Shown: positions 1 to 64,000 of the stretch, piece by piece
How positions within the stretch are numbered: position 1 is the first letter of the stretch
How the letters are laid out: each line of letters opens with the position of its first letter
From: a virus
Taxonomy: Duplodnaviria; Heunggongvirae; Uroviricota; Caudoviricetes
Reading direction: 5' to 3' (one strand)
IMG/VR virus record: IMGVR_UViG_2718218305_000006
DNA length: 64,000 bases
Position numbers and translations under genes: made by a program
Notes under the pieces: model-generated
The model's database searches: none
What the model was told of the DNA's origin: nothing
Seen by the model: the letters and a program-made list of their open reading frames with translations, nothing else

Positions 1-214
1 TTGCTGCGCTTTCTATACCAGGTAATTATGAAGTAATAGTTCTTGGGAATGGTGAGTTTATCGTAATGCCATTGCCATCTGATGTTATTCTGATCAGCAA
101 AGAATCGCATGCGGATTCGGTCAGTTACTTCAGCATTAAAAGAGACTAGATTATAATGCTGTAGTAAAGCCAGCCTGAACAACTGGCGTCTGTCGCACCA
201 TTACGAGGATAGTA

Positions 215-493
215 GTGGTGCATTACAAGAAACTTAACAATTCTGATAATTCAGCCGTCTTTGCCAGCAGGCACGGGCGGTGTTCTCATGCATTCAAATC
301 TGACTGGTTCCAGCATGACCCATGCACTGAAGAACAGGCCGAATGGCTGATTCAGTGCTACCGCAGACGTGGTTACGAGTTTCAGAAAGATCTCAGCTTC
401 GATCGTCGTCACTGGATAATCTCCGCCAGGCTCCCTTATTCCGAACGCCCACCGCGTCCGTCCCGCACATTCCAGCAGCGCATCTGGAGGTAA
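215..493 (+). CDS. hypothetical protein (92 aa) immediately upstream of DUF968 gene
   Basis: ORF ends ..QQRIWR overlapping the next start; same slot and similar C-terminal pattern as 41150..41422 (..RQRVWR) in prophage 2. Confidence 0.35.
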   Translation: MVHYKKLNNSDNSAVFASRHGRCSHAFKSDWFQHDPCTEEQAEWLIQCYRRRGYEFQKDLSFDRRHWIISARLPYSERPPRPSRTFQQRIWR

Positions 494-494
494 C

Positions 495-1559
495 GTGCGG
501 GTATTACTTCGACCTGTTCTGGTACCGGAACTCGGGCTGGTGATCGTTAAGCCGGGCCGTGAATCCATGCCGGTATTCCACAATACCCGGGTACTGGTGG
601 AGCCGGAACCGAAAAGCATGCGTAATCTGCCGTCCGGGGTCGTTCCTGCCGTTCGCCAGCCGCTGGCGGAGGATAAATCATTACTGCCATTTTTCAGCGA
701 CGAACGAGTGATTCGTGCTGCTGGTGGCGCTGGCGCATTGTCTGACTGGTTACTGCGCCATGTTAAATCCTGCCAGTGGCCACACGGTGATTATCACCAC
801 AGTGAAACCGTCATTCACCGTTATGGTACCGGCGCAATGGTGTTGTGCTGGCACTGCGACAACCAGCTGCGCGACCAGACCTCCGAATCACTGGAACATC
901 TGGCTCAACAAAACCTGGCAGCTTGGATGATTGACGTCATACGCCATGCAATGAATGGCTCGCAGGAGCGTGAATTATCTCTGGCTGAATTATCCTGGTG
1001 GGCGGTCCGCAATCAGGTGGCGGACGCGCTACCGGAAGCGGTATTACGTCGTTCGCTGGGGTTGCGTGCGGAAAAAATCCGCTCAATGTACCGTGAAAGC
1101 GACATCGTACCGGGAGAGCAGACCGCCACCGGCATACTGAAGCAGCGCACAAAAAATATTGCGCTACCGCCTCACGTCCACCAGCACCAGCAACAGAACC
1201 CACCACAGGAAAAGACGGTGGTCAGCATTGCCGTTGATCCGGAATCTCCGGCTCAGTATCTCCAGCGCCAGAAACCACAACGGGAAGAGATGCCTGTATA
1301 CACGCGCTGGGTAAAAACGCAGAAATGCATGACATGCGGTAATCAGGCAGATGATCCGCATCACATCATTGGTCATGGACTGGGAGGGATGGGAACAAAG
1401 GCTGATGATTTGTTTGTTATTCCGCTGTGCCGTAAATGCCATAGCGAACTACACGCCGGGGTAAAAGATTTTGAAGAAAAACACGGCAGCCAGCTGTTGT
1501 TGCTGATTCGTTTTTTAATGCACGCGAGAAATTCGGGTGTTCTGAAGTGGAAAGCATAA
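495..1559 (+). CDS. DUF968-family prophage protein (YdfU-like)
   Basis: 354-aa ORF with GTG start and Cys/His-rich C-terminus; sits upstream of rusA-Q; paralogue at 41370..42473. Confidence 0.65.
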   Translation: MRVLLRPVLVPELGLVIVKPGRESMPVFHNTRVLVEPEPKSMRNLPSGVVPAVRQPLAEDKSLLPFFSDERVIRAAGGAGALSDWLLRHVKSCQWPHGDYHHSETVIHRYGTGAMVLCWHCDNQLRDQTSESLEHLAQQNLAAWMIDVIRHAMNGSQERELSLAELSWWAVRNQVADALPEAVLRRSLGLRAEKIRSMYRESDIVPGEQTATGILKQRTKNIALPPHVHQHQQQNPPQEKTVVSIAVDPESPAQYLQRQKPQREEMPVYTRWVKTQKCMTCGNQADDPHHIIGHGLGGMGTKADDLFVIPLCRKCHSELHAGVKDFEEKHGSQLLLLIRFLMHARNSGVLKWKA

Positions 1560-1925
1560 ATGACTGAACGCATAGAATTTGTTTTGCCTTACCCGCCAAC
1601 GGTGAACACTTACTGGCGTCGTCGTGGCAGCACATATTTTGTATCAAAAGCCGGGGAGCGTTATCGCCGGGCAGTGGCGCTTATTGTTCGCCAGCAGCGG
1701 CTGAAATTAAGCCTGTCCGGAAGGTTGGCAATAAAAATTATTGCAGAACCACCGGATAAGCGCCGCCGTGACCTGGACAATATCCTGAAAGCACCACTGG
1801 ATGCGTTGACGCATGCCGGACTTCTCATAGACGACGAGCAGTTTGATGAAATCAATATTGTGCGCGGTCAGCTCGTTCCTGGTGGGCGGCTGGGCGTGAA
1901 GATTTACAAAATTGAGAGTGAGTGA
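1560..1925 (+). CDS. rusA: Holliday junction resolvase RusA
   Basis: 121-aa translation MTERIEFVLPYPPTVNTYWRRRG..DLDNILKAPLDALTHAGLLIDDEQ matches the RusA family; nin-region position. Confidence 0.85.
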   Translation: MTERIEFVLPYPPTVNTYWRRRGSTYFVSKAGERYRRAVALIVRQQRLKLSLSGRLAIKIIAEPPDKRRRDLDNILKAPLDALTHAGLLIDDEQFDEINIVRGQLVPGGRLGVKIYKIESE

Positions 1926-2488
1926 TCGTAAATATGATATACCCGGAAATTACAGGCAAAAGCGGCGAGCATTTACGTCTAAAAACGCTGGAAGCCGTCT
2001 GGATCCAGGGGAAATTACGGATGTGGGGGCGTTGGTCGTATATAGGTGGTAGCAAAACAGGAAATATGTTCAATCAGTTGCTGGCATCCAAAAAACTGAC
2101 AAAAACCGCAATCAATGAAGCCCTGCGTAGAATCAGGGAGTCAGGGATTGATAAACCAGAGCTGGAAGCATTCTTGCGAGAGATGATCGCTGGCAGACAG
2201 AAGAGCTGGTTGTCTCACTGTACTGATGCAGAGGCGTTACGCATTGATGGGGTGATAAGTAAAGCGCTTGCACGTTATCCTGGATTGATTTATATCCTGC
2301 GGCAAAGATACGAAGGGCGGGGGATGAGTAAACGCAAAATGGCTGAATTGTTGAATGAGGTTCACCCTGAGTGGTGTTACGCCACGTGCCGTAATCGCAT
2401 AGATGCGTGGTTGAAAATGGCAGAGTTTATGCTCTATCTGCCGATGCGTGATGCATTCTCTTCCGGGGATCTAAAAACCGTCTGTTGA
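1922..2488 (+). CDS. late-gene antiterminator Q-like protein
   Basis: 188-aa ORF overlapping the rusA stop (GTGA), directly followed by a sigma70-like promoter and terminator; N-terminus shared with 42842..43408. Confidence 0.7.
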   Translation: MIVNMIYPEITGKSGEHLRLKTLEAVWIQGKLRMWGRWSYIGGSKTGNMFNQLLASKKLTKTAINEALRRIRESGIDKPELEAFLREMIAGRQKSWLSHCTDAEALRIDGVISKALARYPGLIYILRQRYEGRGMSKRKMAELLNEVHPEWCYATCRNRIDAWLKMAEFMLYLPMRDAFSSGDLKTVC

Positions 2489-2514
2489 CTCAATCTGTTA
2501 TCCGGGGCTATATT
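2485..2514 (+). promoter_or_regulatory. candidate late promoter pR' (TTGACT-N17-CTATAT)
   Basis: -35 TTGACT overlaps the Q stop codon; 17-bp spacer; -10 CTATAT/TATATT. Confidence 0.45.
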
Positions 2515-2577
2515 CCTCACGCGCCAGCAAAATCTGGCGTCGGGATTAGCACCCCGGATGTTTACGGAGCGATATGA

Positions 2578-2597
2578 GACGCGCCCGCGTCTTTTTT
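2578..2597 (+). terminator. rho-independent terminator (tR'-like)
   Basis: GACGCG-CC-CGCGTC hairpin followed by TTTTTT, about 65 nt downstream of the candidate pR'. Confidence 0.5.
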
Positions 2598-2761
2598 CAT
2601 ATCGTTTGCACAGTCACATTCGCGATTTATGGCGGGCTGTGTGGGGGAGCCGAAAGGCTCGCCGGTTTCCGTACCCGGTAGTGCTAACCCCGCACAGTTC
2701 GCCACCACGATGATTAGCACCTGACGGTGGCGATAATGTCCAAATGTACGGAGTTATCGTT

Positions 2762-3319
2762 ATGACCACTCAGATTTCTGTCGAAACTCTTTCCCCAATT
2801 ACACACAACCAAATTCCCGTTATCACTACCGAGTTACTGGCACAGCTTTACTGTACCGAGATCAACAACATCAAAGTAAATTACACCCGTAATTCCGAGC
2901 GTTTTGTTGAGGGTAAACACTTTTTCAAGGTTGTTGGTGATGAGTTGAAAAATTTGCGGGTTACTTTAAGTAACTCACAAACGCCTGTTTCCCCCAAAAC
3001 CCGCTCCCTCATCCTCTGGACAGAACGAGGCGCAGCCCGTCACGCCAAAATGCTCGAAACCGATCAGGCGTGGGATGTGTTCGAAAAACTGGAAGACTGC
3101 TATTTCAGACAAAAGGATCCGTCAGCGCCAGCTTCATGCCAGAAAAGTTACGACACGCGAGTTCTCTGTTATCAGCGAGGCGGTGTCACTGTTTCCACAA
3201 TTCAGTTGCGGGATGATGATATTGTTATTTCCCTTGAGTCATGGCTGGAACTGGCGAGAGCCAATGGTTGGTTTGTTGTTCGCAGAGATAAACTGGTGGA
3301 AAGGCTGATGCAGCTTTAA
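2762..3319 (+). CDS. ORF6N-domain (antirepressor N-terminal-like) protein
   Basis: GGAG RBS 8 nt upstream of ATG; motifs NSERFVEGKHFF..LWTERGAARHAKML..AWDVFEKLEDCYF resemble the ORF6N/antirepressor N-domain. Confidence 0.5.
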   Translation: MTTQISVETLSPITHNQIPVITTELLAQLYCTEINNIKVNYTRNSERFVEGKHFFKVVGDELKNLRVTLSNSQTPVSPKTRSLILWTERGAARHAKMLETDQAWDVFEKLEDCYFRQKDPSAPASCQKSYDTRVLCYQRGGVTVSTIQLRDDDIVISLESWLELARANGWFVVRRDKLVERLMQL

Positions 3320-3477
3320 AAAAGTTCTTGCAATTTTAGCCATAAACTGCTTCAATTCCGGTACGCTTCGCAAAGCTGTATCGCGAGGCGAACCAAGCGC
3401 ATGAACTTTACCAGAACCCGCCATTGAGCGGGTTTTTTATTGCGGAATTAATTACGGACCGTTATTATTCTGCTCCC

Positions 3478-3553
3478 GGCCCTTTAGCTCAGTGGTGAGA
3501 GCGAGCGACGCATAATCGCCAGGTCGCTGGTTCGAATCCAGTACAACGCGCCA
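3478..3553 (+). pseudogene. chimeric tRNA remnant (tRNA-Ile 5' part, tRNA-Arg 3' acceptor strand)
   Basis: 5' 56 nt near-identical to tRNA-Ile at 44708; 3' ACAACGCGCCA matches tRNA-Arg at 44884; acceptor strands cannot pair; position 33 is G instead of T. Confidence 0.5.
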
Positions 3554-3567
3554 CACTTATTTTCCCT

Positions 3568-3593
3568 GGCTCGCTTTTGCGGGCCTTTTTTTT
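3568..3593 (+). terminator. rho-independent terminator after tRNA remnant
   Basis: GGCTCGC-TTTT-GCGGGCC stem-loop followed by a T8 run. Confidence 0.55.
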
Positions 3594-3659
3594 AAATGTC
3601 TCACAATTCAGGCGGTTGACTGTTGTCTGGTTTGCGGGGAGTTTGTTAAAAGAAACTGG

Positions 3660-3765
3660 CATGGTGAATCCCCCTGTGCGGAGGGGCAATCAGTGAGTAG
3701 GTATATGGGATAATCGCGGATTCAGGTGCTGGTACTGAATTCACCGGGAGGCACCCGGCACCATG
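3660..3765 (+). other. conserved 106-nt structured element upstream of nanS-p (copy 1)
   Basis: Bounded by CATGGTG..CACCATG; internal CCCCTGTGCGGAGGGG hairpin; second copy at 45760..45865. Confidence 0.3.
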
Positions 3766-4032
3766 CAAGAAAAAGAATGTGCATGCAAACATGCCCCTCT
3801 CCGGAGGGGCATTTTTTATGGGTAAAAAATGCCCGAATGGGTTCGGGCAATAGCATGAGATACTGATATTGTTGTGTTGTTATCGTGTGGATTTTAACCA
3901 GGGTTTATCAGGCTGCGCAACTGCGTGGCCTTTTTTCATTTCTTGGGCTGTAGTCCCCGTGTGTCATTCAGGCTTCCGGACTACAGCCCACTCCATATCT
4001 GATTTAATACACTATCCCGGCCGGGAGGAATA

Positions 4033-5979
4033 ATGACATTTAAACATTATGATGTTGTCAGGGCGGCGTCGCCGTCAGACCTTGCTGATGCACTTGCTCA
4101 AAAAATTCGTGAAGGATGGCAACCATACGGCGGGCCGTTTTCTTCGTATACGGATGATGGCGCAGCACTTATTCAGGCGATTGTCGCAGAAGGTGATGTG
4201 AGCACACCTGTTGTGGTGAAGCCGACAGGTGGAGAAGGTGCAGTAATCAGCGCCACCAGAGACCCGGAGTATTACTTTGTTGTGGTTCTGGCGGGGCAGT
4301 CAAACAGCATGGCATATGGTGAAGGCCTTCCGCTGCCGGAGACATATGACCGTCCGGACCCGCGTATTAAGCAGCTGGCGCGCCGCAGTACGGTGACACC
4401 GGGCGGTGCAGCATGCAAATATAACGACATCATTCCGGCGGACCATTGTCTGCATGATGTGCAGGACATGAGCCGCCTTAACCATCCGAAAGCGGACCTG
4501 TCAAAGGGGCAGTACGGTACCGTGGGGCAGGGGCTGCATATTGCCAAAAAACTGCTGCCGTTTATACCGGAGAATGCGGGCATTCTGCTGGTTCCGTGCT
4601 GTCGTGGTGGTTCAGCGTTCACCACCGGAGCTGATGGCACATACAGTGACGCGAGTGGTGCCTCGGAGAATTCAACCCGCTGGGGTGTGGACAAGCCGCT
4701 GTATAAGGACCTTATCGGTCGAACAAAAGCAGCACTGAAGAAGAACCCGAAAAATGTGCTGTTTGCCGTGGTGTGGATGCAGGGGGAATTTGATTTTGAC
4801 GGCACGCCCGGAAATCACGCAGCACAGTTTGGTGCGCTGGTTGATAAATTCCGTGCAGACCTGACGGATATGGCAGGTCAGTGCGTCGGTGGCTCTGCTG
4901 GCGGTGTTCCCTGGATATGTGGAGATACGACGTATTTCTGGAAGCAGAAGAACGAATCCACGTACCAGACGGTGTACGGCAGCTATAAAAACAAAACGGA
5001 AAAGAATATCCATTTCGTACCGTTCATGACCGATGAGAACGGGGTGAATGTGCCGACGAACAAACCGGAAGAAGACCCGGACATTCCGGGTATCGGATAT
5101 TACGGTTCGAAATGGCGTGACAGCTCAGCCACCTGGACGTCACAGGACAGGGCGAGCCATTTCAGCGCCTGGGCACGCCGTGGGATTATTTCCGACCGTC
5201 TGGCAACGGCGATTTTGCGCCATGCGGGAAGAGTGGCGCTAAACGCGGGGGCATCATCGACAGTATCAGAGGTGCGCCCGTCATCGCCTTCCGGTGCAGA
5301 AGCCACAGGCGTCACAACACTGCTCTCTTACCTTGCCAGCGAGTCAGAGGGAAGCCTGAAAGTACAGGGATGGTCAGCCAGTGGCGGCAGGGCAGAAGTG
5401 GTCAGCGATGCGGAGGGAACCGGAGGTAAGGCAGTGAAGCTGACCAAGGAAGCCGGTAAAAGCAGCTGGGTGCTGGAGTACGCCGCGGGCAACGGTGCGG
5501 CTCTGTTACAGAAAGGGGGGCAGATTCGCTGCCGCTTTAAGGTTTCGGGAGCGCTGGCTGCGAACCAGTATGTTATGGCGTTTTACTGGCCGGTATCTTC
5601 ACTGCCACAGGGCGTTGCCCTGACCGGAGACGGGGGGAATAACCTGCTGGCAGCGTTCTACATCCAGACAGATGCAAAAGACCTGAATGTGATGTACCAC
5701 AATGCGAAAGTAGCGACAAACAACCTGAAACTGGGAACCTTTGGCGCATTTGATAACGAATGGCATACGCTGGCTTTCCGCTTTGCCGGGAATAACAGCC
5801 TTCAGGTGACGCCGGTTATTGATGGTCAGGATGGCACACCGTTCACGCTGACGCAGTCACCGGTCAGTGCATTTGCGGCGGATAAACTGCATGTGACAGA
5901 CATTACCAGGAATGCGACTTACCCGGTGCTGATTGACAGCATTGCGGTGGAAGTGAACAACGCGGATGCCGCGGCATGA
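4033..5979 (+). CDS. nanS-p: prophage sialate O-acetylesterase NanS-p (DUF1737 + SGNH/SASA domain)
   Basis: 648 aa; GGAGG RBS; N-terminal MTFKHYDVVRAASPSDLA (DUF1737-like) and VVLAGQSNSMAYGEG SGNH block I; same slot as nanS-p downstream of stx in Stx phages. Confidence 0.8.
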   Translation: MTFKHYDVVRAASPSDLADALAQKIREGWQPYGGPFSSYTDDGAALIQAIVAEGDVSTPVVVKPTGGEGAVISATRDPEYYFVVVLAGQSNSMAYGEGLPLPETYDRPDPRIKQLARRSTVTPGGAACKYNDIIPADHCLHDVQDMSRLNHPKADLSKGQYGTVGQGLHIAKKLLPFIPENAGILLVPCCRGGSAFTTGADGTYSDASGASENSTRWGVDKPLYKDLIGRTKAALKKNPKNVLFAVVWMQGEFDFDGTPGNHAAQFGALVDKFRADLTDMAGQCVGGSAGGVPWICGDTTYFWKQKNESTYQTVYGSYKNKTEKNIHFVPFMTDENGVNVPTNKPEEDPDIPGIGYYGSKWRDSSATWTSQDRASHFSAWARRGIISDRLATAILRHAGRVALNAGASSTVSEVRPSSPSGAEATGVTTLLSYLASESEGSLKVQGWSASGGRAEVVSDAEGTGGKAVKLTKEAGKSSWVLEYAAGNGAALLQKGGQIRCRFKVSGALAANQYVMAFYWPVSSLPQGVALTGDGGNNLLAAFYIQTDAKDLNVMYHNAKVATNNLKLGTFGAFDNEWHTLAFRFAGNNSLQVTPVIDGQDGTPFTLTQSPVSAFAADKLHVTDITRNATYPVLIDSIAVEVNNADAAA

Positions 5980-6115
5980 TAAAAAAAGCCGCCAGTTGCC
6001 TGAGACCTCTGGCGGTGTGAGATTCATGGAGAATCAAGGAAAGATACTACCACTTTCGTCATCGGCATTTTTAAATGAAAACTGTTTACTTAGTCAACAA
6101 TAACGGAAAGAAATT

Positions 6116-6295
6116 ATGACATTTCTGAACCAGTTAATGCTGTACTTCTGTACGGTGGTCTGTGTGCTGTATCTCCTTTCGGGTGGGTACAGGGCCATGC
6201 GTGACTTCTGGCGCAGACAGATTGACAAAAGGGCCGCTGAGAAAATCAGCGCCGGTCAGTCAGCCGGAAGCAAACCCGAAGAGCCGCTCATTTAG
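6116..6295 (+). CDS. small hydrophobic protein (59 aa)
   Basis: ATG with upstream GGAAAG; translation MTFLNQLMLYFCTVVCVLYLLSGG.. has one predicted TM helix; below the ORF-track size cutoff. Confidence 0.3.
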   Translation: MTFLNQLMLYFCTVVCVLYLLSGGYRAMRDFWRRQIDKRAAEKISAGQSAGSKPEEPLI

Positions 6296-6335
6296 CGGCA
6301 ACTTTCTTAATCACACCTTTCGACGAGAAAATCCC

Positions 6336-6608
6336 ATGTCAGAAATTACATCCCTGGTCACTGCAGAGGCAGTGAAGGAAGTCCTGCGCTCTGAAGAAGT
6401 CCTGAGCGCACTGAAACAAAAACTTCGCCATAACCTGGAAGCGCGTCTTGATGCAGAGGTTGATGCCATTCTGGATGAGCTGCTTGGTGTACAGGCAGAG
6501 CCACCGACTGAAGCGGGAGATACCACCGCAGAGAGCGGTGAAGTTCAGCCTGAATCACCGGTCGCCGATGCGACTGAACCTCAACCCGAATCGGTCATGA
6601 TGCTGTAA
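6336..6608 (+). CDS. hypothetical acidic helical protein (90 aa)
   Basis: Internal ATG of ORF 6162..6608; [21 protein letters not shown]..; between nanS-p and holin. Confidence 0.35.
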
Positions 6609-6684
6609 CGGGGAGTCAGGGCCATCAGTAAACAGCTGCTGGCCTTTTTCATGTTGTGAGCTTCCGGATAACGGGAGACGGGGT

Positions 6685-6900
6685 ATGTACCAGATGGAAA
6701 AAATCACAACGGGTGTGTCATACACCACGTCAGCGGTGGGGACGGGATACTGGTTACTGCAGCTGCTGGACAAAGTCTCTCCGTCCCAGTGGGTGGCGAT
6801 AGGTGTGCTGGGGAGTCTGCTGTTTGGCCTGCTGACGTATCTGACTAACCTGTATTTCAAAATTAAAGAGGACCGTCGCAAGGCTGCCCGGGGAGATTAG
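6685..6900 (+). CDS. S: class II holin (phage 21 S-like pinholin), dual-start
   Basis: 71 aa, [10 protein letters not shown].. with two in-frame Met codons (antiholin/holin pattern); resembles phage 21 S holin as recalled. Confidence 0.85.
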
Positions 6901-6903
6901 GTG

Positions 6904-7461
6904 ATGAACCATGAAGAAATGAATCAGCGCTTCAGTCGTCTGGAAAATGAAATTGCTGAACTGAATAAAAAACTGTCGACGCTGATGCCTTCTGAAGATG
7001 AAAAAAAACGCCGCGATGAGCAGTTTGCTGCGTTTGACGATTATTGTCGGAAAGTGATGAGCAGAAATCTCTCAGAGTGTTTCAGTATTCATAATGATAA
7101 TTTCAGTGAGCTGGAATGGGAGTGTAACCGGCCATCCTTTGTTGTATCCGGTGATGCTGGGAAAATAACCATCTCAGAAAATGGAAAAGTAACACCGCCA
7201 TCGCACCAGCATAGTGAGGAGCTCATTGAATTTGCCATTGATTACCTGAAGAACAATAAAAAACAGGGGCTGATGAAGTGCATTGGTCGTTGCATGGGAT
7301 ATCTGCAGATAGCTGCTGAGATTGAAGCGCTGGCCAGTGGTGCGGACAAGGATGCAGTTGTGCGGGAGGCTCTTCTTCGTGAGTTTGACAACCCGCCCTT
7401 TAAAAAAGTGCCGGCTTACTGGTTTCATCCAGGACTGACTTATCTTAAAGGACGTATATAA
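6904..7461 (+). CDS. hypothetical protein inserted between holin and endolysin
   Basis: 185 aa; N-terminal coiled-coil-like segment (ENEIAELNKKLSTL); no family recognised; tightly packed after the holin stop. Confidence 0.5.
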   Translation: MNHEEMNQRFSRLENEIAELNKKLSTLMPSEDEKKRRDEQFAAFDDYCRKVMSRNLSECFSIHNDNFSELEWECNRPSFVVSGDAGKITISENGKVTPPSHQHSEELIEFAIDYLKNNKKQGLMKCIGRCMGYLQIAAEIEALASGADKDAVVREALLREFDNPPFKKVPAYWFHPGLTYLKGRI

Positions 7462-7503
7462 GCTGGCTCGTTATCTGTTGCCGATAAATCCTGATAAATA
7501 TCC

Positions 7504-8037
7504 ATGAACACCAAAATCAAATACGGCCTGTCGGCTGCCGTTCTGGCGCTGATTGCCGCTGGTGCGCCTGCGCCTGACATTCTCGACCAGTTTCTGGATG
7601 AAAAGGAAGGTAACCACACCACGGCATACCGTGATGGTGCGGGTATCTGGACCATCTGCCGAGGTGCCATCATGGTGGATGGTAAGCCTGTGATTCCTGG
7701 CATGAAGCTGTCGAAGGAAAAATGCGACCGGGTTAACGCCATTGAGCGTGATAAGGCGCTGGCATGGGTGGAGAAAAACATCAAAGTGCCACTGACCGAA
7801 CCCCAGAAAGCGGGTATTGCGTCATTCTGTCCTTACAACATTGGCCCAGGTAAGTGTTTCCCGTCGACGTTTTATAAACGAATTAATGCAGGTGATCGCA
7901 GGGGAGCGTGTGAGGCGATTCGCTGGTGGATTAAGGACGGTGGGCGTGATTGCCGCACACGTTCAAATAACTGCTACGGACAGGTTATTCGTCGTGACCA
8001 GGAAAGCGCATTAGCTTGTTGGGGGATAGATCAGTGA
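7504..8037 (+). CDS. R: SAR endolysin (lysozyme R)
   Basis: 177 aa; N-terminal signal-anchor-release segment [16 protein letters not shown] then lysozyme-like domain; near-identical to 48943..49476. Confidence 0.85.
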
Positions 8038-8501
8038 GAAGAGTAACCGCGATTATTTACGCTCTGGTTATCTGCATCATCGTCTGTCTGTTATGGGCTG
8101 TTAATCATTACCGCGATAACGCCATCACCTACAAAGCGCAGCGCGATAAAAAAGCCAGAGAGCTGGAACAGGCGAATGCCACCATTACTGACATGCAGGT
8201 GCGCCAGCGTGATGTTGCTGCGCTCGATGCAAAATACTCGAAGGAATTAGCCGATGCGAGAGCTGAAAATGAAACTCTGCGTGCTGATGTTGCCGCTGGT
8301 CGTAAGCGCCTGCGGATCAACGCCACCTGCCACGGTACCGTGCGTGAAGCCACCGGCACCTCCGGCGTGGATAATGCAACCGGCCCCCGACTGGCAGACA
8401 CCGCTGAACGGGATTATTTCATCCTCAGAGAACGGTTGATGATGATGCAGAAGCAGCTGGAAGGGGCGCAGGAATATATCCGCACTCAGTGTATTAACTA
8501 G
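8034..8501 (+). CDS. Rz: i-spanin Rz
   Basis: GTG start overlapping the R stop; N-terminal TM then coiled-coil; embedded Rz1 in +1 frame. Confidence 0.8.
8269..8439 (+). CDS. Rz1: o-spanin Rz1 (lipoprotein), embedded in Rz
   Basis: [15 protein letters not shown] lipobox followed by a Pro-rich segment, entirely inside Rz. Confidence 0.65.
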
Positions 8502-8524
8502 TATTTTTGTTATCCGGAGAATGC

Positions 8525-8749
8525 ATGAAGAAATTACTGGTAACCGTAAAGCCTTTTCAGGGAACAATTCCGTTCCGTATTTTGCAGCGTGGTCGTGTTC
8601 TTGTTGAAGGTTCGTTCAGTGGTAAATGTACGCAATTACACTCCCGGACCTTTCAGGTGAATGCCACGAATGAAGAGCTAACCGTTGAGTGTACGATGAA
8701 TGCCGCTAAATGCCGCATGGTATCCGCTGCATTACAGCCAGTGTGTTGA
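8525..8749 (+). CDS. hypothetical small protein (74 aa)
   Basis: ATG after a GGAGA RBS; between lysis cassette and terminase; no family recognised. Confidence 0.3.
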   Translation: MKKLLVTVKPFQGTIPFRILQRGRVLVEGSFSGKCTQLHSRTFQVNATNEELTVECTMNAAKCRMVSAALQPVC

Positions 8750-9167
8750 GCGACCTTATTATCCATGCGCGGTATTGTCGCCGTATTCCCGTATTAACAG
8801 AGACCGCAGCCCGACAGGGAGACTCCTCTGCGCGAGTGTGCGGGGATAATCAAAAACGATACACACCGGGGTTTACCGCGTTAACGGAGCGCGGCGTTGT
8901 CCCCTCATGGTCGCTGGTCCGGTGCGATGGTGGAAGAAACCGGACTACATTACAAATGATAACCATTATCATTTTTCGGGTCCTCCTGGTGTGGTGGGCC
9001 TGAACACGGGGCGGGCGGCGCGGAAAAAGGCGCATTTTTTGATTTTTATGGCACCATCACCACCAGTGTAAGTTATTGATATATAGAAAAATAAAAATTT
9101 TTAGTGTCGAATCTGGTTGTTTTTTGTTCATCACTGGTGTGTGTTTACATAATTTTCAGGGGGAGTT

Positions 9168-9644
9168 ATGGATCGTGAATTAAAAAATCTGCATCTGAAT
9201 ATTTCCCAACTGGCCGCATTATCCGGTGCTCATCGACAGACTGTTGCGGCTCGGGTAAAAAACATAAGCCCAGCCGGTGGTCATGAGAGCAATCTCAAAC
9301 TGTACCGACTGACAGATATCCTTGCCGAGCTGATGAAAGCTCCTCTGCCTGTAGATAACGAGGAAATGGATCCTCATGCGCGTAAAGCATGGTACCAGTC
9401 AGAACGTGACCGACTGAAATTTGAGCAGGAAACTGGTCAGCTTGTGCCAGTCAGTGATGTCAGGCGGTCCTTTTCTGTCGTGGTGAAAGCGATAGTTCAG
9501 GTACTGGAAACCTGGCCTGACCGGCTGGAGAGGGACAGGGGGTGGACCGCATCACAACTGAATGAAGTACAGATTGTGGTTGATGAGATCCGCGACACAC
9601 TGGAAAAGGCAGTCATTGACTGTTGTGATGAGGCCGATATGTGA
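9168..9644 (+). CDS. terminase small subunit
   Basis: 158 aa with N-terminal HTH-like segment, immediately upstream of and overlapping the large terminase. Confidence 0.65.
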   Translation: MDRELKNLHLNISQLAALSGAHRQTVAARVKNISPAGGHESNLKLYRLTDILAELMKAPLPVDNEEMDPHARKAWYQSERDRLKFEQETGQLVPVSDVRRSFSVVVKAIVQVLETWPDRLERDRGWTASQLNEVQIVVDEIRDTLEKAVIDCCDEADM

Positions 9645-11764
9645 ATCAGGTGAACGAGAGCCATAGCCGCGCATCCGATATCTGGCGCGAAGTGGCCTCG
9701 CTGTTTCGCCCACCTGGCCGGTTACCAGTAGCGGAAGCCATCAGGCGTTATATGCGGGTTCCACGGGGAGCCAATACTTCCGGTCCGTGGGAGTCATCGC
9801 TGACGCCCTATATGATTGACCCCATTAATACATTATCAGCCCGTGAATATGACGCGGTGGTGTTTGTGGGACCTGCGCGAACCGGGAAAACCGAAGGGCT
9901 GATTGATGGCTGGATTGTGTACGGCATCATCTGTGATCCGGCGGATATGCTGGTGGTGCAGATGACTGAGACGAAGGCGCGTGAGCATTCCAGAACGCGT
10001 CTTTCCAGGACGTTTCGCCACAGTCCGGAGGTCAGCAAGCGCCTCAGTCCTTCCCGTAATGACAACAACGTCCACGATAAAATGTTTCTTGACGGCTCCT
10101 TCCTGAAGATTGGCTGGCCGTCGATCACCGTCTTTTCCTCTTCGGATTACCGTCGTGTGGCGCTGACGGATTATGACCGTTTCCCTGAAAACGTGGACGG
10201 GGAAGGGGATGCCTTCACGCTGGCCTCAAAGCGTACCACCACCTTTATGTCCTCGGGGATGACCCTGGTCGAGAGTTCACCGGGGCGGGATATCACCGAT
10301 ACCAAATGGCGTTGTGGTGGCGCACATGAGGCACCGCCAACAACGGGTATCCTGTCACTGTATAACCGGGGAGACCGCCGCCGGTGGTACTGGCCGTGTC
10401 CGCACTGCGGGGAATATTTTCAGCCGGTGATGGATAACATGACCGGATACCGGAATAACCCGGATTTTGTGGCTGCCGGTCAGGCTGCCCGTCTGATGTG
10501 TCCGCATTGTCGCGGGCTGATTGCCCCTGAGCAGAAACGCGAACTGAATAACCAGGGGATCTGGCTTCGTGAAGGTGAACGGGCGGCGGCGGACGGCAGT
10601 ATCACCGGAACGCCACGAAACTCCCGGATTGCGTCATTTTGGATGGAGGGGCCAGCTGCGGCGTTTCAGACCTGGGAACAACTGATTTTTAAACTGCTGG
10701 CGGCAGAAGAAGAGTATGAGCGAACCGGCAGTGAAGAGACCCTGAAAGCGGTGGTGAACACCGATATCGGACGACCCTATCTGCCCCGTTCAGCCACGGA
10801 ACAGCGTAAAAGTGAACTGCTTGAACAGCGTGCCGAGCCGTTTCCCCGGCGATCTGTGCCGGATGGTGTGCGTTTTATTGAGGCAACGGTTGACGTACAG
10901 GGCGGTAAAAATCGCCGTTTTGTTGTGCAGATCACCGGATACGGAGAGCAGGGGGAACGCTGGATTGTTGATCGCTACAACATCCGGCATTCACTGCGCT
11001 GCAGTCCCAACGGTGAAAGTCTGCCGGTTGATCCGGCGGCATATCCGGAGGACTGGGATTTGTTGCTGACGGATGTGTTCCATAAAACATGGCCGCTGGC
11101 TTCTGATCCGGATGTGCGCATGCGTCTGATGGCCATGGCGGTGGATACGGGAGGGGAAGCCGGGGTGACAGATAACGCCTATCGTTTCTGGCGTCGTTGC
11201 CGGAGTGACGGACTGGGCAACAGGGTGTTTCTGTTCAAGGGGGATGGACTTCGCCGTGACAGGCTGATTAACCGAACCTTCCCGGATAATACCGGCAGAA
11301 GTGCCCGCCGTGCCAGAGCCAGTGGCGATGTCGCGCTGTGGCTGGTTCAGACGGATGCGTTTAAGGATCGTGTAAATAATGCCCTGTGGCGTGACACACC
11401 AGGGCCGAACTATATCCACTTTCCCGACTGGCTGGGGCGGTGGTTTTACGATGAGCTGACCTATGAAGAGCGCGGCAGTGACGGAAAATGGCGAAAACCG
11501 GGCAGGGGCGCTAACGAAGCGTTTGACCTGCTGGTTTATGCGGATGCGCTTGCCGTTCTGCATGGTTACGAAAAGATCCGCTGGCCCTCCGCACCGGACT
11601 GGGCACAGCGGGAAACGTGGCTCGTCTTCCCGCAGGAGCGTTCTGGTGAAACGGTATCCCCGGAACTGACGGCCGGGGCAGAAAAACGCCGTCGCCGGAA
11701 GAAAAAACTGCGGACGGAGCGTGCGGAAGATAATCCATGGATAACATCAGGAGGCTGGTTGTGA
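9641..11764 (+). CDS. terminase large subunit (lambda gpA family)
   Basis: 707 aa; VFVGPARTGKTEG P-loop; overall colinear with lambda A as seen in prophage 2. Confidence 0.9.
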   Translation: MNQVNESHSRASDIWREVASLFRPPGRLPVAEAIRRYMRVPRGANTSGPWESSLTPYMIDPINTLSAREYDAVVFVGPARTGKTEGLIDGWIVYGIICDPADMLVVQMTETKAREHSRTRLSRTFRHSPEVSKRLSPSRNDNNVHDKMFLDGSFLKIGWPSITVFSSSDYRRVALTDYDRFPENVDGEGDAFTLASKRTTTFMSSGMTLVESSPGRDITDTKWRCGGAHEAPPTTGILSLYNRGDRRRWYWPCPHCGEYFQPVMDNMTGYRNNPDFVAAGQAARLMCPHCRGLIAPEQKRELNNQGIWLREGERAAADGSITGTPRNSRIASFWMEGPAAAFQTWEQLIFKLLAAEEEYERTGSEETLKAVVNTDIGRPYLPRSATEQRKSELLEQRAEPFPRRSVPDGVRFIEATVDVQGGKNRRFVVQITGYGEQGERWIVDRYNIRHSLRCSPNGESLPVDPAAYPEDWDLLLTDVFHKTWPLASDPDVRMRLMAMAVDTGGEAGVTDNAYRFWRRCRSDGLGNRVFLFKGDGLRRDRLINRTFPDNTGRSARRARASGDVALWLVQTDAFKDRVNNALWRDTPGPNYIHFPDWLGRWFYDELTYEERGSDGKWRKPGRGANEAFDLLVYADALAVLHGYEKIRWPSAPDWAQRETWLVFPQERSGETVSPELTAGAEKRRRRKKKLRTERAEDNPWITSGGWL

Positions 11765-11973
11765 GCACAGAAGAAGCCAGAGAAATGATACAGCGGTACC
11801 GTGAAGCGGAAATGGCCGTACTGGAGGGAAAGTCTGTCACCTTCAACGGGCAGCAACTGACGCTGGAAAGCCTTTCTCAGATCCGCGCCGGACGTCAGGA
11901 GTGGGAACGCAGGCTTGCCGCGATGGTGAGCCGCAGGCGGGGAAAACCGGGATTTAAACTGGCGAGGTTTTAA
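11737..11973 (+). CDS. head-tail joining protein (gpW-like)
   Basis: 78 aa between terminase and portal; W-like position and size. Confidence 0.6.
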   Translation: MDNIRRLVVSTEEAREMIQRYREAEMAVLEGKSVTFNGQQLTLESLSQIRAGRQEWERRLAAMVSRRRGKPGFKLARF

Positions 11974-13475
11974 TGGCAATTATTGATGATGTGATCGGCG
12001 TGTTTTCCCCCGGGTGGAAAGCAGCCAGACTGCGTTCAAGGGCGTTAATCATGGCCTATGAGGCGGTGAAACCGACCCGGACACATAAAGCCCGGCGGGA
12101 AAATCGCTCTGCTGATCAGCTCAGTAAATACGGTGCGGTTTCCCTGCGGGAGCAGGCCCGTTTTCTGGATATCAATCATGACCTGGTGATTGGTGTGTTT
12201 GACAAGCTGGAAGAGCGGGTGATTGGTGCCAGGGGAATTATTGTGGAGCCTCAGCCATTACGAAAAAACGGGGAAATGGCGGCTGAGCTGGCTGCGGATA
12301 TCCGCCGTTTGTGGGCTGAATGGTCCGTGAGTCCGGATGTGACAGGGCAGTATACCCGTCCTGTGCTTGAACGTTTACTGCTGCGGACCTGGCTGCGGGA
12401 TGGTGAAGTGTTTGCGCAGATGGTCAGTGGTGCGGGAAACGGTCTGGAACGGACGGCGGGAGTGCCATTCTGGCTTGAGGCGATGGAGCCGGATTTTGTT
12501 CCCATGCGCACTGATGAATCCGCCGGACTGAATCAGGGGGTTTTTCTTGATGAGTGGGGAAGACCGAAAAAATATCTGGTTTATAAAAATTATCCGGTCA
12601 GCGGCCGGCAGAGTGATACGAAAGAAATCGCTGCCGGAAAAATGATCCACCTGAAGTTCACTCGTCGTCTGCATCAGACGCGAGGCTCATCCATGTTATC
12701 GGGGGTGCTGATGCGGATCAGTGCCCTTAAGGAGTATGAGGATGCGGAACTGACAGCGGCGCGTATTGCTGCGGCGCTGGGACTGTATATCCGTAAAGGT
12801 GACGGACAGGACTATGAAGATCCGGGGATCAAAGAAACCGAGCGGGAAGTCCATATCACCCCGGGTATTATTTATGACGATTTGCGCAAGGGCGAGGATA
12901 TCGGCATGGTCAAATCTGACCGTCCCAATCCCAACCTTGAAACTTTCCGCAACGGCCAGTTGCGTGCAGTGGCAGCAGGCAGTCGTCTGAGTTTTTCCAG
13001 TGCGGCGCGTAACTATAACGGCACCTACAGCGCCCAGCGGCAGGAGCTGGTCGAGTCCACGGATGGTTACCTGATCCTGCAGGACTGTTTTATTGGCGCG
13101 GTAACCCGCCCGGTGTACCGGACATGGCTGAATATGGTGGTTGCGGCAGGTCTGCTGAAAATTCCGGCGGATGTGGAGATGAAAACGCTATATAACGCGA
13201 CGTATTCCGGTCCGGTGATGCCGTGGATCGACCCGGTTAAGGAAGCTGAAGCCTGGAGAATTCAGATCCGGGGTGGTGCAGCGACAGAATCTGACTGGGT
13301 GCGTGCTGGTGGGCGCAATCCGGATGAGGTCAAACGTCGCCGCAAGGCTGAAATTGATGAAAACAGCAGACTGGGGCTGGTCTTTGATACTGACCCCGTC
13401 AACGACAAAGGAGGCAACAGTGCCGGAACTGAACAACAGCGTCAGCAGGCCACCGACAGCCAGCATGAAGAATAA
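11973..13475 (+). CDS. portal protein
   Basis: 500 aa following the W-like gene; lambda B-like order. Confidence 0.85.
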   Translation: MAIIDDVIGVFSPGWKAARLRSRALIMAYEAVKPTRTHKARRENRSADQLSKYGAVSLREQARFLDINHDLVIGVFDKLEERVIGARGIIVEPQPLRKNGEMAAELAADIRRLWAEWSVSPDVTGQYTRPVLERLLLRTWLRDGEVFAQMVSGAGNGLERTAGVPFWLEAMEPDFVPMRTDESAGLNQGVFLDEWGRPKKYLVYKNYPVSGRQSDTKEIAAGKMIHLKFTRRLHQTRGSSMLSGVLMRISALKEYEDAELTAARIAAALGLYIRKGDGQDYEDPGIKETEREVHITPGIIYDDLRKGEDIGMVKSDRPNPNLETFRNGQLRAVAAGSRLSFSSAARNYNGTYSAQRQELVESTDGYLILQDCFIGAVTRPVYRTWLNMVVAAGLLKIPADVEMKTLYNATYSGPVMPWIDPVKEAEAWRIQIRGGAATESDWVRAGGRNPDEVKRRRKAEIDENSRLGLVFDTDPVNDKGGNSAGTEQQRQQATDSQHEE

Positions 13476-15444
13476 ATCCTGGTTCAGGATGCTGGCGGGT
13501 AGTCAGGGTGAGGCAGATATTTATATTTATGACGAGATTGGTTTCTGGGGAGTTACCGCGAAGCAGTTTGTCAGCGATATGAATGCCCTGGGTGATATCA
13601 CCCACATTAATCTCCATATCAATTCACCGGGTGGCGATGTCTTTGAAGGCATCGCCATTTTTAATGCCCTGAAAAATCAGGGGGCGACCATTACCGTGTA
13701 TGTGGATGGCGTTGCCGCCTCGATGGCATCTGTGATTGCGATGGCCGGTGATACGGTCATTATGCCGGAAAATGCCTTCATGATGATCCATAAGCCATGG
13801 GGATTCAGTGGCGGGGATGCTGAGGATATGCGCAGTTATGCCGATTTGCTGGATAAAGTCGAATCGGTACTGTTGCCAGCCTATGCGCAGAAAACCGGAA
13901 AAACCACCGATGAAATTGCCGCCATGCTGGCGGATGAAACCTGGATGTCCGGTGCCGAATGTCTGGCACACGGATTTGCTGACCAGGTGACACCCGCTGT
14001 TGAGGCAATGGCATGTATTCAGTCAAAACGTACAGAGGAATTTAAAAAGATGCCGGAATCCATCCGAAACATGATTACTCCGCCACGCAACAGTGCCCCG
14101 CGTGATACCACAGTGACAATCCCTGCACCGGCGGTAACAGAACCATCACCGGTACCGGCAGTGTCTGATGAGGCGACCATTCGCGCCCGCGTTATGGCTG
14201 AGCAGAAAGCCCGCATGTCAGGCATTAACGATCTGTTTGCCATGTTCGGTGGTCGCTATCAGACGCTTCAGGCACAGTGCGTGGCTGATCCTGACTGTTC
14301 GCTGGAAATGGCCCGTGAACGTCTGCTGAATGAAATGGGCAAGGAGTCCTCGCCGACCAACAAAAATACACCGGCTCATATTTATGCCGGAAACGGCAAT
14401 TTTGTGGGGGACGGGATCCGCCAGGCGATGCTGGCCCGTGCCGGATTTGAAAATGTCGAGAAGGATAACGCCTATAACGGGATGACCCTGCGTGAATGGG
14501 CTCGCATGTCACTGACGGAGCGCGGTATTGGGGTGGCCAGTTATAACCCCATGCAGATGGTCGGGCTGGCGCTGACGCACAGCACCTCTGATTTTGGCAA
14601 TATTCTGCTGGATGTGTCGAACAAGGGGCTGATCCAGGGCTGGGAGGAATCAGAAGAAACCTTCCAGAAGTGGACCCGTAAGGGACGCCTGTCAGACTTC
14701 AAAACAGCGTATCGCGTGGGGATGGGCGGTTTTGGTTCTCTGCGCCAGGTTCGTGAGGGGGCGGAGTATAAATACATCACCACCTCAGATCGCAAGGAGA
14801 CCATTGCACTGGCCACTTACGGGGAGATTTTCTCCATCACCCGCCAGGCCATTATCAATGATGATCTGAATATGCTGGTGGACGTGCCGATGAAGATGGG
14901 GCGTGCGGCGAAGGCAACGATTGGTGACCTGGTCTACAAGGTGCTGACGGATAACCCGAAACTGTCCGACGGTAAGGCGCTGTTCCATGCCGATCACAAA
15001 AATATTGCCACCGGGGGGATCTCCGTTTCCGGACTGGATGCGGCCCGTCAGATGATGCGCCTGCAGAAAGAAGGCGATCGTGCCCTGAATATCCGTCCGG
15101 CCTTTATGCTGGTACCGGTGGCACTGGAGACGGTGGCGAACCAGACCATCAAATCGGCCAGTGTGAAAGGGGCGGATGCAAACGCCGGTGTCATTAACCC
15201 TATCCAGAACTTTGCTGAGGTGATTGCAGAAGCGCGTCTTGATGCGGCAGACCCGAAAACCTGGTATCTGGCGGCGGCACAGGGCACTGACACCATTGAA
15301 GTGGCCTGGCTGGATGGTGTGGACACGCCATACATTGATCAGCAGGAAGGTTTCACCACTGACGGCATTGCCACAAAAATCCGTATTGATGCCGGAGTGG
15401 CACCACTTGACTGGCGCGGGCTGGTGCGTTCGTCGGTGGCCTGA
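13465..15444 (+). CDS. prohead protease (ClpP/S49-like) fused to major capsid protein
   Basis: Start ATG overlaps the portal stop; INSPGGDVFEGIAIFNAL..MASVIAMAGD serine-protease motifs then capsid-like C-terminal domain. Confidence 0.8.
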   Translation: MKNKSWFRMLAGSQGEADIYIYDEIGFWGVTAKQFVSDMNALGDITHINLHINSPGGDVFEGIAIFNALKNQGATITVYVDGVAASMASVIAMAGDTVIMPENAFMMIHKPWGFSGGDAEDMRSYADLLDKVESVLLPAYAQKTGKTTDEIAAMLADETWMSGAECLAHGFADQVTPAVEAMACIQSKRTEEFKKMPESIRNMITPPRNSAPRDTTVTIPAPAVTEPSPVPAVSDEATIRARVMAEQKARMSGINDLFAMFGGRYQTLQAQCVADPDCSLEMARERLLNEMGKESSPTNKNTPAHIYAGNGNFVGDGIRQAMLARAGFENVEKDNAYNGMTLREWARMSLTERGIGVASYNPMQMVGLALTHSTSDFGNILLDVSNKGLIQGWEESEETFQKWTRKGRLSDFKTAYRVGMGGFGSLRQVREGAEYKYITTSDRKETIALATYGEIFSITRQAIINDDLNMLVDVPMKMGRAAKATIGDLVYKVLTDNPKLSDGKALFHADHKNIATGGISVSGLDAARQMMRLQKEGDRALNIRPAFMLVPVALETVANQTIKSASVKGADANAGVINPIQNFAEVIAEARLDAADPKTWYLAAAQGTDTIEVAWLDGVDTPYIDQQEGFTTDGIATKIRIDAGVAPLDWRGLVRSSVA

Positions 15445-15531
15445 TAACCGCGTTATCACAATCACTGCCCGAAAGGGCTTTTTTTATGCCTGAAAAACAG
15501 CCCCACAGGGGCTGTCCGGAGAAACAGCATT

Positions 15532-15858
15532 ATGGCGAAAAATTTTGTACAGGACGGTACCACCATTGAACTGGTGAATGCCGGAGATCAGACCATCCTG
15601 AGCGGTGCTGCGGTGGTGGTCGGCAGTATGGTGGCCGTGGCCATTACCGATATTCCTGCCGGTGAGGCCGGTGACGGTTTTGCCGAAGGCGTGTTCCTGC
15701 TGCCCAAACAGTCTGCTGACGACATTCAGTCCGGCGCGGTGGTTTATCTGAAGGACGGGGTTGTGCAGCTGGCTGCCGACGGTGCGGTGGCCGCGGGGGT
15801 AGCCTGGGAAAATGCTCCTGCAAACAGCGCCACTGTGGCGGTAAAAATCAATGTCTGA
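15532..15858 (+). CDS. hypothetical head protein (108 aa, Gly/Ala/Val-rich)
   Basis: Position after the capsid gene. Confidence 0.4.
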   Translation: MAKNFVQDGTTIELVNAGDQTILSGAAVVVGSMVAVAITDIPAGEAGDGFAEGVFLLPKQSADDIQSGAVVYLKDGVVQLAADGAVAAGVAWENAPANSATVAVKINV

Positions 15859-16132
15859 TCTGTTTACGCGAATGTGTTGCCGGATGGACGTGGCGACCGT
15901 TCGGATGATGGGCAAACAGGCGGAGATTAACGGCGTCGTGTACGACGTGATGCCGGAGGAAGAGTCCGCGGAGATGGGGGCGCTTTCGGGCAGCCAGTTG
16001 TCACTGGTGGTGTTTTCAGCCCGGTACCGTCCGGCCCGTCATGATGTTGTTGTGTTTGCGGGGCGCACACTGACGGTGACCCGTTATGACACGTACAACG
16101 GTAAACCCCGGATTTTTGTCGAACAGGAATGA
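15851..16132 (+). CDS. putative head-tail adaptor (FII-like position)
   Basis: 93 aa, overlaps neighbours, position before the Z-like gene. Confidence 0.4.
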   Translation: MSDLFTRMCCRMDVATVRMMGKQAEINGVVYDVMPEEESAEMGALSGSQLSLVVFSARYRPARHDVVVFAGRTLTVTRYDTYNGKPRIFVEQE

Positions 16133-16758
16133 GTATGGCAATAAAAGGTCTGGCGCAGGCCATGAAAAATCTGGATGCAATTGATCGCCGTGCCGTTCCC
16201 CGGGCCTCTGCCACGACACTGAACCGCGTGGCGGGGGCCATTATTGCGAAAACGGCCTCTTCAGTTGCCAGGGAGCTGGCCGTTCCCCGTCGTCTTATCC
16301 GTGCCCGCATCCGGTTAAGTCCGGCACGACCGGATAAGGTTTACGCAAAGGTTTACATCAATACCGGCAACCTGCCCGCCATCAAACTGGGGGAGGCCCG
16401 CGTTCGACTTTCCCGCAGAAAACGGAGAAAGAAAGGACAGCGTGCGGCCCTGAAAGGGGGCGGCAGTGTGCTGATTGTGGGGAAAAGACGGATCCCGGAC
16501 GCCTTTATCACCCGGCTGGCTAACGGACGCTGGCATGTGATGCAGCGTATGCCGTGGGCATCATCATCCACCGGCGCGGACAGCAAAGGGAGGCCGAAAC
16601 GCCACCGTCTGCCGATCGAAGTGGTGAAGATTACGACTGCCGGACCGCTGGCAGAAACCTTTGAACGTGAACGGGACCGGATGTACCGGGAAAAATTACC
16701 GGCGCAGATGATGAAAGCCATGACGCATCAGTTACGCCTGGTGCTGAAAAGAAAATGA
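16129..16758 (+). CDS. Z: minor tail protein Z
   Basis: MAIKGL..RLANGRWHVMQR shared with lambda-type Z at 60192. Confidence 0.75.
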   Translation: MSMAIKGLAQAMKNLDAIDRRAVPRASATTLNRVAGAIIAKTASSVARELAVPRRLIRARIRLSPARPDKVYAKVYINTGNLPAIKLGEARVRLSRRKRRKKGQRAALKGGGSVLIVGKRRIPDAFITRLANGRWHVMQRMPWASSSTGADSKGRPKRHRLPIEVVKITTAGPLAETFERERDRMYREKLPAQMMKAMTHQLRLVLKRK

Positions 16759-16770
16759 CTGGGAGGGTGT

Positions 16771-17169
16771 ATGAAACACCGTGAAATACGGGCGGCAGTT
16801 CTGTCTGCCCTGAAAGAAAATATTTCTGAGAGGGTGAGCTGGTTTGACGGTCGCCCGGTTTTTATTGATGAACAGGAACTGCCTGCTGTTGCTGTTTACC
16901 TGACAGATGCGTCTGCTGCTGACGAGTTCGTTGATGAGGGAACCTGGGAGGCGACACTGCATATTGAGGTTTTTCTCAGGGCAAAAGAACCGGACTCGGC
17001 ACTGGATATGTGGATGGAAGAAAAAATTCTTCCTGCGCTGGAGGCAGTTCCCGGGCTCAGTGCATTACTGCTGAAGATGAATCTTCAGGGGTATGACTAC
17101 CGCCGGGATGATGAGTTTATGATGTGGGGATCGGCAGATCTCCTGTGGAAAATTACCTACGAGATGTGA
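16771..17169 (+). CDS. U: tail terminator protein U
   Basis: 132 aa, homologous to 60722..61117 (lambda U pattern ..YDYRRDD..ITYEM). Confidence 0.8.
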
Positions 17170-17176
17170 GGACGAT

Positions 17177-17929
17177 ATGGCAACACCAAATCCCCTTGAG
17201 CCGGTAAAAGGTGCCGGTACCACTCTGTGGGTTTACAACGGCAAGGGTGATGCTTATGCAAACCCGTTGTCAGACGATGACTGGCAGCGACTGGCTAAGG
17301 TGAAGGATCTGACGCCGGGCGAGATGACGGCAGAACCCTACGATGATAACTACCTGGATGATGAAGACGCGGACTGGACCGCGACCGGGCAGGGGCAGAA
17401 GTCTGCAGGAGATACCAGTTTTACGCTGGCCTGGAAACCGGGAGAAGAAGGTCAGAAAGGGCTTATAGGCTGGTTTGAAAGCGGGGATGTGCGGGCCTAT
17501 AAAATCCGTTTCCCAAATGGCACGGTGGATGTGTTCCGTGGCTGGGTCAGCAGTATCGGTAAGGCCGTGACGGCGAAAGAAGTGATCACCCGCACGGTGA
17601 AAGTCACTAACGTGGGCAAACCTTCCGTGGCGGAAGAACGCAGCGAAATTACGCCGGCCACTGCAATTAAGGTGACACCGACATCCGGTACGGTGGCAAA
17701 AGGGAAAACAACCACCCTGACGGTTTCTTTTGAGCCGGAAAGTGCAACCGACAAGACGTTCAGAGCGGTTTCCGCCGATCCGTCGAAAGCCACCATTAGT
17801 GTGAAAGATATGACAATTACGGTAAACGGCGTGGCGACAGGTAAGGTGCAGATCCCTGTGGTGAGCGGAAATGGTCAGTTCGCCGCAGTGGCTGAAGTCA
17901 CCGTTACTGAAGCGGGCGCTGCAGGGTAA
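17177..17929 (+). CDS. V: major tail protein V (with C-terminal Ig-like domain)
   Basis: 250 aa; translation identical to 61125..61877. Confidence 0.9.
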
Positions 17930-17942
17930 ACGGAGGTAATAC

Positions 17943-18365
17943 ATGTTTCTGAAAACAGAACAATTTGAATATAACGGTGTGTCCGTCACGCTTTCCGAAT
18001 TGTCTGCGCTGCAGCGGTTTGATTATATGAAGTTTGTTTCAGACGCAGCACAACAGAAGACAACGAAGCATAATGCCGTGCACATTAACCAGCGATATCT
18101 GGAAACGGCATCCCTGCTTGTGGCGATGTCGCTATGGCATTCCCATTCCCTCAAAGGCACTCTGGCCTCTCCGGAGACAGAGATGCAGCAGATCCGCCGT
18201 GAAGTGATGCTGGGATGGCCTGCTGATGCACTGAATCAGGCAACGAACCGGGTGCTTTATCTTTCAGGTATGCTGGATAACCGGCACGATGCCGATCCTG
18301 AACCAACCGGGAAAGCAGAAGCGACAGAGCCGGTAACATCAAAAAAGCATTCGAAGGTGAGCTGA
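17943..18365 (+). CDS. G: tail assembly chaperone G
   Basis: MFLKTEQFEYNGVSVTLSELSALQR.. lambda G-like; slippery heptamer near the 3' end. Confidence 0.85.
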   Translation: MFLKTEQFEYNGVSVTLSELSALQRFDYMKFVSDAAQQKTTKHNAVHINQRYLETASLLVAMSLWHSHSLKGTLASPETEMQQIRREVMLGWPADALNQATNRVLYLSGMLDNRHDADPEPTGKAEATEPVTSKKHSKVS

Positions 18366-18700
18366 ACTTTGTCCTGAAACTGGCGCGTGAGATGGGGAGA
18401 GCCGACTGGCGCGCCATGCTTGCCGGGATGACATCCACCGAATATGCCGACTGGCGACGTTTTTACTGCACGCATTATTTTCAGGATACCCAGCTGGATA
18501 TGCATTTTTCCGGGCTGACGTACGCCGTACTCAGCCTGTTTTTTTGCGATCCGGATATGCATCCGGCGGATTTCAGCCTGTTCGCTCCGGAGGCAGAGGA
18601 AGGACAGGCGGAGACGCCGGACGAAAATGATGTACTGATGCAGAAGGCGGCGGGCCTCGCCGGTGGAGTCCGTTTCGGGGAGGAGGGAAGGAGGTTGTGA
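18341..18700 (+). CDS. T: T segment of the G-T fusion (reached by -1 frameshift)
   Basis: A AAA AAG heptamer at 18341..18347 in the G frame; -1 frame reads KKAFEGELNFVLKLAREMGRADWRAML.. (lambda T-like) to a stop at 18700. Confidence 0.65.
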   Translation, partial: KKAFEGELNFVLKLAREMGRADWRAMLAGMTSTEYADWRRFYCTHYFQDTQLDMHFSGLTYAVLSLFFCDPDMHPADFSLFAPEAEEGQAETPDENDVLMQKAAGLAGGVRFGEEGRRL

Positions 18701-18734
18701 CAGTTATTGATGGTATCAGAGGACATTTCAGGAG

Positions 18735-21389
18735 GTGACCACGATGGCAGGTAATTTTGCCGATCTGACAGCCGTGCTGACACTGGATTCTGCCCGTTTT
18801 TCTGAAGAGGCAGCGCGGGTAAAAAAAGAGCTGGGTGAAACCAGTGCGCTTGCTGATTTGATGTCCGGGAAAGTCAGTCAGTCTTTCAGAAAACAGGCTG
18901 ATGCTGCTGAGCAGAGTCTGAGCCGACAGGCGCTGGCTGCACAAAAAGCCGGGATATCAGTCGGACAGTATAAGGCTGCCATGCGCACACTGCCCGCACA
19001 GTTCACGGATATTGTCACTCAGCTTGCCGGTGGTCAGAATCCCTTCCTTATCATGCTGCAGCAGGGGGGGCAGATCAGCGATTCATTCGGTGGACCGCTC
19101 AGCCTGCTTACCCTGCTGAAGGAGGAACTTCTCGGGATCAGGGATGCCTCTGAATCATCAGAGGAGTCGCTGTCAGATACGGCAAATGCACTGGCTGAAA
19201 ATGCCCGGAATGCCGGTGAGCTGGGACGATTTATGTCGGTGGCCCGTGTGGCGGCAGGTGGCGGGGTTGCCGTACTGGCCGCGCTTGCTGCCGCCGCCTG
19301 GCAGGCAGAGCAGGCTGACCGGGCCTTATTGCGTTCACTGACCCTGACCGGAGGGGCTGCTGCCACCACAACGGCAGAATTGTGGAAAATGGCCGGGGTG
19401 ATCAGCGATGAAGCCGGTGGTGGTATCAGACAGGCGGCAGAAAATCTGGCCCGTCTGGCAGAAAGCGGGAAATATACCGCCGGGCAGCTACGGATCATGG
19501 GGGAAACCTCTCAGAGATGGCTGCAGACGGTGGGGGACGATGCCGGGAAGGTGGAAAAAGCCTTTGAAGGGATTGCAGCAGATCCGGTGAAGGCGCTGGC
19601 CTCCCTGAATCAGCAGTATAACTTCCTGAGCGTTTCCCAGTTACGCCATATTGATGAGCTTGAGCGCACGAAAGGTAAACAGGCTGCGGTGACGGAGGCG
19701 ATGTCCCTGTTTGCGGATGTCATGAATGCACGTCTGGAGCAACTTGATAAAGCGGCCACGCCGGTGGAAAAAATCTGGGACGATGTTAAAACCTGGACTT
19801 CTGACGCATGGGCATGGATAGGTGATCATACACTGGGGGCACTCAGTCTGATCACTGACGTGGTGGCAGGAACCGTTGAACAGGTGAAGCTGCTGCTTGT
19901 GCAGGGGGATCTGGCGCTGGCTGAATTTATTCAGTCAGCCTGGGAAACGACAAAGAATGTGCCCGGCGTTGGTGCGTTGTTTGGTGAACTGGCAGAAGAG
20001 AACCGCGTATTTATTGAGAAAACAAAACGCGATGAACTGGCGCTGAGAAAATCCATTGCGGAACGGGATGCGCGTATACGCCAGGGGGAAATGGGGTACA
20101 TCAACCGTTCGCGTGCAACAGGCGTCAGCAAAGGTCCGGGGCAGCAGGAAGCCGTCAGCCGTCTGGCTGAAGAGCTGACAGGTAAAAAGCATACATCACC
20201 GAAAACGCGCTCTGCCGGGGAGAGGGAAGAGGAGCAGGCAAGAGAGGCTCTGCTTGCCCTTGAAGCTGAGCTCAGGACGCTGGAAAAACACAGCGGTGCG
20301 AATGAGAAAATCAGCCGGCAGCGCCGTGATTTATGGAAGGCGGAAAGTCAGTATGCGGTCCTGAAAGAGGCTGCCACGAAACGACAGTTATCTGAGCAGG
20401 AAAAATCCCTGCTGGCGCATAAAGACGAGACGCTGGAGTACAAACGCCAGCTGGCTGAGCTGGGCGACAAGGTTGAATACCAGAAACGCCTGAATGAGCT
20501 GGCACAGCAGGCGGTGCGGTTTGAAGAGCAGCAGAGCGCGAAGCAGGCCGCCATCAGCGCAAAAGCCCGCGGTCTCACTGACCGTCAGGCGCAGCGGGAG
20601 TCTGAAGCGCAGCGTCTTCGGGACGTGTACGGTGATAATCCGGCTGCGCTGGCGAAGGCCACATCGGCACTGAAGAACACCTGGTCTGCGGAGGAGCAGC
20701 TTCGTGGAAGCTGGCTGGCCGGGCTGAAGTCCGGCTGGGGGGAGTGGGCGGAAAGTGCGACGGACAGTTTTTCGCAGGTTAAAAGTGCTGCCACGCAGAC
20801 CTTTGACGGTATTGCACAGAATATGGCGGCGATGCTGACCGGTGCAGAGGCAGACTGGCGGGGATTCACCCGTTCGGTGCTGTCCATGATGACAGAAATC
20901 CTGCTTAAACAGGCCATGGTGGGCATTGTCGGGCGTATCGGCAGCGCCATTGGCGGTGCTTTCGGTGGTGGTGCATCTGCTTCCTCGGGGACGGCCATTG
21001 AGGCTGCGGCGGCGAACTTCCATTTCGCGACCGGAGGATTTACGGGGACGGGCGGCAAATATGAGCCTGCGGGGATAGTTCACCGCGGGGAGTTTGTTTT
21101 CACGAAAGAGGCAACCAGCCGGATAGGTGTGGGGAATCTTTACCGTCTGATGCGCGGCTATGCGGAAGGTGGTTATGTGGGTGGTGCCGGAAGTCCGGCG
21201 CAGATGCGGCGGGCGGAAGGTATTAATTTTAATCAGAACAATCACGTGGTGATTCAGAACGACGGCACCAACGGACAGGCGGGGCCGCAGCTGATGAAGG
21301 CGGTGTATGACATGGCCCGCAAGGGGGCGCAGGATGAGCTCCGGCTGCAGTTGCGTGATGGCGGTATGTTATCGGGGAGCGGGCGATGA
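18735..21389 (+). CDS. H: tail tape measure protein H
   Basis: 884 aa; C-terminal half colinear with lambda H (..LWKAESQ..HKDETLEYKRQLA..FHFATGGFTGTGGKYEPAGIVHRGEFVFTKEAT..). Confidence 0.9.
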   Translation: MTTMAGNFADLTAVLTLDSARFSEEAARVKKELGETSALADLMSGKVSQSFRKQADAAEQSLSRQALAAQKAGISVGQYKAAMRTLPAQFTDIVTQLAGGQNPFLIMLQQGGQISDSFGGPLSLLTLLKEELLGIRDASESSEESLSDTANALAENARNAGELGRFMSVARVAAGGGVAVLAALAAAAWQAEQADRALLRSLTLTGGAAATTTAELWKMAGVISDEAGGGIRQAAENLARLAESGKYTAGQLRIMGETSQRWLQTVGDDAGKVEKAFEGIAADPVKALASLNQQYNFLSVSQLRHIDELERTKGKQAAVTEAMSLFADVMNARLEQLDKAATPVEKIWDDVKTWTSDAWAWIGDHTLGALSLITDVVAGTVEQVKLLLVQGDLALAEFIQSAWETTKNVPGVGALFGELAEENRVFIEKTKRDELALRKSIAERDARIRQGEMGYINRSRATGVSKGPGQQEAVSRLAEELTGKKHTSPKTRSAGEREEEQAREALLALEAELRTLEKHSGANEKISRQRRDLWKAESQYAVLKEAATKRQLSEQEKSLLAHKDETLEYKRQLAELGDKVEYQKRLNELAQQAVRFEEQQSAKQAAISAKARGLTDRQAQRESEAQRLRDVYGDNPAALAKATSALKNTWSAEEQLRGSWLAGLKSGWGEWAESATDSFSQVKSAATQTFDGIAQNMAAMLTGAEADWRGFTRSVLSMMTEILLKQAMVGIVGRIGSAIGGAFGGGASASSGTAIEAAAANFHFATGGFTGTGGKYEPAGIVHRGEFVFTKEATSRIGVGNLYRLMRGYAEGGYVGGAGSPAQMRRAEGINFNQNNHVVIQNDGTNGQAGPQLMKAVYDMARKGAQDELRLQLRDGGMLSGSGR

Positions 21390-21715
21390 AAACATTTCGC
21401 TGGAAAGTGAAGCCGGATATGGAGGTGAACTCGCAGCCGTCGGTGCGTGAAGTGCGTTTTGGTGACGGGTACTCACAGCGTATGGCGGCAGGGCTGAATG
21501 CTGACCTGAAAACATACCGTGTGACGCTTTCCGTGACCCGGGAGGAGGCCCGGCATCTGGAAGCGTTCCTGGCAGAGCACGGAGGCTGGAAGGCATTTTT
21601 GTGGAAGCCACCCTATGCATACCGGCAGATAAAGGTGACCTGTGCCGGGTGGTCTGCGCGGGTCGGGATGTTGCGCGTTGAGTTCAGCGCGGAGTTTAAG
21701 CAGGTGGTGAACTGA
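21386..21715 (+). CDS. M: minor tail protein M
   Basis: 109 aa, lambda order after H. Confidence 0.85.
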   Translation: MKTFRWKVKPDMEVNSQPSVREVRFGDGYSQRMAAGLNADLKTYRVTLSVTREEARHLEAFLAEHGGWKAFLWKPPYAYRQIKVTCAGWSARVGMLRVEFSAEFKQVVN

Positions 21716-22413
21716 TGCAGGATATCCACGAAGAAAGTCTTAACGAGTCGGTAAAATCAGAGCAGTCACCGCGGGTGGTGCTCTGGGAAATTGACCTGAC
21801 GGTGCAGGGCGGTGAGCGCTATTTTTTCTGCAATGAGCTGAATGAAAAAGGGGAGGCGGTCACCTGGCAGGGGCGGCAATATCAGGCATACCCGATTGAC
21901 GGCAGTGGCTTTGAGATGAACGGGAAGGGCAGCAGTGCCAGACCGTCGCTGACGGTGTCCAATCTGTTTGGTCTGGTCACCGGGATGGCGGAGGACCTGC
22001 AGAGCCTGGTGGGGGCCACGGTGGTCCGCCGCCGGGTGTATGCCCGTTTTCTGGATGCGGTGAATTTTGTGGCGGGCAATCCGGAAGCGGACCCGGAGCA
22101 GGAGCTGAGCGACCGCTGGGTGGTGGAGCAGATGTCAGAGCTGACGGCCATGACAGCCTCGTTTGTGCTGGCAACACCGACGGAGACGGACGGGGCGCTG
22201 TTTCCTGGTCGCATCATGCTGGCGAACACCTGTATGTGGGATTACCGGGGAGATGAATGCGGGTATAACGGTCCTGCGGTGGCGGATGAGTTCGACAACC
22301 CCACCACGGATATCCGTAAGGACAGATGCAGCAAGTGCATGCGCGGGTGTGAGATGCGCGGCATGGTGGCTAATTTTGGCGGTTTCCTTTCCATTAATAA
22401 ACTTTCGCAGTAA
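21715..22413 (+). CDS. L: minor tail protein L
   Basis: 232 aa with C-terminal Cys cluster, lambda order. Confidence 0.85.
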   Translation: MQDIHEESLNESVKSEQSPRVVLWEIDLTVQGGERYFFCNELNEKGEAVTWQGRQYQAYPIDGSGFEMNGKGSSARPSLTVSNLFGLVTGMAEDLQSLVGATVVRRRVYARFLDAVNFVAGNPEADPEQELSDRWVVEQMSELTAMTASFVLATPTETDGALFPGRIMLANTCMWDYRGDECGYNGPAVADEFDNPTTDIRKDRCSKCMRGCEMRGMVANFGGFLSINKLSQ

Positions 22414-22423
22414 ATCCCGGTTT

Positions 22424-23167
22424 ATGACACAGACTGAATCAGCGATTCTGGCGCATGCCCGGCGGTGTGCGCCTGCGGAGTCGTGCGGCTTCGTGGTGAG
22501 AACGCCGGAGGGGGAGCGGTATATCCCTTGTGTGAATATCTCTGCAGAGCCGGAGGCGTATTTTCGTATTGCACCGGAAGACTGGCTGCGGGCAGAGATG
22601 CAGGGGGAGATTGTGGCACTGGTCCACAGTCATCCCGGTGGTCTGCCCTGGCTGAGCGAGGCCGACCGGCGGCTGCAGATAAAAAGTGCACTGTCCTGGT
22701 GGCTGGTCTGCCGGGGGGACATTCATAAATTCCGCTGTGTGCCACATCTGACAGGACGGCTCTTTGAGCACGGGGTGACGGACTGTTACACGCTGTTCCG
22801 GGATGCATACCATCTGGCGGGGACTGAAATGCCGGATTTTCATCGCGAGGATGACTGGTGGCGCAACGGCCAGAACCTGTACCTGGACAATATGGAGGGA
22901 ACGGGCTTTTACCGGGTGCCCCTGTCCTCTGCACAGGCGGGCGATATTCTGCTGTGCTGCTTTGGTGCTTCGGTACCGAACCATGCCGCCATTTACTGTG
23001 GCAACGGTGAGCTGCTTCACCATCTGCCTGAACAACTGAGTAAACGGGAGAGGTATTCCGAAAAATGGCAACGACGAACGCATTCTGTCTGGCGTCACCG
23101 CCACTGGCACGCATCTGCCTTCACGGGGATTTACAACGATTTGGCCGCCGCCTCAGCCTGTATGTGA
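22424..23167 (+). CDS. K: tail assembly protein K (MPN/NlpC-P60 domains)
   Basis: MTQTESAILAHARRCAPAESCGF..HSHPGG.. lambda K-like; the ORF-track upstream extension is not used. Confidence 0.85.
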   Translation: MTQTESAILAHARRCAPAESCGFVVRTPEGERYIPCVNISAEPEAYFRIAPEDWLRAEMQGEIVALVHSHPGGLPWLSEADRRLQIKSALSWWLVCRGDIHKFRCVPHLTGRLFEHGVTDCYTLFRDAYHLAGTEMPDFHREDDWWRNGQNLYLDNMEGTGFYRVPLSSAQAGDILLCCFGASVPNHAAIYCGNGELLHHLPEQLSKRERYSEKWQRRTHSVWRHRHWHASAFTGIYNDLAAASACM

Positions 23168-23742
23168 ACACGGCAGCGGAAGCCATCCGGGCGCTGTCGT
23201 TACAGGTGCCCGGATTCCGCCGTCAGATGAACGAAGGCTGGTACCAGATACGTATTGCCGGTGATGACACGGCACCGGAGGCGGTGTACGCCCGTCTTCA
23301 CGAACAGCTGGGTGAGGGAACGGTCATCCACATTGTGCCGCGACTGGCCGGGGCCGGAAAGGGTGGACTGCAGATTGTGCTGGGGGCGGCAGCCATCGTG
23401 GGCTCTTTCTTCACTGCCGGGGCATCGATGGCGTTATGGGGTTCAGCCCTGGCAGCCGGTGGTTTTTCTGCCACCACGATGCTGTTTTCTCTGGGGGCCA
23501 GCATGATTCTGGGTGGTGTGGCCCAGATGCTGGCCCCGAAGGCAAAAACACCGGATTACCGCGCAACGGATAACGGCAGACAGAACACGTACTTTTCGTC
23601 ACTGGACAACATGATTGCCCAGGGTAACCCGATGCCGGTGCCTTATGGTGAAATGCTGGTTGGTTCACGACGGATATCCCAGGACATCAGCACCCGTGAT
23701 GAGGGCGGAGACGGGAAAGTGGTGGTTATCGGGCGGGGATGA
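23065..23742 (+). CDS. I: tail assembly protein I
   Basis: 225 aa, ..ARICLHGDLQRFGRR..QNTYFSSLDNM..; overlaps the K 3' end as in lambda. Confidence 0.8.
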   Translation: MATTNAFCLASPPLARICLHGDLQRFGRRLSLYVNTAAEAIRALSLQVPGFRRQMNEGWYQIRIAGDDTAPEAVYARLHEQLGEGTVIHIVPRLAGAGKGGLQIVLGAAAIVGSFFTAGASMALWGSALAAGGFSATTMLFSLGASMILGGVAQMLAPKAKTPDYRATDNGRQNTYFSSLDNMIAQGNPMPVPYGEMLVGSRRISQDISTRDEGGDGKVVVIGRG

Positions 23743-23982
23743 AAATAAAAAAATCCCGCAGAGTTAGCGGAGCTGCGGGAGAGAACGATGAAGATTAACG
23801 TTATGGAGTTATTTTTCAGGCATCAAAAAAGTAACGCAGCGTCATTATTGCGGCTACAGGCAATTGCCGGAAATGTGAAGAGTTTCAGAAATTTTATTCC
23901 GTCATGACACAGGCACCCTCCGGGGTGCCTGTTGTTTTCTGGCATAAACAGATTCAGACATCAGACAGGAGAGGGGGACAGA

Positions 23983-26900
23983 GTGGGTAAAGGGGGCGGC
24001 AAGGGGCACACGCCGGTAGAGGCAAAGGACAATCTTAAGTCCACGCAGATGATGAGCGTGATTGACGCCATTGGTGAAGGGCCGATTGAAGGTCCGGTGA
24101 AGGGGCTGCAGAGTATCCTGGTGAACAAAACCCCGCTGACGGACACGGACGGTAATCCCGTGATACACGGTGTGACCGCGGTCTGGCGTGCCGGGGAGCA
24201 GGAGCAGACACCGCCGGAAGGTTTTGAGTCCTCCGGAGCTGAAACCGCACTGGGCGTGGAAGTGACGAAGGCAAAGCCGGTGACGCGCACCATTACGTCC
24301 GCGAACATTGACCGCCTGCGGGTCACCTTCGGGGTGCAGTCACTGGTGCAGACCACGTCAAAGGGTGACCGAAACCCGACATCCGTCCGCCTGCTGATTC
24401 AGTTACAGCGTAACGGTAACTGGGTGACGGAAAAGGATGTCACCATTAACGGCAAGACAACCTCGCAGTTTCTGGCGTCGGTGATTCTGGATAATCTGCC
24501 TCCCCGTCCTTTTAACATCCGGATGGTCAGGGAGACGGCGGACAGCACCACGGACCAGCTGCAGAATAAGACGCTGTGGTCGTCATACACCGAAATCATC
24601 GATGTGAAACAGTGCTACCCGAACACGGCTATTGTGGGGCTGCAGGTGGATGCGGAGCAGTTCGGCGGCCAGCAGATGACGGTGAACTACCATATCCGCG
24701 GTCGCATCATCCAGGTGCCGTCAAACTATGACCCGGAAAAACGCACGTACAGTGGTATCTGGGACGGTAGCCTGAAACCGGCATACAGCAATAACCCGGC
24801 CTGGTGCCTGTGGGACATGCTGACCCACCCGCGCTACGGAATGGGAAAACGCCTGGGGGCGGCGGATGTGGACAAGTGGGCGCTGTATGCCATTGCGCAG
24901 TACTGCGACCAGATGGTCCCTGATGGTTTCGGGGGCACAGAGCCGCGGATGACCTTTAATGCGTACCTGTCACAACAGCGTAAGGCGTGGGATGTGCTCA
25001 GTGATTTCTGCTCGGCGATGCGCTGTATGCCGGTATGGAACGGCCAGACGCTGACGTTCGTTCAGGACCGCCCGTCGGATGTGGTGTGGCCGTACACCAA
25101 CAGCGATGTGGTGGTGGATGATAACGGCGTGGGGTTTCGCTACAGCTTCAGCGCCCTGAAGGACCGCCACACGGCGGTGGAGGTGAATTACACCGACCCG
25201 CAGAACGGCTGGCAGACCTCCACGGAACTGGTGGAAGACCCGGAAGCCATACTGCGCTACGGGCGCAACCTGCTGAAGATGGATGCGTTCGGCTGCACCA
25301 GTCGCGGTCAGGCCCACCGTGCCGGGCTGTGGGTGATAAAGACCGGACTGCTGGAAACGCAGACGGTGGATTTCACGCTCGGGTCACAGGGGCTGCGTCA
25401 CACACCCGGTGACATTATTGAAATCTGTGATAACGACTATGCCGGGACCATGACCGGCGGACGTATCCTGTCCATCGATGCCGCCAGCCGCACCCTGACG
25501 CTGGACCGTGAGGTGACCCTGCCGGAGACCGGTGCCGCCACGGTGAACCTGATTAACGGCAGCGGTAAGCCGGTGAGTGTGGACATCACCGCACACCCCG
25601 CGCCGGACCGGATACAGGTCAGCACCCTGCCGGATGGCGTGGAGACATACGGTGTGTGGGGGCTCTCCCTGCCGTCACTGCGTCGTCGCCTGTTCCGCTG
25701 TGTCTCCATACGGGAAAACACGGACGGCACCTTTGCCATCACGGCGGTGCAGCACGTACCGGAAAAAGAAGCCATCGTGGATAACGGGGCCAGCTTTGAG
25801 CCGCAGTCAGGCACCCTGAACAGCGTTATTCCACCGGCAGTGCAGCACCTGACGGTGGAGGTGAGCGCGGCTGACGGTCAGTATCTGGCACAGGCGAAAT
25901 GGGACACGCCGCGGGTGGTGAAGGGTGTGCGCTTCAGTCTGCGCCTGACCAGCGGAAGCGGAGAAGACAGCCGTCTGGTGACCACCGCCATCACTGCGGA
26001 TACAGAGCATCGTTTCAGTGGTCTGCCGCCCGGGGAATACACCCTGACAGTCAGGGCAATTAACAGTTATGGCCAGCAGGGCGAACCGGCCACCACCACG
26101 TTCAGGATTAATGCACCTGCGGTACCCGCCACGATTGAGCTGACACCGGGCTATTTTCAGATAACAGCGGTCCCGCGTCTTGCGGTGTATGACCCGACGG
26201 TACAGTTTGAGTTCTGGTTTTCGGAGACAAAAATCGCAGACACATCTCAGGTGGAAACCTCTGCCCGTTATCTGGGGACCGGCAGTCAGTGGAGTGTATC
26301 CGGCCCGCACATTAAGCCCGGGAAGGATTTCTGGTTTTACGTGCGCAGCGTCAACCTGGTGGGGAAATCTGCTTTTGTGGAAGCCAGTGGCCGGGCCAGC
26401 AATGATGCAGAAGGGTATCTGGGGCTGTTTCGGGAAAAAATAGGAAAACTGCATCTGGCTCAGGGGCTGTGGGAGCTGATAGACAACAGCCAGCTTGCGG
26501 ATGAGATGGCGGAGATGAAGACCACCATCACCGAAACCCGCAATGAAATCACACAGACGGTCAGTAAAACGCTGGAAGACCAGAGCGCCACCATACAGCA
26601 GATACAGCGCGTGCAGAAGGACACAAATGATGACCTGGCTGCGCTGTACATGCTGAAGGTTCAAAAAACGAAAGACGGCATTCCCTATGTGGCCGGGATT
26701 GGTGCAGGGATTGAGGATACTGATGGCCAGCCACTGAGCAACATACTGCTGCTGGCTGACCGTATCGCGATGATAAATCCGGAGAGCGGCAACAGCACGC
26801 CGTTATTTGTGGCGCAGGGGAATCAGCTGTTCATGAACGACGTGTTCCTGAAACGACTGTTTGCGGTGAGCATCACGTCATCCGGCAATCCTCCGGCATT

Positions 26901-27459
26901 TTCCCTGACGCCGGACGGGCGACTGACGGCGAAAAATGCGGATATCAGTGGCAGTGTGAATGCGAACTCAGGGACGCTCAACAACGTCACGATTAATGAG
27001 AACTGTCAGATTAAGGGGAAACTGTCAGCCAACCAGATTGAAGGTGATATTGTCAAAACGGTCAGCAAGTCTTTCCCCCGCACGAGCACTTATGCCAGTG
27101 GCACCATCACGGTAAGAATCAGTGATGATCAGAAGTTTGACCGGCAGGTCATGATACCGCCAGTGTTATTCCGCGGTGGTAAGCATGAGAATTTCAACAG
27201 TAATAACCAACAGTCATATTGGTATTCAACCTGCCGGTTAAGAGTGACCCGCAATGGTCAGGAGATTTTTAATCAGTCCACGACGGATGCTCAGGGCGTA
27301 TTTTCCTCAGTTATAGATATGCCTGCCGGACAGGGGACGCTGACACTGACATTCACCGTATCTTCATCAGGAGCGAATAACTGGACACCAACAACCAGTA
27401 TCAGCGATCTGCTGGTTGTGGTGATGAAAAAATCCACAGCAGGTATCAGTATCAGCTGA
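23983..27459 (+). CDS. J: host specificity / central tail fibre protein J
   Basis: GTG start giving [22 protein letters not shown].. (lambda J N-terminus pattern); about 1158 aa. Confidence 0.9.
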
Positions 27460-27525
27460 ATTTTATAACCCATAACGGGCGTCAGAAATGACGCCTTTTT
27501 TATTGCAGAAAAGCGAGAGGTAATT

Positions 27526-28125
27526 ATGCGTAAACTTTATGCCGCCATTTTGTCCGCAGCCATCTGTCTGGCCGTATCCGGTGCGCCTGCATGGGCGTCT
27601 GAACATCAGTCCACGCTGAGCGCGGGCTATCTTCATGCCTCGACGAACGTTTCCGGCAGCGATGATCTGAACGGGATTAACGTGAAATACCGTTATGAGT
27701 TTACGGACACTCTGGGAATGGTGACGTCATTCAGCTATGCAGGAGACAGGAATCGCCAGCTTACCCGTTACAGCGATACCCGCTGGCATGAAGATTCCGT
27801 TCGTAACCGCTGGTTCAGCGTAATGGCGGGGCCGTCTGTGCGCGTGAATGAATGGTTCAGCGCGTATGCGATGGCGGGTGTGGCTTACAGCCGTGTGTCG
27901 ACTTTCTCCGGGGATTATCTCCGCGTAACTGACAACAAGGGGAAAACGCACGACGTGCTGACCGGAAGTGATGACGGTCGCCACAGCAACACGTCTCTGG
28001 CGTGGGGGGCTGGCGTGCAGTTTAACCCGACCGAATCCGTGGCCATTGATATTGCTTATGAAGGCTCCGGCAGTGGCGACTGGCGCACTGACGGTTTCAT
28101 CGTGGGTGTCGGTTATAAGTTCTGA
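27526..28125 (+). CDS. lom: outer membrane protein Lom (Ail/Lom family)
   Basis: Signal peptide [24 protein letters not shown], beta-barrel-like alternating pattern ending ..GVGYKF; position after J. Confidence 0.85.
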
Positions 28126-28152
28126 TTAGCCAGGTAACACAGTGTTATGACA

Positions 28153-28179
28153 GCCCGCCGGTTCAGGCGGGCTTTTTTG
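28153..28179 (+). terminator. rho-independent terminator after lom
   Basis: GCCCGCC-GGTTCA-GGCGGGC followed by TTTTTT. Confidence 0.5.
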
Positions 28180-28189
28180 TGGGGTGAAT

Positions 28190-29503
28190 ATGGCAGTAAA
28201 GATTTCAGGTGTACTGAAAGACGGCACAGGAAAACCGGTAGAGAACTGCACCATTCAACTGAAAGCCAGACGGACCAGCAGCACGGTGGTGGTGAACACG
28301 GTGGCCTCTGAAAATCCGGATGAAGCCGGTCGTTACAGCATGGACGTTGAGTACGGTCAGTACAGCGTCATTCTGTTGGTGGAGGGCTTCCCGCCGTCAC
28401 ATGCCGGGACCATCACCGTGTATGAAGATTCTCAACCCGGTACGCTGAATGATTTTCTCGGTGCCATGTCGGAGGATGACGTCCGGCCGGAGGCACTGCG
28501 CCGTTTTGAACTGATGGTGGAAGAGGTGGCGCGTCACGCTGAGGAGGCGAAGAAGAATGCCGGAGAGGCGGAGACGTCAGCGAGGAATGCCGGCATATCA
28601 GCCAGTCAGGCAGAAGAGAGCGCTGCAAATGCTGACACTTCAGCAGGGGATGCATCGGAGTCAGCCCGGCAGGCGGCAGAAAGTGCAGCCGCTGCAAAGC
28701 AGTCAGAGGAGGCGTCCTCGTCCTCGGCCTCTGCGGCCGCTCAAAAAGCCAGTGAGTCATCACAAAGTGCAGCAGAAGCTGAATTGTCAAGAAAGACGGC
28801 AGAAAGTGCAGCCGGTAATGCAGCCAGGGATGCAACGACCGCAGCAGAAAAAGCCCGGGAGTCAGCAGAAAGCGCACAGTCAGCGGAACAAAGCAGGATA
28901 GCGGCGGAAGAGGCCGTAAACCGAATCCCCACCGTGGTGGGGCCTCCCGGGCCAAAGGGGGAACAGGGTCCCGCGGGTCCTCAGGGGCCGAAGGGAGATA
29001 AAGGAGAGCGTGGCGACACCGGCCCGGCAGGGGCAACCGGTGAACGGGGGCCGGCAGGTGATGCTGGTCCGGCAGGCCCGCCGGGGCCGAAAGGTGACAG
29101 GGGAGAGCGGGGAGAGACCGGTCTGACGGGAAATGCAGGTCCACAGGGTCCAAAGGGAGATACCGGTGCGGCAGGCCCGGCAGGCCCACAGGGACCGAAA
29201 GGAGAAACAGGTGCGGCTGGCCCGGTGGGGGCGACCGGACCTCAGGGACCGAAGGGCGACCCGGGGGAGACGCAAATACGGTTCCGTCTGGGGCCGGGAA
29301 ACATTATTGAGACAAACAGCCATGGCTGGTTCCCGGATACAGATGGCGCACTCATCACCGGACTGACCTTTCTTGACCCCAAAGATGCCACACGGGTTCA
29401 GGGTTTTTTTCAGCATTTGCAGGTCAGGTTTGGTGACGGGCCGTGGCAGGATGTTAAGGGGCTGGATGAAGTGGGCAGTGATACAGGCAGAACAGGAGAA
29501 TGA
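28190..29503 (+). CDS. side tail fibre-like protein with collagen-like Gly-X-Y repeats
   Basis: Ala/Ser/Glu-rich coiled segment then long GPxGxxGxxG triplet run (about 28930..29280). Confidence 0.7.
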
Positions 29504-29506
29504 CAT

Positions 29507-29774
29507 GAACATATTAAAAAAAATTATGCAGCGTCTGTGTGGTTGCGGAAAGCATGATGACCGTGAACACGGGGAGTTACTTACAGCACAGCTGCGACTG
29601 GGACCGGCAGACATCCTGGAGTCAGATGAGAATGGCATTATCCCGGAGCAGGACAGGGTAATCACGCAGGTGGTGATACTGGATGCGGATAAAAAGCAGA
29701 TACAGTGCGTGGTAAGACCGCTGCAAATCCTGCGTGCTGACGGGACGTGGGAAAATATTGGCGGGATGAAGTAA
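29507..29774 (+). CDS. hypothetical protein (88 aa) downstream of tail fibre gene
   Basis: Internal ATG of ORF 29373..29774 just after the fibre stop; [19 protein letters not shown].. Confidence 0.35.
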
Positions 29775-29792
29775 CCCGACAGCTTCACAAAA

Positions 29793-29814
29793 CCGGAGTC
29801 CGGCTCCGGTTTTG
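29793..29814 (+). terminator. rho-independent terminator
   Basis: CCGGAG-TCCGG-CTCCGG hairpin followed by TTTTGTG. Confidence 0.45.
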
Positions 29815-30140
29815 TGTTGCAATGTCCGGGGGATATTTGTTAAGTAGATTGTATTGTATGTAAAGGCAGAGCTCCGAATTTTACTGTTGTAAGTGGGCCT
29901 GGCGGGAATGGTATCGCCAGCATCATTGGCTTGGGTCCAGTAAAAAGAGACGCAGAAAGATGCACAATAGGCACTACGCGTCATGCATGGATTAGGTCGC
30001 TCATTATTTACACAGTACTGCTAAAAAATTATTAAGGAAAGCGCGGCACTTCGTATGTAAGAGCGTGTCGCGGTTGGCTGGTGAACTTTCGATAGTGCGA
30101 GTATTGAATGATTTCCAGCCGTTACCGATTTACGTGTTTA

Positions 30141-30347
30141 TTAGCGAACAAACCACTCGTCAGCAGACTCCCAGGTATCTTTCAGCGTCTCCTGAACAAA
30201 AGTTTTTGCAGAATCTTTATCGGCGGTGCGAGTAACTGAAAGGCCATCGTTGCTGGTGGATTTGATGATCACTTCTACATCGTCATAACGTTTACTGACA
30301 CGTCGCAGCATTTCTTGTTGCAGGGCAGGAACAGAACCTTTTGGCAT
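30141..30347 (-). CDS. DinI-like protein
   Basis: 68-aa product from an internal ATG; C-terminus ..[20 protein letters not shown] resembles the DinI family end (..ILQETWESADDWFV). Confidence 0.6.
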
Positions 30348-30560
30348 TTTGTTGATTTTGGCTGCGGGGTATCTGTGGGGCATATATGGGACATAAAAAG
30401 GCCTCAAATAAACAGCAAAATCGAGATTAGGGATTTTTAGAAAAAATACAACCATCTGAAAAAACTTAGAAAACACCCAAAAACCCACAGAATAGTAAAA
30501 AACATCTATGAATTATGGATTTCAAGAGTCATTCAATCTAACTAATTGATAAATAAAAAA

Positions 30561-31112
30561 TTAACTTTTCATCGCTTCGTTATGGGGCATGGTTGGGGCA
30601 AACTCGCTTAACTGTGTATTTAACAGCGTTACCTGCGCATTATTATTTTCTGACATCCATTTCCCGTACACCTGAAACACCATTTGCGCATCTGCATGGC
30701 CCATCTGGTTTGCAATGAATGCCGGGTTAGCTCCTGCTGTTAACGACCAGCAGGCATAAGTGTGTCTCGACTGATACGATTTGCGATGGCGGATTCCGGC
30801 ACGCTTTACCGCTGCGTCCCACATCTGCCTTATTGAGTCAACGGTAAAATGGTCGCCATAATTTTTTACTTTCGCTGACACTTCAGGTTGAAAAACAAAG
30901 GTACATTTTTGTTTCTCTGTTCTGCCGAATTCTCTGAGGTGAACATCGATGATATGCTCTTTGCTCAGTCTCGTTAGTGCCATCTGACTCCGGAGAGCGT
31001 CGATTGCGGGCTTAATAAGGTGAATCACACGATTGGTTCCCGCCTGTGTTTTTGGTACTGTAAAACGGTCTTTTGCCAGATTTCTTCTGATTATCATTCT
31101 GCCATTGCGCAA
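30561..31112 (-). pseudogene. int: tyrosine integrase remnant, C-terminal catalytic half only
   Basis: ..TVPKTQAGTNRVIHL..SRHTYACWSLTAGANPAFIANQMGHADAQMVFQVYGKWM carries K/H-R-H-Y box residues; in-frame stop 6 codons upstream of the start; arm- and core-binding domains absent. Confidence 0.7.
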
Positions 31113-32338
31113 GATGGTTGCGGTTTTTCTTCATCATTTTCTTCTTCTGTTTCCTGCTTAGCAGACAGTTCGCGGTTAACTTCTTCCAGGATATCTTTTT
31201 CCGGTGTATGTCGTGCAGCAGTGAGAGTTTCCTTGCTGGGGTTCTCGTGATCAGTCTCCGTTAAGTAGGCGTTGATATACCCCTGAAGGCGTCCCGGGTA
31301 GTGATAAAACTCAGGGTGAGCGCTCCGGATAAGTGCAAAAATAGCGGCGCGGGAATAGTCCAGAATACCCGGGGTTGCGCGAAGTGCTGCGGACCATTCT
31401 TTGAACGGACTTTCTCTTTTCAGGACGATTTCTTTTGCGCGACGATAAACGCTGCCCGGAATTTCATAAATATTAAAATCCATCGGAAGTGTGGCTGCTG
31501 CAATCTCCACATCCAGCGTATCGAAGGTGTGTACTAAATTCGGATTGCGATCGGTTTTGTTCCCGCCACCGGCATTTGCACCGGAAGCCGTACGGGTGAT
31601 ACGCGAAACACGATTTCCTTTCATCCACTCTTTTGTCAGCAGACCCCGATCAGTGTAGTCAGCGTCCAGGTATGCCTCGAAAAAAGCAGTTATCAGTCCC
31701 AGGTCTGAATTACCGGGATTAGGGAAAACTTTGTCAGTGTCGCGTACCAGTTTGTGAAGGTCGCGAATCTCCAGCGGGTCGAGCAGCTTTGTTTTGTGAG
31801 AAATGGCCAGGGCAGTAACAGCCGGCAGTTCTTCCGCCCGTGCTATATGTAATGCCTGAAGTTCTTCCCGTGCAACGTGCGTTACTGGTTTTTCGCTGCC
31901 GTGTTGCGCAAGCCAGCGAATGGGCAGCTCCTGACCAGAAACCGGCAGGAGCATATTCTCCTCAATCTCCGTCATGTCTTCGCCGTTGACGTTGGTATTG
32001 TCAGTACTGGCTGGTTTCTCCTGCACGGAGGGAGAGGGCGCGATAAATACCATTGTAATGCCATCTTCCCCGCCTTTTTCGTATCGGTTGCAGAATTCGG
32101 TATCAAACACGCCTTCAGGTGGAAGGTCATTCACAACGGGTAAATGGACGCGAACGGGTTTTTTAAAGTCGTCTTCATCATAATCGTTGTCATCCATTGC
32201 GGTAATGCAGCGGGAGATGGCAACAGATAATTTTTTTGCTGTAGTCCAGTAAAAACCACCTTTAATTCCCAGACGTTTTCTGACTTTGTCATTTTTTGCT
32301 TCGCAATATAGCGCAAATTCTTCTTTATCAGTGCTCAT
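31094..32338 (-). CDS. hypothetical acidic protein (414 aa), ydfE-like position in a Qin-type operon
   Basis: Intact 1245-nt ORF overlapping the integrase remnant by 19 nt in another frame; Asp/Glu-rich stretches; no motif recognised. Confidence 0.55.
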   Translation of the reverse strand: MSTDKEEFALYCEAKNDKVRKRLGIKGGFYWTTAKKLSVAISRCITAMDDNDYDEDDFKKPVRVHLPVVNDLPPEGVFDTEFCNRYEKGGEDGITMVFIAPSPSVQEKPASTDNTNVNGEDMTEIEENMLLPVSGQELPIRWLAQHGSEKPVTHVAREELQALHIARAEELPAVTALAISHKTKLLDPLEIRDLHKLVRDTDKVFPNPGNSDLGLITAFFEAYLDADYTDRGLLTKEWMKGNRVSRITRTASGANAGGGNKTDRNPNLVHTFDTLDVEIAAATLPMDFNIYEIPGSVYRRAKEIVLKRESPFKEWSAALRATPGILDYSRAAIFALIRSAHPEFYHYPGRLQGYINAYLTETDHENPSKETLTAARHTPEKDILEEVNRELSAKQETEEENDEEKPQPSCAMAE

Positions 32339-32430
32339 TGATAAACCTCATTACAGATTTAAGGGTGAACAAATCCCTGCCATTGCTGGCATTTTTAATC
32401 CGTTGGTATGGTGTTAATATGGCTGGAGGG

Positions 32431-32619
32431 TTATCCAGCCGGTGTTTCGTTATTCAGGTACAGCGATACTTTTTTTACCGGGAGGCATTCACCAGAAATT
32501 TTTTGCTCGTCTCTTGCCTGGAGGCAGGATTCTTTACTGGCATAAATTCCGGTAATCACATTCTGTGATTCACCCGTTATAAGAAAAACCGTCATCATCA
32601 GTGCAAATGCTGAAGTCAT
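32431..32619 (-). CDS. YdfD-like small protein with N-terminal hydrophobic segment
   Basis: 62 aa, MTSAFALMMTVFLITG..; ATGA overlap with dicB; position as ydfD in the Qin dicB operon. Confidence 0.5.
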   Translation of the reverse strand: MTSAFALMMTVFLITGESQNVITGIYASKESCLQARDEQKISGECLPVKKVSLYLNNETPAG

Positions 32620-32804
32620 TGACGTTCTCCGAAAATACCAAGTTCAAGAAGAGCAATTCGGGAAAGTATGGAATTATCATTGAGCAGATAAGGCTCATAT
32701 TTCCTCATGTTAATGGCATCTTCAGTAAACTCCCGGTTACTGAGCAGAACACCAATATCAAAACAACCTTCAGACGTATTAACGTTTGGTAATAACGTTT
32801 CCAT
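32616..32804 (-). CDS. dicB: cell division inhibitor DicB-like
   Basis: 62 aa, METLLPNVNTSEGCFDIGVLLSNREFTEDAIN.. matches recalled E. coli DicB N-terminal half; lies just downstream of DicF. Confidence 0.7.
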   Translation of the reverse strand: METLLPNVNTSEGCFDIGVLLSNREFTEDAINMRKYEPYLLNDNSILSRIALLELGIFGERQ

Positions 32805-32973
32805 TATCGCGTCCTCAACAATGAATTTTGTGATGCAGTGCCTGGTGCCTCCAGGTGACGTTAACCAGTTAACAATTAACGCCGGATACAGAGAATCCAC
32901 CCATAACACTGTTTTTGGTTTTAACTGTTCCGCGTGCGCTTAGCCGCATTCACCGCATCACAAAATTCACTTT

Positions 32974-33031
32974 AAAAAGGGCGGCAGAGCAGCCACGGAG
33001 TAAAACTGATACCGCCAAACGTCACCAGAAA
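32974..33031 (-). ncRNA. dicF: DicF small RNA
   Basis: Minus strand reads TTTCTGGTGACGTTTGGCGGTATCAGTTTTACTCCGTGGCTGCTCTGCCGCCCTTTTT, matching recalled DicF with its terminator hairpin. Confidence 0.7.
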
Positions 33032-33368
33032 ATTGATAACAGAGGGCGTTGCAGCGGGGTTGTCACTTAAGCGTATGGTCAACCTGACAACCCGGTGTCC
33101 TCAATGGGGAAGGAATAACCCCGCCATACTTACCGCCGCGCCATTTCGCGGAGTGCCACAACCGGAAGCGCACGTTCGAAGAAATCTAACGACAAGCCTT
33201 CTAAGGGAAAGAGCTTCGCCGTACGCTTTCGCGTTATGCACTGACTTTTCAGGGAAATATCCTTTCAGTAAACTGTCAGTACCGGATTCTTATCCGTGTC
33301 CGGCGCACGACCACACGTGACAGCGTGTTGGTCTCCATTTTTAACCCAGAACCTCAATGGAGGATAAA

Positions 33369-33578
33369 ATGCCAAACAAAAAAAGAAATCCGCTTATTGA
33401 AAAACAGATTGAATGCCTGGTAAATCAACTCAGGCAATCAGGGTTATTAAAAACTCATTCAGAGTTGAGGCTCACAGAATCAGCATTCGACGATAAATTA
33501 AATAATGTCCTTTATAATGGCATTATTGATTTTAATCGTTCTGTTGGTCGCCGCGGCCCTGCTGGTGTTTCCTTATAA
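33369..33578 (+). CDS. hypothetical small protein (69 aa), convergent with dicB operon
   Basis: GGAGG RBS 6 nt upstream of ATG; an overlapping hydrophobic 32-aa ORF (33517..33615) is an alternative. Confidence 0.3.
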   Translation: MPNKKRNPLIEKQIECLVNQLRQSGLLKTHSELRLTESAFDDKLNNVLYNGIIDFNRSVGRRGPAGVSL

Positions 33579-34229
33579 TTACCAGTCAATCCAGAGTGGA
33601 CCGTGTTCAGCGTAAATATAACTGTACACATCCAGATTATATTTGTGGTCTGTTAAGAACAGGCCGCAAATACATGCCGAAGCTTCCAGTGCAGCGGCTC
33701 TGTTACTGAATAACCATGTAGCAACATTCCAGCGTTTTTCTGCATCCCAGTCTTTCTCAAGGCCTGATACCATGAAGAAACCGTTAGTGTTGCCATCAAA
33801 TAATTCTGTTTCCAAATTTTTAAGCAATGCCTGATGGACTCTTGCCAGGTATTCCGCCGGAATTTCGCCACGAATTCTGATGAGATTGTCATAAACAAAC
33901 ATGTTCCCCGCATATGGCGATTTTTCTTTCTTGTTTTTTAAACCAGCATCATGAGCAAACTGATCAATTTCTTCTTCCGTTGGTTTCGTATTGATGTTTT
34001 GCGCTGTCGTTTCTGCAATTTTATTTGCCACACTCTCTGAGTCGTGTTTATTTATAGACGCACAGAAATACAATCCGGTAAACGCATCGCGCACATTACG
34101 AGCCATATTATCAGTGTCTTTTTTCGTTACCGATTCCAATTCAAGTTCGTTCAGACGATGACGAAGTGTGTGTGCTGCAATCTCCTGGATTGAAGGAGGT
34201 AAATCTTTAAATTCCATCGTCAACCTCAT
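33579..34229 (-). CDS. hypothetical protein (216 aa), second gene of the coupled pair beside cI
   Basis: ATG overlaps the stop of the upstream 77-aa gene (TGATG); no family recognised. Confidence 0.6.
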   Translation of the reverse strand: MRLTMEFKDLPPSIQEIAAHTLRHRLNELELESVTKKDTDNMARNVRDAFTGLYFCASINKHDSESVANKIAETTAQNINTKPTEEEIDQFAHDAGLKNKKEKSPYAGNMFVYDNLIRIRGEIPAEYLARVHQALLKNLETELFDGNTNGFFMVSGLEKDWDAEKRWNVATWLFSNRAAALEASACICGLFLTDHKYNLDVYSYIYAEHGPLWIDW

Positions 34230-34462
34230 CAGTCAGTGTTTCTGGCTAACCAGCGACGCGCGCCAGCTTCAGTTTTAAACGTTTTGCTTTTGGTATACGT
34301 CATCGCGGTGAACGTACCGTCCTGGTTGGGGAACACGCCACATACCAGAGATTCGTTGTTGCCAAGATTGAGCGTATCCATGTTGACCTCATTTCCCCTT
34401 AACGCCGGGGTAGCGGAACAAAAACCTGCTGCATAGTTATTAAAGTTGAACCCTGCCGTCAT
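34229..34462 (-). CDS. hypothetical protein (77 aa), first gene downstream of cI
   Basis: Same strand as cI, separated by a 211-bp gap; coupled to the 216-aa gene. Confidence 0.5.
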   Translation of the reverse strand: MTAGFNFNNYAAGFCSATPALRGNEVNMDTLNLGNNESLVCGVFPNQDGTFTAMTYTKSKTFKTEAGARRWLARNTD

Positions 34463-34673
34463 GTTCTTACGCCTCGGGCTGGCTACTTAACCCCTGACCA
34501 CTGCCTGGTAACTCGAAGTATTGCCCTGCATTCTGTGGGGCGGGGTGAGGGAATGAATGAAGTTTAGAAAAACGAACATTTAAGGTCAATGTTTTTTTAT
34601 CAAAACATTTTAAGCAGGCAGCTGTTACGCCATCACTACGATGGCATACAGTTAATCAAATAGATGAGGTTGG

Positions 34674-35312
34674 TTAAATATCTTGTTGAATTTTAAAGCA
34701 TACTCCCAATATGCAAGATAGATCATCCAGCATAATTGAAGGGTAGCGAGGATTCGTGGGGACTAAAAGAATATCCGGCCCTTCTATCTCCAGTTTGCGA
34801 ATGACAGGCGTTGTGGTCCCTTTGGGTAAGGCAAGGACAATATTTCCTGGTTGTACGATTCGATCGGGATCAACAAAAACTGTTGAACCATTTGGGATGG
34901 AAACTCCACCACCAGATGTCGACATACTGTCACTCTCTAGAACAACAGCAAAGGTATTGGCCGGGATTTCTCCGACAAGCTGCACACAAGAGGTTATTGA
35001 GGAATTTTTCATATAATCACTCCAGCTTGCTGCCTGCTGAAGTGATAGTAGCGGAACCGTTTTTATCGGCGGTAAAGATAGATCAAGCGAATCACCTGTA
35101 TTTAACTCTCCTCCATTAAGAAGCCAATTTTCGTTTACTTTCAATATCTTTGCCAGTGAACTTATGTAACGCGAGGACGGCGCTCCTCCACCGTTCATCC
35201 ATTGACTTACGGAGCCTTTTGATGCGCCAGTGGCATTGACAAGGTCTTTGCCTTTCAAGTTTAGCGCATGCATACGTTGGGTTATGCGTTCAGATATTGT
35301 TTGCTTGTTCAT
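34674..35312 (-). CDS. cI: CI-type repressor (HTH + S24 LexA-like peptidase domain)
   Basis: 212 aa; N-terminal HTH (..GASKGSVSQWMNG..) and C-terminal S24-like segment; divergent from cro-like gene. Confidence 0.85.
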   Translation of the reverse strand: MNKQTISERITQRMHALNLKGKDLVNATGASKGSVSQWMNGGGAPSSRYISSLAKILKVNENWLLNGGELNTGDSLDLSLPPIKTVPLLSLQQAASWSDYMKNSSITSCVQLVGEIPANTFAVVLESDSMSTSGGGVSIPNGSTVFVDPDRIVQPGNIVLALPKGTTTPVIRKLEIEGPDILLVPTNPRYPSIMLDDLSCILGVCFKIQQDI

Positions 35313-35403
35313 GTTTTGATTTTAAAACACAGATGGTTTTGTTTCTTGACTTTCTTTGGTTTTGATTATTAAACTTTTGGCGTTCAGTTTTATGGAGCGA
35401 CTC
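35313..35403. promoter_or_regulatory. immunity-region intergenic (divergent pRM/pR with operators, inferred)
   Basis: 91-bp AT-rich spacer between divergent cI and cro-like genes containing TTGACT and partial palindromes. Confidence 0.4.
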
Positions 35404-35646
35404 ATGAAAAAATCAGAAGTATTAGGCTATTTTGGCGGAGTTGTTAAAACAGCCGCCGCTCTAGGAACGTCAAAAACCACAGTCAGCATGTGGGGGGAAG
35501 ACGTTCCGTGGAAATGGGCGTTGCTAATTCAGGCAGTCACTGCCGGGGCGCTCAAATATGAGTTACACATACCGACGGTTGTCATTCCCGATTCTGATCA
35601 TAATCCGCCTTCTAACCAAGGGGGGATTCATGAAAATCAAGCATGA
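35404..35646 (+). CDS. cro: Cro-like DNA-binding protein
   Basis: 80 aa, GGAG RBS, HTH-like ..AAALGTSKTTVSMW..; first rightward gene opposite cI. Confidence 0.65.
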   Translation: MKKSEVLGYFGGVVKTAAALGTSKTTVSMWGEDVPWKWALLIQAVTAGALKYELHIPTVVIPDSDHNPPSNQGGIHENQA

Positions 35647-36055
35647 ACACATCCGCATGGCGATGAATGCCTGGGCGCGTCCTGATGGCGAAAAAGTTCC
35701 GGCAGCTGGAATAACCCAGGCTTATTTTGAGTTGGGTATGACGTTTCCTGAACTGTACGACGACAGCCATCCGGAAGCCCTGGCTCGCAATACCCAGAAA
35801 ATTTTCCGCTGGATAGAGAAAGACACCCCTGATGCAGTTGAAAAAATGCAGGCTCTGTTACCGGCGATCGAAAAGGCAATGCCGCCTCTGCTGGTGGCCC
35901 GTATGCGCAGTCACAGCTCTGAATATTACCGTGAGATCGTCGAACGGAGGGATCGGCTGGTGAAAGATGTGGATGATTTTGTCGCAGCGGCGATCGCCTG
36001 GGGCACCCTGACTAACAGTGGGGGTCAGCCTGGTAATGCTGTTGTCGTGCATTGA
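35630..36055 (+). CDS. CII-like regulator (YdaT family)
   Basis: 141 aa from an internal ATG; position after cro; MKIKHEHIRMAMNAWARPDGEK.. resembles Rac YdaT as recalled. Confidence 0.55.
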   Translation: MKIKHEHIRMAMNAWARPDGEKVPAAGITQAYFELGMTFPELYDDSHPEALARNTQKIFRWIEKDTPDAVEKMQALLPAIEKAMPPLLVARMRSHSSEYYREIVERRDRLVKDVDDFVAAAIAWGTLTNSGGQPGNAVVVH

Positions 36056-36123
36056 CCAACAATATTCATGCCGGATTTCTTCCGGATGTTCGAGGGTAAA
36101 GTTCGGTATCAGAAGAGGTGAGT

Positions 36124-37167
36124 ATGGCTAATGCCTGGCTCAGATTGTGGCATGACATGCCAAATGACCCCAAGTGGCGAACGATTGCCAGGGTATCAGG
36201 ACAGCCAATCGCAACAGTGATGGCAGTGTATATCCATCTTCTGGTGAGCGCGTCACGAAATGTCACGACATGTCACGGCGTGTCACTACGTGGTCACATT
36301 GATGTCACGACGGAAGATTTAGCAAGTGCGCTTGATGTGACGGAAGACGTAATTGATTCAATTTTGCATGCAATGCAGGGGCGGGTTCTGGATGGTGACC
36401 TTATTTCCGGATGGGAAAAACGTCAGGTGCTGAAAGAGGACAATGGTAACGTTTCGCAAACGGCAAAATCCCCGGCAGAGCGCAAGAGAGCGCAGCGGGA
36501 GCGGGAAAAGCTGCGGAAACATAATGCTGATTGTCACGATGAGTCACGACGTGTCACGCATCTGTCACGACAAGTCACGACAGATAAAGATACAGATAAA
36601 GATACAGATACAGAATTAAACCCCACACATAACGCGCGCGAGAGTATTCCGACCAGTGAGTCGAATGGTGCGCCGTTGCAGACAGCCGAACCTGAATACC
36701 TGGACGGCCTGAGCGAACCGATCGGGAAATTTTCGATGACTACTGTCTGGCAGCCGTCGCCGGATTTTCGACAACGGGCAGCAGTGTGGGGTATGGCTCT
36801 GCCTGAGCCGGAATTTACACCTGCTGAGCTTGCCGCATTCCGGGATTACTGGATGGCGGAGGGGAAGGTTTTCACGCAGGTTCAGTGGGAGCAGAAATTT
36901 GCCCGCCACGTGCAGCACGTCAGGGCACAGGTAAAACCAGTCAGCAAGGGGGGAAGCCATGCAGCATCAGGTGGCACGGCATCACGGGCAGTTCAGGAAA
37001 TCCGGGCTGCACGCGAACAGTGGGAACGTGACAACGGATTTATCAGCAACGGAAACGGCCTGGAAGCTGTGGGAGCTCATGGGGGAGGTGTATTCGAACC
37101 GCTGGACTCAGAAGAACGGGGCCGCACCTTCGAAGCTCTGGATTGCCCAGATTGGTGCGATGACTGA
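36124..37167 (+). CDS. replication initiation protein (O-like, DUF1376/YdaU-type) containing origin iterons
   Basis: MANAWLRLWHDMPNDPKWRTIA.. N-terminus; two clusters of GTCACG repeats inside the coding sequence. Confidence 0.7.
   Translation: MANAWLRLWHDMPNDPKWRTIARVSGQPIATVMAVYIHLLVSASRNVTTCHGVSLRGHIDVTTEDLASALDVTEDVIDSILHAMQGRVLDGDLISGWEKRQVLKEDNGNVSQTAKSPAERKRAQREREKLRKHNADCHDESRRVTHLSRQVTTDKDTDKDTDTELNPTHNARESIPTSESNGAPLQTAEPEYLDGLSEPIGKFSMTTVWQPSPDFRQRAAVWGMALPEPEFTPAELAAFRDYWMAEGKVFTQVQWEQKFARHVQHVRAQVKPVSKGGSHAASGGTASRAVQEIRAAREQWERDNGFISNGNGLEAVGAHGGGVFEPLDSEERGRTFEALDCPDWCDD
36250..36312. repeat. iteron cluster 1 (GTCACG repeats at about 10-bp spacing)
   Basis: cgtcacgaaatgtcacgacatgtcacggcgtgtcactacgtggtcacattgatgtcacgac. 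Confidence 0.55.
36532..36615. repeat. iteron cluster 2 plus GATAAAGATACA tandem repeats
   Basis: tgtcacgatgagtcacgacgtgtcacgcatctgtcacgacaagtcacgac then gataaagatacagataaagatacagataca (encodes DKDTDKDTDTE). Confidence 0.5.
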
Positions 37168-37621
37168 ACAGCAAATCCGTCTGGTGTGCCGTCAGTGCAT
37201 GGACCGCTGCCGGGCGGGTGAAACGTGGCCCCCGGACCTGGCTGAGTTTGTTGCGCTGATTTCGGAGAGTGGGGCAAATCCATTTGGTCTTACGGTGGAT
37301 GCCGTGATGGAAGAGTACCGGCGCTGGCGCAATGAATCCTGGCGATACGACGGGAGTGATAAATACCCGTGGCCACAGCCTGTGCTGTACCACATCTGCC
37401 TCGAAATGCGTACCAGAGGGATTGAGCGCCAGATGACGCAAGGTGAGTTAAAACGACTTGCGGAACGGCAACTGACGAAATGGGCAAAGCATGTTGGTAA
37501 CGGGATGAGTGTTCCGCCAGTGCGACGACAACTGGAAGGGGCGAAACACCCGCAAGGGCCAACGCCAATTGAACGGCTGAAACAGGAATACGAACGCCGG
37601 AAGGCAGCTGGTTTTATTTGA
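37160..37621 (+). CDS. replication protein P-like (helicase loader family)
   Basis: ATG overlaps the O-like stop; ..FVALISESGA..KYPWPQPVLYHICL.. parallels lambda P (FVAWCREEA..SYPWKSNAHYWLV); start could instead be 37079. Confidence 0.55.
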   Translation: MTEQQIRLVCRQCMDRCRAGETWPPDLAEFVALISESGANPFGLTVDAVMEEYRRWRNESWRYDGSDKYPWPQPVLYHICLEMRTRGIERQMTQGELKRLAERQLTKWAKHVGNGMSVPPVRRQLEGAKHPQGPTPIERLKQEYERRKAAGFI

Positions 37622-37654
37622 ATCTGAGAAACGATTTTGTCGGAGGAAATATTA

Positions 37655-38371
37655 ATGGAAACCGTATTTGACGCACTGAAAGCACTGAAAAAAGCCTCTT
37701 CACAGGTAGTGGCATCGCGCCTTGGAATCAGCCGCGAAGATGCTGTCAACGAACTGTGGAAACTGAAGCGCCGTGGTGAAGCGGATAACAAGGGGTCGAT
37801 GTGGTGGCTGACTCAGACTGGTGAAAGTGAACCAGTGTCACCGGTACCGAAAGTGACAGCGCAAATGCTGACTGAGGCGATTGAACATCATGGCCCACAA
37901 ACGGCGGATGAGCTGGCACTGATGTTCGGGATTACCTCCCGCCGGGCGAATTCATCACTGGCCATGGCAATCAGCAAAGGGCGTCTGATTCGCGTGAATC
38001 AGGGCGGTAAATTTCGGTACTGCATACCGGGCGCTGATTTACCGGCAGAGCCGAAAGCCGCATCCATAACGGAAACGGATGGTAAAGCCTTTCCTCAGCC
38101 AGCAGGTGTTGCGTTACCAGTCGGGGAAGCGGAAACACAGGAAGAAATAAAAACGGAAAGTGTGGCGGTCACAGTGCAGTCACAGCCGTCGTTCACCAGA
38201 AAGCATCCGGATGGTCTGATTTTACCATCGCTGCATGTGGCTAACCGCGAGCTGCGCCGGGCAAAAGGTCAGGTTCAGAAGTGGGAGCGAGTCTGCGCCG
38301 CGCTGCGGGAGCTGAACAAGTGCCGGGATATTCTCCGGGATATTACCGCCACCAGAGAACAGCAGCGGTGA
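37655..38371 (+). CDS. hypothetical nin-region protein (238 aa)
   Basis: GGAGG RBS; two winged-helix-like segments; no family assigned. Confidence 0.45.
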
Positions 38372-38685
38372 GTGGGTGGAAGACGTGGTGCCGGGCGGAA
38401 ATCATGATACTCCGGCAGTGTGCGGGAACGATGAAGGTAAAAAGCGTTGGCGCACTTATCGGACGAACTGAAGCGGCAGTGAGAACGAAGGCACGGGAGC
38501 TGGGCATCAGCATGATGTTACGTGGTGATTTTCACCCGTCGGCAAAATATTCTCAGCGTGATATTGAGCTGGCGCGGCAACTGCATCAGAGAGGCATGCA
38601 AAGAAGGGAAATTGCCAGAAAATTAGGCATGCCGCTGCGCATAGTGAATAACTACGTTTATTTCGACAGGAGGGTGTCTGCGTGA
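38368..38685 (+). CDS. small HTH DNA-binding protein
   Basis: GTG overlapping the upstream stop; C-terminal ..[32 protein letters not shown].. HTH. Confidence 0.45.
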
Positions 38686-38909
38686 AAATCCTGTATCAGG
38701 ATTACGGCCCGGTGGGGCAGGTGGTTATCAGCAGTACTGTAATGGAGTTTCGGAAGCATAACCGTGTGGTGGATGCTGTGCTGTTAACCTGTCCGGGGAT
38801 ATCGGCGAGTCGTGCAGGTGTGTTTATTATGAAGACGAAATTATATGGCAGTAAGGCGTGGATAAAGAAGGCGTATCGTGTAGCGTTGCAGGAGGTTAAC
38901 AGTGAGTGA
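38682..38909 (+). CDS. hypothetical protein (75 aa)
   Basis: Overlapping operon member in the nin-like region. Confidence 0.4.
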   Translation: MKILYQDYGPVGQVVISSTVMEFRKHNRVVDAVLLTCPGISASRAGVFIMKTKLYGSKAWIKKAYRVALQEVNSE

Positions 38910-39213
38910 AATTAAAGAAATGCCGGTAGTTCGTGACGGATATGGCTACTGGACACATCCTGAATATGAAAAATTCTGTGATGGTCGGGAATATATTTCA
39001 ACGGAAGAGTTTAACGCCTGGATGGAGGAAAATAATCTTCAATACGTCCTCTGCTTCAGAGATGAAGGATGTGCTGACCTTGATGCGTGTGATGCTGATA
39101 TTTCTGCATGGGAACCGGAACGACCAGAGGGCGATGGCTGGTTTATTGGTTCCATTCATGATACGGAAGATGGCCCGGTTTGTGTCTGGTTGCGAAATAA
39201 GGCTGAAGCATAA
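38902..39213 (+). CDS. hypothetical protein (103 aa)
   Basis: Overlapping operon member; acidic, Cys-containing. Confidence 0.4.
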   Translation: MSEIKEMPVVRDGYGYWTHPEYEKFCDGREYISTEEFNAWMEENNLQYVLCFRDEGCADLDACDADISAWEPERPEGDGWFIGSIHDTEDGPVCVWLRNKAEA

Positions 39214-39340
39214 AGGCGATAAACCAACTAACAACTAAATACTGAAGATTTAAATCAGAAACGATTTTTATTAAATCCTTAACCGGAGGGATTCCTGCAC
39301 CCTCAGAACATCAGGAGGCCGCCCGAAAGGGCGGTAAGAA

Positions 39341-39559
39341 ATGAAACATTATTTAGAAAAAAATTACCCACGAAAGAGCAGAACAACAGAGTTTCTGTTT
39401 TTCATTCTGTTTATAGTGTTGATGATACCGATATCCCCGCTATTACTGGTCTGGATAATTGGAAGGACATTTGAACCAGTTATTGAGCTATATACCGATG
39501 TGACATGGGAATCATTCAGCGCACTGCACAATAAAATTAATCCGTATAAGGAAAACTGA
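39341..39559 (+). CDS. small membrane protein (72 aa)
   Basis: Central hydrophobic helix FLFFILFIVLMIPISPLLLVWIIG. Confidence 0.3.
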   Translation: MKHYLEKNYPRKSRTTEFLFFILFIVLMIPISPLLLVWIIGRTFEPVIELYTDVTWESFSALHNKINPYKEN

Positions 39560-39560
39560 T

Positions 39561-40118
39561 ATGAGCACTATTACCAGAGAACGCGCGGAGATTAAATCAT
39601 ACATCACAGGCTTCCTGAGCGACTCGGCGCACGATAACAAGTCTTCAGACAGCCTGCTGGCTAATGTGTTTCGTATCGCGCTGGCATCACTGGAAGCAGA
39701 GCCGATAGCAATGGTAGTGCCTGATGAAATGGATTTGCTTACCTGCCATCTCGACGGTGTAACTAAAACATATGCTGATGGCTGGAACGCCTGCCGCGTC
39801 GCCATGCTTCAGGCCGGAAACTTTCGGGAAAATAAGAATTCGTCAACCAACAATTTTCGGGAAATCTCGGAAACGTCAACCAGATCTCCGATAACTCTGG
39901 ATGGCTGGATAAGCTGTACTGAGCGAATGCCTGAAAAGAGCCAGAACGTGCTTATTTCGATGAATATCGATAGCGAGGCTGGGCCATTAATATATTCCGC
40001 ACGCTATCTCGGAGGCACGTTCCGGCGCGGAGGTATAGCAGTTAGTCCGGGTAATGATCTTAGGCAAGCAACCCACTGGATGTCGCTACCAGAACCGCCG
40101 CAGGAGGTGAATCAATGA
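39561..40118 (+). CDS. DUF551-like prophage protein
   Basis: C-terminal ..DGWISCTERMPE..THWMSLPEPP pattern typical of DUF551 as recalled. Confidence 0.5.
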   Translation: MSTITRERAEIKSYITGFLSDSAHDNKSSDSLLANVFRIALASLEAEPIAMVVPDEMDLLTCHLDGVTKTYADGWNACRVAMLQAGNFRENKNSSTNNFREISETSTRSPITLDGWISCTERMPEKSQNVLISMNIDSEAGPLIYSARYLGGTFRRGGIAVSPGNDLRQATHWMSLPEPPQEVNQ

Positions 40119-40408
40119 CCTGGCCTGAAGCATTCACAACGGTAGGAATTGCGATGGCGGTGGCGCTGGTGGTGTATTCGATTTGCCGCTGGGGATAAAA
40201 ACGGTTTGCGGGAAAAGGATAGTTAAGTAGAATTGCTGCGGGTGCTTGAGGCTATCTGCCTCGGGCATGAACACCAACGGCAGATAGAGAAAAGCCCCAG
40301 TTAACATTACGCGTCCTGCAAGACGCTTAACATTAATCTGAGGCTCAATCCATGCTGAACACATGTAGGTTAGCCTCTTACGTGCCGAAAGGCAAGGAGA
40401 AGCAGGCT

Positions 40409-40564
40409 ATGAAGCAGCAAAAGGCGATGTTAATCGCCCTGATCGTCATCTGTTTAACCGTCATAGTGACGGCACTGGTAACGAGGAAAGACCTCTGCGA
40501 GGTGCGAATCCGAACCGGTCAGACGGAGGTCGCTGTCTTCGTAGACTACGAATCTGAGAAGTAA
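40409..40564 (+). CDS. hok: Hok/Gef-family type I toxin (overlapping mok-like frame from 40352)
   Basis: MKQQKAMLIALIVICLTVIVTALVTRKDLCEVRIRTGQTEVAVFVDYESEK parallels Hok (..LTRKSLCEIRYRDG..EVAAFMAYE..). Confidence 0.7.
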   Translation: MKQQKAMLIALIVICLTVIVTALVTRKDLCEVRIRTGQTEVAVFVDYESEK

Positions 40565-40683
40565 GAGACCAGGCGGGGGAGTAATCTCCCGCCACCTCTG
40601 ATGTGTCAGGCATCCTCAACGCACCCGCGCTTTACCATACTGAAAATGCTGTTTGAATGTTCATCTCTGAAAGAGGACTATGA

Positions 40684-41028
40684 ATGAAAAAGGTATTGAT
40701 TGCAGCACTTATTTCCGGTGTGTCTTTTGGCGCTTTTGCACAGCAGGGTGGTTTCCAGGGGCCAGAAGCAGAGCGTTCAACAGTAGCGCAGGCAAAAGAA
40801 CTGAAGGATGATGCATGGGTTATCCTTGAAGGGAGCATCGTTAAAAAAGTGGGTGATGAACGTTATGAGTTTCGTGACAATAGCGGGACAATTGTCACGG
40901 ATATTGATGACAGCGTATGGGCCGGGCAGAATGTTTCTCCGAAAGACAAAGTAAGAATTGAGGGTGAAATTGATAAAGACCTGAGCAGTGTTGAAGTTGA
41001 TGTAAAGGCACTGAAATTATTAAAGTAA
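40684..41028 (+). CDS. YgiW/YdeI (BOF) family periplasmic OB-fold protein
   Basis: Signal peptide MKKVLIAALISGVSFGAFA then ..ILEGSIVKKVGDERYEFRDNSGTI.. Confidence 0.7.
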   Translation: MKKVLIAALISGVSFGAFAQQGGFQGPEAERSTVAQAKELKDDAWVILEGSIVKKVGDERYEFRDNSGTIVTDIDDSVWAGQNVSPKDKVRIEGEIDKDLSSVEVDVKALKLLK

Positions 41029-41149
41029 CCGCCCCTGCTTGTTAAGCCCGTCTTACTGACGGGTTTTCTGTTTGTACATTCCGGCGTATTGCCTTACAAT
41101 TCGCGCAGTCAGCCTGAACAACTGACACCTGCTGTCACCGGAGAATCCG

Positions 41150-41422
41150 ATGACACAACACATAAAATCCCACAATTCTGAAGCCGACCCGGAAATTAAG
41201 CAGGGGAGGCGTTTTCGTGCGCCTCAGTATGGCTGGTTTCACTATCTGTTCTGTACGATCGATGAGGCAGATATGCTTCAAGAGGCGTATCTGCGTCGCG
41301 GTGTCCGTGTGGAGCGGAGTCTGAACGCTGATCGTCTGACCTGGACCGTTTCTGTATATCTTCCTGTTCGTGCACATCTGCCACGGACACATGCCTGCTA
41401 CCGTCAGCGCGTCTGGAGGTAA
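41150..41422 (+). CDS. hypothetical protein (90 aa) upstream of DUF968 gene
   Basis: Same slot and similar pattern as 215..493. Confidence 0.35.
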   Translation: MTQHIKSHNSEADPEIKQGRRFRAPQYGWFHYLFCTIDEADMLQEAYLRRGVRVERSLNADRLTWTVSVYLPVRAHLPRTHACYRQRVWR

Positions 41423-42473
41423 TGTGCGGGTATTACTTCGACCTGTTCTGGTTCCGGAACTCGGGCTGGTGGTCCTTAAGCCCGGTCGTGAATCATTGCC
41501 AGTTTTTCATCGCGGCAGGGTGCTGGTGGAGCCGGAACCGAAAAACATGCGGGCGCTGCCATCTGGAGCGGTTCCTGCTGTTCGCCAGCCGCTGGCGGAA
41601 GATAAATCACTGCTGCCATTTTTCAGCGATGAGCGGGTGATTCGTGCAGCTGGCGGCGCTGGTGCACTGTCTGACTGGTTATTACGTCACGTGAAATCCT
41701 GCCAGTGGCCACACGGCGATTATCATCACAGCGAAACCGTTATTCACAGTTACGGTGCTGGCGCAATGGTGTTGTGCTGGCACTGCGACAACCAGCTGCG
41801 CGACCAGACCTCCGAATCACTTGAGCAACTTACTCAACAAAATCTGACAGCCTGGATGATTGACGTCATACGCCATGTAATGAATGGCACGCAGGAGCGG
41901 GAATTATCGCTGGCTGAATTATCCTGGTGGGCAGTCTGCAATCAGGTGGTGGACGCATTACCTGAGGCAGTATCGCGTCGCTCTCTGGGATTACCGGCGG
42001 AAAAAATCCGCTCCGTATACCGTGAAAGCGACATCATACCGGGAGAACAGACCGCCACCAGCATACTGAAGCAGCGCACAAAAAATATTGCGCTACCGCC
42101 TCACACCCACCAGCAACAGAACCCACCACAGGAAAAGACGGTGGTCAGCATTGCCGTTGATCCGGAGTCTCCGGAATCCTTCATGAAACGACCTAAACGT
42201 CGCCGCTGGGTAAATGAGAAATACACACGCTGGGTAAAGACACAGCCGTGTGCGTGTTGTGGTAAGCCAGCGGACGATCCTCATCATCTGATTGGTCATG
42301 GTCAGGGCGGAATGGGAACAAAATCCCACGATATTTTCACGCTACCGCTGTGTCGGGAGCATCACAACGAGCTTCATGCGGATCCGCTGGCGTTCGAAGA
42401 AAAGCATGGTTCCCAGGTTGATTTAATTTTTCGTTTTCTTGATCACGCCTTTGCAACCGGCGTGCTCGGGTAA
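41370..42473 (+). CDS. DUF968-family prophage protein (YdfU-like)
   Basis: 367 aa; long stretches identical to 495..1559. Confidence 0.65.
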   Translation: MHICHGHMPATVSASGGNVRVLLRPVLVPELGLVVLKPGRESLPVFHRGRVLVEPEPKNMRALPSGAVPAVRQPLAEDKSLLPFFSDERVIRAAGGAGALSDWLLRHVKSCQWPHGDYHHSETVIHSYGAGAMVLCWHCDNQLRDQTSESLEQLTQQNLTAWMIDVIRHVMNGTQERELSLAELSWWAVCNQVVDALPEAVSRRSLGLPAEKIRSVYRESDIIPGEQTATSILKQRTKNIALPPHTHQQQNPPQEKTVVSIAVDPESPESFMKRPKRRRWVNEKYTRWVKTQPCACCGKPADDPHHLIGHGQGGMGTKSHDIFTLPLCREHHNELHADPLAFEEKHGSQVDLIFRFLDHAFATGVLG

Positions 42474-42485
42474 AAGAGGTTACTG

Positions 42486-42791
42486 ATGCGTATAGAGTTT
42501 GTTTTGCCTTACCCGCCGACGGTGAACACCTACTGGCGACGTCGTGGCAGCACATATTTTGTATCAAAAGCCGGTGAGCGTTATCGCCGGGATGTGGCAC
42601 TTATTGTTCGCCAGCAGCGGCTGAAATTAAACCTGTCCGGAAGGCTGGCGATAAAGATTATTGCAGAGCCACCGGATAAGCGCCGTCGTGACCTGGACAA
42701 TATCCTGAAAGCACCACTGGATGCGCTGACGCATGCCGGACTTCTCATAGACGACGAGCAGTTTGATGAAATCAATATTGTGCGCGGCTAG
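42486..42791 (+). CDS. rusA: RusA resolvase, truncated by premature TAG
   Basis: Identical to the copy-1 N-terminus up to ..EINIVRG then TAG where copy 1 has CAG; downstream frame still encodes ..LVSGGRLGVKIYKIESE. Confidence 0.75.
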   Translation: MRIEFVLPYPPTVNTYWRRRGSTYFVSKAGERYRRDVALIVRQQRLKLNLSGRLAIKIIAEPPDKRRRDLDNILKAPLDALTHAGLLIDDEQFDEINIVRG

Positions 42792-42841
42792 CTCGTTTCT
42801 GGTGGGCGGCTGGGCGTGAAGATTTACAAAATTGAAAGTGA

Positions 42842-43408
42842 GTGAGCATAAATATGATATACCCGGAAATTACAGGCAAAAGCGGTGAGCATTTACGCCT
42901 GAAAACGCTGGAAAGTGTCTGGATCCAGGGGAAACTGCGTATGTGGGGGCGTTGGTCGTATATTGGCGACGGTAAGACGGGAAATATGTTCAACCAATTA
43001 CTGACCTCTAAAAAGCTGACAAAAACGGCAATTAACGAGGCGCTCCGGAGGATGAAAAAAGCGGGTCTGGACAAACCTGAACTTGAGGCTTTTTTGCGGG
43101 ATATGATCAACGGCAATCAAAAAAGCTGGCTGGCACATTGTACCGATTCAGAGGCGTTAATAATCGATAGGGTTATTGGTGAAGTACTGGCAGGTTATCC
43201 CGGGCTGCTCAATGTTCTGAGTCAGCGTTATGTGGGGCGGGGGATGACTAAGCGCAAAATGGCTGAATTGCTGAATGATGCACATCCGGAATGGAGTTTA
43301 AGAACCTGTGAAAGACGCATTGAGCATTGGCTAAAGGTGGCAGAATTTATTTTGTACAAACCAATGGTTATGGCTTTTGGTATAGAGAAAAAAGTTATTG
43401 CTTTTTGA
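42842..43408 (+). CDS. late-gene antiterminator Q-like protein
   Basis: 188 aa; N-terminal two-thirds near-identical to 1922..2488, C-terminus diverged; followed by conserved element and terminator. Confidence 0.75.
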   Translation: MSINMIYPEITGKSGEHLRLKTLESVWIQGKLRMWGRWSYIGDGKTGNMFNQLLTSKKLTKTAINEALRRMKKAGLDKPELEAFLRDMINGNQKSWLAHCTDSEALIIDRVIGEVLAGYPGLLNVLSQRYVGRGMTKRKMAELLNDAHPEWSLRTCERRIEHWLKVAEFILYKPMVMAFGIEKKVIAF

Positions 43409-43487
43409 CGTAAAAACTGCTTCAATTCCGGTAAGCTTCGCAAAGCTGTACCGCGAGGCGAATAGCAGACATGGACATTTGAAAGAG

Positions 43488-43509
43488 CCCGCTTTTTGCG
43501 GGTTTTTTT
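43488..43509 (+). terminator. rho-independent terminator (tR'-like)
   Basis: CCCGC-TTTTT-GCGGG followed by a T7 run about 80 nt after Q. Confidence 0.5.
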
Positions 43510-43632
43510 ATGACTGAAAAACGGCACGGGGCGTTAAACGCGCTGGTGGTTGCTAATACCGGTCTTTCAACTTGCTGGCTTTTTCGACAAGAGTTATTGG
43601 TATGTCACGTTAACCGGAAAAGGGAAAAAGAC

Positions 43633-43830
43633 ATGCTAAAACAGCAGGATATGACAGAAACCGCCAGAGTGGTGTTTAATGAATTAAGCGTTACCGAACC
43701 GGCGACAGTCGGGGAGATTGCGCAGAATACTTACCTTTCACGCGAACGCTGCCAGTTAATACTGACCCAGCTGGTTATGGCGGGTCTGGCAGACTATCAG
43801 TGCGGTTGTTACAGACGCATTCAGTCCTGA
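43633..43830 (+). CDS. small hypothetical protein (65 aa), possible winged-helix
   Basis: Internal ATG with purine-rich RBS; ..TVGEIAQNTYLSRERCQLILTQLVMAG.. Confidence 0.35.
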   Translation: MLKQQDMTETARVVFNELSVTEPATVGEIAQNTYLSRERCQLILTQLVMAGLADYQCGCYRRIQS

Positions 43831-43965
43831 AGGCTTTTTATTTGTGGTAAATGGGCGGCTGGTGGGGGGGGCGGCACCTGTCAGTCCTTTGCTTATGTGT
43901 TGATGATAATTTACCTTTTGGGGCTATAATTGAGCTAACCAATTGCTAATGAAAGTAAAATTATA

Positions 43966-44679
43966 ATGGCTGTTGTCTGTTCAGTTATCATGGTTTGCTC
44001 CCCAATTAATATTTTTCTTGAAAAGGATACGTTGTCACTTAAGCCAGGCTCAGTCGTTCTGGCCACCAAATGCATCAGGGAGCTTTTCCTTATGCATTAT
44101 GGCAAAGTTAAAATTGTCGATATAAGCGAATCCGTCGTAAGTCAATATCTGGAAAGTCAGCATAAGCTGACGAGGACTCGTCTGACTGACATTCCGCTTT
44201 ACCTGTTGCTGGAACCCAACAATCCTGCGTTGGCTGCGGCTTTAATTACCAGCCAGGGATTTTCCGGAGAGGTCACGGATATGTTTCTTATGATGGCCTG
44301 CCTGTCTCTGTTTGAAACAGATGAACGGATGTCATTGTTTTTAAGTGGATGTTTATCCAGCATAAGTGCCAAAGTCAGGGCGATAATTCAGACAGATATA
44401 TCAGCAAGCTGGACGCTTGGTGCGATTGCTCTACAGTTGCATATGAGTGAGAGTTTGTTAAAGACAAAACTGAAAAATGAAGGGGGCATGTTCAGTCGCT
44501 TGTTGCTGGAAGAGCGGATGCGTGTTGCTGTAAATATGTTATGTTCCCGGTATGGATATGGACAGGCTGTAGCAGAAAAATGTGGTTATTCAAGCCGGTC
44601 CTACTTTATTTCTGTATTTCACCGCTATTATGGCTTCCCGCCAGACAGATATGTATCCAGGCAAGGGCTTGATTATTGA
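43966..44679 (+). CDS. AraC-family transcriptional regulator
   Basis: C-terminal AraC HTH (..SWTLGAIALQLHMSESLLKTKLK..RSYFISVFHRYYGFPP); located between Q and the tRNA genes. Confidence 0.7.
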   Translation: MAVVCSVIMVCSPINIFLEKDTLSLKPGSVVLATKCIRELFLMHYGKVKIVDISESVVSQYLESQHKLTRTRLTDIPLYLLLEPNNPALAAALITSQGFSGEVTDMFLMMACLSLFETDERMSLFLSGCLSSISAKVRAIIQTDISASWTLGAIALQLHMSESLLKTKLKNEGGMFSRLLLEERMRVAVNMLCSRYGYGQAVAEKCGYSSRSYFISVFHRYYGFPPDRYVSRQGLDY

Positions 44680-44707
44680 TTTTCATCTGATTATTATTTT
44701 TTGGCTC

Positions 44708-44783
44708 GGCCCTTTAGCTCAGTGGTGAGAGCGAGCGACTCATAATCGCCAGGTCGCTGGTTCAAATCCAGCAAGGGCCACCA
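44708..44783 (+). tRNA. tRNA with CAT anticodon (ileZ-like tRNA-Ile2 or tRNA-Met)
   Basis: Cloverleaf: acceptor GGCCCTT/AAGGGCC, anticodon loop CTCATAA, T-loop GGTTCAAATCC, 3' CCA encoded. Confidence 0.8.
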
Positions 44784-44790
44784 TCACAAA

Positions 44791-44870
44791 CCGCCATTAG
44801 CTTATCAGGAAGAGCAGACGACACCATAACAGGGTTGTTGGTGCGGGGCCGGGTCCCCGATGGCGGTCCA
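44791..44870 (+). other. degenerate tRNA-like element between the two tRNAs
   Basis: Perfect 7-bp acceptor pairing CCGCCAT/ATGGCGG, D-stem and CGGGG/CCCCG T-stem, but 6-nt T-loop and no standard 7-nt anticodon loop. Confidence 0.25.
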
Positions 44871-44883
44871 TTATCGGTATTCT

Positions 44884-44960
44884 GCGTTGTTAGCTCAGCC
44901 GGACAGAGCAATTGCCTTCTAAGCAATCGGTCAGTGGTTCGACTCCACTACAACGCGCCA
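44884..44960 (+). tRNA. tRNA-Arg (anticodon TCT, argO-like)
   Basis: Acceptor GCGTTGT/ACAACGC, anticodon loop CTTCTAA, T-loop GGTTCGACTCC, CCA encoded. Confidence 0.85.
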
Positions 44961-44973
44961 CACTTATTTTCCA

Positions 44974-44997
44974 GGCTCGCTTCGGCGGGCCTTTTTT
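44974..44997 (+). terminator. rho-independent terminator after tRNA-Arg
   Basis: GGCTCGC-TTCG-GCGGGCC followed by TTTTTT. Confidence 0.55.
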
Positions 44998-45129
44998 GTA
45001 TCTGCGCCACGCCCGGCGCATACCAACCACAGAGCCTTTCGGGGGTGAGCTTACGGAGTGGTCAGTGTGACTTTCTCTGTGGGCAGATCGCTCCCGGGCG
45101 TTGGCTCACCCACCCAAAGGAACGTCACG

Positions 45130-45561
45130 ATGTTTGGAATCTTCAAAAAGAAAACCCGCAGAGCGGCAACGGAAATTAAAAAGTTTGAAAAACGCGATCT
45201 GGCACAGGTGGTGATTAACGCCGCATACCTGGTGGCCTGTGCAGATGGTGAATGTGAGGCATCCGAGAAAGCGAAGATCGAACAGGTACTGCGTAATCAG
45301 CCTGCGCTGTCCGCGTTTACGTCAGAAATTAATGCGATTAGCGCAACCATTATCGGTCAGCTGGATACGAACTTTAAAACTGGTCGTCGTGCGGCGTTAC
45401 GTGAGATTGAGGATGTGAAACACGATACGCGTGAAGCGGAAGATGTGCTGGATGTGGCGGTGGCCATTGCGGAGGCAGACGGCGAAATTGAGCCGGAAGA
45501 GCGCAAGGTGCTGGAAGAGATTGCCGGTGTTCTGGGTCTTCGTCTGGAGAATCACCTGTGA
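45130..45561 (+). CDS. TerB-like domain protein
   Basis: 143 aa from an internal ATG; paired ..ACADGECEASEKAKIEQVL.. and ..IAEADGEIEPEERKVLEEIAGVLGL.. motifs typical of TerB-like proteins. Confidence 0.5.
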   Translation: MFGIFKKKTRRAATEIKKFEKRDLAQVVINAAYLVACADGECEASEKAKIEQVLRNQPALSAFTSEINAISATIIGQLDTNFKTGRRAALREIEDVKHDTREAEDVLDVAVAIAEADGEIEPEERKVLEEIAGVLGLRLENHL

Positions 45562-45725
45562 CGGTAAAACTGCGCCTGGCTGTGGCTGCACTCCTGCTGT
45601 TTCTGGTGGTGATGGTGGATTTCACCAGCAGAATCATGTCGGTGCTGGCGGATGGGGTGCTGGTCTGCGGCATTGTGGTATTGCTGTGGCCGGTGATAAA
45701 AAGAAACAGCCTGCATAATGCTTGA
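45558..45725 (+). CDS. small membrane protein (55 aa), GTG start overlapping TerB-like stop
   Basis: VTVKLRLAVAALLLFLVVMVDF..VLVCGIVVLLWPV, two hydrophobic helices; below the ORF-track cutoff. Confidence 0.3.
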   Translation: MTVKLRLAVAALLLFLVVMVDFTSRIMSVLADGVLVCGIVVLLWPVIKRNSLHNA

Positions 45726-45759
45726 TTTTTTTGTTTGCTGTTTATTAAAAACACTTCTG

Positions 45760-45865
45760 CATGGTGAATCCCCCTGTGCGGAGGGGCGATCAGCAACCAG
45801 GTATATGGGATAATCGCGGATTCAGGTGCTGATACTGAATTCACCGGGAGGCACCCGGCACCATG
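45760..45865 (+). other. conserved 106-nt structured element upstream of nanS-p (copy 2)
   Basis: Same termini CATGGTG..CACCATG and core as 3660..3765, with a cluster of substitutions in the middle. Confidence 0.3.
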
Positions 45866-46038
45866 CTTTGCCACAAAAGTGTTGTTTCTGTTTTTCTCAA
45901 ACTATCATCGTTATCCCTTTATTTCCGGCTGCGCATGGCGCGGCTTTTTTTTACGACCAGCCACTGGCAGATGGTCATCCTGTGATTTGATTCCGGTTCC
46001 GGCTTTTTAACTCTGTTCCTGTACACGGGAGAAATTCG

Positions 46039-47889
46039 ATGTCGATTAAACATTATGATGTTGTCAGGGCGGCGTCGCCGTCAGACCTTGCGGAAAAGCT
46101 GACACACAAACTGAAAGAGGGCTGGCAGCCGTTTGGTAGTCCGGTGGCCATAACCCCTTATACCCTGATGCAGGCGATTACAGCAGAAGGTGATGTGGTG
46201 GTCAGTGGTGCAACTGAGCCGGATTGGTACTACGTCATCGTACTGGCCGGGCAGTCCAATGCCATGGCTTACGGTGAAGGGCTTCCGCTGCCGGATTCAT
46301 ACGATGCTCCGGATCCGCGCATTAAACAGCTGGCGCGCCGCAGTACAGTGACGCCGGGTGGGGCTGCCTGCAGATATAACGATATTATTCCGGCCGACCA
46401 CTGCCTGCATGATGTGCAGGATATGAGTACGCTGAATCATCCGAAGGCAGACCTGAGCAAAGGGCAGTACGGCTGTGTCGGCCAGGGGTTACATATTGCC
46501 AAAAAACTGCTCCCGTATATCCCGAATAACGCGGGGATCCTGCTGGTACCATGCTGTCGTGGTGGTTCGGCATTTACCCAGGGCGCGGAGGGGATATTCA
46601 GCGAGTCCACGGGGGCCAGCCAGGATTCGGCGCGCTGGGGTGTGGGTAAACCGTTATATCAGGACCTGATTGCGCGCACCAAAGCTGCATTACAGAAGAA
46701 CCCGAAAAATGTGTTGCTGGCGGTGTGCTGGATGCAGGGAGAGTTTGACATGAGCGCCGCCACCCACGCACAGCAACCTGCGCTGTTTACAGCCATGCTG
46801 ACACAGTTTCGTGCTGACCTCTCCGTGTTTAACGCGCAGTGCCATGGTGGCAGTGCTGCAGATGTGCCGTGGATTTGTGGTGACACGACGTATTACTGGA
46901 AAAATACATACGCTACCCAGTACGACACCGTGTACGGCGGGTATAAAAACAGGGAGAGTGAGGGCGTTTATTTTGTGCCCTTCATGACAGACGGTAACGG
47001 CGTCAATACCGCCACTAACGCGCCGGCAGAAGATCCGGATATTCCGGCATCAGGATATTACGGTGCGGCATCGAGAACGAATGGAAACCAGGTATCATCA
47101 AACCGCCCGACACATTTCAGTTCATGGGCGCGCAGGAGCATTATTCCGGATCGTCTGGCAACCGCTATTCTGAACGCAGCCGGGCGCACCTCAGCCTTCA
47201 TCAGTGGTAAGGCACCGGAAATCAAACCCTCGCCCGGCGGCAACACGCCATCGGGTCCGTCTGCAGATACGTCCGTTCGCACAATCTCCCTGCTGCCGGC
47301 AGCCGGAGAGGCTGCTGCGCAGGGCTGGAGCATTAAGGATGGCGGAATTCAGTTGTCAGATGGTGTATTTAAGATCACCAGGCAGAGCAATAAAACCTGG
47401 TCCCTGACGCATCCGGTGGATGACGCAATTACCCTGCTGACACAGGGCGGCAGACTGACCTGTAAGTTCCGCCTGTCAGGCGCACTGACCAACAATCAGT
47501 TCGGGCTGGGGATTTATCTGTATACGGACGCTCCCGTTCCTGATGGTGTGGCGATGACGGGTACCGGTAATCCGTTCCTGATGTCGTACTTCACTCAGAC
47601 CACTGACGGCAGAGTGAATCTGATGCATCACAGGAAAGCCGGAAACACGAAGCTGGGGGAGTTCGGCGATTACGGTAACGACTGGCAGACGCTGGAGCTG
47701 GTGTTCACCGCCGGCAGTGCCACGGTTACTCCGAAACTGAATGGAGTGGCTGGCCCGGCATTCCAGGTTATAAAAGACAGTCTGACACTGGGACTGAATG
47801 CGCTGACGCTGACGGATGTTACAAAAAATGCAGCGTATGGCGTTGAGATAGAAAGTCTGATGCTGGAGATAAATGCACCGGCAGCATAA
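46039..47889 (+). CDS. nanS-p: prophage sialate O-acetylesterase NanS-p paralogue
   Basis: 616 aa; MSIKHYDVVRAASPSDLA.. and VIVLAGQSNAMAYGEG; catalytic domain highly similar to 4033..5979, C-terminal domain diverged. Confidence 0.8.
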   Translation: MSIKHYDVVRAASPSDLAEKLTHKLKEGWQPFGSPVAITPYTLMQAITAEGDVVVSGATEPDWYYVIVLAGQSNAMAYGEGLPLPDSYDAPDPRIKQLARRSTVTPGGAACRYNDIIPADHCLHDVQDMSTLNHPKADLSKGQYGCVGQGLHIAKKLLPYIPNNAGILLVPCCRGGSAFTQGAEGIFSESTGASQDSARWGVGKPLYQDLIARTKAALQKNPKNVLLAVCWMQGEFDMSAATHAQQPALFTAMLTQFRADLSVFNAQCHGGSAADVPWICGDTTYYWKNTYATQYDTVYGGYKNRESEGVYFVPFMTDGNGVNTATNAPAEDPDIPASGYYGAASRTNGNQVSSNRPTHFSSWARRSIIPDRLATAILNAAGRTSAFISGKAPEIKPSPGGNTPSGPSADTSVRTISLLPAAGEAAAQGWSIKDGGIQLSDGVFKITRQSNKTWSLTHPVDDAITLLTQGGRLTCKFRLSGALTNNQFGLGIYLYTDAPVPDGVAMTGTGNPFLMSYFTQTTDGRVNLMHHRKAGNTKLGEFGDYGNDWQTLELVFTAGSATVTPKLNGVAGPAFQVIKDSLTLGLNALTLTDVTKNAAYGVEIESLMLEINAPAA

Positions 47890-48336
47890 TAAAAAAAGCC
47901 AGCGACTGACCTGAAAAAGAAGACGCTGGCTAAAAGGCCTTATATGTTTGTAGAGACTTATTTTTCACAGACAGCAATGATGCCTGTCAATATATTATCA
48001 ATATGCGGATTGTTTCAGTTACAGATGCTTTATTAAGGAAAAAAACAGCCAGCACTGACTTTCGGTGGAGAGGTGCTGGCTCAAAAGGATAGATGTACTT
48101 CACATGTTGCTTCTATATGGCAGTACATTTTCTGACAGACAGTGACGGATGTTGTCAAGATATTGTGTCATTTATAACCTGAATCGGGGGAGGCCGGAAT
48201 GTTATCTGGCATTTTTAGCAGAGCCTGAATGCCATAATCACGGCTCCCGGCGTTGGCCGTCAGTGGGTGACACTGGCGGCTTTTTTGTTTTCCTTTACTT
48301 TCATTTTCTGTCGGCGGTGACGGAGACATACATCAG

Positions 48337-48543
48337 ATGGAAAAAATCACAACGGGTGTGTCATACACCACGTCAGCGGTGGGGACGGGATACTGGTTAC
48401 TGCAGCTGCTGGACAAAGTCTCTCCGTCCCAGTGGGTGGCGATAGGCGTGCTGGGGAGTCTGCTGTTTGGGCTGCTGACATATCTGACGAACCTGTATTT
48501 CAAGATTAAAGAAGACCGGCGTAAGGCGGCGCGGGGAGAGTAA
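48337..48543 (+). CDS. S: class II holin (S-like), single start
   Basis: 68 aa MEKITTG..; the upstream in-frame Met codon seen in copy 1 is ATA here. Confidence 0.85.
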
Positions 48544-48547
48544 AGTG

Positions 48548-48892
48548 ATGAAGAAAAAATACGAACTGGTTGTTAAAGGGATAAATAATTACCCGGATAA
48601 GATTACTGTTACTGTGGCACTGGAAATTGGTGGGTATCCGTCACTGTTGTTGCCAGATGTGGCGATTAGTCTTGACCGTACTGAAGGTGCCACGCTGGAG
48701 TTTTACGAAGCTGAGGCGAAAAAGCAGGCGAAGCAGTTTTTCATGGATGTTGCTGCCGGGTTATGTGAAGGGGATGGTCCGTTACCGGAAAAGCGTCCCG
48801 TAATTTTAGAGGCGCAGGATGTGTTGATAACCTACAGAGGAAAACTACCGGGAATAATTACGGGTTCTCTGAAGACTCCACCGCTGGCCTGA
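48548..48892 (+). CDS. hypothetical protein inserted between holin and endolysin
   Basis: 114 aa, unrelated to the copy-1 insert at the same slot; no family recognised. Confidence 0.45.
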   Translation: MKKKYELVVKGINNYPDKITVTVALEIGGYPSLLLPDVAISLDRTEGATLEFYEAEAKKQAKQFFMDVAAGLCEGDGPLPEKRPVILEAQDVLITYRGKLPGIITGSLKTPPLA

Positions 48893-48942
48893 AGACTTAA
48901 CATATCCAGGGATTTGAAATCGATAAACCCTGATAAATATCC

Positions 48943-49476
48943 ATGAACGCAAAAATCAGATACGGCCTGTCGGCTGCCGTTCTGGCGCTGATTGGTGCAG
49001 GGGCGTCTGCGCCTGAAATCCTCGACCAGTTTCTGGATGAAAAGGAAGGTAACCACACCACAGCATACCGTGATGGTGCGGGTATCTGGACCATCTGCCG
49101 TGGAGCCACCCGGGTGGATGGTAAGCCTGTTATTCCTGGCATGAAGCTGTCGAAGGAAAAATGCGACCGGGTTAACGCCATTGAGCGTGATAAGGCGCTG
49201 GCATGGGTGGAGAAAAACATCAGAGTGCCACTGACCGAACCCCAGAAAGCGGGGATTGCGTCATTCTGTCCGTACAACATTGGCCCCGGTAAGTGTTTCC
49301 CGTCGACGTTTTACAGACGGATTAATGCAGGAGATCGAAAAGGTGCCTGCGAAGCTATTCGCTGGTGGATTAAGGACGGTGGCAGGGACTGCCGTATTCG
49401 CTCAAATAACTGTTACGGTCAGGTATCCCGTCGTGACCAGGAGAGCGCGCTGGCGTGCTGGGGAATCGACAGATAA
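48943..49476 (+). CDS. R: SAR endolysin (lysozyme R)
   Basis: 177 aa, near-identical to 7504..8037. Confidence 0.85.
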   Translation: MNAKIRYGLSAAVLALIGAGASAPEILDQFLDEKEGNHTTAYRDGAGIWTICRGATRVDGKPVIPGMKLSKEKCDRVNAIERDKALAWVEKNIRVPLTEPQKAGIASFCPYNIGPGKCFPSTFYRRINAGDRKGACEAIRWWIKDGGRDCRIRSNNCYGQVSRRDQESALACWGIDR

Positions 49477-49746
49477 GCAGAATATTTTGCTGAAAAATGC
49501 GGTTTGCTTACATGGACGGATAACACGAAATCCTGCAAATTGGCAAAATGTAAGTGAATAAAGTCAAAACAGTTGTTTAACACTCAGGCACCGTAATGAT
49601 GCCTTTGTCATTTCTGCGCATCTCACGCGCATCTCACAACACAGAACCTTTCAGGATGACCCTTGAGGATACCGGTTTGGCTGTCGGTGCCTTTCTGTGG
49701 GCTGGATTCCTGTGAGACAAGGTTCATCACTAAAAGGAAATAACCG

Positions 49747-50316
49747 ATGAATATGATGGCCGTGCCGTTTCACGGCAACTCTCTTTATGTAGTTAACCAT
49801 AATGGCGAACCATACGTTCCCATGAAACCTGTCGTTGCGGGGATGGGGCTGGCCTGGCAATCACAGTTGGCTAAGTTAAGACAGCGTTTTGCGTCAACTA
49901 TAACGGAAATCGTTATGGTTGCTGAGGATGGGAAACAACGCAATATGGTGTCCATGCCACTTCGAAAACTTGCCGGCTGGCTACAAACCATTAATCCCAA
50001 CAAAGTAAAACCCGAAATCCGCGATAAGGTCATCCGGTATCAGGAAGAGTGCGACGATGTTCTTTACGAGTACTGGACGAAGGGTTTTGTCGTTAATCCC
50101 CGTAAAATGAGCGTGATGGAAGAACTCAACCAGGCTTGTGCTGACATGAAACGGGATAAAAACATTGCCAGTGTGTTTGCTACCGGGCTGAATGAGTGGA
50201 AACAGGTTAAAGCCGCGCATGTATCAAAAATCCGTACGCTGGTAAATGAAGCGAATATGCTGATTGATTTTGTCCTGGCTGATACAGGCAAAGGGAAAAT
50301 AACAAAGGCGGATTGA
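49747..50316 (+). CDS. phage antirepressor-like protein (AntA/P22 AR N-terminal type)
   Basis: ..VPFHGNSLYVVNHNGEPYVPMKPVVAGMGLAWQSQLAKL.. antirepressor N-domain pattern; inserted between R and Rz. Confidence 0.6.
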   Translation: MNMMAVPFHGNSLYVVNHNGEPYVPMKPVVAGMGLAWQSQLAKLRQRFASTITEIVMVAEDGKQRNMVSMPLRKLAGWLQTINPNKVKPEIRDKVIRYQEECDDVLYEYWTKGFVVNPRKMSVMEELNQACADMKRDKNIASVFATGLNEWKQVKAAHVSKIRTLVNEANMLIDFVLADTGKGKITKAD

Positions 50317-50462
50317 TGGGGTGGCTAATGATATCAGATAAACTCATAACGCTGGTGAAGAGCCTCTGTGTACTTGTCGGCATTTCATTTTCACTAATGC
50401 TGGTTGCTCTTTTTCTTTCCATGGCCTGGATGGCGTTGACTTCGGCAGGGCTGGTGGGGTGA
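50316..50462 (+). CDS. small membrane protein (48 aa)
   Basis: ATG overlaps the antirepressor stop (TGATG) and its stop overlaps the Rz GTG; MGWLMISDKLITLVKSLCVLVGISFSLMLVALFLSMAWMALTSAGLVG. Confidence 0.25.
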   Translation: MGWLMISDKLITLVKSLCVLVGISFSLMLVALFLSMAWMALTSAGLVG

Positions 50463-50932
50463 GCATAAACCGAATGCTTTCCGCGTTTACCGTTATTCTG
50501 CTGGTGGTCTGTGGTGCGCTTAGTCTGGGGCTGAATCATTACCGCGATAACGCCATAACCTACAAAGAGCAGCGCGATAAAAAAGTCAGTGAGCTGGAGC
50601 TGGCAAATGCAACCATTACTGATATGCAGCAGCGCCAGCGTGATGTTGCTGCACTTGATGCCAGATACTCGAGGGAATTAGCTGATGCGAGAGCTGAAAA
50701 TGAAACTCTGCGTGCTGATGTTGCCGCTGGTCGTAAGCGCCTGCGCATCAACGCCAACTGTCCAGGCTCCTTGCGTAAAGCCCCCATCACCTCCGGCGTG
50801 GATAATGCAACCGGTCCCCGACTGGCAGAAGCCGCTGAACGGGATTATTTCATCCTCAGAGAACGGCTGATGGCAATGCAGAAGCAACTGGAAGGAGCAC
50901 AGGAATATATCCGTACCCAGTGTATACCGTGA
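50459..50932 (+). CDS. Rz: i-spanin Rz
   Basis: 157 aa, homologous to 8034..8501. Confidence 0.8.
   Translation: MSINRMLSAFTVILLVVCGALSLGLNHYRDNAITYKEQRDKKVSELELANATITDMQQRQRDVAALDARYSRELADARAENETLRADVAAGRKRLRINANCPGSLRKAPITSGVDNATGPRLAEAAERDYFILRERLMAMQKQLEGAQEYIRTQCIP
50700..50870 (+). CDS. Rz1: o-spanin Rz1, embedded in Rz
   Basis: [15 protein letters not shown] lipobox, embedded in the +1 frame. Confidence 0.65.
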   Translation: MKLCVLMLPLVVSACASTPTVQAPCVKPPSPPAWIMQPVPDWQKPLNGIISSSENG

Positions 50933-51395
50933 TGTTTTGTTACGAAGGTGTTACCGGTAACGTTAAGGTAATTTAACAAAGAGTCAGTTCCGGACTTTAT
51001 AGTGTGCTCAGTTCATGGCCAAAAACGATTTCTGTGATAAATATTTTGAATATTATTTACAGGTAAATGGAGTGGGGCACATGGATAGAAATATTACAAT
51101 AGAGTATGAAGTATATGCCCGTATTGTATGGGCAGAGAAGGCAAAAACATGGTAATTCCGTGTGTTGCCATGATACCTGACTGGCAGAATTGTTGTTTGG
51201 TTTTGAGTATATAGTCAGCGTCTTTTGTTCGGTAATTGCTCTTTCAATTAAAATGCCAGATATGATTTGCTTTTCTTTGTTGTTTAGTTTTTTTGTATAT
51301 TATTTTTATTGTTTTTATATAATTAGTTTTTTATTGTTGTCTTATTAAGGACGGTAAATTCAGGATGGCAGTCTGTAGATAAACGGAGGTTACTT

Positions 51396-51710
51396 ATGCT
51401 ACATGATCACCTGGCAGAATGTCTGGAGAAAAAAGGACTGTACCGGAGAGCAGCTGAACGATGGGCAAAAGTGATGGTACAGCTAAGTGATGACCAGAAA
51501 AGAAAAGTGGCGGCACAGAAACGAGCAGAGTGTTTGCGTAAGGCGCGCCGGACTCCGGTTTCACCGGTGAACCTGACCGAAATAAAACAAGCGGTCAACA
51601 GACTACATTCTGAGTTGGGAATGGGATTTGAAGAGCGGCGGGTATTCCGACGATATAAAGGGACAGGAGAACAGAATACGTCCGGAAACGCGCGGTCAAA
51701 AAAATGCTAA
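51396..51710 (+). CDS. PerC-family transcriptional activator (Pch-like)
   Basis: 104 aa, ..LAECLEKKGLYRRAAERWAKVM.. resembles PerC/Pch; preceded by a very AT-rich tract. Confidence 0.55.
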   Translation: MLHDHLAECLEKKGLYRRAAERWAKVMVQLSDDQKRKVAAQKRAECLRKARRTPVSPVNLTEIKQAVNRLHSELGMGFEERRVFRRYKGTGEQNTSGNARSKKC

Positions 51711-51791
51711 AAAATATCTGAGAGCGTTATTGCCTGTTACCATAAGAAAAAGCGACTTTAGTGGTCGCTTTTTGTGTCATATATAAGTCGT

Positions 51792-52016
51792 TTAAGTAAA
51801 CCTGTCTGAACAGGTTCTCTGGTCGTGTTTGTCTTTGTTGGGTACAAATTGAGAATATTTTTCATTAATTAATCTTCTTCTGCAGGCTTCAATAACCCAC
51901 GCTGAAAAATTTCCTGAACCTTTCAGATCAAGAGCGATGTTAATTTGTTCAATCATCTGGTTTGGAAATCGGATGTTGCGGGTTGTTGTTCTGCGGGTTC
52001 TGTTCTTTGATGACAT
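51792..52016 (-). CDS. YlcI/YnfO-family small protein (DUF3950-like)
   Basis: ..KNRTRRTTTRNIRFPNQMIEQINIALDLKGSGNFSAWVIEACRRRL.. matches recalled DLP12 YlcI. Confidence 0.5.
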   Translation of the reverse strand: MSSKNRTRRTTTRNIRFPNQMIEQINIALDLKGSGNFSAWVIEACRRRLINEKYSQFVPNKDKHDQRTCSDRFT

Positions 52017-52149
52017 AATGTTGCCCCATATTCAGTGTTGCTGATTTGTATTATCTGAAGTTGCTTTTACGTTAATTTGATGCAGATCAATTAATACGAT
52101 ACCTGCGTCATAATTGATTATTTGACGTGGTTTGATGGCGTAGATGCAC

Positions 52150-52400
52150 GTTGTGACATGTAGATGATAATTATTATCATTTTGCGGGTCCTTTCCGGCG
52201 ATCCGACCGGTTACGGGGCGGCGACCTCGCGGGTTTTCGCTATTTATGAAAATTTTCCGGGGAAAATCATGTCGGTACTTCTCGAACATAACTATTTGTT
52301 TTTTCTAATATCGAATCCGTAAAGGTCCGACATGAAAACGCCTGAAAAAGTCATTTTCGGGCACTTTCATGTCGGACCCTGTATTTGTTGTGAGACTGTT
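52150..52400. other. cos: lambda-type cos site (cosN with 12-nt cohesive end at 52206..52217, plus cosB)
   Basis: GGGCGGCGACCTCGCGGGTTTTCGCTATTTATGAAAATTTTCCGG matches the lambda left end; 197 nt upstream of Nu1. Confidence 0.65.
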
Positions 52401-52402
52401 TC

Positions 52403-52922
52403 ATGAAGGTTAATAAAAAGAAACTTGCCGAAATTTTCAACGTGGATCCGCGAACGATTGAACGCTGGCAGTCTCAGGGGCTCCCTTGCGTCTCCGGAGG
52501 TGGTAAGGGCGTTGAATCTGTATTTGATACCGCCACGGCAATTCAGTGGTATGCGCAGAGGGAAGCTGATATCGAAAATGAAAAACTCCGTAAAGAGGTT
52601 GAGGATTACAGGGCTGCCAGCGAGGCAGATCTCCAGCCTGGGACTATTGAGTACGAACGCCATCGACTTACGCGTGCGCAGGCTGACGCCCAGGAGCTGA
52701 AGAATGCCAGAGACTCCGCAGAAGTGGTGGAAACCGCATTCTGTACTTTCGTGCTGTCACGGATCGCAGGTGAAATTGCCAGTATTCTTGACGGGATCCC
52801 TCTCTCAGTACAGCGGCGTTTTCCGGAACTGGAAAACCGACATGTTGATTTCCTGAAACGGGATATTATCAAAGCCATGAACAAAGCAGCCGCGCTGGAT
52901 GAACTGATACCGGGGTTGCTGA

Positions 52923-52948
<26 letters not shown>
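52403..52948 (+). CDS. nu1: terminase small subunit Nu1
   Basis: 181 aa, [28 protein letters not shown].. near-identical to lambda Nu1 as recalled. Confidence 0.9.
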
Positions 52949-56629
<3,681 letters not shown>

Positions 56630-56649
<20 letters not shown>

Positions 56650-57949
56650 TCTCCCGCATATTGCCAGCATGGCTTTTAATGAGCCGCTGATGCTTGAACC
56701 CGCCTATGCGCGGGTTTTCTTTTGTGCGCTTGCAGGCCAGCTTGGGATCAGCCGCCTGACGGATGCAGTATCCGGCGACAGCCTGACTGCCGGAGAGGCA
56801 CCCGCGGCGCTGGCGTTATCCGGTGATGATGACGGACCACGACAGGCCCGGAGTTATCAGGTCATGAACGGCATCGCCGTGCTGCCGGTGTCCGGTACGC
56901 TGGTCAGCCGGACGCGGGCGCTGCAGCCGTATTCGGGAATGACCGGTTACAACGGCATTATCGCCCGTCTGCAACAGGCTGCCAGCGATCCGATGGTGGA
57001 CGGCATTCTGCTCGATATGGACACACCGGGCGGGATGGTGGCGGGAGCATTTGACTGTGCTGACATCATCGCCCGTGTGCGAGACATAAAACCGGTATGG
57101 GCGCTGGCCAACGACATGAACTGCAGTGCAGGTCAGCTGCTTGCCAGCGCCGCCTCCCGGCGTCTGGTCACGCAGACCGCCCGGACAGGCTCCATCGGCG
57201 TCATGATGGCTCACAGTAATTACGGTGCTGCCCTGGAGAAACAGGGCGTGGAAATCACGCTGATTTACAGCGGCAGCCATAAGGTGGATGGCAACCCCTA
57301 CAGCCATCTACCGGGTGATGTCCGGGAAACACTGCAGTCCCGGATGGATGCAACCCGCCGGATGTTTGCGCAGAAGGTGTCGGCATATACCGGCCTGTCC
57401 GTGCAGGCTGTGCTGGATACCGAGGCTGCAGTGTACAGCGGTCAGGAGGCCATTGATGCCGGACTGGCTGATGAACTTGTCAACAGCACCGATGCGATCA
57501 CCGTTATGCGTGATGCACTGGATGCACGTAAATCCCGTCTCTCAGGAGGGCGAATGACCAAAGAGACTCAATCAACAACTGTTTCAGCCACTGCTTCGCA
57601 GGCTGACGTTACTGGCGTGGTGCCAGCGACGGAGGGCGAAAACGCCAGCGCGGCGCAGCCGGACGTGAACGCGCAGATCACCGCTGCGGTTGCGGCAGAA
57701 AACAGCCGCATTATGGGGATCCTCAACTGTGAGGAGGCTCACGGACGCGAAGAACAGGCCCGCGTGCTGGCAGAAACCCCCGGTATGACCGTGGAAACGG
57801 CCCGCCGCATTCTGGCCGCAGCACCACAGAGTGCACAGGCGCGCAGTGATACTGCGCTGGATCGTCTGATGCAGGGGGCACCGGCACCGCTGGCTGCAGG
57901 TAACCCGGCATCTGATGCCGTTAACGATTTGCTGAACACACCAGTGTAA
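56630..57949 (+). CDS. C: head protease / minor capsid protein C (with nested scaffold Nu3 frame)
   Basis: GTG start giving VTAELRNLPHIASMAFNEPLML.. (lambda C), 439 aa. Confidence 0.85.
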
Positions 57950-57958
57950 GGGATGTTT

Positions 57959-58291
57959 ATGACGAGCAAAGAAACCTTTACCCATTACCAGCCGCTGGGC
58001 AACAGTGACCCGGCTCATACCGCAACCGCGCCCGGCGGATTGAGTGCGAAAGCGCCTGCAATGACCCCGCTGATGCTGGACACCTCCAGCCGTAAGCTGG
58101 TTGCGTGGGATGGCACCACCGACGGTGCTGCCGTTGGCATTCTTGCGGTTGCTGCTGACCAGACCAGCACCACGCTGACGTTCTACAAGTCCGGCACGTT
58201 CCGTTATGAGGATGTGCTCTGGCCGGAGGCTGCCAGCGACGAGACGAAAAAACGGACCGCGTTTGCCGGAACGGCAATCAGCATCGTTTAA
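57959..58291 (+). CDS. D: head decoration protein D
   Basis: 110 aa [27 protein letters not shown].. lambda gpD. Confidence 0.9.
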
Positions 58292-58346
58292 CCTGACCCT
58301 TCATCACTAAAGGCCGCCTGTGCGGCTTTTTTTACGGGATTTTTTT

Positions 58347-59372
58347 ATGTCGATGTACACAACCGCCCAACTGCTGGCGGCAAATGAGCAGAAATTTAAG
58401 TTTGATCCGCTGTTTCTGCGTCTCTTTTTCCGTGAGAGCTATCCCTTCACCACGGAGAAAGTCTATCTCTCACAAATTCCGGGACTGGTAAACATGGCGC
58501 TGTACGTTTCGCCGATTGTTTCCGGTGAGGTTATCCGTTCCCGTGGCGGCTCCACCTCTGAATTTACGCCGGGATATGTCAAGCCGAAGCATGAAGTGAA
58601 TCCGCAGATGACCCTGCGTCGCCTGCCGGATGAAGATCCGCAGAATCTGGCGGACCCGGCTTACCGCCGCCGTCGCATCATCATGCAGAACATGCGTGAC
58701 GAAGAGCTGGCCATTGCTCAGGTCGAAGAGATGCAGGCAGTTTCTGCCGTGCTCAAGGGCAAATACACCATGACCGGTGAAGCCTTCGATCCGGTTGAGG
58801 TGGATATGGGCCGCAGTGCGGCGAACAACATCACGCAGTCCGGCGGCACGGAGTGGAGCAAGCGTGACAAGTCCACGTATGACCCGACCGACGATATCGA
58901 AGCCTACGCGCTGAACGCCAGCGGCGTGGTGAATATCATCGTGTTTGACCCGAAAGGCTGGGCGCTGTTCCGTTCCTTCAAAGCCGTCAGGGAGAAGCTG
59001 GATACCCGTCGCGGCTCTCATTCCGAACTGGAGACAGCGGTAAAAGACCTGGGCAAAGCGGTGTCTTATAAGGGAATGTATGGCGATGTGGCCATCGTCG
59101 TGTATTCCGGACAGTACGTGGAAAACGGCGTCAAAAAGAACTTCCTGCCGGACAACACGATGGTGCTGGGGAACACTCAGGCACGCGGTCTGCGCACCTA
59201 TGGCTGCATTCAGGATGCGGACGCACAGCGCGAAGGCATTAACGCCTCTGCCCGTTACCCGAAAAACTGGGTGACCACCGGCGATCCGGCGCGTGAGTTC
59301 ACCATGATTCAGTCAGCACCGCTGATGCTGCTGGCTGACCCTGATGAGTTCGTGTCCGTACAACTGGCGTAA
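58347..59372 (+). CDS. E: major capsid protein E
   Basis: 341 aa MSMYTTAQLLAANEQKFKFDPLFLRLFF.. lambda gpE. Confidence 0.9.
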   Translation: MSMYTTAQLLAANEQKFKFDPLFLRLFFRESYPFTTEKVYLSQIPGLVNMALYVSPIVSGEVIRSRGGSTSEFTPGYVKPKHEVNPQMTLRRLPDEDPQNLADPAYRRRRIIMQNMRDEELAIAQVEEMQAVSAVLKGKYTMTGEAFDPVEVDMGRSAANNITQSGGTEWSKRDKSTYDPTDDIEAYALNASGVVNIIVFDPKGWALFRSFKAVREKLDTRRGSHSELETAVKDLGKAVSYKGMYGDVAIVVYSGQYVENGVKKNFLPDNTMVLGNTQARGLRTYGCIQDADAQREGINASARYPKNWVTTGDPAREFTMIQSAPLMLLADPDEFVSVQLA

Positions 59373-59413
59373 TCATGGCCCTTCGGGGCCATTGTTTTTC
59401 TGTGGAGGAGTCC

Positions 59414-59812
59414 ATGACGAAAGATGAACTGATTGCCCGTCTCCGCTCGCTGGGTGAACAACTGAACCGTGATGTCAGCCTGACGGGGACGAAAGAAGAA
59501 CTGGCGCTCCGTGTGGCAGAGCTGGAAGAGGAGCTTGATGACACGGATGAAACTGCCGGTCAGGACACCCCTCTCAGCCGGGAAAATGTGCTGACCGGAC
59601 ATGAAAATGAGGTGGGATCAGCGCAGCCGGATACCGTGATTCTGGATACGTCTGAACTGGTCACGGTCGTGGCACTGGTGAAGCTGCATACTGATGCACT
59701 TCACGTCACGCGGGATGAACCTGTGGCATTTGTGCTGCCGGGAACGGCGTTTCGTGTCTCTGCCGGTGTGGCAGCCGAAATGACAGAGCGCGGCCTGGCC
59801 AGAATGCAATAA
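59414..59812 (+). CDS. FI: DNA packaging protein FI
   Basis: 132 aa MTKDELIARLRSLGEQLNRDVSLTGTKEEL.. lambda FI. Confidence 0.85.
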   Translation: MTKDELIARLRSLGEQLNRDVSLTGTKEELALRVAELEEELDDTDETAGQDTPLSRENVLTGHENEVGSAQPDTVILDTSELVTVVALVKLHTDALHVTRDEPVAFVLPGTAFRVSAGVAAEMTERGLARMQ

Positions 59813-59823
59813 CGGGAGGCGCT

Positions 59824-60177
59824 GTGGCTGATTTCGATAACCTGTTCGATGCTGCCATTGCCCGCGCCGATGAAACGATACGCGGGTACATGGGAACGTC
59901 AGCCACCATGACATCCGGTGAGCGGTCCGGCGCAGTAATACGTGGTGTTTTTGATGACCCTGAAAATATCAGCTATGCCGGACAGGGCGTGCGCGTTGAA
60001 GGCTCCAGCCCGTCCCTGTTTGTCCGGACTGATGATGTGCGGCAACTGCGGCGTGGTGACACGCTGACCATTAACGGCGAGATGTTCTGGGTGGACCGTG
60101 TTTCTCCGGATGACGGAGGGAGTTGTTATCTCTGGCTCAACCGTGGGCAACCACCGGCAGTTAACCGGCGACGATAA
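59824..60177 (+). CDS. FII: head-tail joining protein FII
   Basis: 117 aa MADFDNLFDAAIARADETIRGYMG.. lambda FII. Confidence 0.85.
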   Translation: MADFDNLFDAAIARADETIRGYMGTSATMTSGERSGAVIRGVFDDPENISYAGQGVRVEGSSPSLFVRTDDVRQLRRGDTLTINGEMFWVDRVSPDDGGSCYLWLNRGQPPAVNRRR

Positions 60178-60191
60178 ACGCAGGGTGAATT

Positions 60192-60725
60192 ATGGCGATA
60201 AAAGGGCTTGATCAGGCGATTGAAAATCTGAGCCGGGTTCGTAAAAACGCCATTCCGGCGGCTTCAGCAATGGCCATTAACCGCGTGGCCACAACGGCGA
60301 TTAATCAGTCTTCATCACAGGTTGCCCGGGAGACAAAGGTACGCCGGAAACTGGTAAAGGAACGGTCCAGACTGAAACGGGCCACGGTCAGAAATCCGAA
60401 TGCCAGAATTATCGTTAAACGCGGTGATCTCCCTGTGATTAAGCTGGGGATCAGGATGCTGGGCCGTCGTCCGGACAGCATACTTAAAGCTGGTCAGCAT
60501 CGGTATCAGCGGGCATTTATCCAGCGATTAAAAAATGGTCGCTGGCATGTCATGCAGCGTGTGGCCGGGAAAAACCGTTACCCCATTGATGTGGTGAAAA
60601 TCCCGATGGCGGCCCCACTGAAACAGGCGTTTGATGAGAATATTGACCGTATCCGGCGTGAACGTCTGCCCGGAGAACTGGCATACGCGCTGAAACAACA
60701 ACTTAGGATTGCGATAAAACGATGA
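60192..60725 (+). CDS. Z: minor tail protein Z
   Basis: 177 aa, lambda order. Confidence 0.85.
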   Translation: MAIKGLDQAIENLSRVRKNAIPAASAMAINRVATTAINQSSSQVARETKVRRKLVKERSRLKRATVRNPNARIIVKRGDLPVIKLGIRMLGRRPDSILKAGQHRYQRAFIQRLKNGRWHVMQRVAGKNRYPIDVVKIPMAAPLKQAFDENIDRIRRERLPGELAYALKQQLRIAIKR

Positions 60726-61117
60726 AACATACTGATATCCGTGCGGCAGTGCTGGATGCACTGGAGCTGCATGAACACGGGGCGACGCTGTTTGATGGTC
60801 GCCCCGTTGTTTTTGACGAAGAGGATTTTCCGGCCGTCGCGGTTTATCTGACGGATGCAGAGTATACCGGTGAAGAGCTGGATGCAGATACCTGGCGGGC
60901 CACACTGCATATTGAGGTGTTTTTACCGGCACAGGTACCGGATTCGGAGCTTGATCAGTGGATGGAAAGCCGGATTTATCCGGCGGTGACTGCGATCCCG
61001 GCACTGGCAGACCTGATTACGACGATGGTTACGCAGGGCTATGAGTATCGTCGTGATGACGATATGGCGTTATGGAGTTCTGCGGATCTGACTTATTCCA
61101 TTACATACGAGATGTGA
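60722..61117 (+). CDS. U: tail terminator protein U
   Basis: 131 aa, lambda order. Confidence 0.85.
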
Positions 61118-61124
61118 GGACGAT

Positions 61125-61877
61125 ATGGCAACACCAAATCCCCTTGAGCCGGTAAAAGGTGCCGGTACCACTCTGTGGGTTTACAACGGCAAGGGTGATG
61201 CTTATGCAAACCCGTTGTCAGACGATGACTGGCAGCGACTGGCTAAGGTGAAGGATCTGACGCCGGGCGAGATGACGGCAGAACCCTACGATGATAACTA
61301 CCTGGATGATGAAGACGCGGACTGGACCGCGACCGGGCAGGGGCAGAAGTCTGCAGGAGATACCAGTTTTACGCTGGCCTGGAAACCGGGAGAAGAAGGT
61401 CAGAAAGGGCTTATAGGCTGGTTTGAAAGCGGGGATGTGCGGGCCTATAAAATCCGTTTCCCAAATGGCACGGTGGATGTGTTCCGTGGCTGGGTCAGCA
61501 GTATCGGTAAGGCCGTGACGGCGAAAGAAGTGATCACCCGCACGGTGAAAGTCACTAACGTGGGCAAACCTTCCGTGGCGGAAGAACGCAGCGAAATTAC
61601 GCCGGCCACTGCAATTAAGGTGACACCGACATCCGGTACGGTGGCAAAAGGGAAAACAACCACCCTGACTGTTTCTTTTGAGCCGGAAAGTGCAACCGAC
61701 AAGACGTTCAGAGCGGTTTCCGCCGATCCGTCGAAAGCCACCATTAGTGTGAAAGATATGACAATTACGGTAAACGGCGTGGCGACAGGTAAGGTGCAGA
61801 TCCCTGTGGTGAGCGGAAATGGTCAGTTCGCCGCAGTGGCTGAAGTCACCGTTACTGAAGCGGGCGCTGCAGGGTAA
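61125..61877 (+). CDS. V: major tail protein V
   Basis: 250 aa, identical translation to 17177..17929. Confidence 0.9.
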
Positions 61878-61890
61878 ACGGAGGTAATAC

Positions 61891-62313
61891 ATGTTTCTGA
61901 AAACAGAACAATTTGAATATAACGGTGTGTCCGTCACGCTTTCCGAATTGTCTGCGCTGCAGCGGTTTGATTATATAAAGTTTGTTTCAGACGCAGAACA
62001 ACAGGAGACAACGAAGCATGATGTCGTGCACATTAACCAGCGATATCTGGAAACGGCATCCCTGCTTGTGGCGATGTCGCTATGGCATTCCCATTCCCTC
62101 AAAGGCACTCTGGCCTCTCCGGAGACAGAGATGCAGCAGATCCGCCGTGAAGTGATGCTGGGATGGCCTGCTGATGCACTGAATCAGGCAACGAACCGGG
62201 TGCTTTATCTTTCAGGTATGCTGGATAACCGGCACGATGCCGATCCTGAACAAACCGGTAAAGCAGAAGCGACTGAGTCGGTAACATCAAAAAAGCATTC
62301 GAAGGCGAGCTGA
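61891..62313 (+). CDS. G: tail assembly chaperone G
   Basis: 140 aa, near-identical to 17943..18365. Confidence 0.85.
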   Translation: MFLKTEQFEYNGVSVTLSELSALQRFDYIKFVSDAEQQETTKHDVVHINQRYLETASLLVAMSLWHSHSLKGTLASPETEMQQIRREVMLGWPADALNQATNRVLYLSGMLDNRHDADPEQTGKAEATESVTSKKHSKAS

Positions 62314-62753
62314 ACTTTGTCCTGAAACTGGCGCGAGAGATGGGGAGACCCGACTGGCGCGCCATGCTTGCCGGGATGACATCCACCGAATATGCCGACT
62401 GGCGACGTTTTTACTGCACGCATTATTTTCAGGATACCCAACTGGACGCTCATTTTTCCGGGCTGATGTACGCCGTACTCAGCCTGTTTTTTGGCGATCC
62501 GGATATGCATCCGGCGGATTTCAGTCTGCTTGCTCCAGCGTGTGAGGAAGAGCAGACGGAGATGCCGGACGAGGAAGAAATGCTGATGCAGAAAGCGACA
62601 GGAGTTGCCGGAGGCGTCCGGTTCGGAGGGGACGGAGGGCGCGATATTTCACCTTCTGCGGATGTGGTGGATGTCAGCGAGGATGATGTTGCATTAATGA
62701 TGGCTTCAGCGGGGATTTCCGGAGGTGTGAGATATGTCCCAGCCAGCGGGTGA
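62289..62753 (+). CDS. T: T segment of the G-T fusion (reached by -1 frameshift)
   Basis: A AAA AAG heptamer at 62289..62295; -1 frame continues with the T-like sequence to 62753. Confidence 0.65.
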   Translation, partial: KKAFEGELNFVLKLAREMGRPDWRAMLAGMTSTEYADWRRFYCTHYFQDTQLDAHFSGLMYAVLSLFFGDPDMHPADFSLLAPACEEEQTEMPDEEEMLMQKATGVAGGVRFGGDGGRDISPSADVVDVSEDDVALMMASAGISGGVRYVPASG

Positions 62754-64000
62754 TCTGGTTATTGATTTGAGTCTGGATGCGGCCCGGTTTGATGAACAGA
62801 TGGCCCGGGTACGCCGTCATTTTTCCAGTCTGGAGGCGGATGCCAGAAAAACCGCCAGTACTGTTGAACAGGGGCTGAGCCGACAGGCGCTGGCGGCACA
62901 AAAAGCCGGGATATCAGTCGGACAGTATAAGGCTGCCATGCGCACACTGCCCGCACAGTTCACGGATATTGTCACTCAGCTTGCCGGTGGTCAGAATCCC
63001 TTCCTTATCATGCTGCAGCAGGGGGGGCAGATCAGCGATTCATTCGGTGGACCGCTCAGCCTGCTTACCCTGCTGAAGGAGGAACTTCTCGGGATCAGGG
63101 ATGCCTCTGAATCATCAGAGGAGTCGCTGTCAGATACGGCAAATGCACTGGCTGAAAATGCCCGGAATGCCGGTGAGCTGGGACGATTTATGTCGGTGGC
63201 CCGTGTGGCGGCAGGTGGCGGGGTTGCCGTACTGGCCGCGCTTGCTGCCGCCGCCTGGCAGGCAGAGCAGGCTGACCGGGCCTTATTGCGTTCACTGATC
63301 CTGACCGGAGGGGCGGCTGCCACCACAACGGCAGAATTGTGGAAAATGGCCGGGGTGATCAGCGATGAAGCCGGTGGTGGTATCAGACAGGCGGCAGAAA
63401 ATCTGGCCCGTCTGGCAGAAAGCGGGAAATATACCGCCGGGCAGCTACGGATCATGGGGGAAACCTCTCAGAGATGGCTGCAGACGGTGGGGGACGATGC
63501 CGGGAAGGTGGAAAAAGCCTTTGAAGGGATTGCAGCAGATCCGGTGAAGGCGCTGGCCTCCCTGAATCAGCAGTATAACTTCCTGAGCGTTTCCCAGTTA
63601 CGCCATATTGATGAGCTTGAGCGCACGAAAGGTAAACAGGTTGCGGTGACGGAGGCGATGTCCCTGTTTGCGGATGTCATGAATGCACGTCTGGAGCAAC
63701 TTGATAAAGCGGCCACGCCGGTGGAAAAAATCTGGGACGATGTTAAAACCTGGACTTCTGACGCATGGGCATGGATAGGTGATCATACACTGGGGGCACT
63801 CAGTCTGATCACTGACGTGGTGGCCGGAACCGTTGAACAAGTGAAGCTGCTGCTTGTGCAGGGGGATCTGGCGCTGGCTGAATTTATTCAGTCAGCCTGG
63901 GAAACGACAAAGAATGTGCCCGGCGTTGGTGCGTTGTTTGGTGAACTGGCAGAAGAGAACCGCGTATTTATTGAGAAAACAAAACGCGATGAACTGGCGC
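62734..64000 (+). CDS. H: tail tape measure protein H (5' part, runs off the window)
   Basis: ATG at 62734 giving MSQPAGDLVIDLSLDAARFDEQMARVRRHF.. (lambda H N-terminus); no stop before the window end. Confidence 0.85.
   Translation, partial: MSQPAGDLVIDLSLDAARFDEQMARVRRHFSSLEADARKTASTVEQGLSRQALAAQKAGISVGQYKAAMRTLPAQFTDIVTQLAGGQNPFLIMLQQGGQISDSFGGPLSLLTLLKEELLGIRDASESSEESLSDTANALAENARNAGELGRFMSVARVAAGGGVAVLAALAAAAWQAEQADRALLRSLILTGGAAATTTAELWKMAGVISDEAGGGIRQAAENLARLAESGKYTAGQLRIMGETSQRWLQTVGDDAGKVEKAFEGIAADPVKALASLNQQYNFLSVSQLRHIDELERTKGKQVAVTEAMSLFADVMNARLEQLDKAATPVEKIWDDVKTWTSDAWAWIGDHTLGALSLITDVVAGTVEQVKLLLVQGDLALAEFIQSAWETTKNVPGVGALFGELAEENRVFIEKTKRDELA

What the first reader, a model, noticed from the sequence alone, without database searches (positions are those of the whole stretch)
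42781..42791. Premature TAG in rusA of prophage 2
Copy 2 of rusA has TAG where copy 1 has CAG, removing the last 20 residues although the downstream frame is conserved. This is either an inactivating mutation or read-through dependent on an amber suppressor.
Basis: seen in the sequence. Interest (0 to 1): 0.35.

Follow-up and report, generated by a model that had tools for sequence, protein, structure and literature searches.

The report
Nonsense mutation in prophage rusA
One of several copies of a phage DNA-junction-cutting gene in E. coli O157:H7 carries a real, inherited stop-codon mutation that most likely just inactivates it, which is ordinary decay of a crippled prophage.

Summary
The rusA copy at 42486-42791 ends at TAG (42789-42791), where the paralogue at 1560-1925 has CAG. 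The old frame then runs 17 more codons to TGA at 42843-42845. The loss is 18 residues, not 20.

The window is E. coli O157:H7, with prophages Sp12 and Sp11 in tandem. The truncated gene is Sp11 ECs_2194 (WP_001217444.1), already annotated as a 101-aa CDS.

The TAG is not a read error. The exact 61-mer occurs in 259 complete genome records, and the exact protein is on at least 999 contigs. The same 61-mer with CAG occurs in 124 records (O145, O111, O103, O121, O45 and early-branching O157). In these the flanking genes are identical. So one C-to-T change arose on the branch to typical O157:H7 and is inherited clonally.

The catalytic Asp, Asp, Lys and Asp residues are kept. The last of four core beta-strands and the conserved GGRLG-KI motif are lost, and that sheet forms the dimer interface. 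Loss of function is therefore likely, though it is inferred.

No suppressor tRNA lies in the window. The supE allele occurs in only 155 records, and every listed one is a K-12 laboratory strain. Sp11 is already immobile, and intact rusA paralogues remain. This is ordinary and of low interest.

The parts
42486..42791 (+). Truncated rusA of prophage Sp11 (ECs_2194 / WP_001217444.1), 101 codons plus TAG
   Evidence: ORF list. Pfam RusA PF05866 scores 58.1 bits against a cut-off of 22.8.
42789..42791 (+). Premature amber codon TAG. The ancestral state is CAG (Gln102 of the 119-aa allele), equivalent to Pro103 of K-12 RusA.
   Evidence: CAG is found at this site in 493/89, O145 RM9872, PV15-279, F3113 and LSU61.
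42792..42845 (+). Orphaned 3' end of rusA: 17 in-frame codons (LVSGGRLGVKIYKIESE) plus the original TGA. It encodes the last beta-strand and the GGRLG-KI motif.
   Evidence: Translation. It is identical to the intact allele WP_001217447.1. Conservation is and the strand assignment.
1560..1925 (+). Intact rusA paralogue (121 aa) in the neighbouring prophage Sp12; 94% nucleotide identity over 300 nt
   Evidence: The AlphaFold model matches 1q8r/2h8e with TM 0.80-0.84.
42854..43408 (+). Downstream Q-like antiterminator gene (DUF1133, ECs_2193). Its ATG lies 8 nt after the original rusA TGA and 62 nt after the premature TAG.
   Evidence: Annotations, and the sequence. No stable RNA structure lies between the TAG and the ATG (z = +1.1).
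41424..42473 (+). Upstream DUF968 gene (ECs_2195). Its protein accession is the same in TAG and CAG strains.
   Evidence: WP_001265229.1 in all of them.
43168..43168 (+). Linked derived C-to-T substitution, synonymous in the Q-like gene. It is the only other substitution on this haplotype in about 4.7 kb.
   Evidence: The Q protein accession is unchanged (WP_000640035.1).

Best explanation
This is a single C-to-T nonsense mutation (CAG to TAG) in the rusA Holliday-junction resolvase gene of the lambdoid prophage Sp11 of typical E. coli O157:H7. It arose once, after typical O157:H7 (clonal complex A6) split from the sorbitol-fermenting and beta-glucuronidase-positive O157 lineages, and it is inherited vertically. 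The 101-residue product keeps the metal-binding and catalytic residues. It lacks the last of the four core beta-strands and the conserved GGRLG-KI motif. That sheet forms the dimer interface on which the active sites depend, so the protein is most likely misfolded or unable to dimerise, and inactive. The mutation is tolerated because Sp11 is already a grounded prophage, rusA is an accessory gene, and the same genome carries intact paralogues as well as the host RuvABC system. Shown here: the mutation, its polarity, its distribution, and which structural element is lost. Inferred: loss of activity and selective neutrality.
For: The sequence and the alignment with copy 1 are. The window matches O157:H7 Sakai prophage Sp11, gene ECs_2194, at 100% identity. 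The TAG 61-mer is exact in 259 complete records, and every listed row that names a serotype is O157. The CAG 61-mer is exact in 124 records from O145:H28, O111, O103:H2, O121, O45 and the O157 strains 493/89, LSU61, PV15-279 and F3113. These two counts sum to the 383 records at 99% identity or more. The flanking genes have identical protein accessions in both groups. Only 2 substitutions separate the haplotypes over about 4.7 kb. 493/89 (A4) and PV15-279 (A5) are lineages the stepwise model places before typical O157:H7 (A6) (PMC6256406). PMC10758439/89 and LSU61 'ancestral strains', and an abstract describes LSU-61 as an evolutionary intermediate. The exact 101-aa and 119-aa proteins were seen on at least 999 and at least 1000 contigs. 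The alignment to K-12 RusA (1q8r) is gapless and puts the stop at residue 103. D70, D72, K76 and D91 correspond to D69, D71, K75 and D90 of copy 2, all retained. The AlphaFold model of the intact paralogue has core strands at 4-9, 55-62, 95-102 and 111-118, and the stop falls at position 104. The model matches 1q8r/2h8e with TM 0.80-0.84. The published structure has a four-stranded sheet, a dimer interface formed between the sheets, and cross-subunit contacts at the active site (PMC1636454). In 22 homologues reaching down to 53% identity, R110 and I115 are invariant and G108, G109, G112 and K114 are at least 90% conserved. Sp11 has a disrupted integrase and repressor and showed no excision, replication or packaging (PMC2669165). 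Sakai has 6 megablast-detectable rusA places.
Against: No experiment shows that RusA(1-101) is inactive. All catalytic residues and the Arg-rich DNA-binding loop remain. No study of a C-terminal truncation was found. The annotation pipelines call it a normal CDS, not a pseudogene. One of only two substitutions on this branch is a nonsense change. That is mildly unusual if mutation were random, at roughly 1 in 10, and could hint at selection for loss.
Confidence: 0.85

Rival explanations
1. The TAG is read through, either by a resident amber suppressor tRNA or by near-cognate tRNA-Gln. Functional full-length RusA, carrying the ancestral Gln, is then still made at a meaningful level.
For: The downstream 17 codons and the original TGA are intact. 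The base after the stop is C. From my own knowledge, not tested here, that is a relatively weak termination context in E. coli, and suppressor-free E. coli inserts mainly Gln at leaky UAG codons.
Against: ARAGORN finds only tRNA(cat) and tRNA-Arg(tct) in the window. supE is exact in 155 records, fewer than the 259 TAG carriers, and all 45 listed are K-12 laboratory strains. The intact downstream frame is expected by chance given 2 substitutions in 4.7 kb. The TAG is confined to one clonal lineage. No read-through-promoting RNA structure follows it. By general knowledge, basal read-through would yield only about 0.1-1% of the product.
Confidence: 0.04
2. The truncated 101-residue protein is stable and has a function. 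It may be a weakened resolvase, a junction-binding protein without cleavage, or a dominant-negative partner of the intact RusA paralogues.
For: It keeps the catalytic residues, the R66-R68 DNA-binding loop and the flexible hairpin. It has a good Shine-Dalgarno sequence (AAGAGG) and ATG start. It differs at only two residues (D36/A, N49/S) from the Sp12 paralogue over 99 aligned residues. The allele has persisted in all the typical O157:H7 genomes seen.
Against: It lacks one of four core strands of the sheet that forms the dimer interface, including the invariant R110 and I115. Persistence is explained by clonal inheritance over a very short divergence. Other truncated rusA alleles occur sporadically in E. 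coli (P0085 at 91 aa, P0013 at 110 aa), as expected for random decay.
Confidence: 0.07
3. The stop was selected for its polar effect. It uncouples translation of rusA from the Q-like antiterminator gene 62 nt downstream and so lowers late-gene expression from Sp11.
For: In the intact allele the rusA TGA lies only 8 nt before the Q ATG, and the Q Shine-Dalgarno sequence is weak. A nonsense change is one of only two substitutions on the branch.
Against: No stable structure could mask the Q start (z = +1.1, and 175 of 200 shuffles fold at least as well). By general knowledge, 62 nt of untranslated RNA is short for Rho-dependent polarity. No terminator-like site lies on the + strand between the TAG and the Q gene. 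Sp11 already has a disrupted repressor and integrase, so there is little to regulate.
Confidence: 0.03
4. The TAG is a sequencing or assembly error in this window.
For: None.
Against: The sequence is identical in 259 independently assembled complete genome records. The protein is on at least 999 contigs.
Confidence: 0.01

Closest known systems
E. coli K-12 RusA (DLP12 prophage; PDB 1Q8R, 2H8C, 2H8E), Pfam PF05866
   Same: The full-length paralogue aligns without gaps at E = 5e-22. The intact paralogue has the same predicted fold, TM 0.80-0.84. D70, D72, K76, D91 and R69 are conserved. It is also a gene in the nin region of a defective lambdoid prophage.
   Different: Copy 2 stops at the equivalent of residue 103 of 120 and lacks the last beta-strand. 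K-12 rusA is intact but transcriptionally silent, whereas here the coding sequence itself is broken.
Intact allele WP_001217447.1 (119 aa) in O145:H28, O111, O103, O121, O45 and early-branching O157 (493/89, LSU61, PV15-279, F3113)
   Same: It is identical at every one of the other 359 nucleotides of the gene and has identical flanking genes.
   Different: It has CAG instead of TAG at codon 102.
Pseudogenes of grounded or defective prophages in O157:H7 Sakai (Asadulghani et al. 2009, PMC2669165)
   Same: Sp11 is listed there with a disrupted integrase and repressor and with no excision, replication or packaging. This rusA nonsense codon is one more lesion of the same kind.
   Different: That paper's text mentions neither rusA nor nonsense mutations (0 occurrences). 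This particular lesion is a point mutation, not an IS insertion or deletion.
Laboratory amber mutants of lambdoid phages grown on supE/supF hosts
   Same: Both are in-frame CAG-to-TAG changes that supE would restore to the wild-type protein.
   Different: This one is natural and fixed in a wild pathogen lineage. At least 104 of the 259 carrier records cannot hold supE (155 supE records against 259 carriers), and every listed supE record is a K-12 laboratory strain.

Membership tests
RusA family (Pfam PF05866) Holliday junction resolvase | Significant match to the family profile above the curated threshold | tested here: met
   58.1 bits (copy 2) and 59.3 bits (copy 1) against a cut-off of 22.8. 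E = 5e-22 to 1q8r.
RusA family (Pfam PF05866) Holliday junction resolvase | Catalytic and metal-binding residues Asp70, Asp72, Lys76 and Asp91, and DNA-binding Arg69 (K-12 numbering) | tested here: met
   The gapless alignment gives D69, D71, K75, D90 and R68 in copy 2. The importance of these residues comes from PMC10956419 and PMC1636454.
RusA family (Pfam PF05866) Holliday junction resolvase | Complete alpha/beta fold: a four-stranded mixed sheet plus two helices, with the sheet forming the dimer interface | tested here: not met
   The model of the intact paralogue has core strands at 4-9, 55-62, 95-102 and 111-118. Copy 2 ends at the equivalent of residue 103, so the fourth strand is absent. 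The fold description is from PMC1636454. Copy 1 does meet this feature.
RusA family (Pfam PF05866) Holliday junction resolvase | Mg-dependent symmetric cleavage of Holliday junctions; suppression of ruv mutants | not testable with these tools
   This needs biochemistry or genetics.
Suppressor-dependent or programmed stop-codon read-through gene | A cognate suppressor tRNA (anticodon CUA) in the same element or genome | tested here: not met
   There is none in the window. supE is exact in only 155 records against 259 TAG carriers, and all 45 listed are K-12 laboratory strains. Other suppressor loci and the rest of the O157 genome were not scanned.
Suppressor-dependent or programmed stop-codon read-through gene | The in-frame stop is conserved across diverged relatives, and the downstream frame is kept under purifying selection | tested here: not met
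   The TAG occurs only in typical O157:H7, and the closest relatives have CAG. Divergence is too low for the downstream frame to be informative.
Suppressor-dependent or programmed stop-codon read-through gene | A read-through-promoting RNA structure or context after the stop | tested here: not met
   minimum free energy -17.8 kcal/mol against a shuffle mean of -21.05, z = +1.1.

The most novel reading that the evidence does not exclude
RusA(1-101) is a stable fragment that still binds four-way junctions or forms heterodimers with the intact RusA paralogues of the other lambdoid prophages. It would then act as a dominant-negative modulator of junction resolution. That could influence prophage-prophage recombination, and so genome rearrangement, specifically in typical O157:H7.
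Probability: 0.04. Interest if true: 0.45.

Novelty: already known. Interest (0 to 1): 0.08.

Why it matters
It matters little. The truncated ORF has been in public annotation since the Sakai genome (ECs_2194, WP_001217444.1). It is one more lesion in a prophage already shown to be immobile. Two minor practical points follow. The C-to-T at window 42789 (Sakai 2191822 by offset), with its linked synonymous change at 43168, separates typical O157:H7 (A6) from the early-branching O157 strains examined here (493/89, LSU61, PV15-279, F3113). Annotation pipelines also label the 101-aa product as an ordinary RusA although it lacks a core strand, so counts of 'functional' rusA copies in O157 genomes are slightly inflated.

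Tried and rejected
1. Sequencing error is rejected.

2. Suppressor tRNA. ARAGORN on the window found none. The supE allele search, with K-12 laboratory strains recovered as a positive control, gave 155 records and no O157 among the 45 listed. supD, supF and supP, and a whole-genome tRNA scan of O157, could not be done with these tools.

3. RNA structure between the TAG and the Q start, as a read-through stimulator or an RBS mask: none beyond shuffled controls.

4. The promoter and terminator scan of 42300-43600 found nothing above the shuffle expectation.

5. Literature. The Asadulghani 2009 text does not mention rusA or nonsense mutations. The search 'rusA + O157 + pseudogene' listed six papers; judged from titles and abstracts only, none is about this site, and none was opened. 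The RusA-FokI paper and the 2006 DNA-complex paper hold no C-terminal truncation data. The 2003 RusA structure paper is not held, so strand order within the sheet (edge or centre) could not be read. The prediction tool returns no coordinates, so contacts of the lost strand were not computed.

6. 'Downstream frame conserved' as evidence for continued translation is rejected, because divergence is too low.

Full report
**Observation**

The region 42300-43100 holds an ORF at 42486-42791 of 101 codons ending in TAG at 42789-42791. Translating on in the same frame gives LVSGGRLGVKIYKIESE and then TGA at 42843-42845.

A second copy lies at 1560-1925 (121 aa). The two copies are 94% identical over 300 nt. 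In the alignment, copy 1 reads GGT CAG where copy 2 reads GGC TAG.

The truncation removes 18 residues, not 20.

**Where the window comes from**

The 363-nt stretch is 100% identical to dozens of E. coli O157:H7 chromosomes. In strain Sakai it lies in 'prophage Sp11, lambda-like phage' as ECs_2194, 'phage endonuclease', 306 nt. In EDL933 it is WP_001217444.1, 'RusA family crossover junction endodeoxyribonuclease'. Neither annotation marks it as a pseudogene.

The window's + strand is the Sakai minus strand. By coordinate offset, copy 1 falls beyond the annotated end of Sp11, in what I take to be the adjacent prophage Sp12.

The gene order around copy 2 is:
- the DUF968 gene (41424-42473);
- rusA;
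- the Q-like DUF1133 antiterminator (42854-43408);
- an AraC-like regulator;
- two tRNA genes.

**Is the TAG real, and which state is ancestral?**

A 61-mer centred on the TAG is exact in 259 complete E. coli records. Every listed row that names a serotype is O157. The same 61-mer with C instead of T is exact in 124 records. These come from:
- O145:H28, O111:H-, O103:H2, O121:H19 and O45:H2;
- four O157 strains: 493/89, LSU61, F3113 and PV15-279.

The sum 259 + 124 = 383 equals the number of records at 99% identity or more for the whole gene. This fits the two alleles rarely if ever sharing a genome, though overlap was not checked directly.

In the CAG strains the gene is annotated as a 119-aa protein, WP_001217447.1. 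It is flanked by genes with exactly the same protein accessions as in Sakai and EDL933. Its translation is copy 2 with Gln at codon 102.

Over about 4.7 kb (40260-45000), two substitutions are shared differences from all five CAG strains: 42789 T/C and 43168 T/C. The second is synonymous in the Q-like gene. A homopolymer length difference near 43871 and a few strain-private SNPs also appear.

The four CAG-bearing O157 strains all fall outside typical O157:H7:
- 493/89 is the sorbitol-fermenting O157:H- clone (clonal complex A4).
- LSU-61 is described as an evolutionary intermediate (abstract of PMC3309690).
- PV15-279 is beta-glucuronidase-positive O157:H7 (A5).
- F3113 groups with PV15-279 by plasmid.

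In the stepwise model, typical O157:H7 (A6) emerged from A5 (PMC6256406). PMC10758439 also/89 and LSU61 'ancestral strains'. The TAG is therefore a derived C-to-T transition that arose once, on the branch to typical O157:H7, and is clonally inherited.

The exact 101-aa and 119-aa sequences were each seen on about 1000 or more contigs. A sequencing error is excluded.

**What the truncation removes**

Both copies match Pfam RusA well above threshold. The full-length paralogue aligns without gaps to K-12 RusA (1q8r, 2h8c; E = 5e-22). That alignment places the stop at K-12 residue 103.

The residues shown by mutagenesis to be needed for catalysis and DNA binding are D70, D72, K76, D91 and R69 (PMC10956419; PMC1636454). 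They correspond to D69, D71, K75, D90 and R68 of copy 2, and all are retained.

An AlphaFold model of copy 1 has mean pLDDT 82 and pTM 0.77. It superposes on 1q8r and 2h8e with TM 0.80-0.84 over the whole chain. Its elements are:
- core strands at 4-9, 55-62, 95-102 and 111-118;
- helices at 30-45 and 71-85;
- the flexible hairpin at 19-28.

The stop corresponds to residue 104 of copy 1. The truncated product therefore lacks the loop 104-110 and the whole fourth strand.

[quoted passage not shown] Among 22 homologues reaching down to 53% identity, R110 and I115 in the lost segment are invariant. G108, G109, G112 and K114 are at least 90% conserved. K-12 RusA has the same GGRL motif.

Losing a quarter of the sheet that builds the obligate dimer should abolish or severely impair activity. 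This is an inference. No truncation experiment was found, and the 2003 structure paper is not held.

**Read-through**

The window has only two tRNA genes, with anticodons cat and tct.

The supE allele would restore the ancestral Gln. I searched for glnV with anticodon CTA, using a sequence recalled from memory. It is exact in 155 of 5423 matching records. All 45 listed are K-12 laboratory derivatives (C600, DH5alpha, DH1, J53 and others), which validates the query as a positive control.

Because 155 is smaller than 259, most TAG carriers cannot have supE, and probably none does. Other suppressor loci were not tested.

No stable RNA structure follows the stop.

The intact downstream frame is not evidence of continued translation. 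With 2 substitutions in 4.7 kb, about 0.02 are expected in 54 nt.

From general knowledge, basal near-cognate read-through of UAG is of the order of 0.1-1% and mostly inserts Gln. It would give traces of wild-type protein. I rate a physiologically meaningful role for this as unlikely.

**Context that makes loss tolerable**

Sp11 has a disrupted integrase and repressor. It showed no excision, replication or packaging in Sakai (PMC2669165).

By established knowledge, rusA in the nin region is an accessory recombination function of lambdoid phages.

An intact paralogue lies 41 kb away in the same window. Sakai has 6 megablast-detectable rusA places, and some O157 genomes have up to 8.

Other truncated rusA alleles occur sporadically in E. 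coli, for example a 91-aa form on 20 contigs and a 110-aa frameshifted form. That fits recurrent random decay.

**Possible side effects**

In the intact allele, the rusA TGA lies 8 nt before the Q-like gene's ATG. With the TAG, ribosomes stop 62 nt upstream of it.

I found no structure that could mask the Q start. No terminator-like site lies on the + strand between the TAG and the Q gene. A polar or regulatory role is therefore possible but unsupported.

One of only two substitutions on this branch is a nonsense change. That is mildly unexpected, at roughly a 1-in-10 chance, but it is not evidence of selection.

**Verdict**

This is a real, clonally inherited nonsense mutation that most probably inactivates one redundant rusA copy in an already grounded prophage of typical E. 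coli O157:H7. The sequence and its 101-aa annotation are long public.

Only two points go beyond the existing annotation:
- its use as a marker separating typical O157:H7 (A6) from the early-branching O157 strains examined;
- the fact that pipelines label the truncated product as an ordinary RusA.

Interest is low.

Noticed in passing
window 43863-43873: A short G/C-run length polymorphism distinguishes strains (Sakai-type window, 493/89, LSU61, O145 RM9872). It lies in the intergenic region upstream of the AraC-like helix-turn-helix regulator gene at 43966-44679.
   Followed up: no
window 44708-44783: ARAGORN calls this tRNA-Met (anticodon cat). The Sakai and RefSeq annotations call the same gene tRNA-Ile (ileZ5, anticodon cat), presumably read as Ile after lysidine modification.
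   Followed up: no
window 17152-17451 and 61100-61399; also 18887-19186 / 62844-63143 and six other pairs: The two tandem prophages share long direct repeats about 41-44 kb apart, and one 300-nt block is 100% identical. These are obvious substrates for Sp11/Sp12 recombination or deletion.
   Followed up: no
window 43168: This synonymous C-to-T in the Q-like antiterminator gene is the only other substitution linked to the TAG haplotype over about 4.7 kb. Together the two sites mark typical O157:H7 against the early-branching O157 strains examined.
   Followed up: partly
proteins P0085 (91 aa, 20 contigs) and P0013 (110 aa): Other independently truncated or frameshifted alleles of this rusA type exist in E. 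coli assemblies, so rusA decay in prophages is recurrent.
   Followed up: no
window 1500-1565 versus 42420-42490: Nucleotide identity between the two prophages drops sharply just upstream of the rusA start codon. The DUF968 C-termini and the rusA N-termini differ (MTERIEF against MRIEF). This suggests a mosaic or recombination boundary at the gene junction.
   Followed up: no
E. coli genome collection (not the window): The supE (glnV CUA) allele is exact in 155 'complete genome' records. Some are labelled as coming from mouse gut, Homo sapiens or oil palm. By name, O16:H48 serotype or genome size these look like K-12 laboratory derivatives.
   Followed up: no

Follow-up and report, generated by a model that had tools for sequence, protein, structure and literature searches.

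Why a gene for an AraC-type regulator, preceded by a small gene, should lie between the late antiterminator gene Q and the tRNA genes of a lambdoid prophage is the question raised by the window analyzed here, a single stretch of 64,000 nucleotides. The original prediction took the two genes for late-region cargo and suggested that they may be a regulatory moron directed at host virulence or acid-resistance genes. As described below, the AraC gene is very probably psrB, one of two O157:H7 paralogs named 'prophage-encoded secretion regulator', residing in a 1.19-kb AT-rich insertion where the late operon of prophage Sp11 begins. Given that psrB is already known and experimentally characterized, the prediction was correct and not new. 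The features of the second prophage discussed below lie on the plus strand, and coordinates are those of the window.

The prophage and its late region

The second of two prophages in the window (positions 30240–64000) is Sp11 of E. coli O157:H7 Sakai, which it matches at 99.9–100%; the right-hand prophage of O-island 57 (OI-57) in strain EDL933 matches the same positions at 99.96%. Many E. coli O157:H7 chromosomes share a 1.3-kb region containing psrB at 100% identity. Another lambdoid prophage makes up the left 30 kb of the window, and its best match among complete genomes reaches just 96.9%. According to the Sakai annotation, the integrase and exonuclease genes of Sp11 are pseudogenes, that is, the prophage is degraded.

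The two ORFs are present as predicted, the small one encoding 65 amino acids (ATG at 43633, stop ending at 43830) and the large one 237 amino acids (ATG at 43966, stop ending at 44679), and both are located between Q and the tRNA genes. Q occupies positions 42842–43408 (the RefSeq start is 42854) and was recognized by the Pfam models DUF1133 (349 bits) and Phage_antitermQ (33 bits) as well as by PHROG 753, 'anti-termination protein Q-like'; its Sakai counterpart, ECs_2193, is annotated as 'phage antiterminator'. On the other side (44708–44960), a tRNA gene with the anticodon CAU (44708–44783), assigned to Met by ARAGORN and annotated in Sakai and RefSeq as the tRNA-Ile gene ileZ, is followed by argO, encoding tRNA-Arg(UCU) (44884–44960; tRNA search and Sakai annotation). 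Farther downstream, the window encodes a pchB-type, PerC-family activator of the LEE (51396–51710; Pfam PerC, 149 bits; Sakai counterpart ECs_2182, pchB), and the effector genes nleG2-3, nleG6-2 and nleG5-2 close Sakai Sp11 past the end of the window. Published work associates psr genes with pch regulators and effector loci (PMC10877973), and the presence of a pchB-type gene on the prophage that carries psrB agrees with this association. The first prophage has a Q gene of the same type (DUF1133; 1922–2488) followed by an ORF6N-domain ORF (2744–3319), so that the counterpart proposed for the matching post-Q interval is indeed there; a tRNA scan detected no tRNA genes in the part of this prophage downstream of Q.

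Identification of the AraC gene as psrB

The protein encoded at 43966–44679 scores above the curated Pfam cut-offs for both HTH_AraC (50 bits, cut-off 26.6) and HTH_18 (37.8 bits, cut-off 33.6) across residues 155–230, which bears out the AraC-type label. Its layout, an N-terminal regulatory domain (residues ~1–125) followed by a DNA-binding domain of about 100 amino acids with two helix-turn-helix motifs (residues ~134–233), is that of the AraC/XylS family. In the AF2 model, the DNA-binding domain has pLDDT values of 78–94, and the β-rich N-terminal domain is of low confidence (pLDDT 40–69).

Comparison with known prophage AraC regulators, the check that had been proposed for this gene, showed that the protein is 100% identical to Sakai ECs_2191 of Sp11 and 90.7% identical, with 22 differing residues, to ECs_1087 of Sp4; it thus belongs to the Psr family by its identity with the named PsrA and PsrB. 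In resequenced EDL933, the identical protein (WP_000301797.1) is encoded at 1905274–1905987, within the range stated for OI-57 in PMC8565820. The literature describes PsrB as the product of z2104, located in OI-57 and with PsrA as its closest homolog at 90% identity; by these accounts OI-57 measures 80.5 kb and harbors adfO, nleG2-3, nleG6-2 and nleG5-2 as well (PMC10877973, PMC8565820). Alleles of z2104 are tabulated, without primers, in the supplement of PMC4763077. The two Q-to-tRNA slots of OI-57 in EDL933 together contain one Psr-type gene, identical to the ORF in the window, the slot of the left prophage being filled by a DNA methylase gene, and no second AraC homolog was found in the examined parts of the island, which included both slots. 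The psr family has two copies per O157 genome, and the second copy, ECs_1087 in Sp4, beside pchA, is explicitly called psrA in PMC13502914. Because the gene at 43966–44679 is the sole AraC gene found in OI-57 and is identical to ECs_2191, and because the other O157 copy is psrA, the gene is, by sequence and position, psrB (z2104/ECs_2191). The context is likewise the same as that of ECs_2191: Sp11/OI-57, 3' of Q and 5' of ileZ-argO, on a phage that also carries pchB.

The published placement of the paralog does not fit the genomes. Reviews assign psrA to OI-50 (PMC10877973, PMC8565820); the prophage between potC and potB (OI-50/CP-933N) contains no AraC homolog in either Sakai or resequenced EDL933, and the psr paralog sits in Sp4. 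Since the OI-50 prophage is devoid of any psr gene in these two genomes, the published island assignments are not fully reliable.

The sequence of the protein is the same in the window and in Sakai, whereas the Sakai annotation is shorter (195 amino acids, starting at Met43). The first 42 residues are retained down to a 39%-identical homolog, and the corresponding codons show dN/dS values of 0.19–0.25 in comparisons with two diverged homologs. Because these residues are conserved and under purifying selection, we reject the Met43 start as too short and consider the 237-amino-acid form, which is also used by RefSeq, to be the correct one.

Distribution and conservation

A word-indexed search of 5.8 billion proteins retrieved 52 clusters related to PsrB, nearly all of them from E. 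coli, with 57–100% identity and one at 39%, which indicates that the family is narrow. Homologs of psrB were detected in 829 of 5426 complete E. coli genomes (identity of at least 99% in 588 records), and psrB is perfectly conserved across O157 genomes. Among complete psr copies in IMG/VR loci, 32 of 33 are intact 237-amino-acid ORFs, and the remaining one encodes 235 amino acids. Both genes of the interval are under purifying selection: dN/dS is about 0.2 for psrB in comparison with diverged homologs and 0.09–0.17 for the 65-amino-acid ORF (three diverged homologs). The exact PsrB sequence and the exact 65-amino-acid sequence are each found on about 1000 or more public contigs. The low dN/dS and the recurrence of the exact proteins on many contigs argue that both ORFs are real genes rather than chance ORFs. 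The circumstances named beforehand as speaking against the regulatory reading, decay into a pseudogene in related strains or the lack of a regulon, do not obtain: psrB is intact in related strains, and its regulon has been published.

In each of the 16 distinct psr contexts that were examined, the gene lies in a lambdoid late region, with Q before it and the lysis genes after it. As is characteristic of the Psr family, psr is thus confined to prophages in these 16 contexts, and in Sp11 it is accompanied by the pchB gene at 51396–51710 and by the nleG effector genes. Homologs of about 91% identity are located directly 5' of tRNA genes and stx2 in phage phiSTEC1575-Stx2k and on several draft STEC contigs.

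Boundaries and transcription signals of the psrB cassette

Comparison with the related Sakai prophage Sp10 delineates the cassette. Q and the ileZ-argO-TerB backbone are shared by Sp10, in which the tRNA genes come straight after the post-Q hairpin and no psr gene was found. In a blastn comparison, homology between the two prophages is restricted to positions 42853–43508 and 44694–45866, between which Sp10 has 23 bp and the window has an AT-rich insertion of 1185 bp (43509–44693) comprising the small ORF and psrB. The GC content of this cassette is 44.6%, versus 52.7% across the 64,000-nucleotide window. A discrete insertion of deviant base composition that is absent from the collinear Sp10 is what is expected of a phage moron. 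The CAU tRNA gene is part of the phage backbone and outside the cassette; it follows directly after Q in Sp10. No Rfam family was detected inside the cassette, and a PADLOC search for defense genes yielded no meaningful match.

The left edge of the cassette is marked by an intrinsic terminator hairpin with a U-tract (43480–43510): RNA folding of positions 43405–43520, for which the z-score of the whole folded stretch is -4.1, places a 13-pair hairpin after Q, followed by U7. Sp10 has a hairpin at the equivalent post-Q position, and the homology with Sp10 stops at 43508. This hairpin would correspond to a late terminator of the tR' type. A second terminator-like hairpin with a U-rich tail follows the tRNA genes (44973–44992; terminator scan). 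The same scan found no U-tailed terminator-like site between psrB and the tRNA genes; near the end of psrB there is just one terminator-like pattern (44658–44671), which has no U-rich tail.

A consensus scan identified a σ70 promoter-like site, ATGATA-16-TATAAT (43903–43930; 10 of 12 matches), 36 nucleotides 5' of the psrB start codon, in a region where such sites are no more common than in shuffled sequence. The -10 box TATAAT is also found upstream of psrA, of the homologs in the Stx2k phage and others, and of a 63%-identical homolog, where it has been kept in an unrelated upstream context, a methylase gene. Morons typically also have a promoter and a terminator of their own, which permit expression from the repressed prophage; the corresponding features here are the promoter-like site with its conserved -10 box and, behind psrB, the untailed pattern at 44658–44671, the first U-tailed hairpin lying beyond the tRNA genes.

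The 65-amino-acid winged-helix gene

The small ORF (43633–43830; ECs_2192 in Sakai) encodes a stand-alone protein that matches PHROG 331, a family annotated as of unknown function, with an E-value of 4e-37. Conservation among 22 homologs from Escherichia, Klebsiella, Citrobacter, Buttiauxella and Raoultella begins sharply at the methionine encoded at 43633. A longer, 106-amino-acid form starting at 43510 receives a higher PHROG 331 score and was rejected because of indels and the lack of conservation 5' of this methionine. The AF2 model (mean pLDDT 89.8) shows the order helix-strand-helix-helix-strand-strand (helices 5–16, 26–33 and 37–49; strands 24–25, 53–56 and 59–62), and Foldseek matches it to the winged-helix domains of OhrR/MarR and IclR proteins with TM-scores of 0.7–0.8 and E-values of about 2e-3, and also to those of O-methyltransferases. 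The predicted topology and the matches to solved domains are those of a winged helix-turn-helix fold, and the wHTH-like label originally given to this ORF is therefore upheld.

The protein is a generic winged helix only and is not assigned to the TrmB family. All Pfam matches of the ORF are below threshold, with TrmB (PF01978) scoring 18.3 bits versus a gathering threshold of 25.6, and sub-threshold matches recur consistently among 30 homologs, to TrmB (26/30), DprA_WH (24/30) and MarR_2 (14/30). A profile sequence search found no relative of the family with a solved structure, and a literature search on the small ORF by locus name (ECs2192, ECs1086, Z2103, Z1788) returned nothing relevant.

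The small protein and PsrB could be thought of as a functional pair in which the former modulates PsrB or its promoter. Adjacency invites this idea: the two genes are neighbors, separated by 123–138 nucleotides, behind several types of Q; a single insertion relative to Sp10 contains both; and the small ORF is under purifying selection. A survey of 80 IMG/VR viral loci with the 65-amino-acid ORF points the other way. The ORF sits behind five different Q types, and the next gene is psr in 33 loci, an N6/N4 DNA methylase in 35 and neither in four. In phiP27, in Stx2a phages and in the left prophage of OI-57, the ORF is followed by the methylase instead of psr; more distant psr homologs are placed after a methylase, which splits them from the small ORF; and in the psrA cassette (Sakai, strain 109) the small ORF is frameshifted, whereas psrA is intact and reported to be functional (PMC10877973, PMC13502914). 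A dedicated pairing with PsrB is accordingly quite improbable, and the small ORF stands on its own as a backbone gene. As regards the proposal that both genes are late-region cargo, it holds for the AraC gene; the winged-helix gene is not cargo that travels specifically with it, given that the methylase follows about equally often.

In lambdoid prophages with at least five unrelated Q types, the winged-helix gene is conserved as the gene that comes first beyond the post-Q terminator, and the next slot is occupied by psr, by an N6/N4 DNA methylase or by nothing; in many Stx phages, this cargo slot takes in the region that immediately precedes stx. It might be speculated, although we consider it unlikely, that the protein is a regulator of the late operon or a factor that marks or controls the post-Q cargo slot. 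If so, it would tie phage late transcription to the expression of psr or stx.

Reported functions and a proposed mechanism

The account of the PsrB regulon given here is drawn from reviews (PMC10877973, PMC8565820) of the work of Tree et al. 2011 and Yang et al. 2015. PsrB is reported to activate gadE and hdeA by direct binding to their promoters, raising acid resistance, and to repress LEE type III secretion indirectly, through GadE and YhiF (PMC10877973, PMC8565820); the action of Psr proteins on gadE, yhiF, hdeA and the LEE is also summarized in PMC4456613. Induced PsrB improved survival in the mouse stomach and acid resistance (reviewed in PMC10877973, PMC8565820 and PMC4456613). With the gene recognized as psrB and a gadE/hdeA regulon on record, the suggestion of a regulatory moron for host virulence and acid resistance is supported. 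Deletion of psrB alone had little effect on secretion (PMC10877973, PMC8565820), which suggests that, under laboratory conditions, psrB may contribute little or duplicate what psrA does.

Combined with the signals described above, these reports suggest the following mode of action. In the lysogen, psrB would be transcribed from its own conserved, putative promoter at ~43903–43930. Upon induction, Q-modified RNA polymerase would pass the terminator at 43480–43510 and co-transcribe the small ORF, psrB and the tRNA genes. PsrB would, as the literature has it, raise GadE and YhiF and hence glutamate-dependent acid resistance and the HdeAB chaperones and, through the same two regulators, lower LEE type III secretion. 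In this scheme, PsrB would stand at the top of the GAD circuit as a YdeO mimic provided by the phage.

An alternative is that psrB serves the phage, as a late regulator that is expressed only after Q antitermination, the effects on the host being a product of artificial overexpression. The arrangement of the locus lends itself to this explanation, with psrB placed 3' of Q and the terminator and with no U-tailed terminator-like site before the tRNA genes, as does the position of homologs directly 5' of stx in inducible Stx phages; furthermore, the deletion phenotype of psrB is weak, and the acid-resistance work relied on induced expression (PMC10877973, PMC8565820). Yet psrB remains perfectly conserved in O157 genomes in a prophage whose integrase and exonuclease genes have decayed, a conserved -10 box lies directly upstream of it, and the reported targets of PsrB are host promoters. 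Moreover, deletion of psrA alters secretion and colonization in the lysogen, and psrA answers to host-side regulators (PMC10877973, PMC13502914); psrA and gadE respond jointly to the prophage sRNA HnrS (PMC13502914). We regard an exclusively phage-serving role as highly improbable. That the gene is instead an allele of psrA, or a decaying redundant copy devoid of a role, as could be imagined from the 90.7% identity of the paralogs, the inconsistent island assignments and the weak phenotype of the psrB single mutant (PMC10877973), is hardly credible in view of the psrA name belonging to ecs1087 (PMC13502914), 22 residues away, of OI-57, the island to which psrB is assigned, having yielded no other AraC gene, and of the dN/dS of ~0.2, the identical protein on ~1000 or more contigs and the 32 of 33 intact copies.

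Relationship to other regulators

PsrA (ECs_1087, Sp4) is of the same length as PsrB and is encoded in a comparable arrangement (small ORF, a 137-nucleotide gap, psr, tRNA genes; a pch gene on the phage), and it is likewise reported to act through GadE and YhiF (PMC10877973, PMC13502914). The psrA locus differs in its Q type, an extra gene for a CPBP protease, the frameshift in the small ORF and the presence of three tRNA genes rather than two, and psrA deletion has a clear secretion and colonization phenotype, which psrB deletion does not (PMC10877973). PatE (z0321, OI-8/CP-933H) is another prophage AraC-like activator of gadE and hdeA, reportedly acting at the same hdeA promoter region as PsrB (PMC10877973). 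The AraC gene of OI-8 in EDL933, which by its position in that island would be patE, encodes a protein that aligns with PsrB over the full length at 37% identity and shares an N-terminal MA..CSVI motif; unlike psrB, it encodes 247 amino acids and lies in a degenerate prophage at thrW and not in a Q-to-tRNA slot.

The best full-length NCBIfam model for PsrB is that of YdeO (residues 1–229). PsrB scores 106 bits against the YdeO equivalog NF007407 (cut-off 348) and 87 bits, with the C-terminal half only, against the GadX equivalog NF007432 (cut-off 500). YdeO activates gadE, matching the reported action of PsrB. Because its scores are far below the equivalog cut-offs, PsrB is a distinct lineage that is related to YdeO and is not its ortholog; YdeO, GadX, GadW and AppY are chromosomal and DLP12 AraC-type regulators of the GAD circuit, whereas the lineage of PsrB is restricted to prophages. 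Among solved structures, the GadX DNA-binding domain (PDB 3mkl) is nearest in sequence, with 42% identity, an rmsd of 1.2 Å and a TM-score of 0.88–0.90. The best full-length Foldseek matches are Rns, CsvR and ToxT, which share a β-rich N-terminal domain and a double-HTH C-terminal domain with PsrB, although sequence identity is just 12–20% and the N-terminal part of the PsrB model is of low confidence.

Implications

The analysis has a few small by-products: the exact boundaries of the psr cassette, support for the 237-amino-acid over the 195-amino-acid start, evidence for the independence of the winged-helix gene from psr and the inconsistency in the reviews over the location of psrA. The case also illustrates how a genuine regulator linked to virulence can be picked out from raw sequence. 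The role of PsrB in helping EHEC to survive stomach acid and in turning down type III secretion is already established; with a prophage AraC protein placed at the top of the conserved GAD system, PsrB is an example of a phage regulator taking over a host circuit.

Cargo of the post-Q slot

Within a single O157 genome, three states of the slot that follows the Q gene were found across Sp10, the left OI-57 prophage and Sp11. The slot is empty in Sakai Sp10 (25666-25688 of L012, the Sp10 locus compared). The left prophage of EDL933 OI-57 carries the small ORF there together with an N6/N4 DNA methylase (14681-16087 of locus L020), and in Sp11 the slot is occupied by the small ORF and psrB (window 43509-44693). 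The post-Q slot, located immediately 5' of the phage tRNAs, behaves as a site at which cargo is exchanged. The product of the gene that follows Q in prophage 1, an ORF6N protein (window 2744-3319), has weak matches to PDC-S05, a candidate defence family in PADLOC (E 1e-7).

None of 5426 complete E. coli genomes closely matches prophage 1 itself (window 1-30200), the best match being 96.9% identical over 93%, in contrast to prophage 2, which is nearly identical to Sakai Sp11. The tandem prophage arrangement of this strain is therefore unlike those of both Sakai and EDL933.

tRNAs and RNA elements

The CAU tRNA downstream of psrB (window 44708-44783) is classified as Met by ARAGORN, whereas the Sakai and RefSeq annotation gives it as ileZ tRNA-Ile. 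The codons ATA, AGA and AGG, which annotation assigns to the tRNAs adjoining psrB, together account for 38 per 1000 codons in psrB (43966-44679) and 46 per 1000 in the small ORF; their usage in the neighbouring TerB and DUF968 genes is 7-12 per 1000. A promoter-like site lies immediately 5' of the CAU tRNA (window 44669-44697), with a TATTAT -10 box in the backbone common to Sp10 and a -35 region within the 3' end of psrB, so that the insertion of the small ORF and psrB has replaced the 5' half of the promoter region of this tRNA.

The leader that separates the stop codon of Q from the terminator (window 43405-43480) forms a second stable hairpin at approximately 43417-43468, which matches no Rfam family. 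This hairpin may belong to a short, terminated late transcript similar to the sRNAs derived from the late leaders of Stx phages. Rfam matches were obtained to the STnc100 sRNA (window 45730-45902, + strand; 104.7 bits against a gathering score of 47), which lies between the genes for DUF3927 and the SASA/DUF6645 esterase, and to the sok antitoxin RNA (window 40240-40414, + strand; 113.5 bits), adjoining a Hok/Gef toxin gene of the prophage.

Homologues of psrB in other prophages

The 90.7%-identical paralogue of psrB, psrA, is located in Sp4. In Sakai and strain 109, the 65-aa winged-helix ORF that adjoins it is frameshifted at codon 49/50 (Sakai ECs_1086, 43343-43582 of locus L105; also 14667-14863 of locus L104), and psrA is nevertheless intact in both. 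Two reviews (PMC10877973, PMC8565820) assign psrA (z1789) to OI-50/CP-933N; no AraC homologue was found in the potC-potB prophage (OI-50/CP-933N) of either resequenced EDL933 (L006) or Sakai (L011). There may be an error in the original EDL933 assembly or in the island assignment of psrA.

Psr homologues of approximately 91% identity are encoded directly 5' of tRNAs and stx2AB in phage phiSTEC1575-Stx2k and several draft STEC contigs (arrangements at 6073-8754 of locus L005 and 9667-12329 of locus L013). Given this gene order, a regulator of the GAD circuit may be co-transcribed with Shiga toxin upon induction.

What the first reader, a model, noticed from the sequence alone, without database searches (positions are those of the whole stretch)
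45130..45725. TerB-like gene plus small membrane protein occupy the slot where Stx phages carry stxAB
The order Q, tRNA-Ile/tRNA-Arg, cargo, nanS-p is the Stx-phage layout. In prophage 2 the cargo between the tRNA terminator and nanS-p is a TerB-like protein with an overlapping 55-aa two-helix membrane ORF (GTGA overlap), not stx. In prophage 1 the same slot is essentially empty. Function of the pair is unknown; it would be transcribed from the late promoter.
Basis: partly seen in the sequence, partly recalled or inferred. Interest (0 to 1): 0.55.

Follow-up and report, generated by a model that had tools for sequence, protein, structure and literature searches.

The report
Phage tciAB module in stx slot
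A TerB-like gene and its tiny membrane-protein partner sit exactly where Shiga-toxin phages carry stx, but the pair is the already annotated, widespread phage module tciA-tciB, whose function has never been tested.

Summary
Window 45130-45561 encodes a 143-aa TerB-family protein and 45558-45725 a 55-aa hydrophobic DUF3927 protein, with a GTGA stop/start overlap. Both genes are under purifying selection. They lie between the tRNA-Ile/tRNA-Arg terminator and nanS-p in a non-Stx lambdoid prophage of E. coli O157:H7 EDL933 (OI-57, CP-933O). Alignment with phage 933W shows the same left and right flanks that bracket stx2AB. It is not new. RefSeq annotates both genes, PHROGs calls them tciA/tciB, and phage JLK-2012 is annotated with the identical Q-tRNA-tciA-tciB-yjhS layout. 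About 15% of complete E. coli genomes carry the pair, with a median of 6 copies. The pair recurs in lambdoid, P1, P2/186-like, N4-like and jumbo phages, where it sits in operons of the lytic cycle or in the genomes of obligately lytic phages. Function is known only "by homology". My best inference is that TciB anchors the cytoplasmic TerB-fold TciA at the inner membrane during lytic growth, protecting membrane or ion integrity until scheduled lysis. An STnc100 sRNA directly follows tciB. Interest is low to moderate.

The parts
42854..43408 (+). Late-gene antiterminator Q (DUF1133 / Phage_antitermQ type) of prophage 2
   Evidence: Pfam DUF1133 3.7e-105 and Phage_antitermQ 5.9e-08. RefSeq CDS mapped.
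43435..43509 (+). Short leader ending in an intrinsic terminator (AGCCCGC-TTTTT-GCGGGT + T run). Candidate pR'-type leader RNA; unverified.
   Evidence: Sequence. Weak sub-threshold isrK hit, 19.8 bits. The assignment is inference only.
43966..44679 (+). [not shown]
   Evidence: Pfam HTH_AraC 2.9e-13 and NCBIfam YdeO 2.1e-30. [quoted passage not shown] PsrB = z2104 in OI-57 (PMC10877973).
44708..44783 (+). tRNA-Ile2 (anticodon CAT; ARAGORN labels it Met). A promoter-like site lies at 44669-44697.
44884..44960 (+). tRNA-Arg (TCT)
44973..45002 (+). Intrinsic terminator after the tRNAs; left border of the cargo slot
   Evidence: Eight-pair stem plus T run. Conserved with 933W, JLK-2012 and prophage 1.
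45031..45107 (+). Structured 5' leader of tciA (hairpin), part of the cassette
   Evidence: MFE -57.9 kcal/mol for 44996-45145, z = -2.16. Inverted repeat I1. Near-identical in JLK-2012.
45130..45561 (+). tciA: 143-aa cytoplasmic TerB-family protein
45558..45725 (+). tciB: 55-aa hydrophobic DUF3927 protein, start overlapping the tciA stop (GTGA)
   Evidence: Pfam DUF3927 4.3e-17. phrog_1470 'TciB-like' 4e-30. Hydropathy. dN/dS about 0.27-0.31. Conserved motif across phage lineages.
45730..45902 (+). STnc100-family sRNA element; right border of the cargo slot
   Evidence: Rfam RF02076 104.7 bits (gathering 47), E 8.6e-23. The same element follows stx2B in 933W.
45927..45953 (+). Second intrinsic terminator, upstream of nanS-p
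   Evidence: Eight-pair stem plus T run. Conserved in all four aligned loci.
46039..47889 (+). nanS-p (YjhS-like sialate O-acetylesterase), followed by holin and endolysin
   Evidence: Pfam DUF1737, SASA and DUF6645. RefSeq annotation.

Best explanation
The pair is the lambdoid-prophage copy of the phage module tciA-tciB, first named in phage P1.

Shown:
- The two genes are translationally coupled.
- TciA is a soluble, acidic six-helix TerB-fold protein. It keeps both D-G-x5-E acidic motifs and has a conserved basic-hydrophobic N-terminal tail.
- TciB is a 55-aa hydrophobic peptide with K/R at both ends and a conserved VDFTS...DG...WP motif.
- The cassette sits in the late operon, between two terminators, in the same position as stx2AB.

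Inferred:
- TciB inserts in the inner membrane, probably as an N-in/C-in hairpin.
- It recruits TciA to the cytoplasmic face, giving a membrane-tethered TerB module comparable to TerB-TerC, DjlA and YebE.
- The module is made only when Q lets RNA polymerase read through the terminators, that is, during lytic growth.
- Its likely job is to stabilise inner-membrane and ion (divalent-cation or proton-motive-force) integrity of the infected cell against outside insults such as pore-forming colicins or superinfecting phage. That would keep assembly going and let holin-triggered lysis happen on schedule.

Identity and architecture are firm. The physiological role is an inference.
For: Identity: Pfam, PHROGs and RefSeq assignments. 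Similarity to P1 TciA (40.6% identity over all 143 residues) and P1 TciB (58% over residues 21-51).

Fold and motifs. D39/E46 and D117/E124 are conserved across lineages.

TciA has no membrane segment (maximum 19-residue hydropathy 1.21), and its N-terminal 22 residues carry 9 K/R.

Coupling is conserved: GTGA, TGATG or TAAATG junctions in lambdoid, P1 and N4-like phages.

Partnership:
- 98 of 110 distinct TciA alleles in 324 viral loci have a TciB ORF immediately downstream.
- All 9 bacterial species-representative loci found do too.
- In a high-GC lineage, TciA overlaps (GTGA again) a non-homologous 67-aa single-pass membrane ORF. The need for a small membrane partner therefore outlives the particular partner.

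Lytic context in independent lineages:
- Lambdoid late operon.
- P1 C1-repressed ban operon.
- P2/186-like prophages, after cox and (in the E. coli one) fil, before the replication gene.
- N4-like and jumbo phages, whose families I know as strictly virulent (my knowledge, not tested).

No promoter-like site lies in the leader, and terminators sit on both sides.

In the published EDL933 RNA-seq, the CDS between psrB and yjhS are near zero in most uninduced conditions.

TerB is reported to partner the membrane protein TerC, and ter operons give colicin and phage resistance (PMC11003894; PMC9603915).
Against: - No direct evidence of a TciA-TciB interaction, of membrane localisation or of metal binding.
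- AF2 models TciB as one long helix, not a hairpin.
- Each protein can occur without the other. TciA is alone in Pseudomonas phage PMBT3 and Vibrio phage K481. TciB occurs without TciA in phage 434.
- No natural fusions support an interaction. The few long hits are frameshifts or chimeras.
- P1 tciA, tciB and tciC are non-essential by CRISPRi (PMC10695390), and about half of P1 subgroup-1 phage-plasmids have lost the operon.
- A protective role only minutes before lysis is of uncertain value.
- Q-dependent expression was not measured.
Confidence: 0.45

Rival explanations
1. Lysogenic-conversion cargo. The pair is expressed in the lysogen and gives the host tellurite, oxidative-stress or colicin resistance, as ter operons do.
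Against: - No promoter-like site in the leader, and a terminator directly upstream.
- The pair is also carried by N4-like and jumbo phages, which have no lysogen to benefit (their virulent lifestyle is my knowledge, not tested).
- In P1 and P2-like elements it sits in repressor-controlled lytic operons.
- TerB alone is considered insufficient for tellurite resistance without the other ter genes (PMC8421299).
- O157:H7 already has full ter islands (PMC3064760, abstract).
- Expression is near zero in most uninduced conditions.
Confidence: 0.1
2. Anti-defence decoy. Phage TciA mimics host TerB and so disables a Ter-type or other TerB-dependent phage-inhibition system of the host. TciB places it at the membrane complex.
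For: ter operons are reported to inhibit phages. The pair sits in lytic operons or in the genomes of virulent phages, across many lineages. The full-length TerB architecture is retained.
Against: Similarity to canonical TerB is only distant (E 2.9e-07), which is not what a recent mimic would show. The pair is present in phages of hosts not known to carry ter. No match to known defence or counter-defence models (PADLOC). No experimental hint.
Confidence: 0.1
3. Lysis-timing regulator. TciB (with TciA) acts directly on the holin, as an antiholin-like or holin-modulating membrane factor.
For: In lambdoid prophages the pair lies in the late operon about 2.6 kb upstream of the class II holin. TciB has the small hydrophobic two-segment layout typical of holin-associated proteins.
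Against: In P1, P2/186-like, N4-like and jumbo phages the pair is not next to lysis genes. Lambdoid partners carry different holins. nanS-p and an sRNA lie between the pair and the holin.
Confidence: 0.1
4. Host-takeover factor that blocks cell division or another envelope process early in infection (the 'inhibition of cell division' part of the tci name).
For: In an E. coli P2/186-like prophage the pair directly follows a Fil-family gene. In P1 it shares an operon with a dicF-like element. The weak NCBIfam similarity to the DjlA central domain points to envelope signalling.
Against: The name comes only from ter-operon phenotypes 'by homology'. In lambdoid phages the pair is late, whereas division inhibitors such as DicB lie in the early-left operon of this same prophage. 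No similarity to known division inhibitors.
Confidence: 0.1
5. Functionless hitch-hiking cargo of a recombination hot spot.
For: The Q-to-nanS-p interval is highly mosaic. In different phages it holds stx, methylases, toxin-antitoxin genes, AraC regulators, or nothing. The pair is dispensable in P1.
Against: Purifying selection acts on both genes. The pair, its order and its translational coupling are conserved across at least five unrelated phage lineages.
Confidence: 0.05

Closest known systems
Phage P1 tciA-tciB-tciC operon (PHROG 632 / 1470); the same annotation appears in Escherichia phage JLK-2012
   Same: Homologous TerB-like gene followed by a homologous DUF3927 gene with overlapping stop and start. 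JLK-2012 has the identical Q-tRNA-tciA-tciB-yjhS-holin layout at 96.5% protein identity.
   Different: There is no tciC. The 31-aa ORF after tciB shows no similarity to P1 TciC and lies inside an STnc100 sRNA. The P1 copy sits in the C1-controlled ban operon, whereas this one sits in the Q-dependent late operon.
TerB of the terZABCDE tellurite/colicin/phage-resistance operon (solved structure 2JXU)
   Same: Same family, length and fold, with two D-G-x5-E acidic repeats and a similar N-terminal tail.
   Different: Only distant sequence similarity. No TerC, TerD, TerE or TerZ nearby. The partner is a 55-aa peptide instead of the multi-pass TerC.
stx2AB cassette of phage 933W and other Stx phages
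   Same: Same insertion slot, with the same tRNA-Arg terminator on the left and the same STnc100-type element, terminator and nanS-p on the right. Both are late-operon cargo.
   Different: Unrelated proteins. None of 80 lambdoid tciAB loci from IMG/VR has stx within 4 kb.
Membrane-tethered TerB-like domains: DjlA (N-terminal anchor + TerB-like + J domain) and YebE/DUF533
   Same: A TerB-like domain held at the cytoplasmic face of the inner membrane. There are weak profile hits to both (DUF533 1e-05; DjlA 4.2e-07).
   Different: Here anchor and domain are separate polypeptides. There is no J domain, and both hits fall below the family cut-offs, so this is not a member.
Small phage inner-membrane exclusion proteins such as T4 Imm or HK97 gp15 (comparison from my own knowledge)
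   Same: A small hydrophobic phage protein made during infection that could guard the inner membrane. This is a 'works like' comparison only.
   Different: No sequence relationship was tested or expected. Those proteins act alone, without a TerB-type partner.

Membership tests
TerB family (Pfam PF05099) | Sequence match above the curated cut-off | tested here: met
   53.4 bits against a cut-off of 24.4, E 3.7e-14, residues 31-138. phmmer to solved TerB 2JXU gives E 2.9e-07 over residues 15-137.
TerB family (Pfam PF05099) | All-helical TerB-like fold | tested here: met
   [not shown]
TerB family (Pfam PF05099) | Two acidic D-G-x5-E repeats (the proposed metal-binding residues; that proposal is from my knowledge of the TerB literature) | tested here: met
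   D39/E46 and D117/E124 are invariant or nearly invariant across 18 diverse phage TciA sequences. They align to the SDG...E repeats of 2JXU. Metal binding itself was not tested.
ter operon (terZABCDE) system | TerB encoded together with TerC and TerD-family genes | tested here: not met
   No ter genes appear in the annotated 64-kb window. The neighbours are tRNAs, tciB, an sRNA and nanS-p.
ter operon (terZABCDE) system | Confers tellurite, colicin or phage resistance | not testable with these tools
   A phenotype is needed. The literature treats solitary phage terB as probably inactive for tellurite resistance (PMC8421299).
Phage tciAB(C) module | TciA homologue | tested here: met
   phrog_632 1e-68 over the full length. 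40.6% identity to P1 TciA over 143 aa.
Phage tciAB(C) module | TciB (DUF3927) homologue immediately downstream, translationally coupled | tested here: met
   phrog_1470 4e-30 and Pfam DUF3927 4.3e-17. GTGA overlap. The same arrangement is found for 98 of 110 TciA alleles.
Phage tciAB(C) module | Third small gene tciC | tested here: not met
   The only ORF after tciB (45718-45813, 31 aa) has no alignment to P1 TciC and overlaps STnc100. tciC is also absent from JLK-2012, so it is not universal.
Stx-phage cargo slot | Position between the tRNA-Arg terminator and the conserved element upstream of nanS-p | tested here: met
   Four-way alignment with 933W, JLK-2012 and EDL933 prophage 1.
Stx-phage cargo slot | Carries stxA/stxB | tested here: not met
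   The slot holds tciAB. There are no Stx2A or Stx2B tblastn hits in 80 related loci.
DjlA co-chaperone | Full-length match including the C-terminal J domain | tested here: not met
   29.8 bits against a cut-off of 162. Only residues 87-138 match the central region.
Known anti-phage defence systems (PADLOC-DB) | Significant match to a defence-system protein model | tested here: not met
   TciA gives only a 35-residue hit to candidate PDC-S48 at E 0.0052. TciB gives nothing.

The most novel reading that the evidence does not exclude
tciAB is a pan-lineage, lytic-cycle guard of the inner membrane. It would be a TerB-based two-protein device that phages of at least five unrelated families deploy to block depolarising insults (superinfecting DNA injection, pore-forming colicins, membrane-acting abortive-infection effectors) and so prevent premature holin firing or abortive death. 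That would make it a new class of phage exclusion or anti-abortive module, and the first assigned function for a TerB domain in phage biology.
Probability: 0.2. Interest if true: 0.6.

Novelty: already known. Interest (0 to 1): 0.25.

Why it matters
For this locus the result is mainly a clarification. The 'mystery cargo' in the stx slot of the non-Stx lambdoid prophages of O157:H7 is a named, annotated and very common module, not a new toxin-like payload.

The wider point is that tciAB has had no tested function since the P1 annotation assigned it one 'by homology'. Yet it is conserved, translationally coupled, under purifying selection, and spread across lambdoid, P1, P2-like, N4-like and jumbo phages, where it sits in operons of the lytic cycle or in obligately lytic genomes. 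EHEC strains carry about 4-10 copies.

That pattern argues against the usual 'tellurite resistance' label. It points to a role in the infected cell's membrane physiology, which is cheap to test. Knowing the role would also show what non-Stx prophages gain from the slot that Stx phages use for toxin.

Tried and rejected
- **tciC equivalent.** The 31-aa ORF at 45718-45813 shows no similarity to P1 TciC and lies inside an STnc100 match. Rejected.
- **Natural TciA-TciB fusions as interaction evidence.** The two 'fusions' (P0126, P0186) are more than 93% identical to E. coli alleles, so they are probably frameshifts; I did not inspect their sequences. The long hits in the profile search of 1.84 billion representatives are frameshifts or assembly chimeras. 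No support.
- **Defence-system models.** PADLOC gave nothing meaningful.
- **Co-occurrence of stx and tciAB.** None in 80 IMG/VR lambdoid loci. The three closest phage records I inspected (Evi, JLK-2012, PPyecE_EH1910) show no stx near the pair. No systematic count over all genomes was possible.
- **AF2 of TciB, to confirm a hairpin.** It returned a single long helix, so topology is left open. The tool reports no contacts, so a fused-chain 'complex' prediction would have been uninformative and was not run.
- **Association with tRNA genes.** Common in lambdoid, P1 and jumbo phages, but absent within 1 kb in the four N4-like loci and not seen in the P2-like loci examined. Treated as a side observation, not a rule.
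- **The search for related loci with the diverse alignment A1 on genome contigs** failed because no stretch was conserved enough. A2 returned only 9 loci.
- **The P1 genome paper** (PMC523184) is not held. The P1 annotation notes in GenBank were used instead.
- **HnrS.** Whether the leader after Q equals the published HnrS sRNA could not be decided, because the paper text gives no sequence.

Full report

**The observation.**
- An ORF starts at ATG 45130, with AAGGA 8 nt upstream, and ends at TGA 45559-45561 (143 aa).
- A second ORF starts at GTG 45558, inside the GTGA overlap, and ends at 45725 (55 aa).
- RefSeq annotates exactly these as 'tellurite resistance TerB family protein' and 'DUF3927 family protein'.
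- Pfam confirms both well above the curated cut-offs.
- Against seven diverged prophage alleles, dN/dS is 0.02-0.12 for the first gene and 0.27-0.31 for the second. Both are therefore genuine, constrained genes.

**Anatomy of the surroundings, all on the + strand.**
- Q antiterminator, 42854-43408 (Pfam DUF1133/antitermQ).
- A short leader ending in a terminator, 43435-43509.
- A small ORF, then an AraC/YdeO-like regulator, 43966-44679.
- A promoter-like site, 44669-44697, then tRNA(CAT) and tRNA-Arg(TCT). RefSeq calls the first one Ile, and the P1 annotation explains the CAT anticodon as tRNA-Ile2.
- An intrinsic terminator, 44973-44992.
- A 137-nt leader with a moderately stable hairpin, z = -2.16, and no sigma-70-like site.
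- The gene pair.
- A strong Rfam match to the sRNA STnc100 at 45730-45902, 104.7 bits against a gathering score of 47.
- A second terminator, 45927-45945.
- nanS-p, 46039-47889, then holin and endolysin.

**The 'stx slot' claim.** I aligned this region with 933W, with phage JLK-2012 and with the equivalent region of EDL933 prophage 1, which lies just outside the window.
- All four share the tRNA-Arg and its terminator. All but prophage 1 also share the next ~10 bases.
- All four share the STnc100-type element, the downstream terminator and the start of nanS-p.
- Between those flanks 933W carries stx2A and stx2B, this prophage and JLK-2012 carry the TerB/DUF3927 pair, and prophage 1 carries nothing.

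In 80 related IMG/VR lambdoid loci the pair is combined with several different Q types, with or without the AraC gene. It is almost always followed by nanS-p, and no stx is found within 4 kb.

**What the proteins are.**

*TciA*
- It matches the solved TerB of Klebsiella (2JXU) over nearly its whole length, E 2.9e-07.
- AlphaFold2 with a 37-sequence alignment gives a confident six-helix model, pLDDT 82.6 and pTM 0.77.
- Across 18 diverse homologues the two D-G-x5-E repeats (D39/E46, D117/E124) are invariant or nearly so. The N-terminal M-F/L-G...K-K tail is also conserved, with G3 and K7 invariant.
- It has no membrane segment, and its first 22 residues carry nine K/R.

*TciB*
- It has two hydrophobic stretches separated by DFTSR, with K/R at both ends. 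That fits an N-in/C-in hairpin, but AF2 draws a single helix, so topology is open.
- The motif VDFTS...S.L.DG.LV...WP is shared by lambdoid, P1, N4-like, P2-like and phage 434 versions.
- A profile search of 1.84 billion representative proteins finds only 110 clusters. Essentially all are stand-alone proteins of 20-90 aa, and the few longer ones are frameshifts or chimeras.

**It is a known module.**
- PHROGs assigns the two proteins to phrog_632 ('tellurite resistance', 1e-68) and phrog_1470 ('TciB-like inhibition of cell division or resistance to colicin', 4e-30).
- tblastn finds TciA in 131 phage records and TciB in 29.
- P1 carries tciA-tciB-tciC, annotated 'by homology'.
- JLK-2012 is annotated Q, three tRNAs, tciA, tciB, yjhS, S, R, Rz.
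- PPyecE_EH1910 calls the first gene 'TciA/TerB-like'.
- The 596-bp pair occurs in 839 of 5426 complete E. coli genomes, with a median of 6 and up to 10 copies per positive genome.
- The literature offers no experiment on function. P1 tciA, tciB and tciC are non-essential in a CRISPRi screen (PMC10695390). A survey of P1-like phage-plasmids says the role of the variable tciABC operon 'remains unclear' (PMC9603915). A paper on phage PMBT3 doubts that a solitary terB gives tellurite resistance (PMC8421299).

**Comparative evidence bearing on mechanism.**

1. *The pair is a unit.*
   - 98 of 110 distinct TciA alleles in 324 viral loci have a TciB ORF directly downstream.
   - All nine loci found in species-representative bacterial genomes do too.
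   - Among the exceptions, one is a frameshift fusion, one is cut by a contig end, and one has a divergent TciB (phrog_1470 1.2e-14).
   - Seven high-GC loci have TciA overlapping, again by GTGA, an unrelated 67-aa single-pass membrane ORF, which is followed by a CsrA homologue.
   - Stop/start overlap or abutment is conserved in P1 and N4-like phages.
2. *The two parts are separable.* TciA is solitary in PMBT3 and Vibrio phage K481. Phage 434 has TciB without TciA, in the same Q-to-nanS-p slot.
3. *The context is the lytic cycle.*
   - Lambdoid late operon.
   - P1 ban operon behind C1 operators.
   - P2/186-like prophages, between cox (and fil, in the E. coli one) and the replication gene.
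   - N4-like and jumbo Erwinia phages, whose families I know to be virulent; this was not tested here.
4. *Published EDL933 RNA-seq.* The CDS between psrB and yjhS show reads in LB and on radish sprouts (values of 17-27) and about zero in most other uninduced conditions. The caveats are unverified gene assignment and multi-copy mapping.

**Best explanation.** The firm part: this is the lambdoid copy of tciAB, a translationally coupled TerB-fold protein plus a small inner-membrane peptide, carried as late-operon cargo in the stx-equivalent slot.

The inferred part has three steps.
- TciB tethers TciA at the cytoplasmic face of the inner membrane. This is functionally like TerB with TerC (PMC11003894) or the anchored TerB-like domains of DjlA and YebE (sub-threshold profile hits).
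- The module is made during lytic growth.
- It buffers membrane and ion integrity against depolarising insults, so that assembly and holin timing are not cut short.

This borrows from the colicin- and phage-resistance phenotypes ascribed to ter operons. It also rests on the established fact (my knowledge) that holins fire when the proton-motive force collapses. I put about 0.45 on the whole statement. Identity and architecture are near-certain; the specific physiological role is perhaps 0.25-0.3.

**Rivals.**
- Lysogenic conversion to tellurite or oxidative-stress resistance is disfavoured by the terminators, the missing promoter, the presence in virulent phages and the missing ter partners.
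- An anti-Ter decoy, a direct holin regulator and a division or takeover factor each keep about 0.1.
- Neutral cargo is disfavoured by selection and by conservation across lineages.

**Verdict.** It is of low to moderate interest, mainly as a reminder that a very common, multi-lineage phage module still has no tested function.

Noticed in passing
window 45730-45902 (+): Strong match to the sRNA family STnc100 (RF02076, 104.7 bits against a gathering score of 47), immediately after tciB and before a terminator. The same element follows stx2B in 933W. A 2026 preprint relates STnc100 to the prophage sRNA PasD, found upstream of the sialate esterase gene. This copy lacks the ~30-nt upstream segment (CACAATTCAG..TTGAC) present in 933W, JLK-2012 and prophage 1.
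   Followed up: partly
[not shown]
   Followed up: partly
window 43435-43509 (+): About 70 nt just after Q, ending in an intrinsic terminator (AGCCCGC-TTTTT-GCGGGT plus a T run), with a weak sub-threshold isrK hit. It looks like a pR'-type leader RNA and could correspond to the multicopy late-region sRNA HnrS/EcOnc10-12 or a StxS-like RNA. The published text gave no sequence to compare.
   Followed up: partly
L004 (P1), L007 (Erwinia phage ChrisDB), L013-L092 (lambdoid loci): tciAB sits next to tRNA genes in three unrelated phage types. In lambdoid phages 62 of 77 contexts have tRNAs within 1 kb upstream. In P1 there are tRNAs on both sides, including a tRNA-Ile2(CAT) 275 nt downstream. In a jumbo Erwinia phage there are tRNAs on both sides. 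No tRNA lies within 1 kb in the four N4-like loci, and none was seen in the P2-like loci.
   Followed up: partly
L266, L267, L281, L308, L310, L314, L315 (about 3429-3644 in each): In high-GC (Pseudomonas-like) viral contigs the TciA stop overlaps (GTGA/ATGA) the start of an unrelated 67-aa ORF with one N-terminal membrane segment and a Cys-containing tail (phrog_27356). A CsrA homologue follows (Pfam 2.5e-25). This looks like non-homologous replacement of the small membrane partner.
   Followed up: partly
L012 (phage 434) 1612-2844: Phage 434 carries TciB without TciA in the same Q-to-nanS-p slot, flanked by a 247-aa multi-pass membrane protein (phrog_1521, unknown function) and a 62-aa membrane protein.
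   Followed up: partly
L094 / L350 (Pantoea prophage) 3863-6461: Downstream of a Q-like antiterminator, TciA plus a 50-aa TciB-like ORF is flanked by three further weakly TerB-like paralogues (TciA profile E 1e-08 to 1e-10; Pfam sub-threshold) and a HicB-like gene.
   Followed up: no
window 45031-45107 (+): The tciA 5' leader folds into a long hairpin (arms 45043-45055 / 45099-45111), ending just before the ribosome-binding site. The z-score is -2.16 against shuffles, and the sequence is conserved in JLK-2012. It could be a processing or translational control element.
   Followed up: partly
window 1-429 and EDL933 record 1859128-1859884 (L003 7129-7885): The window begins inside the nanS-p gene of the upstream prophage. 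That prophage's slot between tRNA-Arg and nanS-p is 523 bp with no annotated CDS. A DNA methyltransferase occupies the position that PsrB has in prophage 2.
   Followed up: yes
[not shown]
   Followed up: partly

Follow-up and report, generated by a model that had tools for sequence, protein, structure and literature searches.

The 114-aa open reading frame (ORF) between the holin gene S and the endolysin gene R of prophage 2 in the window (the whole 64,000-nucleotide stretch of DNA analyzed here) is almost certainly a genuine gene of the DUF1327/YdfR family carried by the O157:H7 lambdoid prophage Sp11. This gene and the ORF occupying the same slot in the neighboring prophage 1 are very probably complementary parts of one mosaic gene family resident between S and R. 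This corrects the reading of both S-R inserts, which would be parts of one mosaic gene with boundaries placed at the nucleotide level and not independent cargo. The full proposal for the gene, in which its identity and modular relationship are combined with a mechanism acting through RNase E or RNA, is judged only slightly better than an even chance. Table 1 lists the positions of the features discussed.

The six-frame list of ORFs places the start of the gene at ATG 48548 and the stop at TGA 48890-48892, with an in-frame GTG at 48545. The translated protein matches PF07041 (DUF1327) over aa 1-112 with 156.8 bits and an E value of 1.7e-46, compared with a gathering score of 25 bits for this model, and phrog_406 with an E value of 1.2e-64. 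The preliminary description had reported no recognizable motif in the product, which is wrong as the ORF belongs clearly to both families. The DNA is 100% identical to O157:H7 coding sequences named "YdfR family protein" in RefSeq (e.g. WP_000731241.1), and in O157:H7 Sakai, prophage Sp11 matches positions 40000-60000 of the window with 99.9% identity; its counterpart of the gene, ECs_2187, is annotated as a hypothetical protein. Eight codons differ between the gene and its counterpart in Stx2_95, six of them synonymously and two non-synonymously. The forward-strand ORF originally called at this position therefore stands, with an intact ATG-TGA frame, a family match, an exact DNA match, and mostly synonymous changes. 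No NCBIfam model matches the protein, and an Rfam search of positions 47800-51200 gave no match. The gene is counted as already known, and not as a new kind of element, because annotation already assigns it to the DUF1327/YdfR family.

Table 1. Positions of the lysis cassette features, slot genes, and homologous segments. Positions are those of the window unless a contig is named.
Feature	Position	Strand	Evidence and remarks
ydfR-family gene (DUF1327)	48548-48892	+	114 aa; PF07041, phrog_406, WP_000731241.1, Sakai ECs_2187
N-terminal domain, aa 1-73	48548-48766	+	predicted strands 5-14, 18-27, 37-43 and helix 50-74 (AF2); part in common with K-12 YdfR
Tail module, aa 74-114	48767-48889	+	predicted unstructured, strongly conserved; missing in K-12 YdfR
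Junction region, 9-bp direct repeat CTGAAGACT twice (48869-48877, 48889-48897), across stop codon	48869-48897	+	homology to long forms ends here
S, P21-type class II holin, 68 aa	48337-48543	+	Pfam Phage_holin_2_1 PF04971, E 7.3e-33; Sakai ECs_2188
Shine-Dalgarno-like GGGGAGAG within S 3' end	48533-48540	+	read from sequence; would serve whichever gene comes after S
Conserved leader before R start, ending CTGATAAATATCC	48921-48942	+	common to prophage 1; blastn 48921-49469 versus 7482-8030
R, lysozyme-type endolysin, hydrophobic SAR-like N terminus	48943-49476	+	Phage_lysozyme PF00959, E 1.5e-24; E-x8-D-x5-T at aa 35-50
Antirepressor-like gene, P22_AR_N + ORF11CD3, GC 46%	49747-50316		between R and Rz
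Rz	50459-50932		
Rz1, embedded in Rz	50685-50870		
Prophage-1 holin S, 71 aa, both starts (71-aa and 68-aa forms)	6685-6900	+	PF04971, E 8.5e-33
Prophage-1 slot ORF, 185 aa, helical-linker + C-terminal module of long YdfR-family genes	6904-7461	+	phrog_1085 positions 117-296, E 7e-112
Prophage-1 endolysin R	7504-8037	+	ORF list; 92.7% aa identity to prophage-2 R
Match to Stx2_95 765-1314	48334-48883		95.8% DNA identity
Match to Stx2_95 1506-2061	6999-7560		94.3% DNA identity
Match to Stx2_12E129 1249-1644	6652-7047		96% DNA identity
Match to phage 86 2235-2352	48880-48994		89.0% DNA identity
Match to phage 86 828-1377	48334-48883		DNA match
Stand-alone DUF1327 N-domain loci	L009 3501-4076; L010 3501-3986; L011 3501-4024; L089 and L027 3501-4048		

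The location of the gene between S and R is confirmed by the Pfam assignments of both neighbors, and the S/R pair presumably forms a pinholin and SAR-endolysin cassette of the phage 21 type. The cassette of Sp11 has the order S-ydfR-R-(ant)-Rz/Rz1. The ATG of ydfR lies 4 nt past the stop codon of S and is preceded by GGGGAGAG inside S, an arrangement of internal motif and start codon 3-5 nt past the S stop that is found also in prophage 1, 933W, and K-12 Qin. Consensus scans found nothing resembling a promoter on the + strand from S to the ORF, nor a convincing terminator downstream of the gene. A strong terminator-like hairpin is placed at 48255-48281 (+), ∼55 nt upstream of S and between the esterase gene at 46039-47889 and the lysis cassette, with 11 pairs of which 7 are G-C followed by TTTTTGTTTT; transcription of S, ydfR, and R would therefore need read-through or antitermination. 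The signals shared with S and the lack of a promoter or terminator in the S-R interval indicate that ydfR should share the late transcript of the lysis genes, and it is probably silent in the lysogen.

The Sp11 holin has only the start of the 68-aa form, with the upstream codons reading ATA CAT CAG ATG (48328-48339) compared with ATG TAC CAG ATG (6685-6696) in prophage 1, so the longer 71-aa form would be missing from the Sp11 allele. In phage 21 the longer holin form is the antiholin. A second variable slot lies between R and Rz and is filled by an antirepressor-like gene in prophage 2 and in 933W, with none in prophage 1, where Rz (8016-8501) comes directly after R and overlaps it. The 616-aa ORF at 46039-47889 (+), upstream of S, encodes an esterase of the NanS-p type characteristic of Stx and lambdoid prophages, in which a SASA sialate O-acetylesterase domain is combined with DUF1737 and DUF6645; its diverged counterpart in prophage 1 is ∼72% identical (46216-47172 versus 4261-5217). 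Downstream of the lysis cassette a PchB-like ORF at 51396-51710 (+) occupies the position of Sakai ECs_2182, annotated as a PchABC family transcriptional regulator. Between both lysis cassettes, the window from ∼8500 to 40000 is not colinear with Sakai. Where the prophage-1 lysis genes would be expected in Sakai there are head genes of Sp12, so that the source strain departs from Sakai by several kb in this area.

The flanks of the slot had been described as near-identical in the two prophages. They are similar to a lesser degree, S having 94% nucleotide identity over 219 nt (98.5% at the amino acid level) and R 89.8% over 549 nt (92.7%). Alignment of both S-R intervals by blastn, which the preliminary description had called for, bounds the variable segment sharply at 48552/48553 on the left and 48920/48921 on the right. 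Both ORFs open with the same ATGAA 3-4 nt past the S stop, behind GGGGAGA(G/T) in S. Direct pairwise comparison of the 114-aa and 185-aa ORFs gave no significant alignment, and to this extent the earlier statement that the two inserts are unrelated is correct. It fails at the level of the family, as both ORFs match a single profile, phrog_1085, whose 296 positions divide into 1-113 for the prophage-2 ORF and 117-296 for the prophage-1 ORF, and in Stx2_95, as in phage 86, one gene contains counterparts of both.

Stx2_95, a Stx2a phage, has one ORF of 329 aa (BCI50300.1) between S and R, in which alignment shows the first 113 aa to be 97% identical to the prophage-2 ORF and the last ∼150 aa to be essentially the prophage-1 ORF. 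In the Stx2 phage 86 the corresponding product, gp05, is a "YdfR family protein" of 268 aa with about 95% identity to the prophage-2 ORF over aa 1-113, and an ORF of 104 aa on the reverse strand separates its gene from R. The DNA of both is colinear with prophage 2 from S to codon 112. Unlike the prophage-2 ORF, both genes run on into helical linker repeats and a C-terminal domain of ∼115-150 aa, the part that prophage 1 carries alone. Prophage 2 is without ∼857 bp of phage 86 (1378-2234), a stretch in which the long gene's C-terminal half lies together with the reverse-strand ORF. A C-terminal extension is present also in proteins of 176-183 aa named YdfR family; in one of these (P0007, 183 aa) this tail matches aa 3-60 of the prophage-1 ORF with 57% identity. 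The 329-aa ORF of Stx2_95 is unlikely to be an artifact because independent records carry forms of 268, 263, 287, 330, and 385 aa. The reverse-strand 104-aa ORF (phrog_1853) lies between the long YdfR-family gene and R in both phage 86 (L003 1858-2172, − strand) and Stx2_12E129 (L004 2154-2468, − strand), and it is missing from both cassettes of the window.

The slot thus occurs with the N-terminal domain only and a different tail (K-12 Qin), with the N-terminal domain and tail (prophage 2, H-19B, and YYZ-2008), with N-terminal domain, tail, linker, and C-terminal domain (329 aa in Stx2_95 and 268 aa in phage 86), with linker and C-terminal domain only (prophage 1), and empty (933W). The preliminary description had argued for exchange of two unrelated cargo genes by cassette swapping at a hotspot, a reading in keeping with the sharp homology edges and the lack of pairwise similarity between the ORFs. 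It is considered extremely improbable, being contradicted by Stx2_95 and phage 86, where a single gene contains both inserts as segments, by the one PHROG profile that covers them both, and by the start codon context that they have in common. The split phrog_1085 match, the single long genes, and the shared start point instead to module shuffling or deletion within a resident mosaic gene; from the alignments, a deletion leading from the long to the short form and a fusion involving the short form both fit.

The absence of this stretch relative to phage 86 raises the question of whether the 114-aa gene is a non-functional remnant, the truncated rest of a long gene that is drifting to loss. The last residues and the stop codon arise at the repeat-flanked junction where the ∼857 bp are missing, and there are other signs of decay or variation in Sp11, such as the holin without its upstream start. 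However, the 114-aa form with S and R on either side is the commonest architecture in a tblastn census of viral contigs carrying the domain (31/80, a sample biased by the retrieval route), and its protein clusters contain 759 and 464 member sequences. The gene is present in the inducible phages H-19B and YYZ-2008 and in Stx1a phages, its differences from Stx2_95 are mostly synonymous, and many positions of the tail are invariant. Decay is accordingly regarded as very unlikely to explain the short form.

The same census found the 263-aa form in 13 of the 80 contigs and single cases of 110 to 385 aa, and in 75 of the 80 the DUF1327-domain gene lies in an S-R context or adjoins S or R. By megablast, related DNA is present in 2923 of 5426 complete E. 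coli genomes; the match spans at least 80% of the gene in 1257 of these 2923, with up to eight places in some O157 genomes. The stretch from S through the ORF to R is 97-98.6% identical at the DNA level in YYZ-2008, H-19B, and many Stx1a, Stx2a, and Stx2c phages. The S-R intervals of H-19B, YYZ-2008, and the Stx1a phages belong to the same allele class as the gene studied here, with this identity extending from S across the 114-codon gene into the start of R; in H-19B the 114-codon ORF is present but left unannotated and has no notable difference from that of prophage 2. The DUF1327 family is narrow in a profile search, forming 91 clusters at 50% identity among 1.84 billion representative proteins, and the family matches with a named source are all from Escherichia or Shigella. 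The odd family members P0001, P0038, and P0010 comprise a 196-aa form with the N-terminal domain duplicated internally, a 155-aa form with the tail swapped for a piece matching Pfam ANT (PF03374), and fused holin-YdfR gene calls of 184-187 aa. These duplicated, ANT-bearing, and holin-fused members could be real rearrangements or artifacts of assembly or frameshifting. The preliminary description would have given up the accessory reading for a widespread, conserved lysis cassette component with a known role; the gene is widespread and conserved in the cassette (K-12 Qin, H-19B, YYZ-2008, Stx phages, and the E. coli genomes above), but no established role accompanies it.

In the lytic Stx2 phage 933W the R gene starts 4 nt past the S stop with nothing between, in the same position that ydfR has here, and lysis can therefore do without ydfR. 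The gene is not present wherever the S/R pair is functional, since the 933W slot is empty and prophage 1 is without the DUF1327 domain. The empty slot and the base composition of the ORF (GC 47% versus 55% for S and R) uphold the earlier view of a variable slot whose gene is accessory and not part of the lysis core. A cytoplasmic regulator of lysis timing, acting on the pinholin or the SAR endolysin, would follow a logic analogous to that of T4 RIII, a small cytoplasmic antiholin cofactor. Such a role would suit the S-R position and shared translation signals, which are kept from K-12 Qin to the Stx phages, and the high proportion of viral contigs with the gene in or next to this context. It is less easily reconciled with the lysis of 933W without the gene and with the same spacing from S to the next gene, with the absence of a membrane segment from the protein, with the retention of the slot by a prophage-1 form lacking the entire DUF1327 domain, and with distant homologues that lie in tail modules and not in lysis cassettes; by analogy a timing function is conceivable but unlikely.

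The distant relatives are stand-alone versions of the N-terminal domain with 72-76 aa, found outside lysis cassettes in five viral contigs. In four of the five the gene is directly after an ORF of 192-217 aa, which itself follows a gpK-like JAB + NlpC/P60 tail gene, and in the fifth (L010) it lies in a differently ordered tail-like region. A profile search of genome contigs for distant homologues found nothing; it was the viral contig searches that gave matches. All five stand-alone versions are followed by a convergent ORF of 79-110 aa. A conserved two-gene cassette composed of DUF1327 and the convergent ORF was considered and rejected, as the partners do not align with each other and belong to different PHROGs (phrog_1853, 10490, and 25324); comparison of the convergent partners with phage 86 gp06 likewise gave no alignment. 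The dispensability for lysis and the presence of the stand-alone domain in tail modules both argue against a direct lysis role.

An accessory gene of the "moron" type would have a role in host fitness, exclusion, defense, or counter-defense apart from RNase E, with the lysis cassette merely tolerating insertions. The deviant base composition, the presence/absence and module polymorphism of the slot, the narrowness of the family, and the stand-alone homologues in the quite different setting of the tail gene region, each with a convergent small ORF after it, are all consistent with such a gene. A promoter or terminator of its own was not found by consensus scans, and its translation signals are common with S, so it is probably silent in the lysogen. 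Comparison of PADLOC defense models with the 114-aa, 185-aa, and 329-aa proteins gave no match at E values up to 0.01, and the convergent partners, being from different families, do not constitute a conserved two-gene system. A moron function is given a modest chance, well below even.

The 114-aa protein has a pI of 5.5, a GRAVY of −0.03, and a maximum 19-residue Kyte-Doolittle mean of 1.18. The hydropathy profile contains no transmembrane segment of the kind expected of a holin or antiholin, the N-terminal domain is soluble in the AF2 model, and the product is predicted to be soluble and mildly acidic. The AF2 model of the N-terminal domain, calculated with 25 diverse homologues aligned, has a mean pLDDT of 89.4 and a pTM of 0.76 and consists of three antiparallel strands packed on one long helix (β-β-β-α). 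The full-length model from a shallow alignment is poor (pLDDT 60), with values below 50 for aa 74-114. This tail has many invariant residues at aa 80-109 in the family alignment, and conservation in a segment predicted to be unstructured is a pattern typical of a partner-binding segment, suggesting that the tail may act as one. A Foldseek comparison with viral models (BFVD), as had been recommended, gave no match with an E value below 0.001, and a sequence search of the PDB gave no match (best E value 0.6). Nucleic acid-binding domains are enriched in the non-specific fold searches, which is a weak hint at such a function for the predicted fold.

The K-12 family member YdfR (b1555, P76160) is encoded in the Qin prophage in the same slot (essQ-ydfR-rrrQ-rzpQ/rzoQ) and contains DUF1327, and its gene starts a few nucleotides past the holin stop behind GGAGAG as in prophage 2; the gene studied here shares with this type member the holin-lysozyme location in a lambdoid prophage. 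The two proteins are 47% identical over aa 1-74, where the alignment ends. K-12 YdfR has 103 aa with an unrelated C-terminal tail, and its stop codon overlaps the rrrQ start, whereas the O157 protein has a conserved 41-aa tail that is missing in K-12 YdfR.

K-12 YdfR was recovered in a bacterial two-hybrid screen (Göpel et al., RNA Biol 2026, PMC13232886). In that work the partner of full-length YdfR is Rne 1-597 (the catalytic half of RNase E, at its N terminus), residues 1-72 are enough for the interaction, and Rne 1-598 co-elutes with Strep-tagged YdfR (PMC13232886). DNase-resistant nucleic acid co-purifies with the protein, a contaminating protein as the RNA carrier not being excluded by the authors, and overexpression altered few transcripts and left growth unaffected (PMC13232886). 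Residues 1-72 of K-12 YdfR are the part conserved in the O157 protein, and the comparison links the O157 and Stx phage alleles to a single experimental lead, the binding of RNase E and RNA by K-12 YdfR. A literature search on DUF1327, ECs2187, ydfR, essQ, and Qin found no experimental source beyond this study; the mention of DUF1327 in a genomics paper is unrelated, ECs2187 gave no paper, and the main text of an envelope screen paper cited for ydfR does not mention the gene.

By analogy with K-12 YdfR, the N-terminal domain of the O157 protein would serve to dock onto a target in the host cytoplasm, for which RNase E (its catalytic N-terminal half), RNA, or both are the only candidates with experimental support, and the tail and C-terminal modules would be exchangeable parts that bind partners. 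The protein, made late with the lysis proteins, would then modulate RNA decay in the host, or what becomes of the long late transcript, and not lysis. The evidence for RNase E is limited for the O157 allele because the interaction is shown only for the K-12 paralogue, with its 47% N-terminal domain identity and different tail, and the docking mechanism is proposed tentatively for the O157 protein, at clearly less than even confidence. The more general proposal, that the DUF1327 N-terminal domain is a phage-borne adaptor for RNase E and/or RNA with exchangeable C-terminal modules, co-produced with the lysis proteins, is doubtful. If true, Shiga toxin phages would have a previously unrecognized class of proteins that are expressed late and modulate RNA decay in the host, and the long late transcript, on which stx also lies in these phages, could change in stability. 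Because many Stx1 and Stx2 phages have the gene on their late transcript, such a role in RNA decay, speculative as it is, would be testable and medically relevant.

Phage-encoded modulators of RNase E include T7 gp0.7, phiKZ Dip, and T4 Srd. No sequence or fold similarity between these proteins and the gene product studied here was found. The possible relationship is one of functional analogy only, that of a small phage protein contacting RNase E, and is a lead with no implication of family membership. T7 gp0.7, phiKZ Dip, and T4 Srd are the products of early or middle genes, and in a noticeable difference from these the Sp11 gene is placed in the late lysis transcript.

Follow-up and report, generated by a model that had tools for sequence, protein, structure and literature searches.

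Ant, the proven antirepressor of Salmonella phage P22 (300 aa), is encoded in the immI region, within the late part of the genome, and Mnt, Arc, and sar RNA govern its gene. The product of rha, a late-operon gene of P22 and phi80, impairs phage growth when the host is IHF-deficient, and regulation of this gene by IHF is a decades-old observation. Several phage regulators are under RNA control, including: (i) lambda N, whose leader is acted on in conjunction with RNase III, (ii) lambda cIII, through alternative structures, (iii) icd-ant of P1 and P7, through c4 RNA, and (iv) P22 ant, through sar.

The closest described counterparts of the locus analysed here are found in Shiga-toxin (Stx) phages, in which an ant gene and a small membrane gene between endolysin and spanins have been annotated since 1999. 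The ant genes of 933W (ST933Wp46), VT1-Sakai, VT2-Sakai, and BP-4795 (ORF49, with ORF50) all stand in the order R - ant - small ORF - Rz/Rz1, with a 270-nt gap upstream of ant. Comparative papers on Stx phages list Ant phams without discussion of the R-Rz gene, and no published test of the latter was found in the literature searched. The "ant" of Phi24B (Fogg et al., PMC3064807), which lies upstream of the qut site and was aligned to the C-terminal part of P22 Ant, is a different gene.

Here we describe the equivalent locus in prophage 2 of a 64,000-nt window (the whole stretch of DNA analysed, IMG/VR record IMGVR_UViG_2718218305_000006); the features mapped in this prophage lie on the plus strand. 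Both ORFs flagged by a first-pass annotation, at 49747-50316 (ant) and 50316-50462 (the small ORF), were recovered from the ORF list and sequence. Ant has the same sequence (100% identity) as the annotated ant products of 933W, VT1-Sakai, VT2-Sakai, and BP-4795, the 270-nt upstream gap is retained, and there is no material difference from these phages apart from the small-ORF variant and stx (no stx genes were found between the tRNAs and the NanS-p-like esterase gene of this prophage). The ant locus occurs in 386 phage records and in at least 692 complete E. coli genomes, with up to 11 matching places in each O157 genome. The flagged genes are therefore textbook content of Stx-phage lysis cassettes and, taken alone, offer nothing new; the special relevance to this tandem polylysogen that had been suggested for them gives way to a standard 933W-like/Sakai-like layout. 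What may matter is the control element upstream of ant, a conserved double-pseudoknotted leader common to a set of Bro-network late genes in Enterobacterales prophages.

The lysis region of prophage 2 comprises a class II (P21 S-type) holin gene (48337-48543; Pfam Phage_holin_2_1, E=7.3e-33), a DUF1327/YdfR-family gene between holin and endolysin (48545-48892; Pfam DUF1327, E=1.8e-46; YdfR family in RefSeq), the endolysin gene R (48943-49476; Pfam Phage_lysozyme, E=1.5e-24), whose product has a SAR-type hydrophobic N-terminus, the i-spanin gene Rz (50459-50932; Pfam Phage_lysis, E=1.3e-46), and, embedded in it, Rz1 for the o-spanin lipoprotein (50685-50870; Pfam Rz1, E=4.1e-19). With a class II holin, a lysozyme with a hydrophobic N-terminus, and Rz with embedded Rz1, the Pfam assignments of all four genes place this region in the pinholin/SAR-endolysin/two-component spanin class, and such Stx-phage endolysins have been termed SAR endolysins (PMC8136144). 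Rz may start at GTG 50459, which in the Rz frame overlaps the small-ORF stop (GTGA), or at ATG 50474, the start given in RefSeq. At the other end of the small ORF, its ATG and the ant stop TGA (50314-50316) have one base in common.

Prophage 1 contains neither ant nor the small ORF; there, Rz comes immediately after R (7504-8037), with the Rz GTG and the R stop codon overlapping, just as had been read at first pass. Alignment of both prophages likewise bears out the presence of extra DNA between R and Rz in prophage 2, where approximately 1.06 kb, beginning at the R stop and reaching into Rz, stands in place of approximately 85 bp, and homology returns near 50535 at AATCATTACCGCGAT. Since homology resumes only inside Rz, the Rz N-terminal transmembrane segment (to approximately 50535) also differs between the prophages and belongs to the inserted module. 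The order of this module is terminator-like hairpin, pseudoknotted leader, ant, small single-pass membrane gene, and variant Rz membrane anchor. It resembles lambdoid morons in being extra DNA between conserved late genes and in carrying interchangeable cargo (a KilAC gene occupies the same slot in Stx1a_99E13). Morons classically have their own promoter and terminator, whereas here no promoter-like site was found by a sigma-70 consensus and the hairpin lies upstream of the gene rather than downstream.

The less expected result concerns the sequence between R and ant. A terminator-like hairpin followed by a T-rich run (49587-49615; read from sequence) lies directly 5' of a structured ant leader of approximately 135 nt (49616-49746; covariance model R1, 105 bits, E=3e-17). 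This leader is a conserved pseudoknotted RNA without an Rfam match and is new here: no Rfam 15 family was matched at E<=1 across positions 47800-51500 of the window, and five further leader-bearing loci gave tRNA matches only. Its structure comprises three helices that covary, together with two pseudoknots. Its elements are the P1 hairpin (49616-49630), P2 (49655-49665 with 49718-49728), P3 (49666-49675 with 49702-49711), an alternative proximal hairpin P4 (49671-49688), PK1, which pairs the P1 loop (49621-49626) with 49712-49717, and PK2, with its 5' strand at 49640-49646 and its 3' strand at 49693-49699. An anti-Shine-Dalgarno CCUUU (49647-49651) and the Shine-Dalgarno sequence AAAGGA (49733-49738) complete the map.

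In the leader alignment, 95.2% of cells are paired, versus 30-48% in slid controls. Compensatory changes occur in 19 of 23 nested pairs and the observed values were reached in none of 500 shuffles, the covariation being counted on a model-fitted alignment, where such counts lean toward the structure of the model. PK1 and PK2 are each supported by comparison of cognate with non-cognate duplex energies (0/10000 permutations), as is P4 by permutation (2/10000), the latter being missing in one lineage. Fold stability is unexceptional in single-sequence folding (z=-0.6 and -0.06); support for the structure comes from covariation and not from folding energy. The prophage anti-sRNAs AgvB and AsxR were considered as an identity for the leader and rejected, as these are 51-60-nt sRNAs located 3' of moron coding sequences, downstream of PR'.

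The same prophage carries a second copy of the hairpin and leader (44974-45135; model R1, 55.8 bits, E=8e-8), with the hairpin at 44974-44991 and the leader at 44995-45135, in which PK1 and PK2 are again complementary within the copy. This copy runs up to the start codon (ATG) of a TerB-family gene (45130-45561; Pfam TerB), which is followed by a DUF3927 gene (Pfam DUF3927). Elsewhere, leader copies precede Rha, KilA-N, KilAC, and TerB-like late genes, as well as one gene without an assigned family, in many Enterobacterales prophages; they are present in 933W, BP-4795, and P22, in the last of which the leader precedes rha. Long P22-like Ant homologues had no leader copy among the 59 loci searched. 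A G+C hairpin with a U-run lies 5' of the leader in 17 of 18 inspected copies.

With a covariation-backed structure, on the sense strand and immediately 5' of the start codon, the element fits the description of a cis-regulatory structured leader. Alternatively, the conserved sequence could act at the level of DNA, as a recombination linker, module boundary, or protein operator with no RNA structure. Its position at mosaic module boundaries, before several interchangeable genes, would suit such a role, and boundary sequences are common to lambdoid phages. We nevertheless consider this highly improbable: beyond the 19 of 23 nested pairs in which both partners show compensatory change, many leader pairs are G-U, which would become C-A on the opposite strand, and the strands of both long-range pairings, PK1 and PK2, vary in sequence across lineages while remaining complementary. 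Furthermore, all 60 matches at E<0.01 are on the coding strand, and in all 18 copies checked, the TerB-gene copy of this window included, the leader runs exactly to the start-codon ATG.

Returning to the leader as an RNA element, its bearing on ant expression can be considered. The first-pass annotation had ant expressed from the late operon; the gene does lie inside the late lysis cassette, and a simple consensus scan found no sigma-70-like site in the gap between R and ant (49477-49746), but this description is too simple given the terminator-like hairpin and the Shine-Dalgarno-pairing leader that intervene. The scan is a crude sigma-70 consensus match that weak or non-sigma-70 promoters would escape, and ant could therefore still be expressed in the lysogen. 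Its overall promoter count was below the shuffled expectation, and a corresponding scan found no terminator-like site after the small ORF. The hairpin upstream of ant (GGCACC..GATGCC) has one mismatch and a poor U-run, so termination may be weak. Most MFE folds of the leader have a basal helix in which CCUUU is base-paired with AAAGG of the Shine-Dalgarno sequence, whose pairing probability (0.77, versus 0.65 in shuffled controls) represents a modest excess with weak discrimination. Because of the upstream hairpin and the Shine-Dalgarno-pairing leader, ant expression looks gated rather than passive.

A mechanism can be proposed on this basis. Given that the gap has no promoter-like site and that the upstream hairpin would stop RNA polymerase not modified by Q, the module would be transcribed only within the Q-antiterminated late transcript. 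Translation of ant would be held off for as long as CCUUU in the leader helix is base-paired with AAAGG in the ribosome-binding site; some input would then open the leader by refolding or processing it. The candidates for this input are P4 (the alternative proximal hairpin), cutting of the long stem by RNase III, IHF or another host factor, and a ligand. We think it probable that the whole locus corresponds to the usual "ant" cargo module carried by 933W/Sakai-type lambdoid phages, the proposed gating and regulator role included. More tentatively, and with the balance tipped slightly against it, the element of approximately 135 nt (49616-49746, with its second copy at 44995-45135) may belong to a pseudoknotted class of cis-regulatory RNA, not described before, that is found in lambdoid and P22-like phages, and may serve as a portable terminator-plus-leader cassette that would gate translation of late accessory regulators (Ant, Rha, KilA-N, KilAC, TerB-like) in response to a cell or phage signal (ligand, IHF, RNase III).

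As with lambda N and cIII, P1/P7 c4, and P22 sar, RNA structure near a ribosome-binding site is proposed to set the translation of a potentially dangerous regulator, although the leader has no sequence or Rfam relationship to these systems, is double-pseudoknotted, and stands before unrelated genes. In P22, ant is subject to Mnt, Arc, and sar RNA; here a cis-acting structured leader stands instead. Should the leader gate translation, it would provide an experimental handle on the timing with which these regulators are produced, on whether Ant ever acts on neighbouring prophages in O157 polylysogens, with a bearing on Stx-phage induction, and on the way in which IHF controls rha. A portable gating cassette, if real, would explain the IHF regulation of P22/phi80 rha and would make the leader the real control point for whether Stx-phage Ant is made.

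Turning to Ant itself, its 189-aa, ATG-initiated ORF matches P22_AR_N (PF10547; aa 5-113, E=1.4e-45) and ORF11CD3 (aa 122-164) in Pfam, and PHROG 524 (E=2.4e-112); on the P22_AR_N and PHROG matches, the ORF is not a chance one. Its identity to P22 Ant is 50% over residues 10-136 of the latter, the alignment being confined to the N-domain, and the designation of the gene as antirepressor-like is to this extent sound. The domains suggested for it at first pass were AntA and KilAC; the Pfam scan found neither AntA nor KilAC (ANT, PF03374) and returned P22_AR_N and ORF11CD3 instead. Nor did it find P22_AR_C (PF10548), the place of which is taken by ORF11CD3, whereas P22 Ant submitted to the same scan gave P22_AR_N and P22_AR_C (the latter at E=7.2e-31). 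Neither Ant nor the small ORF had a match in NCBIfam or PADLOC, and a search of solved structures with the Ant sequence yielded spurious matches only. In an AlphaFold model of medium confidence (mean pLDDT 69, with a poorly defined C-terminal domain), the N-domain is predicted to adopt a KilA-N/APSES-like fold of DNA-binding type.

Combining such an N-terminal fold with a swappable C-terminal module, Ant is a member of the domain-shuffling Bro/KilA-N/Rha/Ant network, its N-domain being common to P22 Ant and its helical ORF11CD3 common to Rha proteins. Rha of P22 and phi80, likewise a Bro-network protein with a C-terminal ORF11CD3-type segment, is also encoded in the late operon adjoining lysis genes and behind the same leader RNA in P22 and Stx-type phages; it differs in its N-terminal domain (Phage_pRha versus P22_AR_N) and in position, rha lying after Rz and ant between R and Rz. 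In Salmonella, Hamiltonella, and Photorhabdus loci, ant-family genes lie in the late region beside non-homologous lysis genes. We found 2580 Ant homologues, of which the best 120 all have two domains and are 151-212 aa long, and a 17-sequence alignment has 55 invariant columns. By these comparisons, the two-domain Ant of 151-212 aa is a conserved family of its own across Enterobacterales and not a truncated P22 Ant. The same data bear on whether ant and the small ORF might be decaying remnants without present function, as could be supposed from the shorter length of Ant relative to P22 Ant, from the absence of ant at the R-Rz site in some phages, and from the loss of the small-ORF stop codon in one phage (Stx1_14744). 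With the two-domain form and its invariant columns conserved in many genera, both ORFs intact in hundreds of phages, and a dedicated leader conserved alongside them, there is very little to recommend decay.

For a functional Ant, the most likely role is that of a regulator made late and in tightly controlled dose, which would bind either DNA or a second regulator, in the functional class of P22/phi80 Rha; within that class, inactivation of CI-type repressors would account for only a minor share of the probability. A true late antirepressor would bind the CI-type repressors of heteroimmune prophages in the same host, or what is left of the repressor of its own phage, and so induce neighbours or make commitment to lysis irreversible. 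Such a role would fit the identity to the N-terminal part of P22 Ant, the late (immI) location of P22 ant, the multiple matching places in O157 genomes, and the upstream hairpin and Shine-Dalgarno-pairing leader, which together would amount to the multi-layer silencing that a lysogeny-endangering gene needs. There is also a precedent in Salmonella polylysogens, where trans-acting antirepressors coordinate prophage induction (PMC3121763). However, Ant is without P22_AR_C, and since the domain that it has in common with P22 Ant is predicted to be of DNA-binding type, shared ancestry with P22 Ant is no proof of repressor binding. Rha, KilA-N, KilAC, and TerB-like genes, none of them known as an antirepressor, are found with the same leader and in the same slot, and the repressor of prophage 2 has a Peptidase_S24 domain, marking it as a self-cleaving type for which no antirepressor is needed. 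Finally, many co-resident prophages carry one and the same Ant, which would leave room only for a broad specificity. We therefore regard a true late antirepressor as rather unlikely, and prefer the broader role of a late-phase regulator.

The small ORF, described at first pass as hydrophobic and overlapping, is indeed present and conserved, being open in 276 phage records and represented by 88 protein clusters whose named sources are E. coli or Stx phages only. The 48-aa ATG form (50316-50462) has alternatives at TTG 50313 (49 aa) and at the in-frame ATG 50328, which gives a 44-aa conserved core. The product has a charged N-terminus, a single predicted transmembrane helix around aa 16-35, and a GRAVY of 1.67. 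PHROG 4906 (E=3.9e-28; no assigned function) is its sole family match, with none in Pfam, NCBIfam, or PADLOC. Values of dN/dS were 0.27-0.50 in 11 of 12 pairs with dS>0.3, these estimates being noisy and exceeding 1 for close pairs. It is probably a real single-pass membrane gene.

The small ORF always adjoins Rz and travels with one variant Rz N-terminal anchor, including where ant is absent or replaced (it is kept without ant in L006, L007, and L008). Its product is most likely tied in function to the spanin/lysis end of the module and not to ant. It is a further step to view the module as a lysis accessory, in which the small membrane protein, perhaps with Ant, would tune lysis timing or spanin/SAR-endolysin function. 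The persistent association with the Rz anchor, even after loss or replacement of ant, the overlap of both small-ORF start and stop codons with adjoining genes, the strongly hydrophobic single-pass product, and a 933W annotation note reading "possible regulation of host cell lysis" are all in keeping with it. Against this, the small ORF has no similarity to holin, antiholin, releasin, or spanin families in Pfam, PHROG, or NCBIfam, its named members are restricted to E. coli or Stx phages, and the cassette of prophage 1 has R and Rz adjacent without the module; Ant, moreover, is a soluble protein whose modelled fold is of nucleic-acid-binding type, and its Photorhabdus counterpart lies after Rz, outside the cassette. 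A lysis accessory is accordingly possible but less than likely, though a somewhat better prospect than a true late antirepressor.

The 48-aa ORF was also considered as the frameshifted C-terminus of a longer Ant, and this was rejected because homologues of 174-195 aa, from other genera and with different downstream small ORFs or none, stop where the 189-aa form does, and because the small ORF persists without ant. The small ORF of this prophage is 81-85% identical to those of 933W, VT1-Sakai, VT2-Sakai, and BP-4795.

The lysis cassette of prophage 2 is built as the first-pass annotation had noticed. The ORF list and the sequence place an antirepressor-like gene (ant; 49747-50316, 189 aa) and an overlapping small hydrophobic ORF (50316-50462, 48 aa) between the endolysin (lysozyme) gene R and the i-spanin gene Rz, and in prophage 1 pairwise alignment and ORF coordinates confirm that the start of Rz directly overlaps the stop of R (7504-8037). 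The ATG of the small ORF and the stop codon of ant have one base in common (TGATG), while the small ORF stop overlaps a GTG at 50459 in the Rz frame. Around these two genes, domain profile searches identified a class II holin and a DUF1327/YdfR gene, a lysozyme whose N-terminus is hydrophobic, and Rz with the o-spanin gene Rz1 embedded in it. In pairwise alignment, the two prophages diverge at the R stop and rejoin within Rz, near 50535; the stretch between measures ~1.06 kb in prophage 2 versus ~85 bp in prophage 1. The N-terminal membrane anchors of Rz are unrelated (50459-50535 versus 8034-8120) and the remainder of Rz is ~90% identical between the prophages; since divergence reaches inside Rz, the anchor is part of the variable module. 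The mosaic joint inside the spanin gene lies at an NHYRDN motif.

Pfam searches assigned P22_AR_N (E=1.4e-45) and ORF11CD3 (E=5.5e-6) domains to the ant protein, which also matches PHROG 524 ("anti-repressor Ant") over profile positions 7-210 of 317. The annotated ant proteins of 933W, VT1-Sakai, VT2-Sakai, and BP-4795 are 100% identical to that of the window, with the 933W record adding the note "possible regulation of host cell lysis". Database searches recovered the locus from 386 phage records and from 1847 of 5426 complete E. coli genomes (at full length in at least 692, and in up to 11 places per genome). Given these identities and this prevalence, the R-ant-small ORF-Rz arrangement has, on comparative grounds, been known before and is commonplace in Stx-type prophages; no published test of the R-Rz ant gene was found in the literature searched. 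The "ant" of Phi24B (Fogg et al., PMC3064807) was considered as the same gene and rejected, as it is a different one: the paper locates it upstream of qut and aligns its product with the C-terminal part of P22 Ant. Among 2580 relatives of ant, the best 120 (from Escherichia, Salmonella, Photorhabdus, Xenorhabdus, Serratia, Proteus, Providencia, Sodalis, Arsenophonus, and Hamiltonella) are all of the two-domain form and 151-212 aa long, which rules out that ant is a truncated P22 Ant. An alignment of 17 ant-family sequences contains 55 invariant columns.

The proposal that an antirepressor expressed from the late operon could act on the repressors of co-resident prophages is partly supported. 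P22 Ant combines P22_AR_N with P22_AR_C, whereas the window protein carries ORF11CD3 in place of P22_AR_C, and its alignment to P22 Ant is limited to residues 10-136 of the latter (50% identity). This homology supports relatedness to Ant but not repressor binding, and the half of P22 Ant absent from the window protein may be the repressor-contacting half. The prophage 2 repressor (34674-35309, minus strand; HTH_3 and Peptidase_S24 domains) is, by its domain content, of the self-cleaving type that needs no antirepressor. Inactivation of CI-type repressors by the ant protein is regarded as rather unlikely, and we give nearly even chances to a late regulator resembling Rha that acts on some other DNA or protein. 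A lysis-timing role appears improbable, and a functionless protein more improbable still.

In other genera, ant relatives of 175-188 aa occupy the late region, adjoining non-homologous lysis genes: in Salmonella the relative follows a GH108 endolysin, in Hamiltonella it lies between a lysozyme and a KilA-N gene with Rz next in line, and in Photorhabdus it is placed after Rz. In Stx1a_99E13 (L008 708-1403), a 231-aa KilAC (PF03374) gene, preceded by an ant-type leader, replaces the P22_AR_N ant in the R-Rz slot; ant is absent from this site in PhiR12_5 and phiSTEC1589. Judging from its occupants, the slot takes Bro-network genes as cargo.

The small ORF, a hypothetical gene in the annotations of BP-4795 (ORF50) and RefSeq, is kept open in 276 phage records and forms 88 protein clusters, for which only E. 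coli or Stx phages are named. Three contexts without P22_AR_N ant retain it, in each case with the variant Rz N-terminus directly after it. Its product is strongly hydrophobic (GRAVY 1.67; best 19-residue window 2.57, aa 16-35), with every charge within the N-terminal 15 residues, and its conserved core starts M(I)SDKLITL, making ATG 50328 a plausible alternative start. Values of dN/dS were 0.27-0.50 in 11 of the 12 pairs with dS>0.3 and 0.34 in the twelfth; between near-identical pairs the estimates were noisy, reaching 1.7. The small ORF is probably a genuine gene for a single-pass membrane protein, tied to the module's spanin end; profile searches matched it to no described lysis family, and an accessory lysis or spanin role is possible, if doubtful. 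A second short hydrophobic ORF (45-71 aa; L006 1283-1498, L007 1352-1495, L008 1358-1495), without a family match, lies directly upstream of the small ORF where ant is absent or replaced (example ...WKFLLVWLIPFLWVVARLITAIKR). In Stx1_14744 (L009 1501-1737) the stop codon of the small ORF is missing, extending it to 78 aa and into Rz; either natural variation or a sequencing error could account for this.

The item of the locus worth following up is the structured RNA leader upstream of ant (49616-49746), which lies outside the interval flagged by the first-pass annotation. The gap preceding ant spans 270 nt in the window versus ~170 nt in every other genus examined, and its last ~135 nt are alignable across genera with obvious compensatory changes. 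RNAalifold predicted helices P1, P2, and P3, in which 17 of the 23 base pairs are compensated, and a covariance model matched 29 copies in 85 sources and 31 further copies in 24 viral contigs, all on the coding strand. With the caveat that the resulting alignment was fitted to that model, 95.2% of its cells pair versus 30-48% with partners slid, double changes occur at 19 of 23 pairs, and the observed values were reached by none of 500 shuffles. Two pseudoknots, first spotted by eye, were then tested by comparing within-lineage and between-lineage duplex energies across 16 lineages: PK1 connects the loop of P1 with the bulge separating P3 from P2 (-8.2 versus -2.5 kcal/mol; 0/10000 permutations), and PK2 connects the 5' flank with the apical loop (-10.8 versus -6.6 kcal/mol; 0/10000). 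P4, absent in Thorsellia, also uses the 5' strand of P3, pairing it with a proximal repeat of its partner strand (2/10000 permutations); as P3 and P4 are mutually exclusive, a switch between them is suggested. The structure is very likely real, and no Rfam 15 family matched any copy searched. In the window leader, the P1 segment GCGCATCTCAC is directly repeated (49616-49637), so the PK1 partner GTGAGA (49712-49717) could pair with either copy.

In 18 copies inspected, the leader always ends at an ATG, and in all but one it is preceded by a G+C hairpin and U-run; the window hairpin (49587-49603) has a mismatch not present in the 06-3462 and P14437 variants. No promoter turned up when the gap was scanned for consensus matches, and unmodified polymerase would be halted at the hairpin, from which we infer that the late, Q-dependent transcript carries ant. 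The leader would hold off ant translation until some input opens it. CCUUU at the base of the long hairpin pairs with the ribosome-binding-site AAAGG in most MFE folds, the pairing probability being weakly discriminating (0.77 versus 0.65 in controls).

Genes downstream of the leader encode Ant, Rha (Phage_pRha + ORF11CD3), KilA-N, KilAC, and TerB-like proteins, and one unknown. The covariance model located a second prophage 2 copy (44995-45135; 44974-45135 with its terminator hairpin) just after tRNA-Arg, ending at the ATG of a TerB-family gene (45130-45561) that is followed by a DUF3927 gene (45558-45725). This pairing also occurs in Salmonella (L012 1318-1466) and an E. coli phage contig (L148 2056-2196), and Stx1a_99E13 has a second leader after Rz, ahead of a Rha-family gene (L008 2135-2281). 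The P22 copy (L178 2000-2150 = LC730322.1 39499-39649; 78.7 bits) lies between gene 15 (Rz) and rha/orf201 and ends at an ATG (L178 2145), which puts the classical orf201 start, GTG 2076, inside the RNA element; P22 Rha may thus truly be 178 aa. As summarised in PMC4936722, rha is a late-operon gene with detrimental effects in IHF-deficient hosts, and IHF is said to regulate it.

Another Bro-network member, an ORF6N-domain gene (E=3e-20), lies at 2744-3319 in prophage 1, where the covariance model at default filters found no leader copy. It is upstream of a SASA/DUF1737/DUF6645 (NanS-p-like) esterase present in both prophages (4033-5979 and 46039-47889), at the position held downstream of stx in Stx phages; prophage 2 has no stx genes between the tRNAs and this esterase. 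Just downstream of the prophage 2 lysis cassette is a PerC-family transcriptional activator gene (51396-51710; Pfam PerC, E=5.4e-44); on O157 prophages, homologues of PerC/Pch regulate the LEE virulence island.
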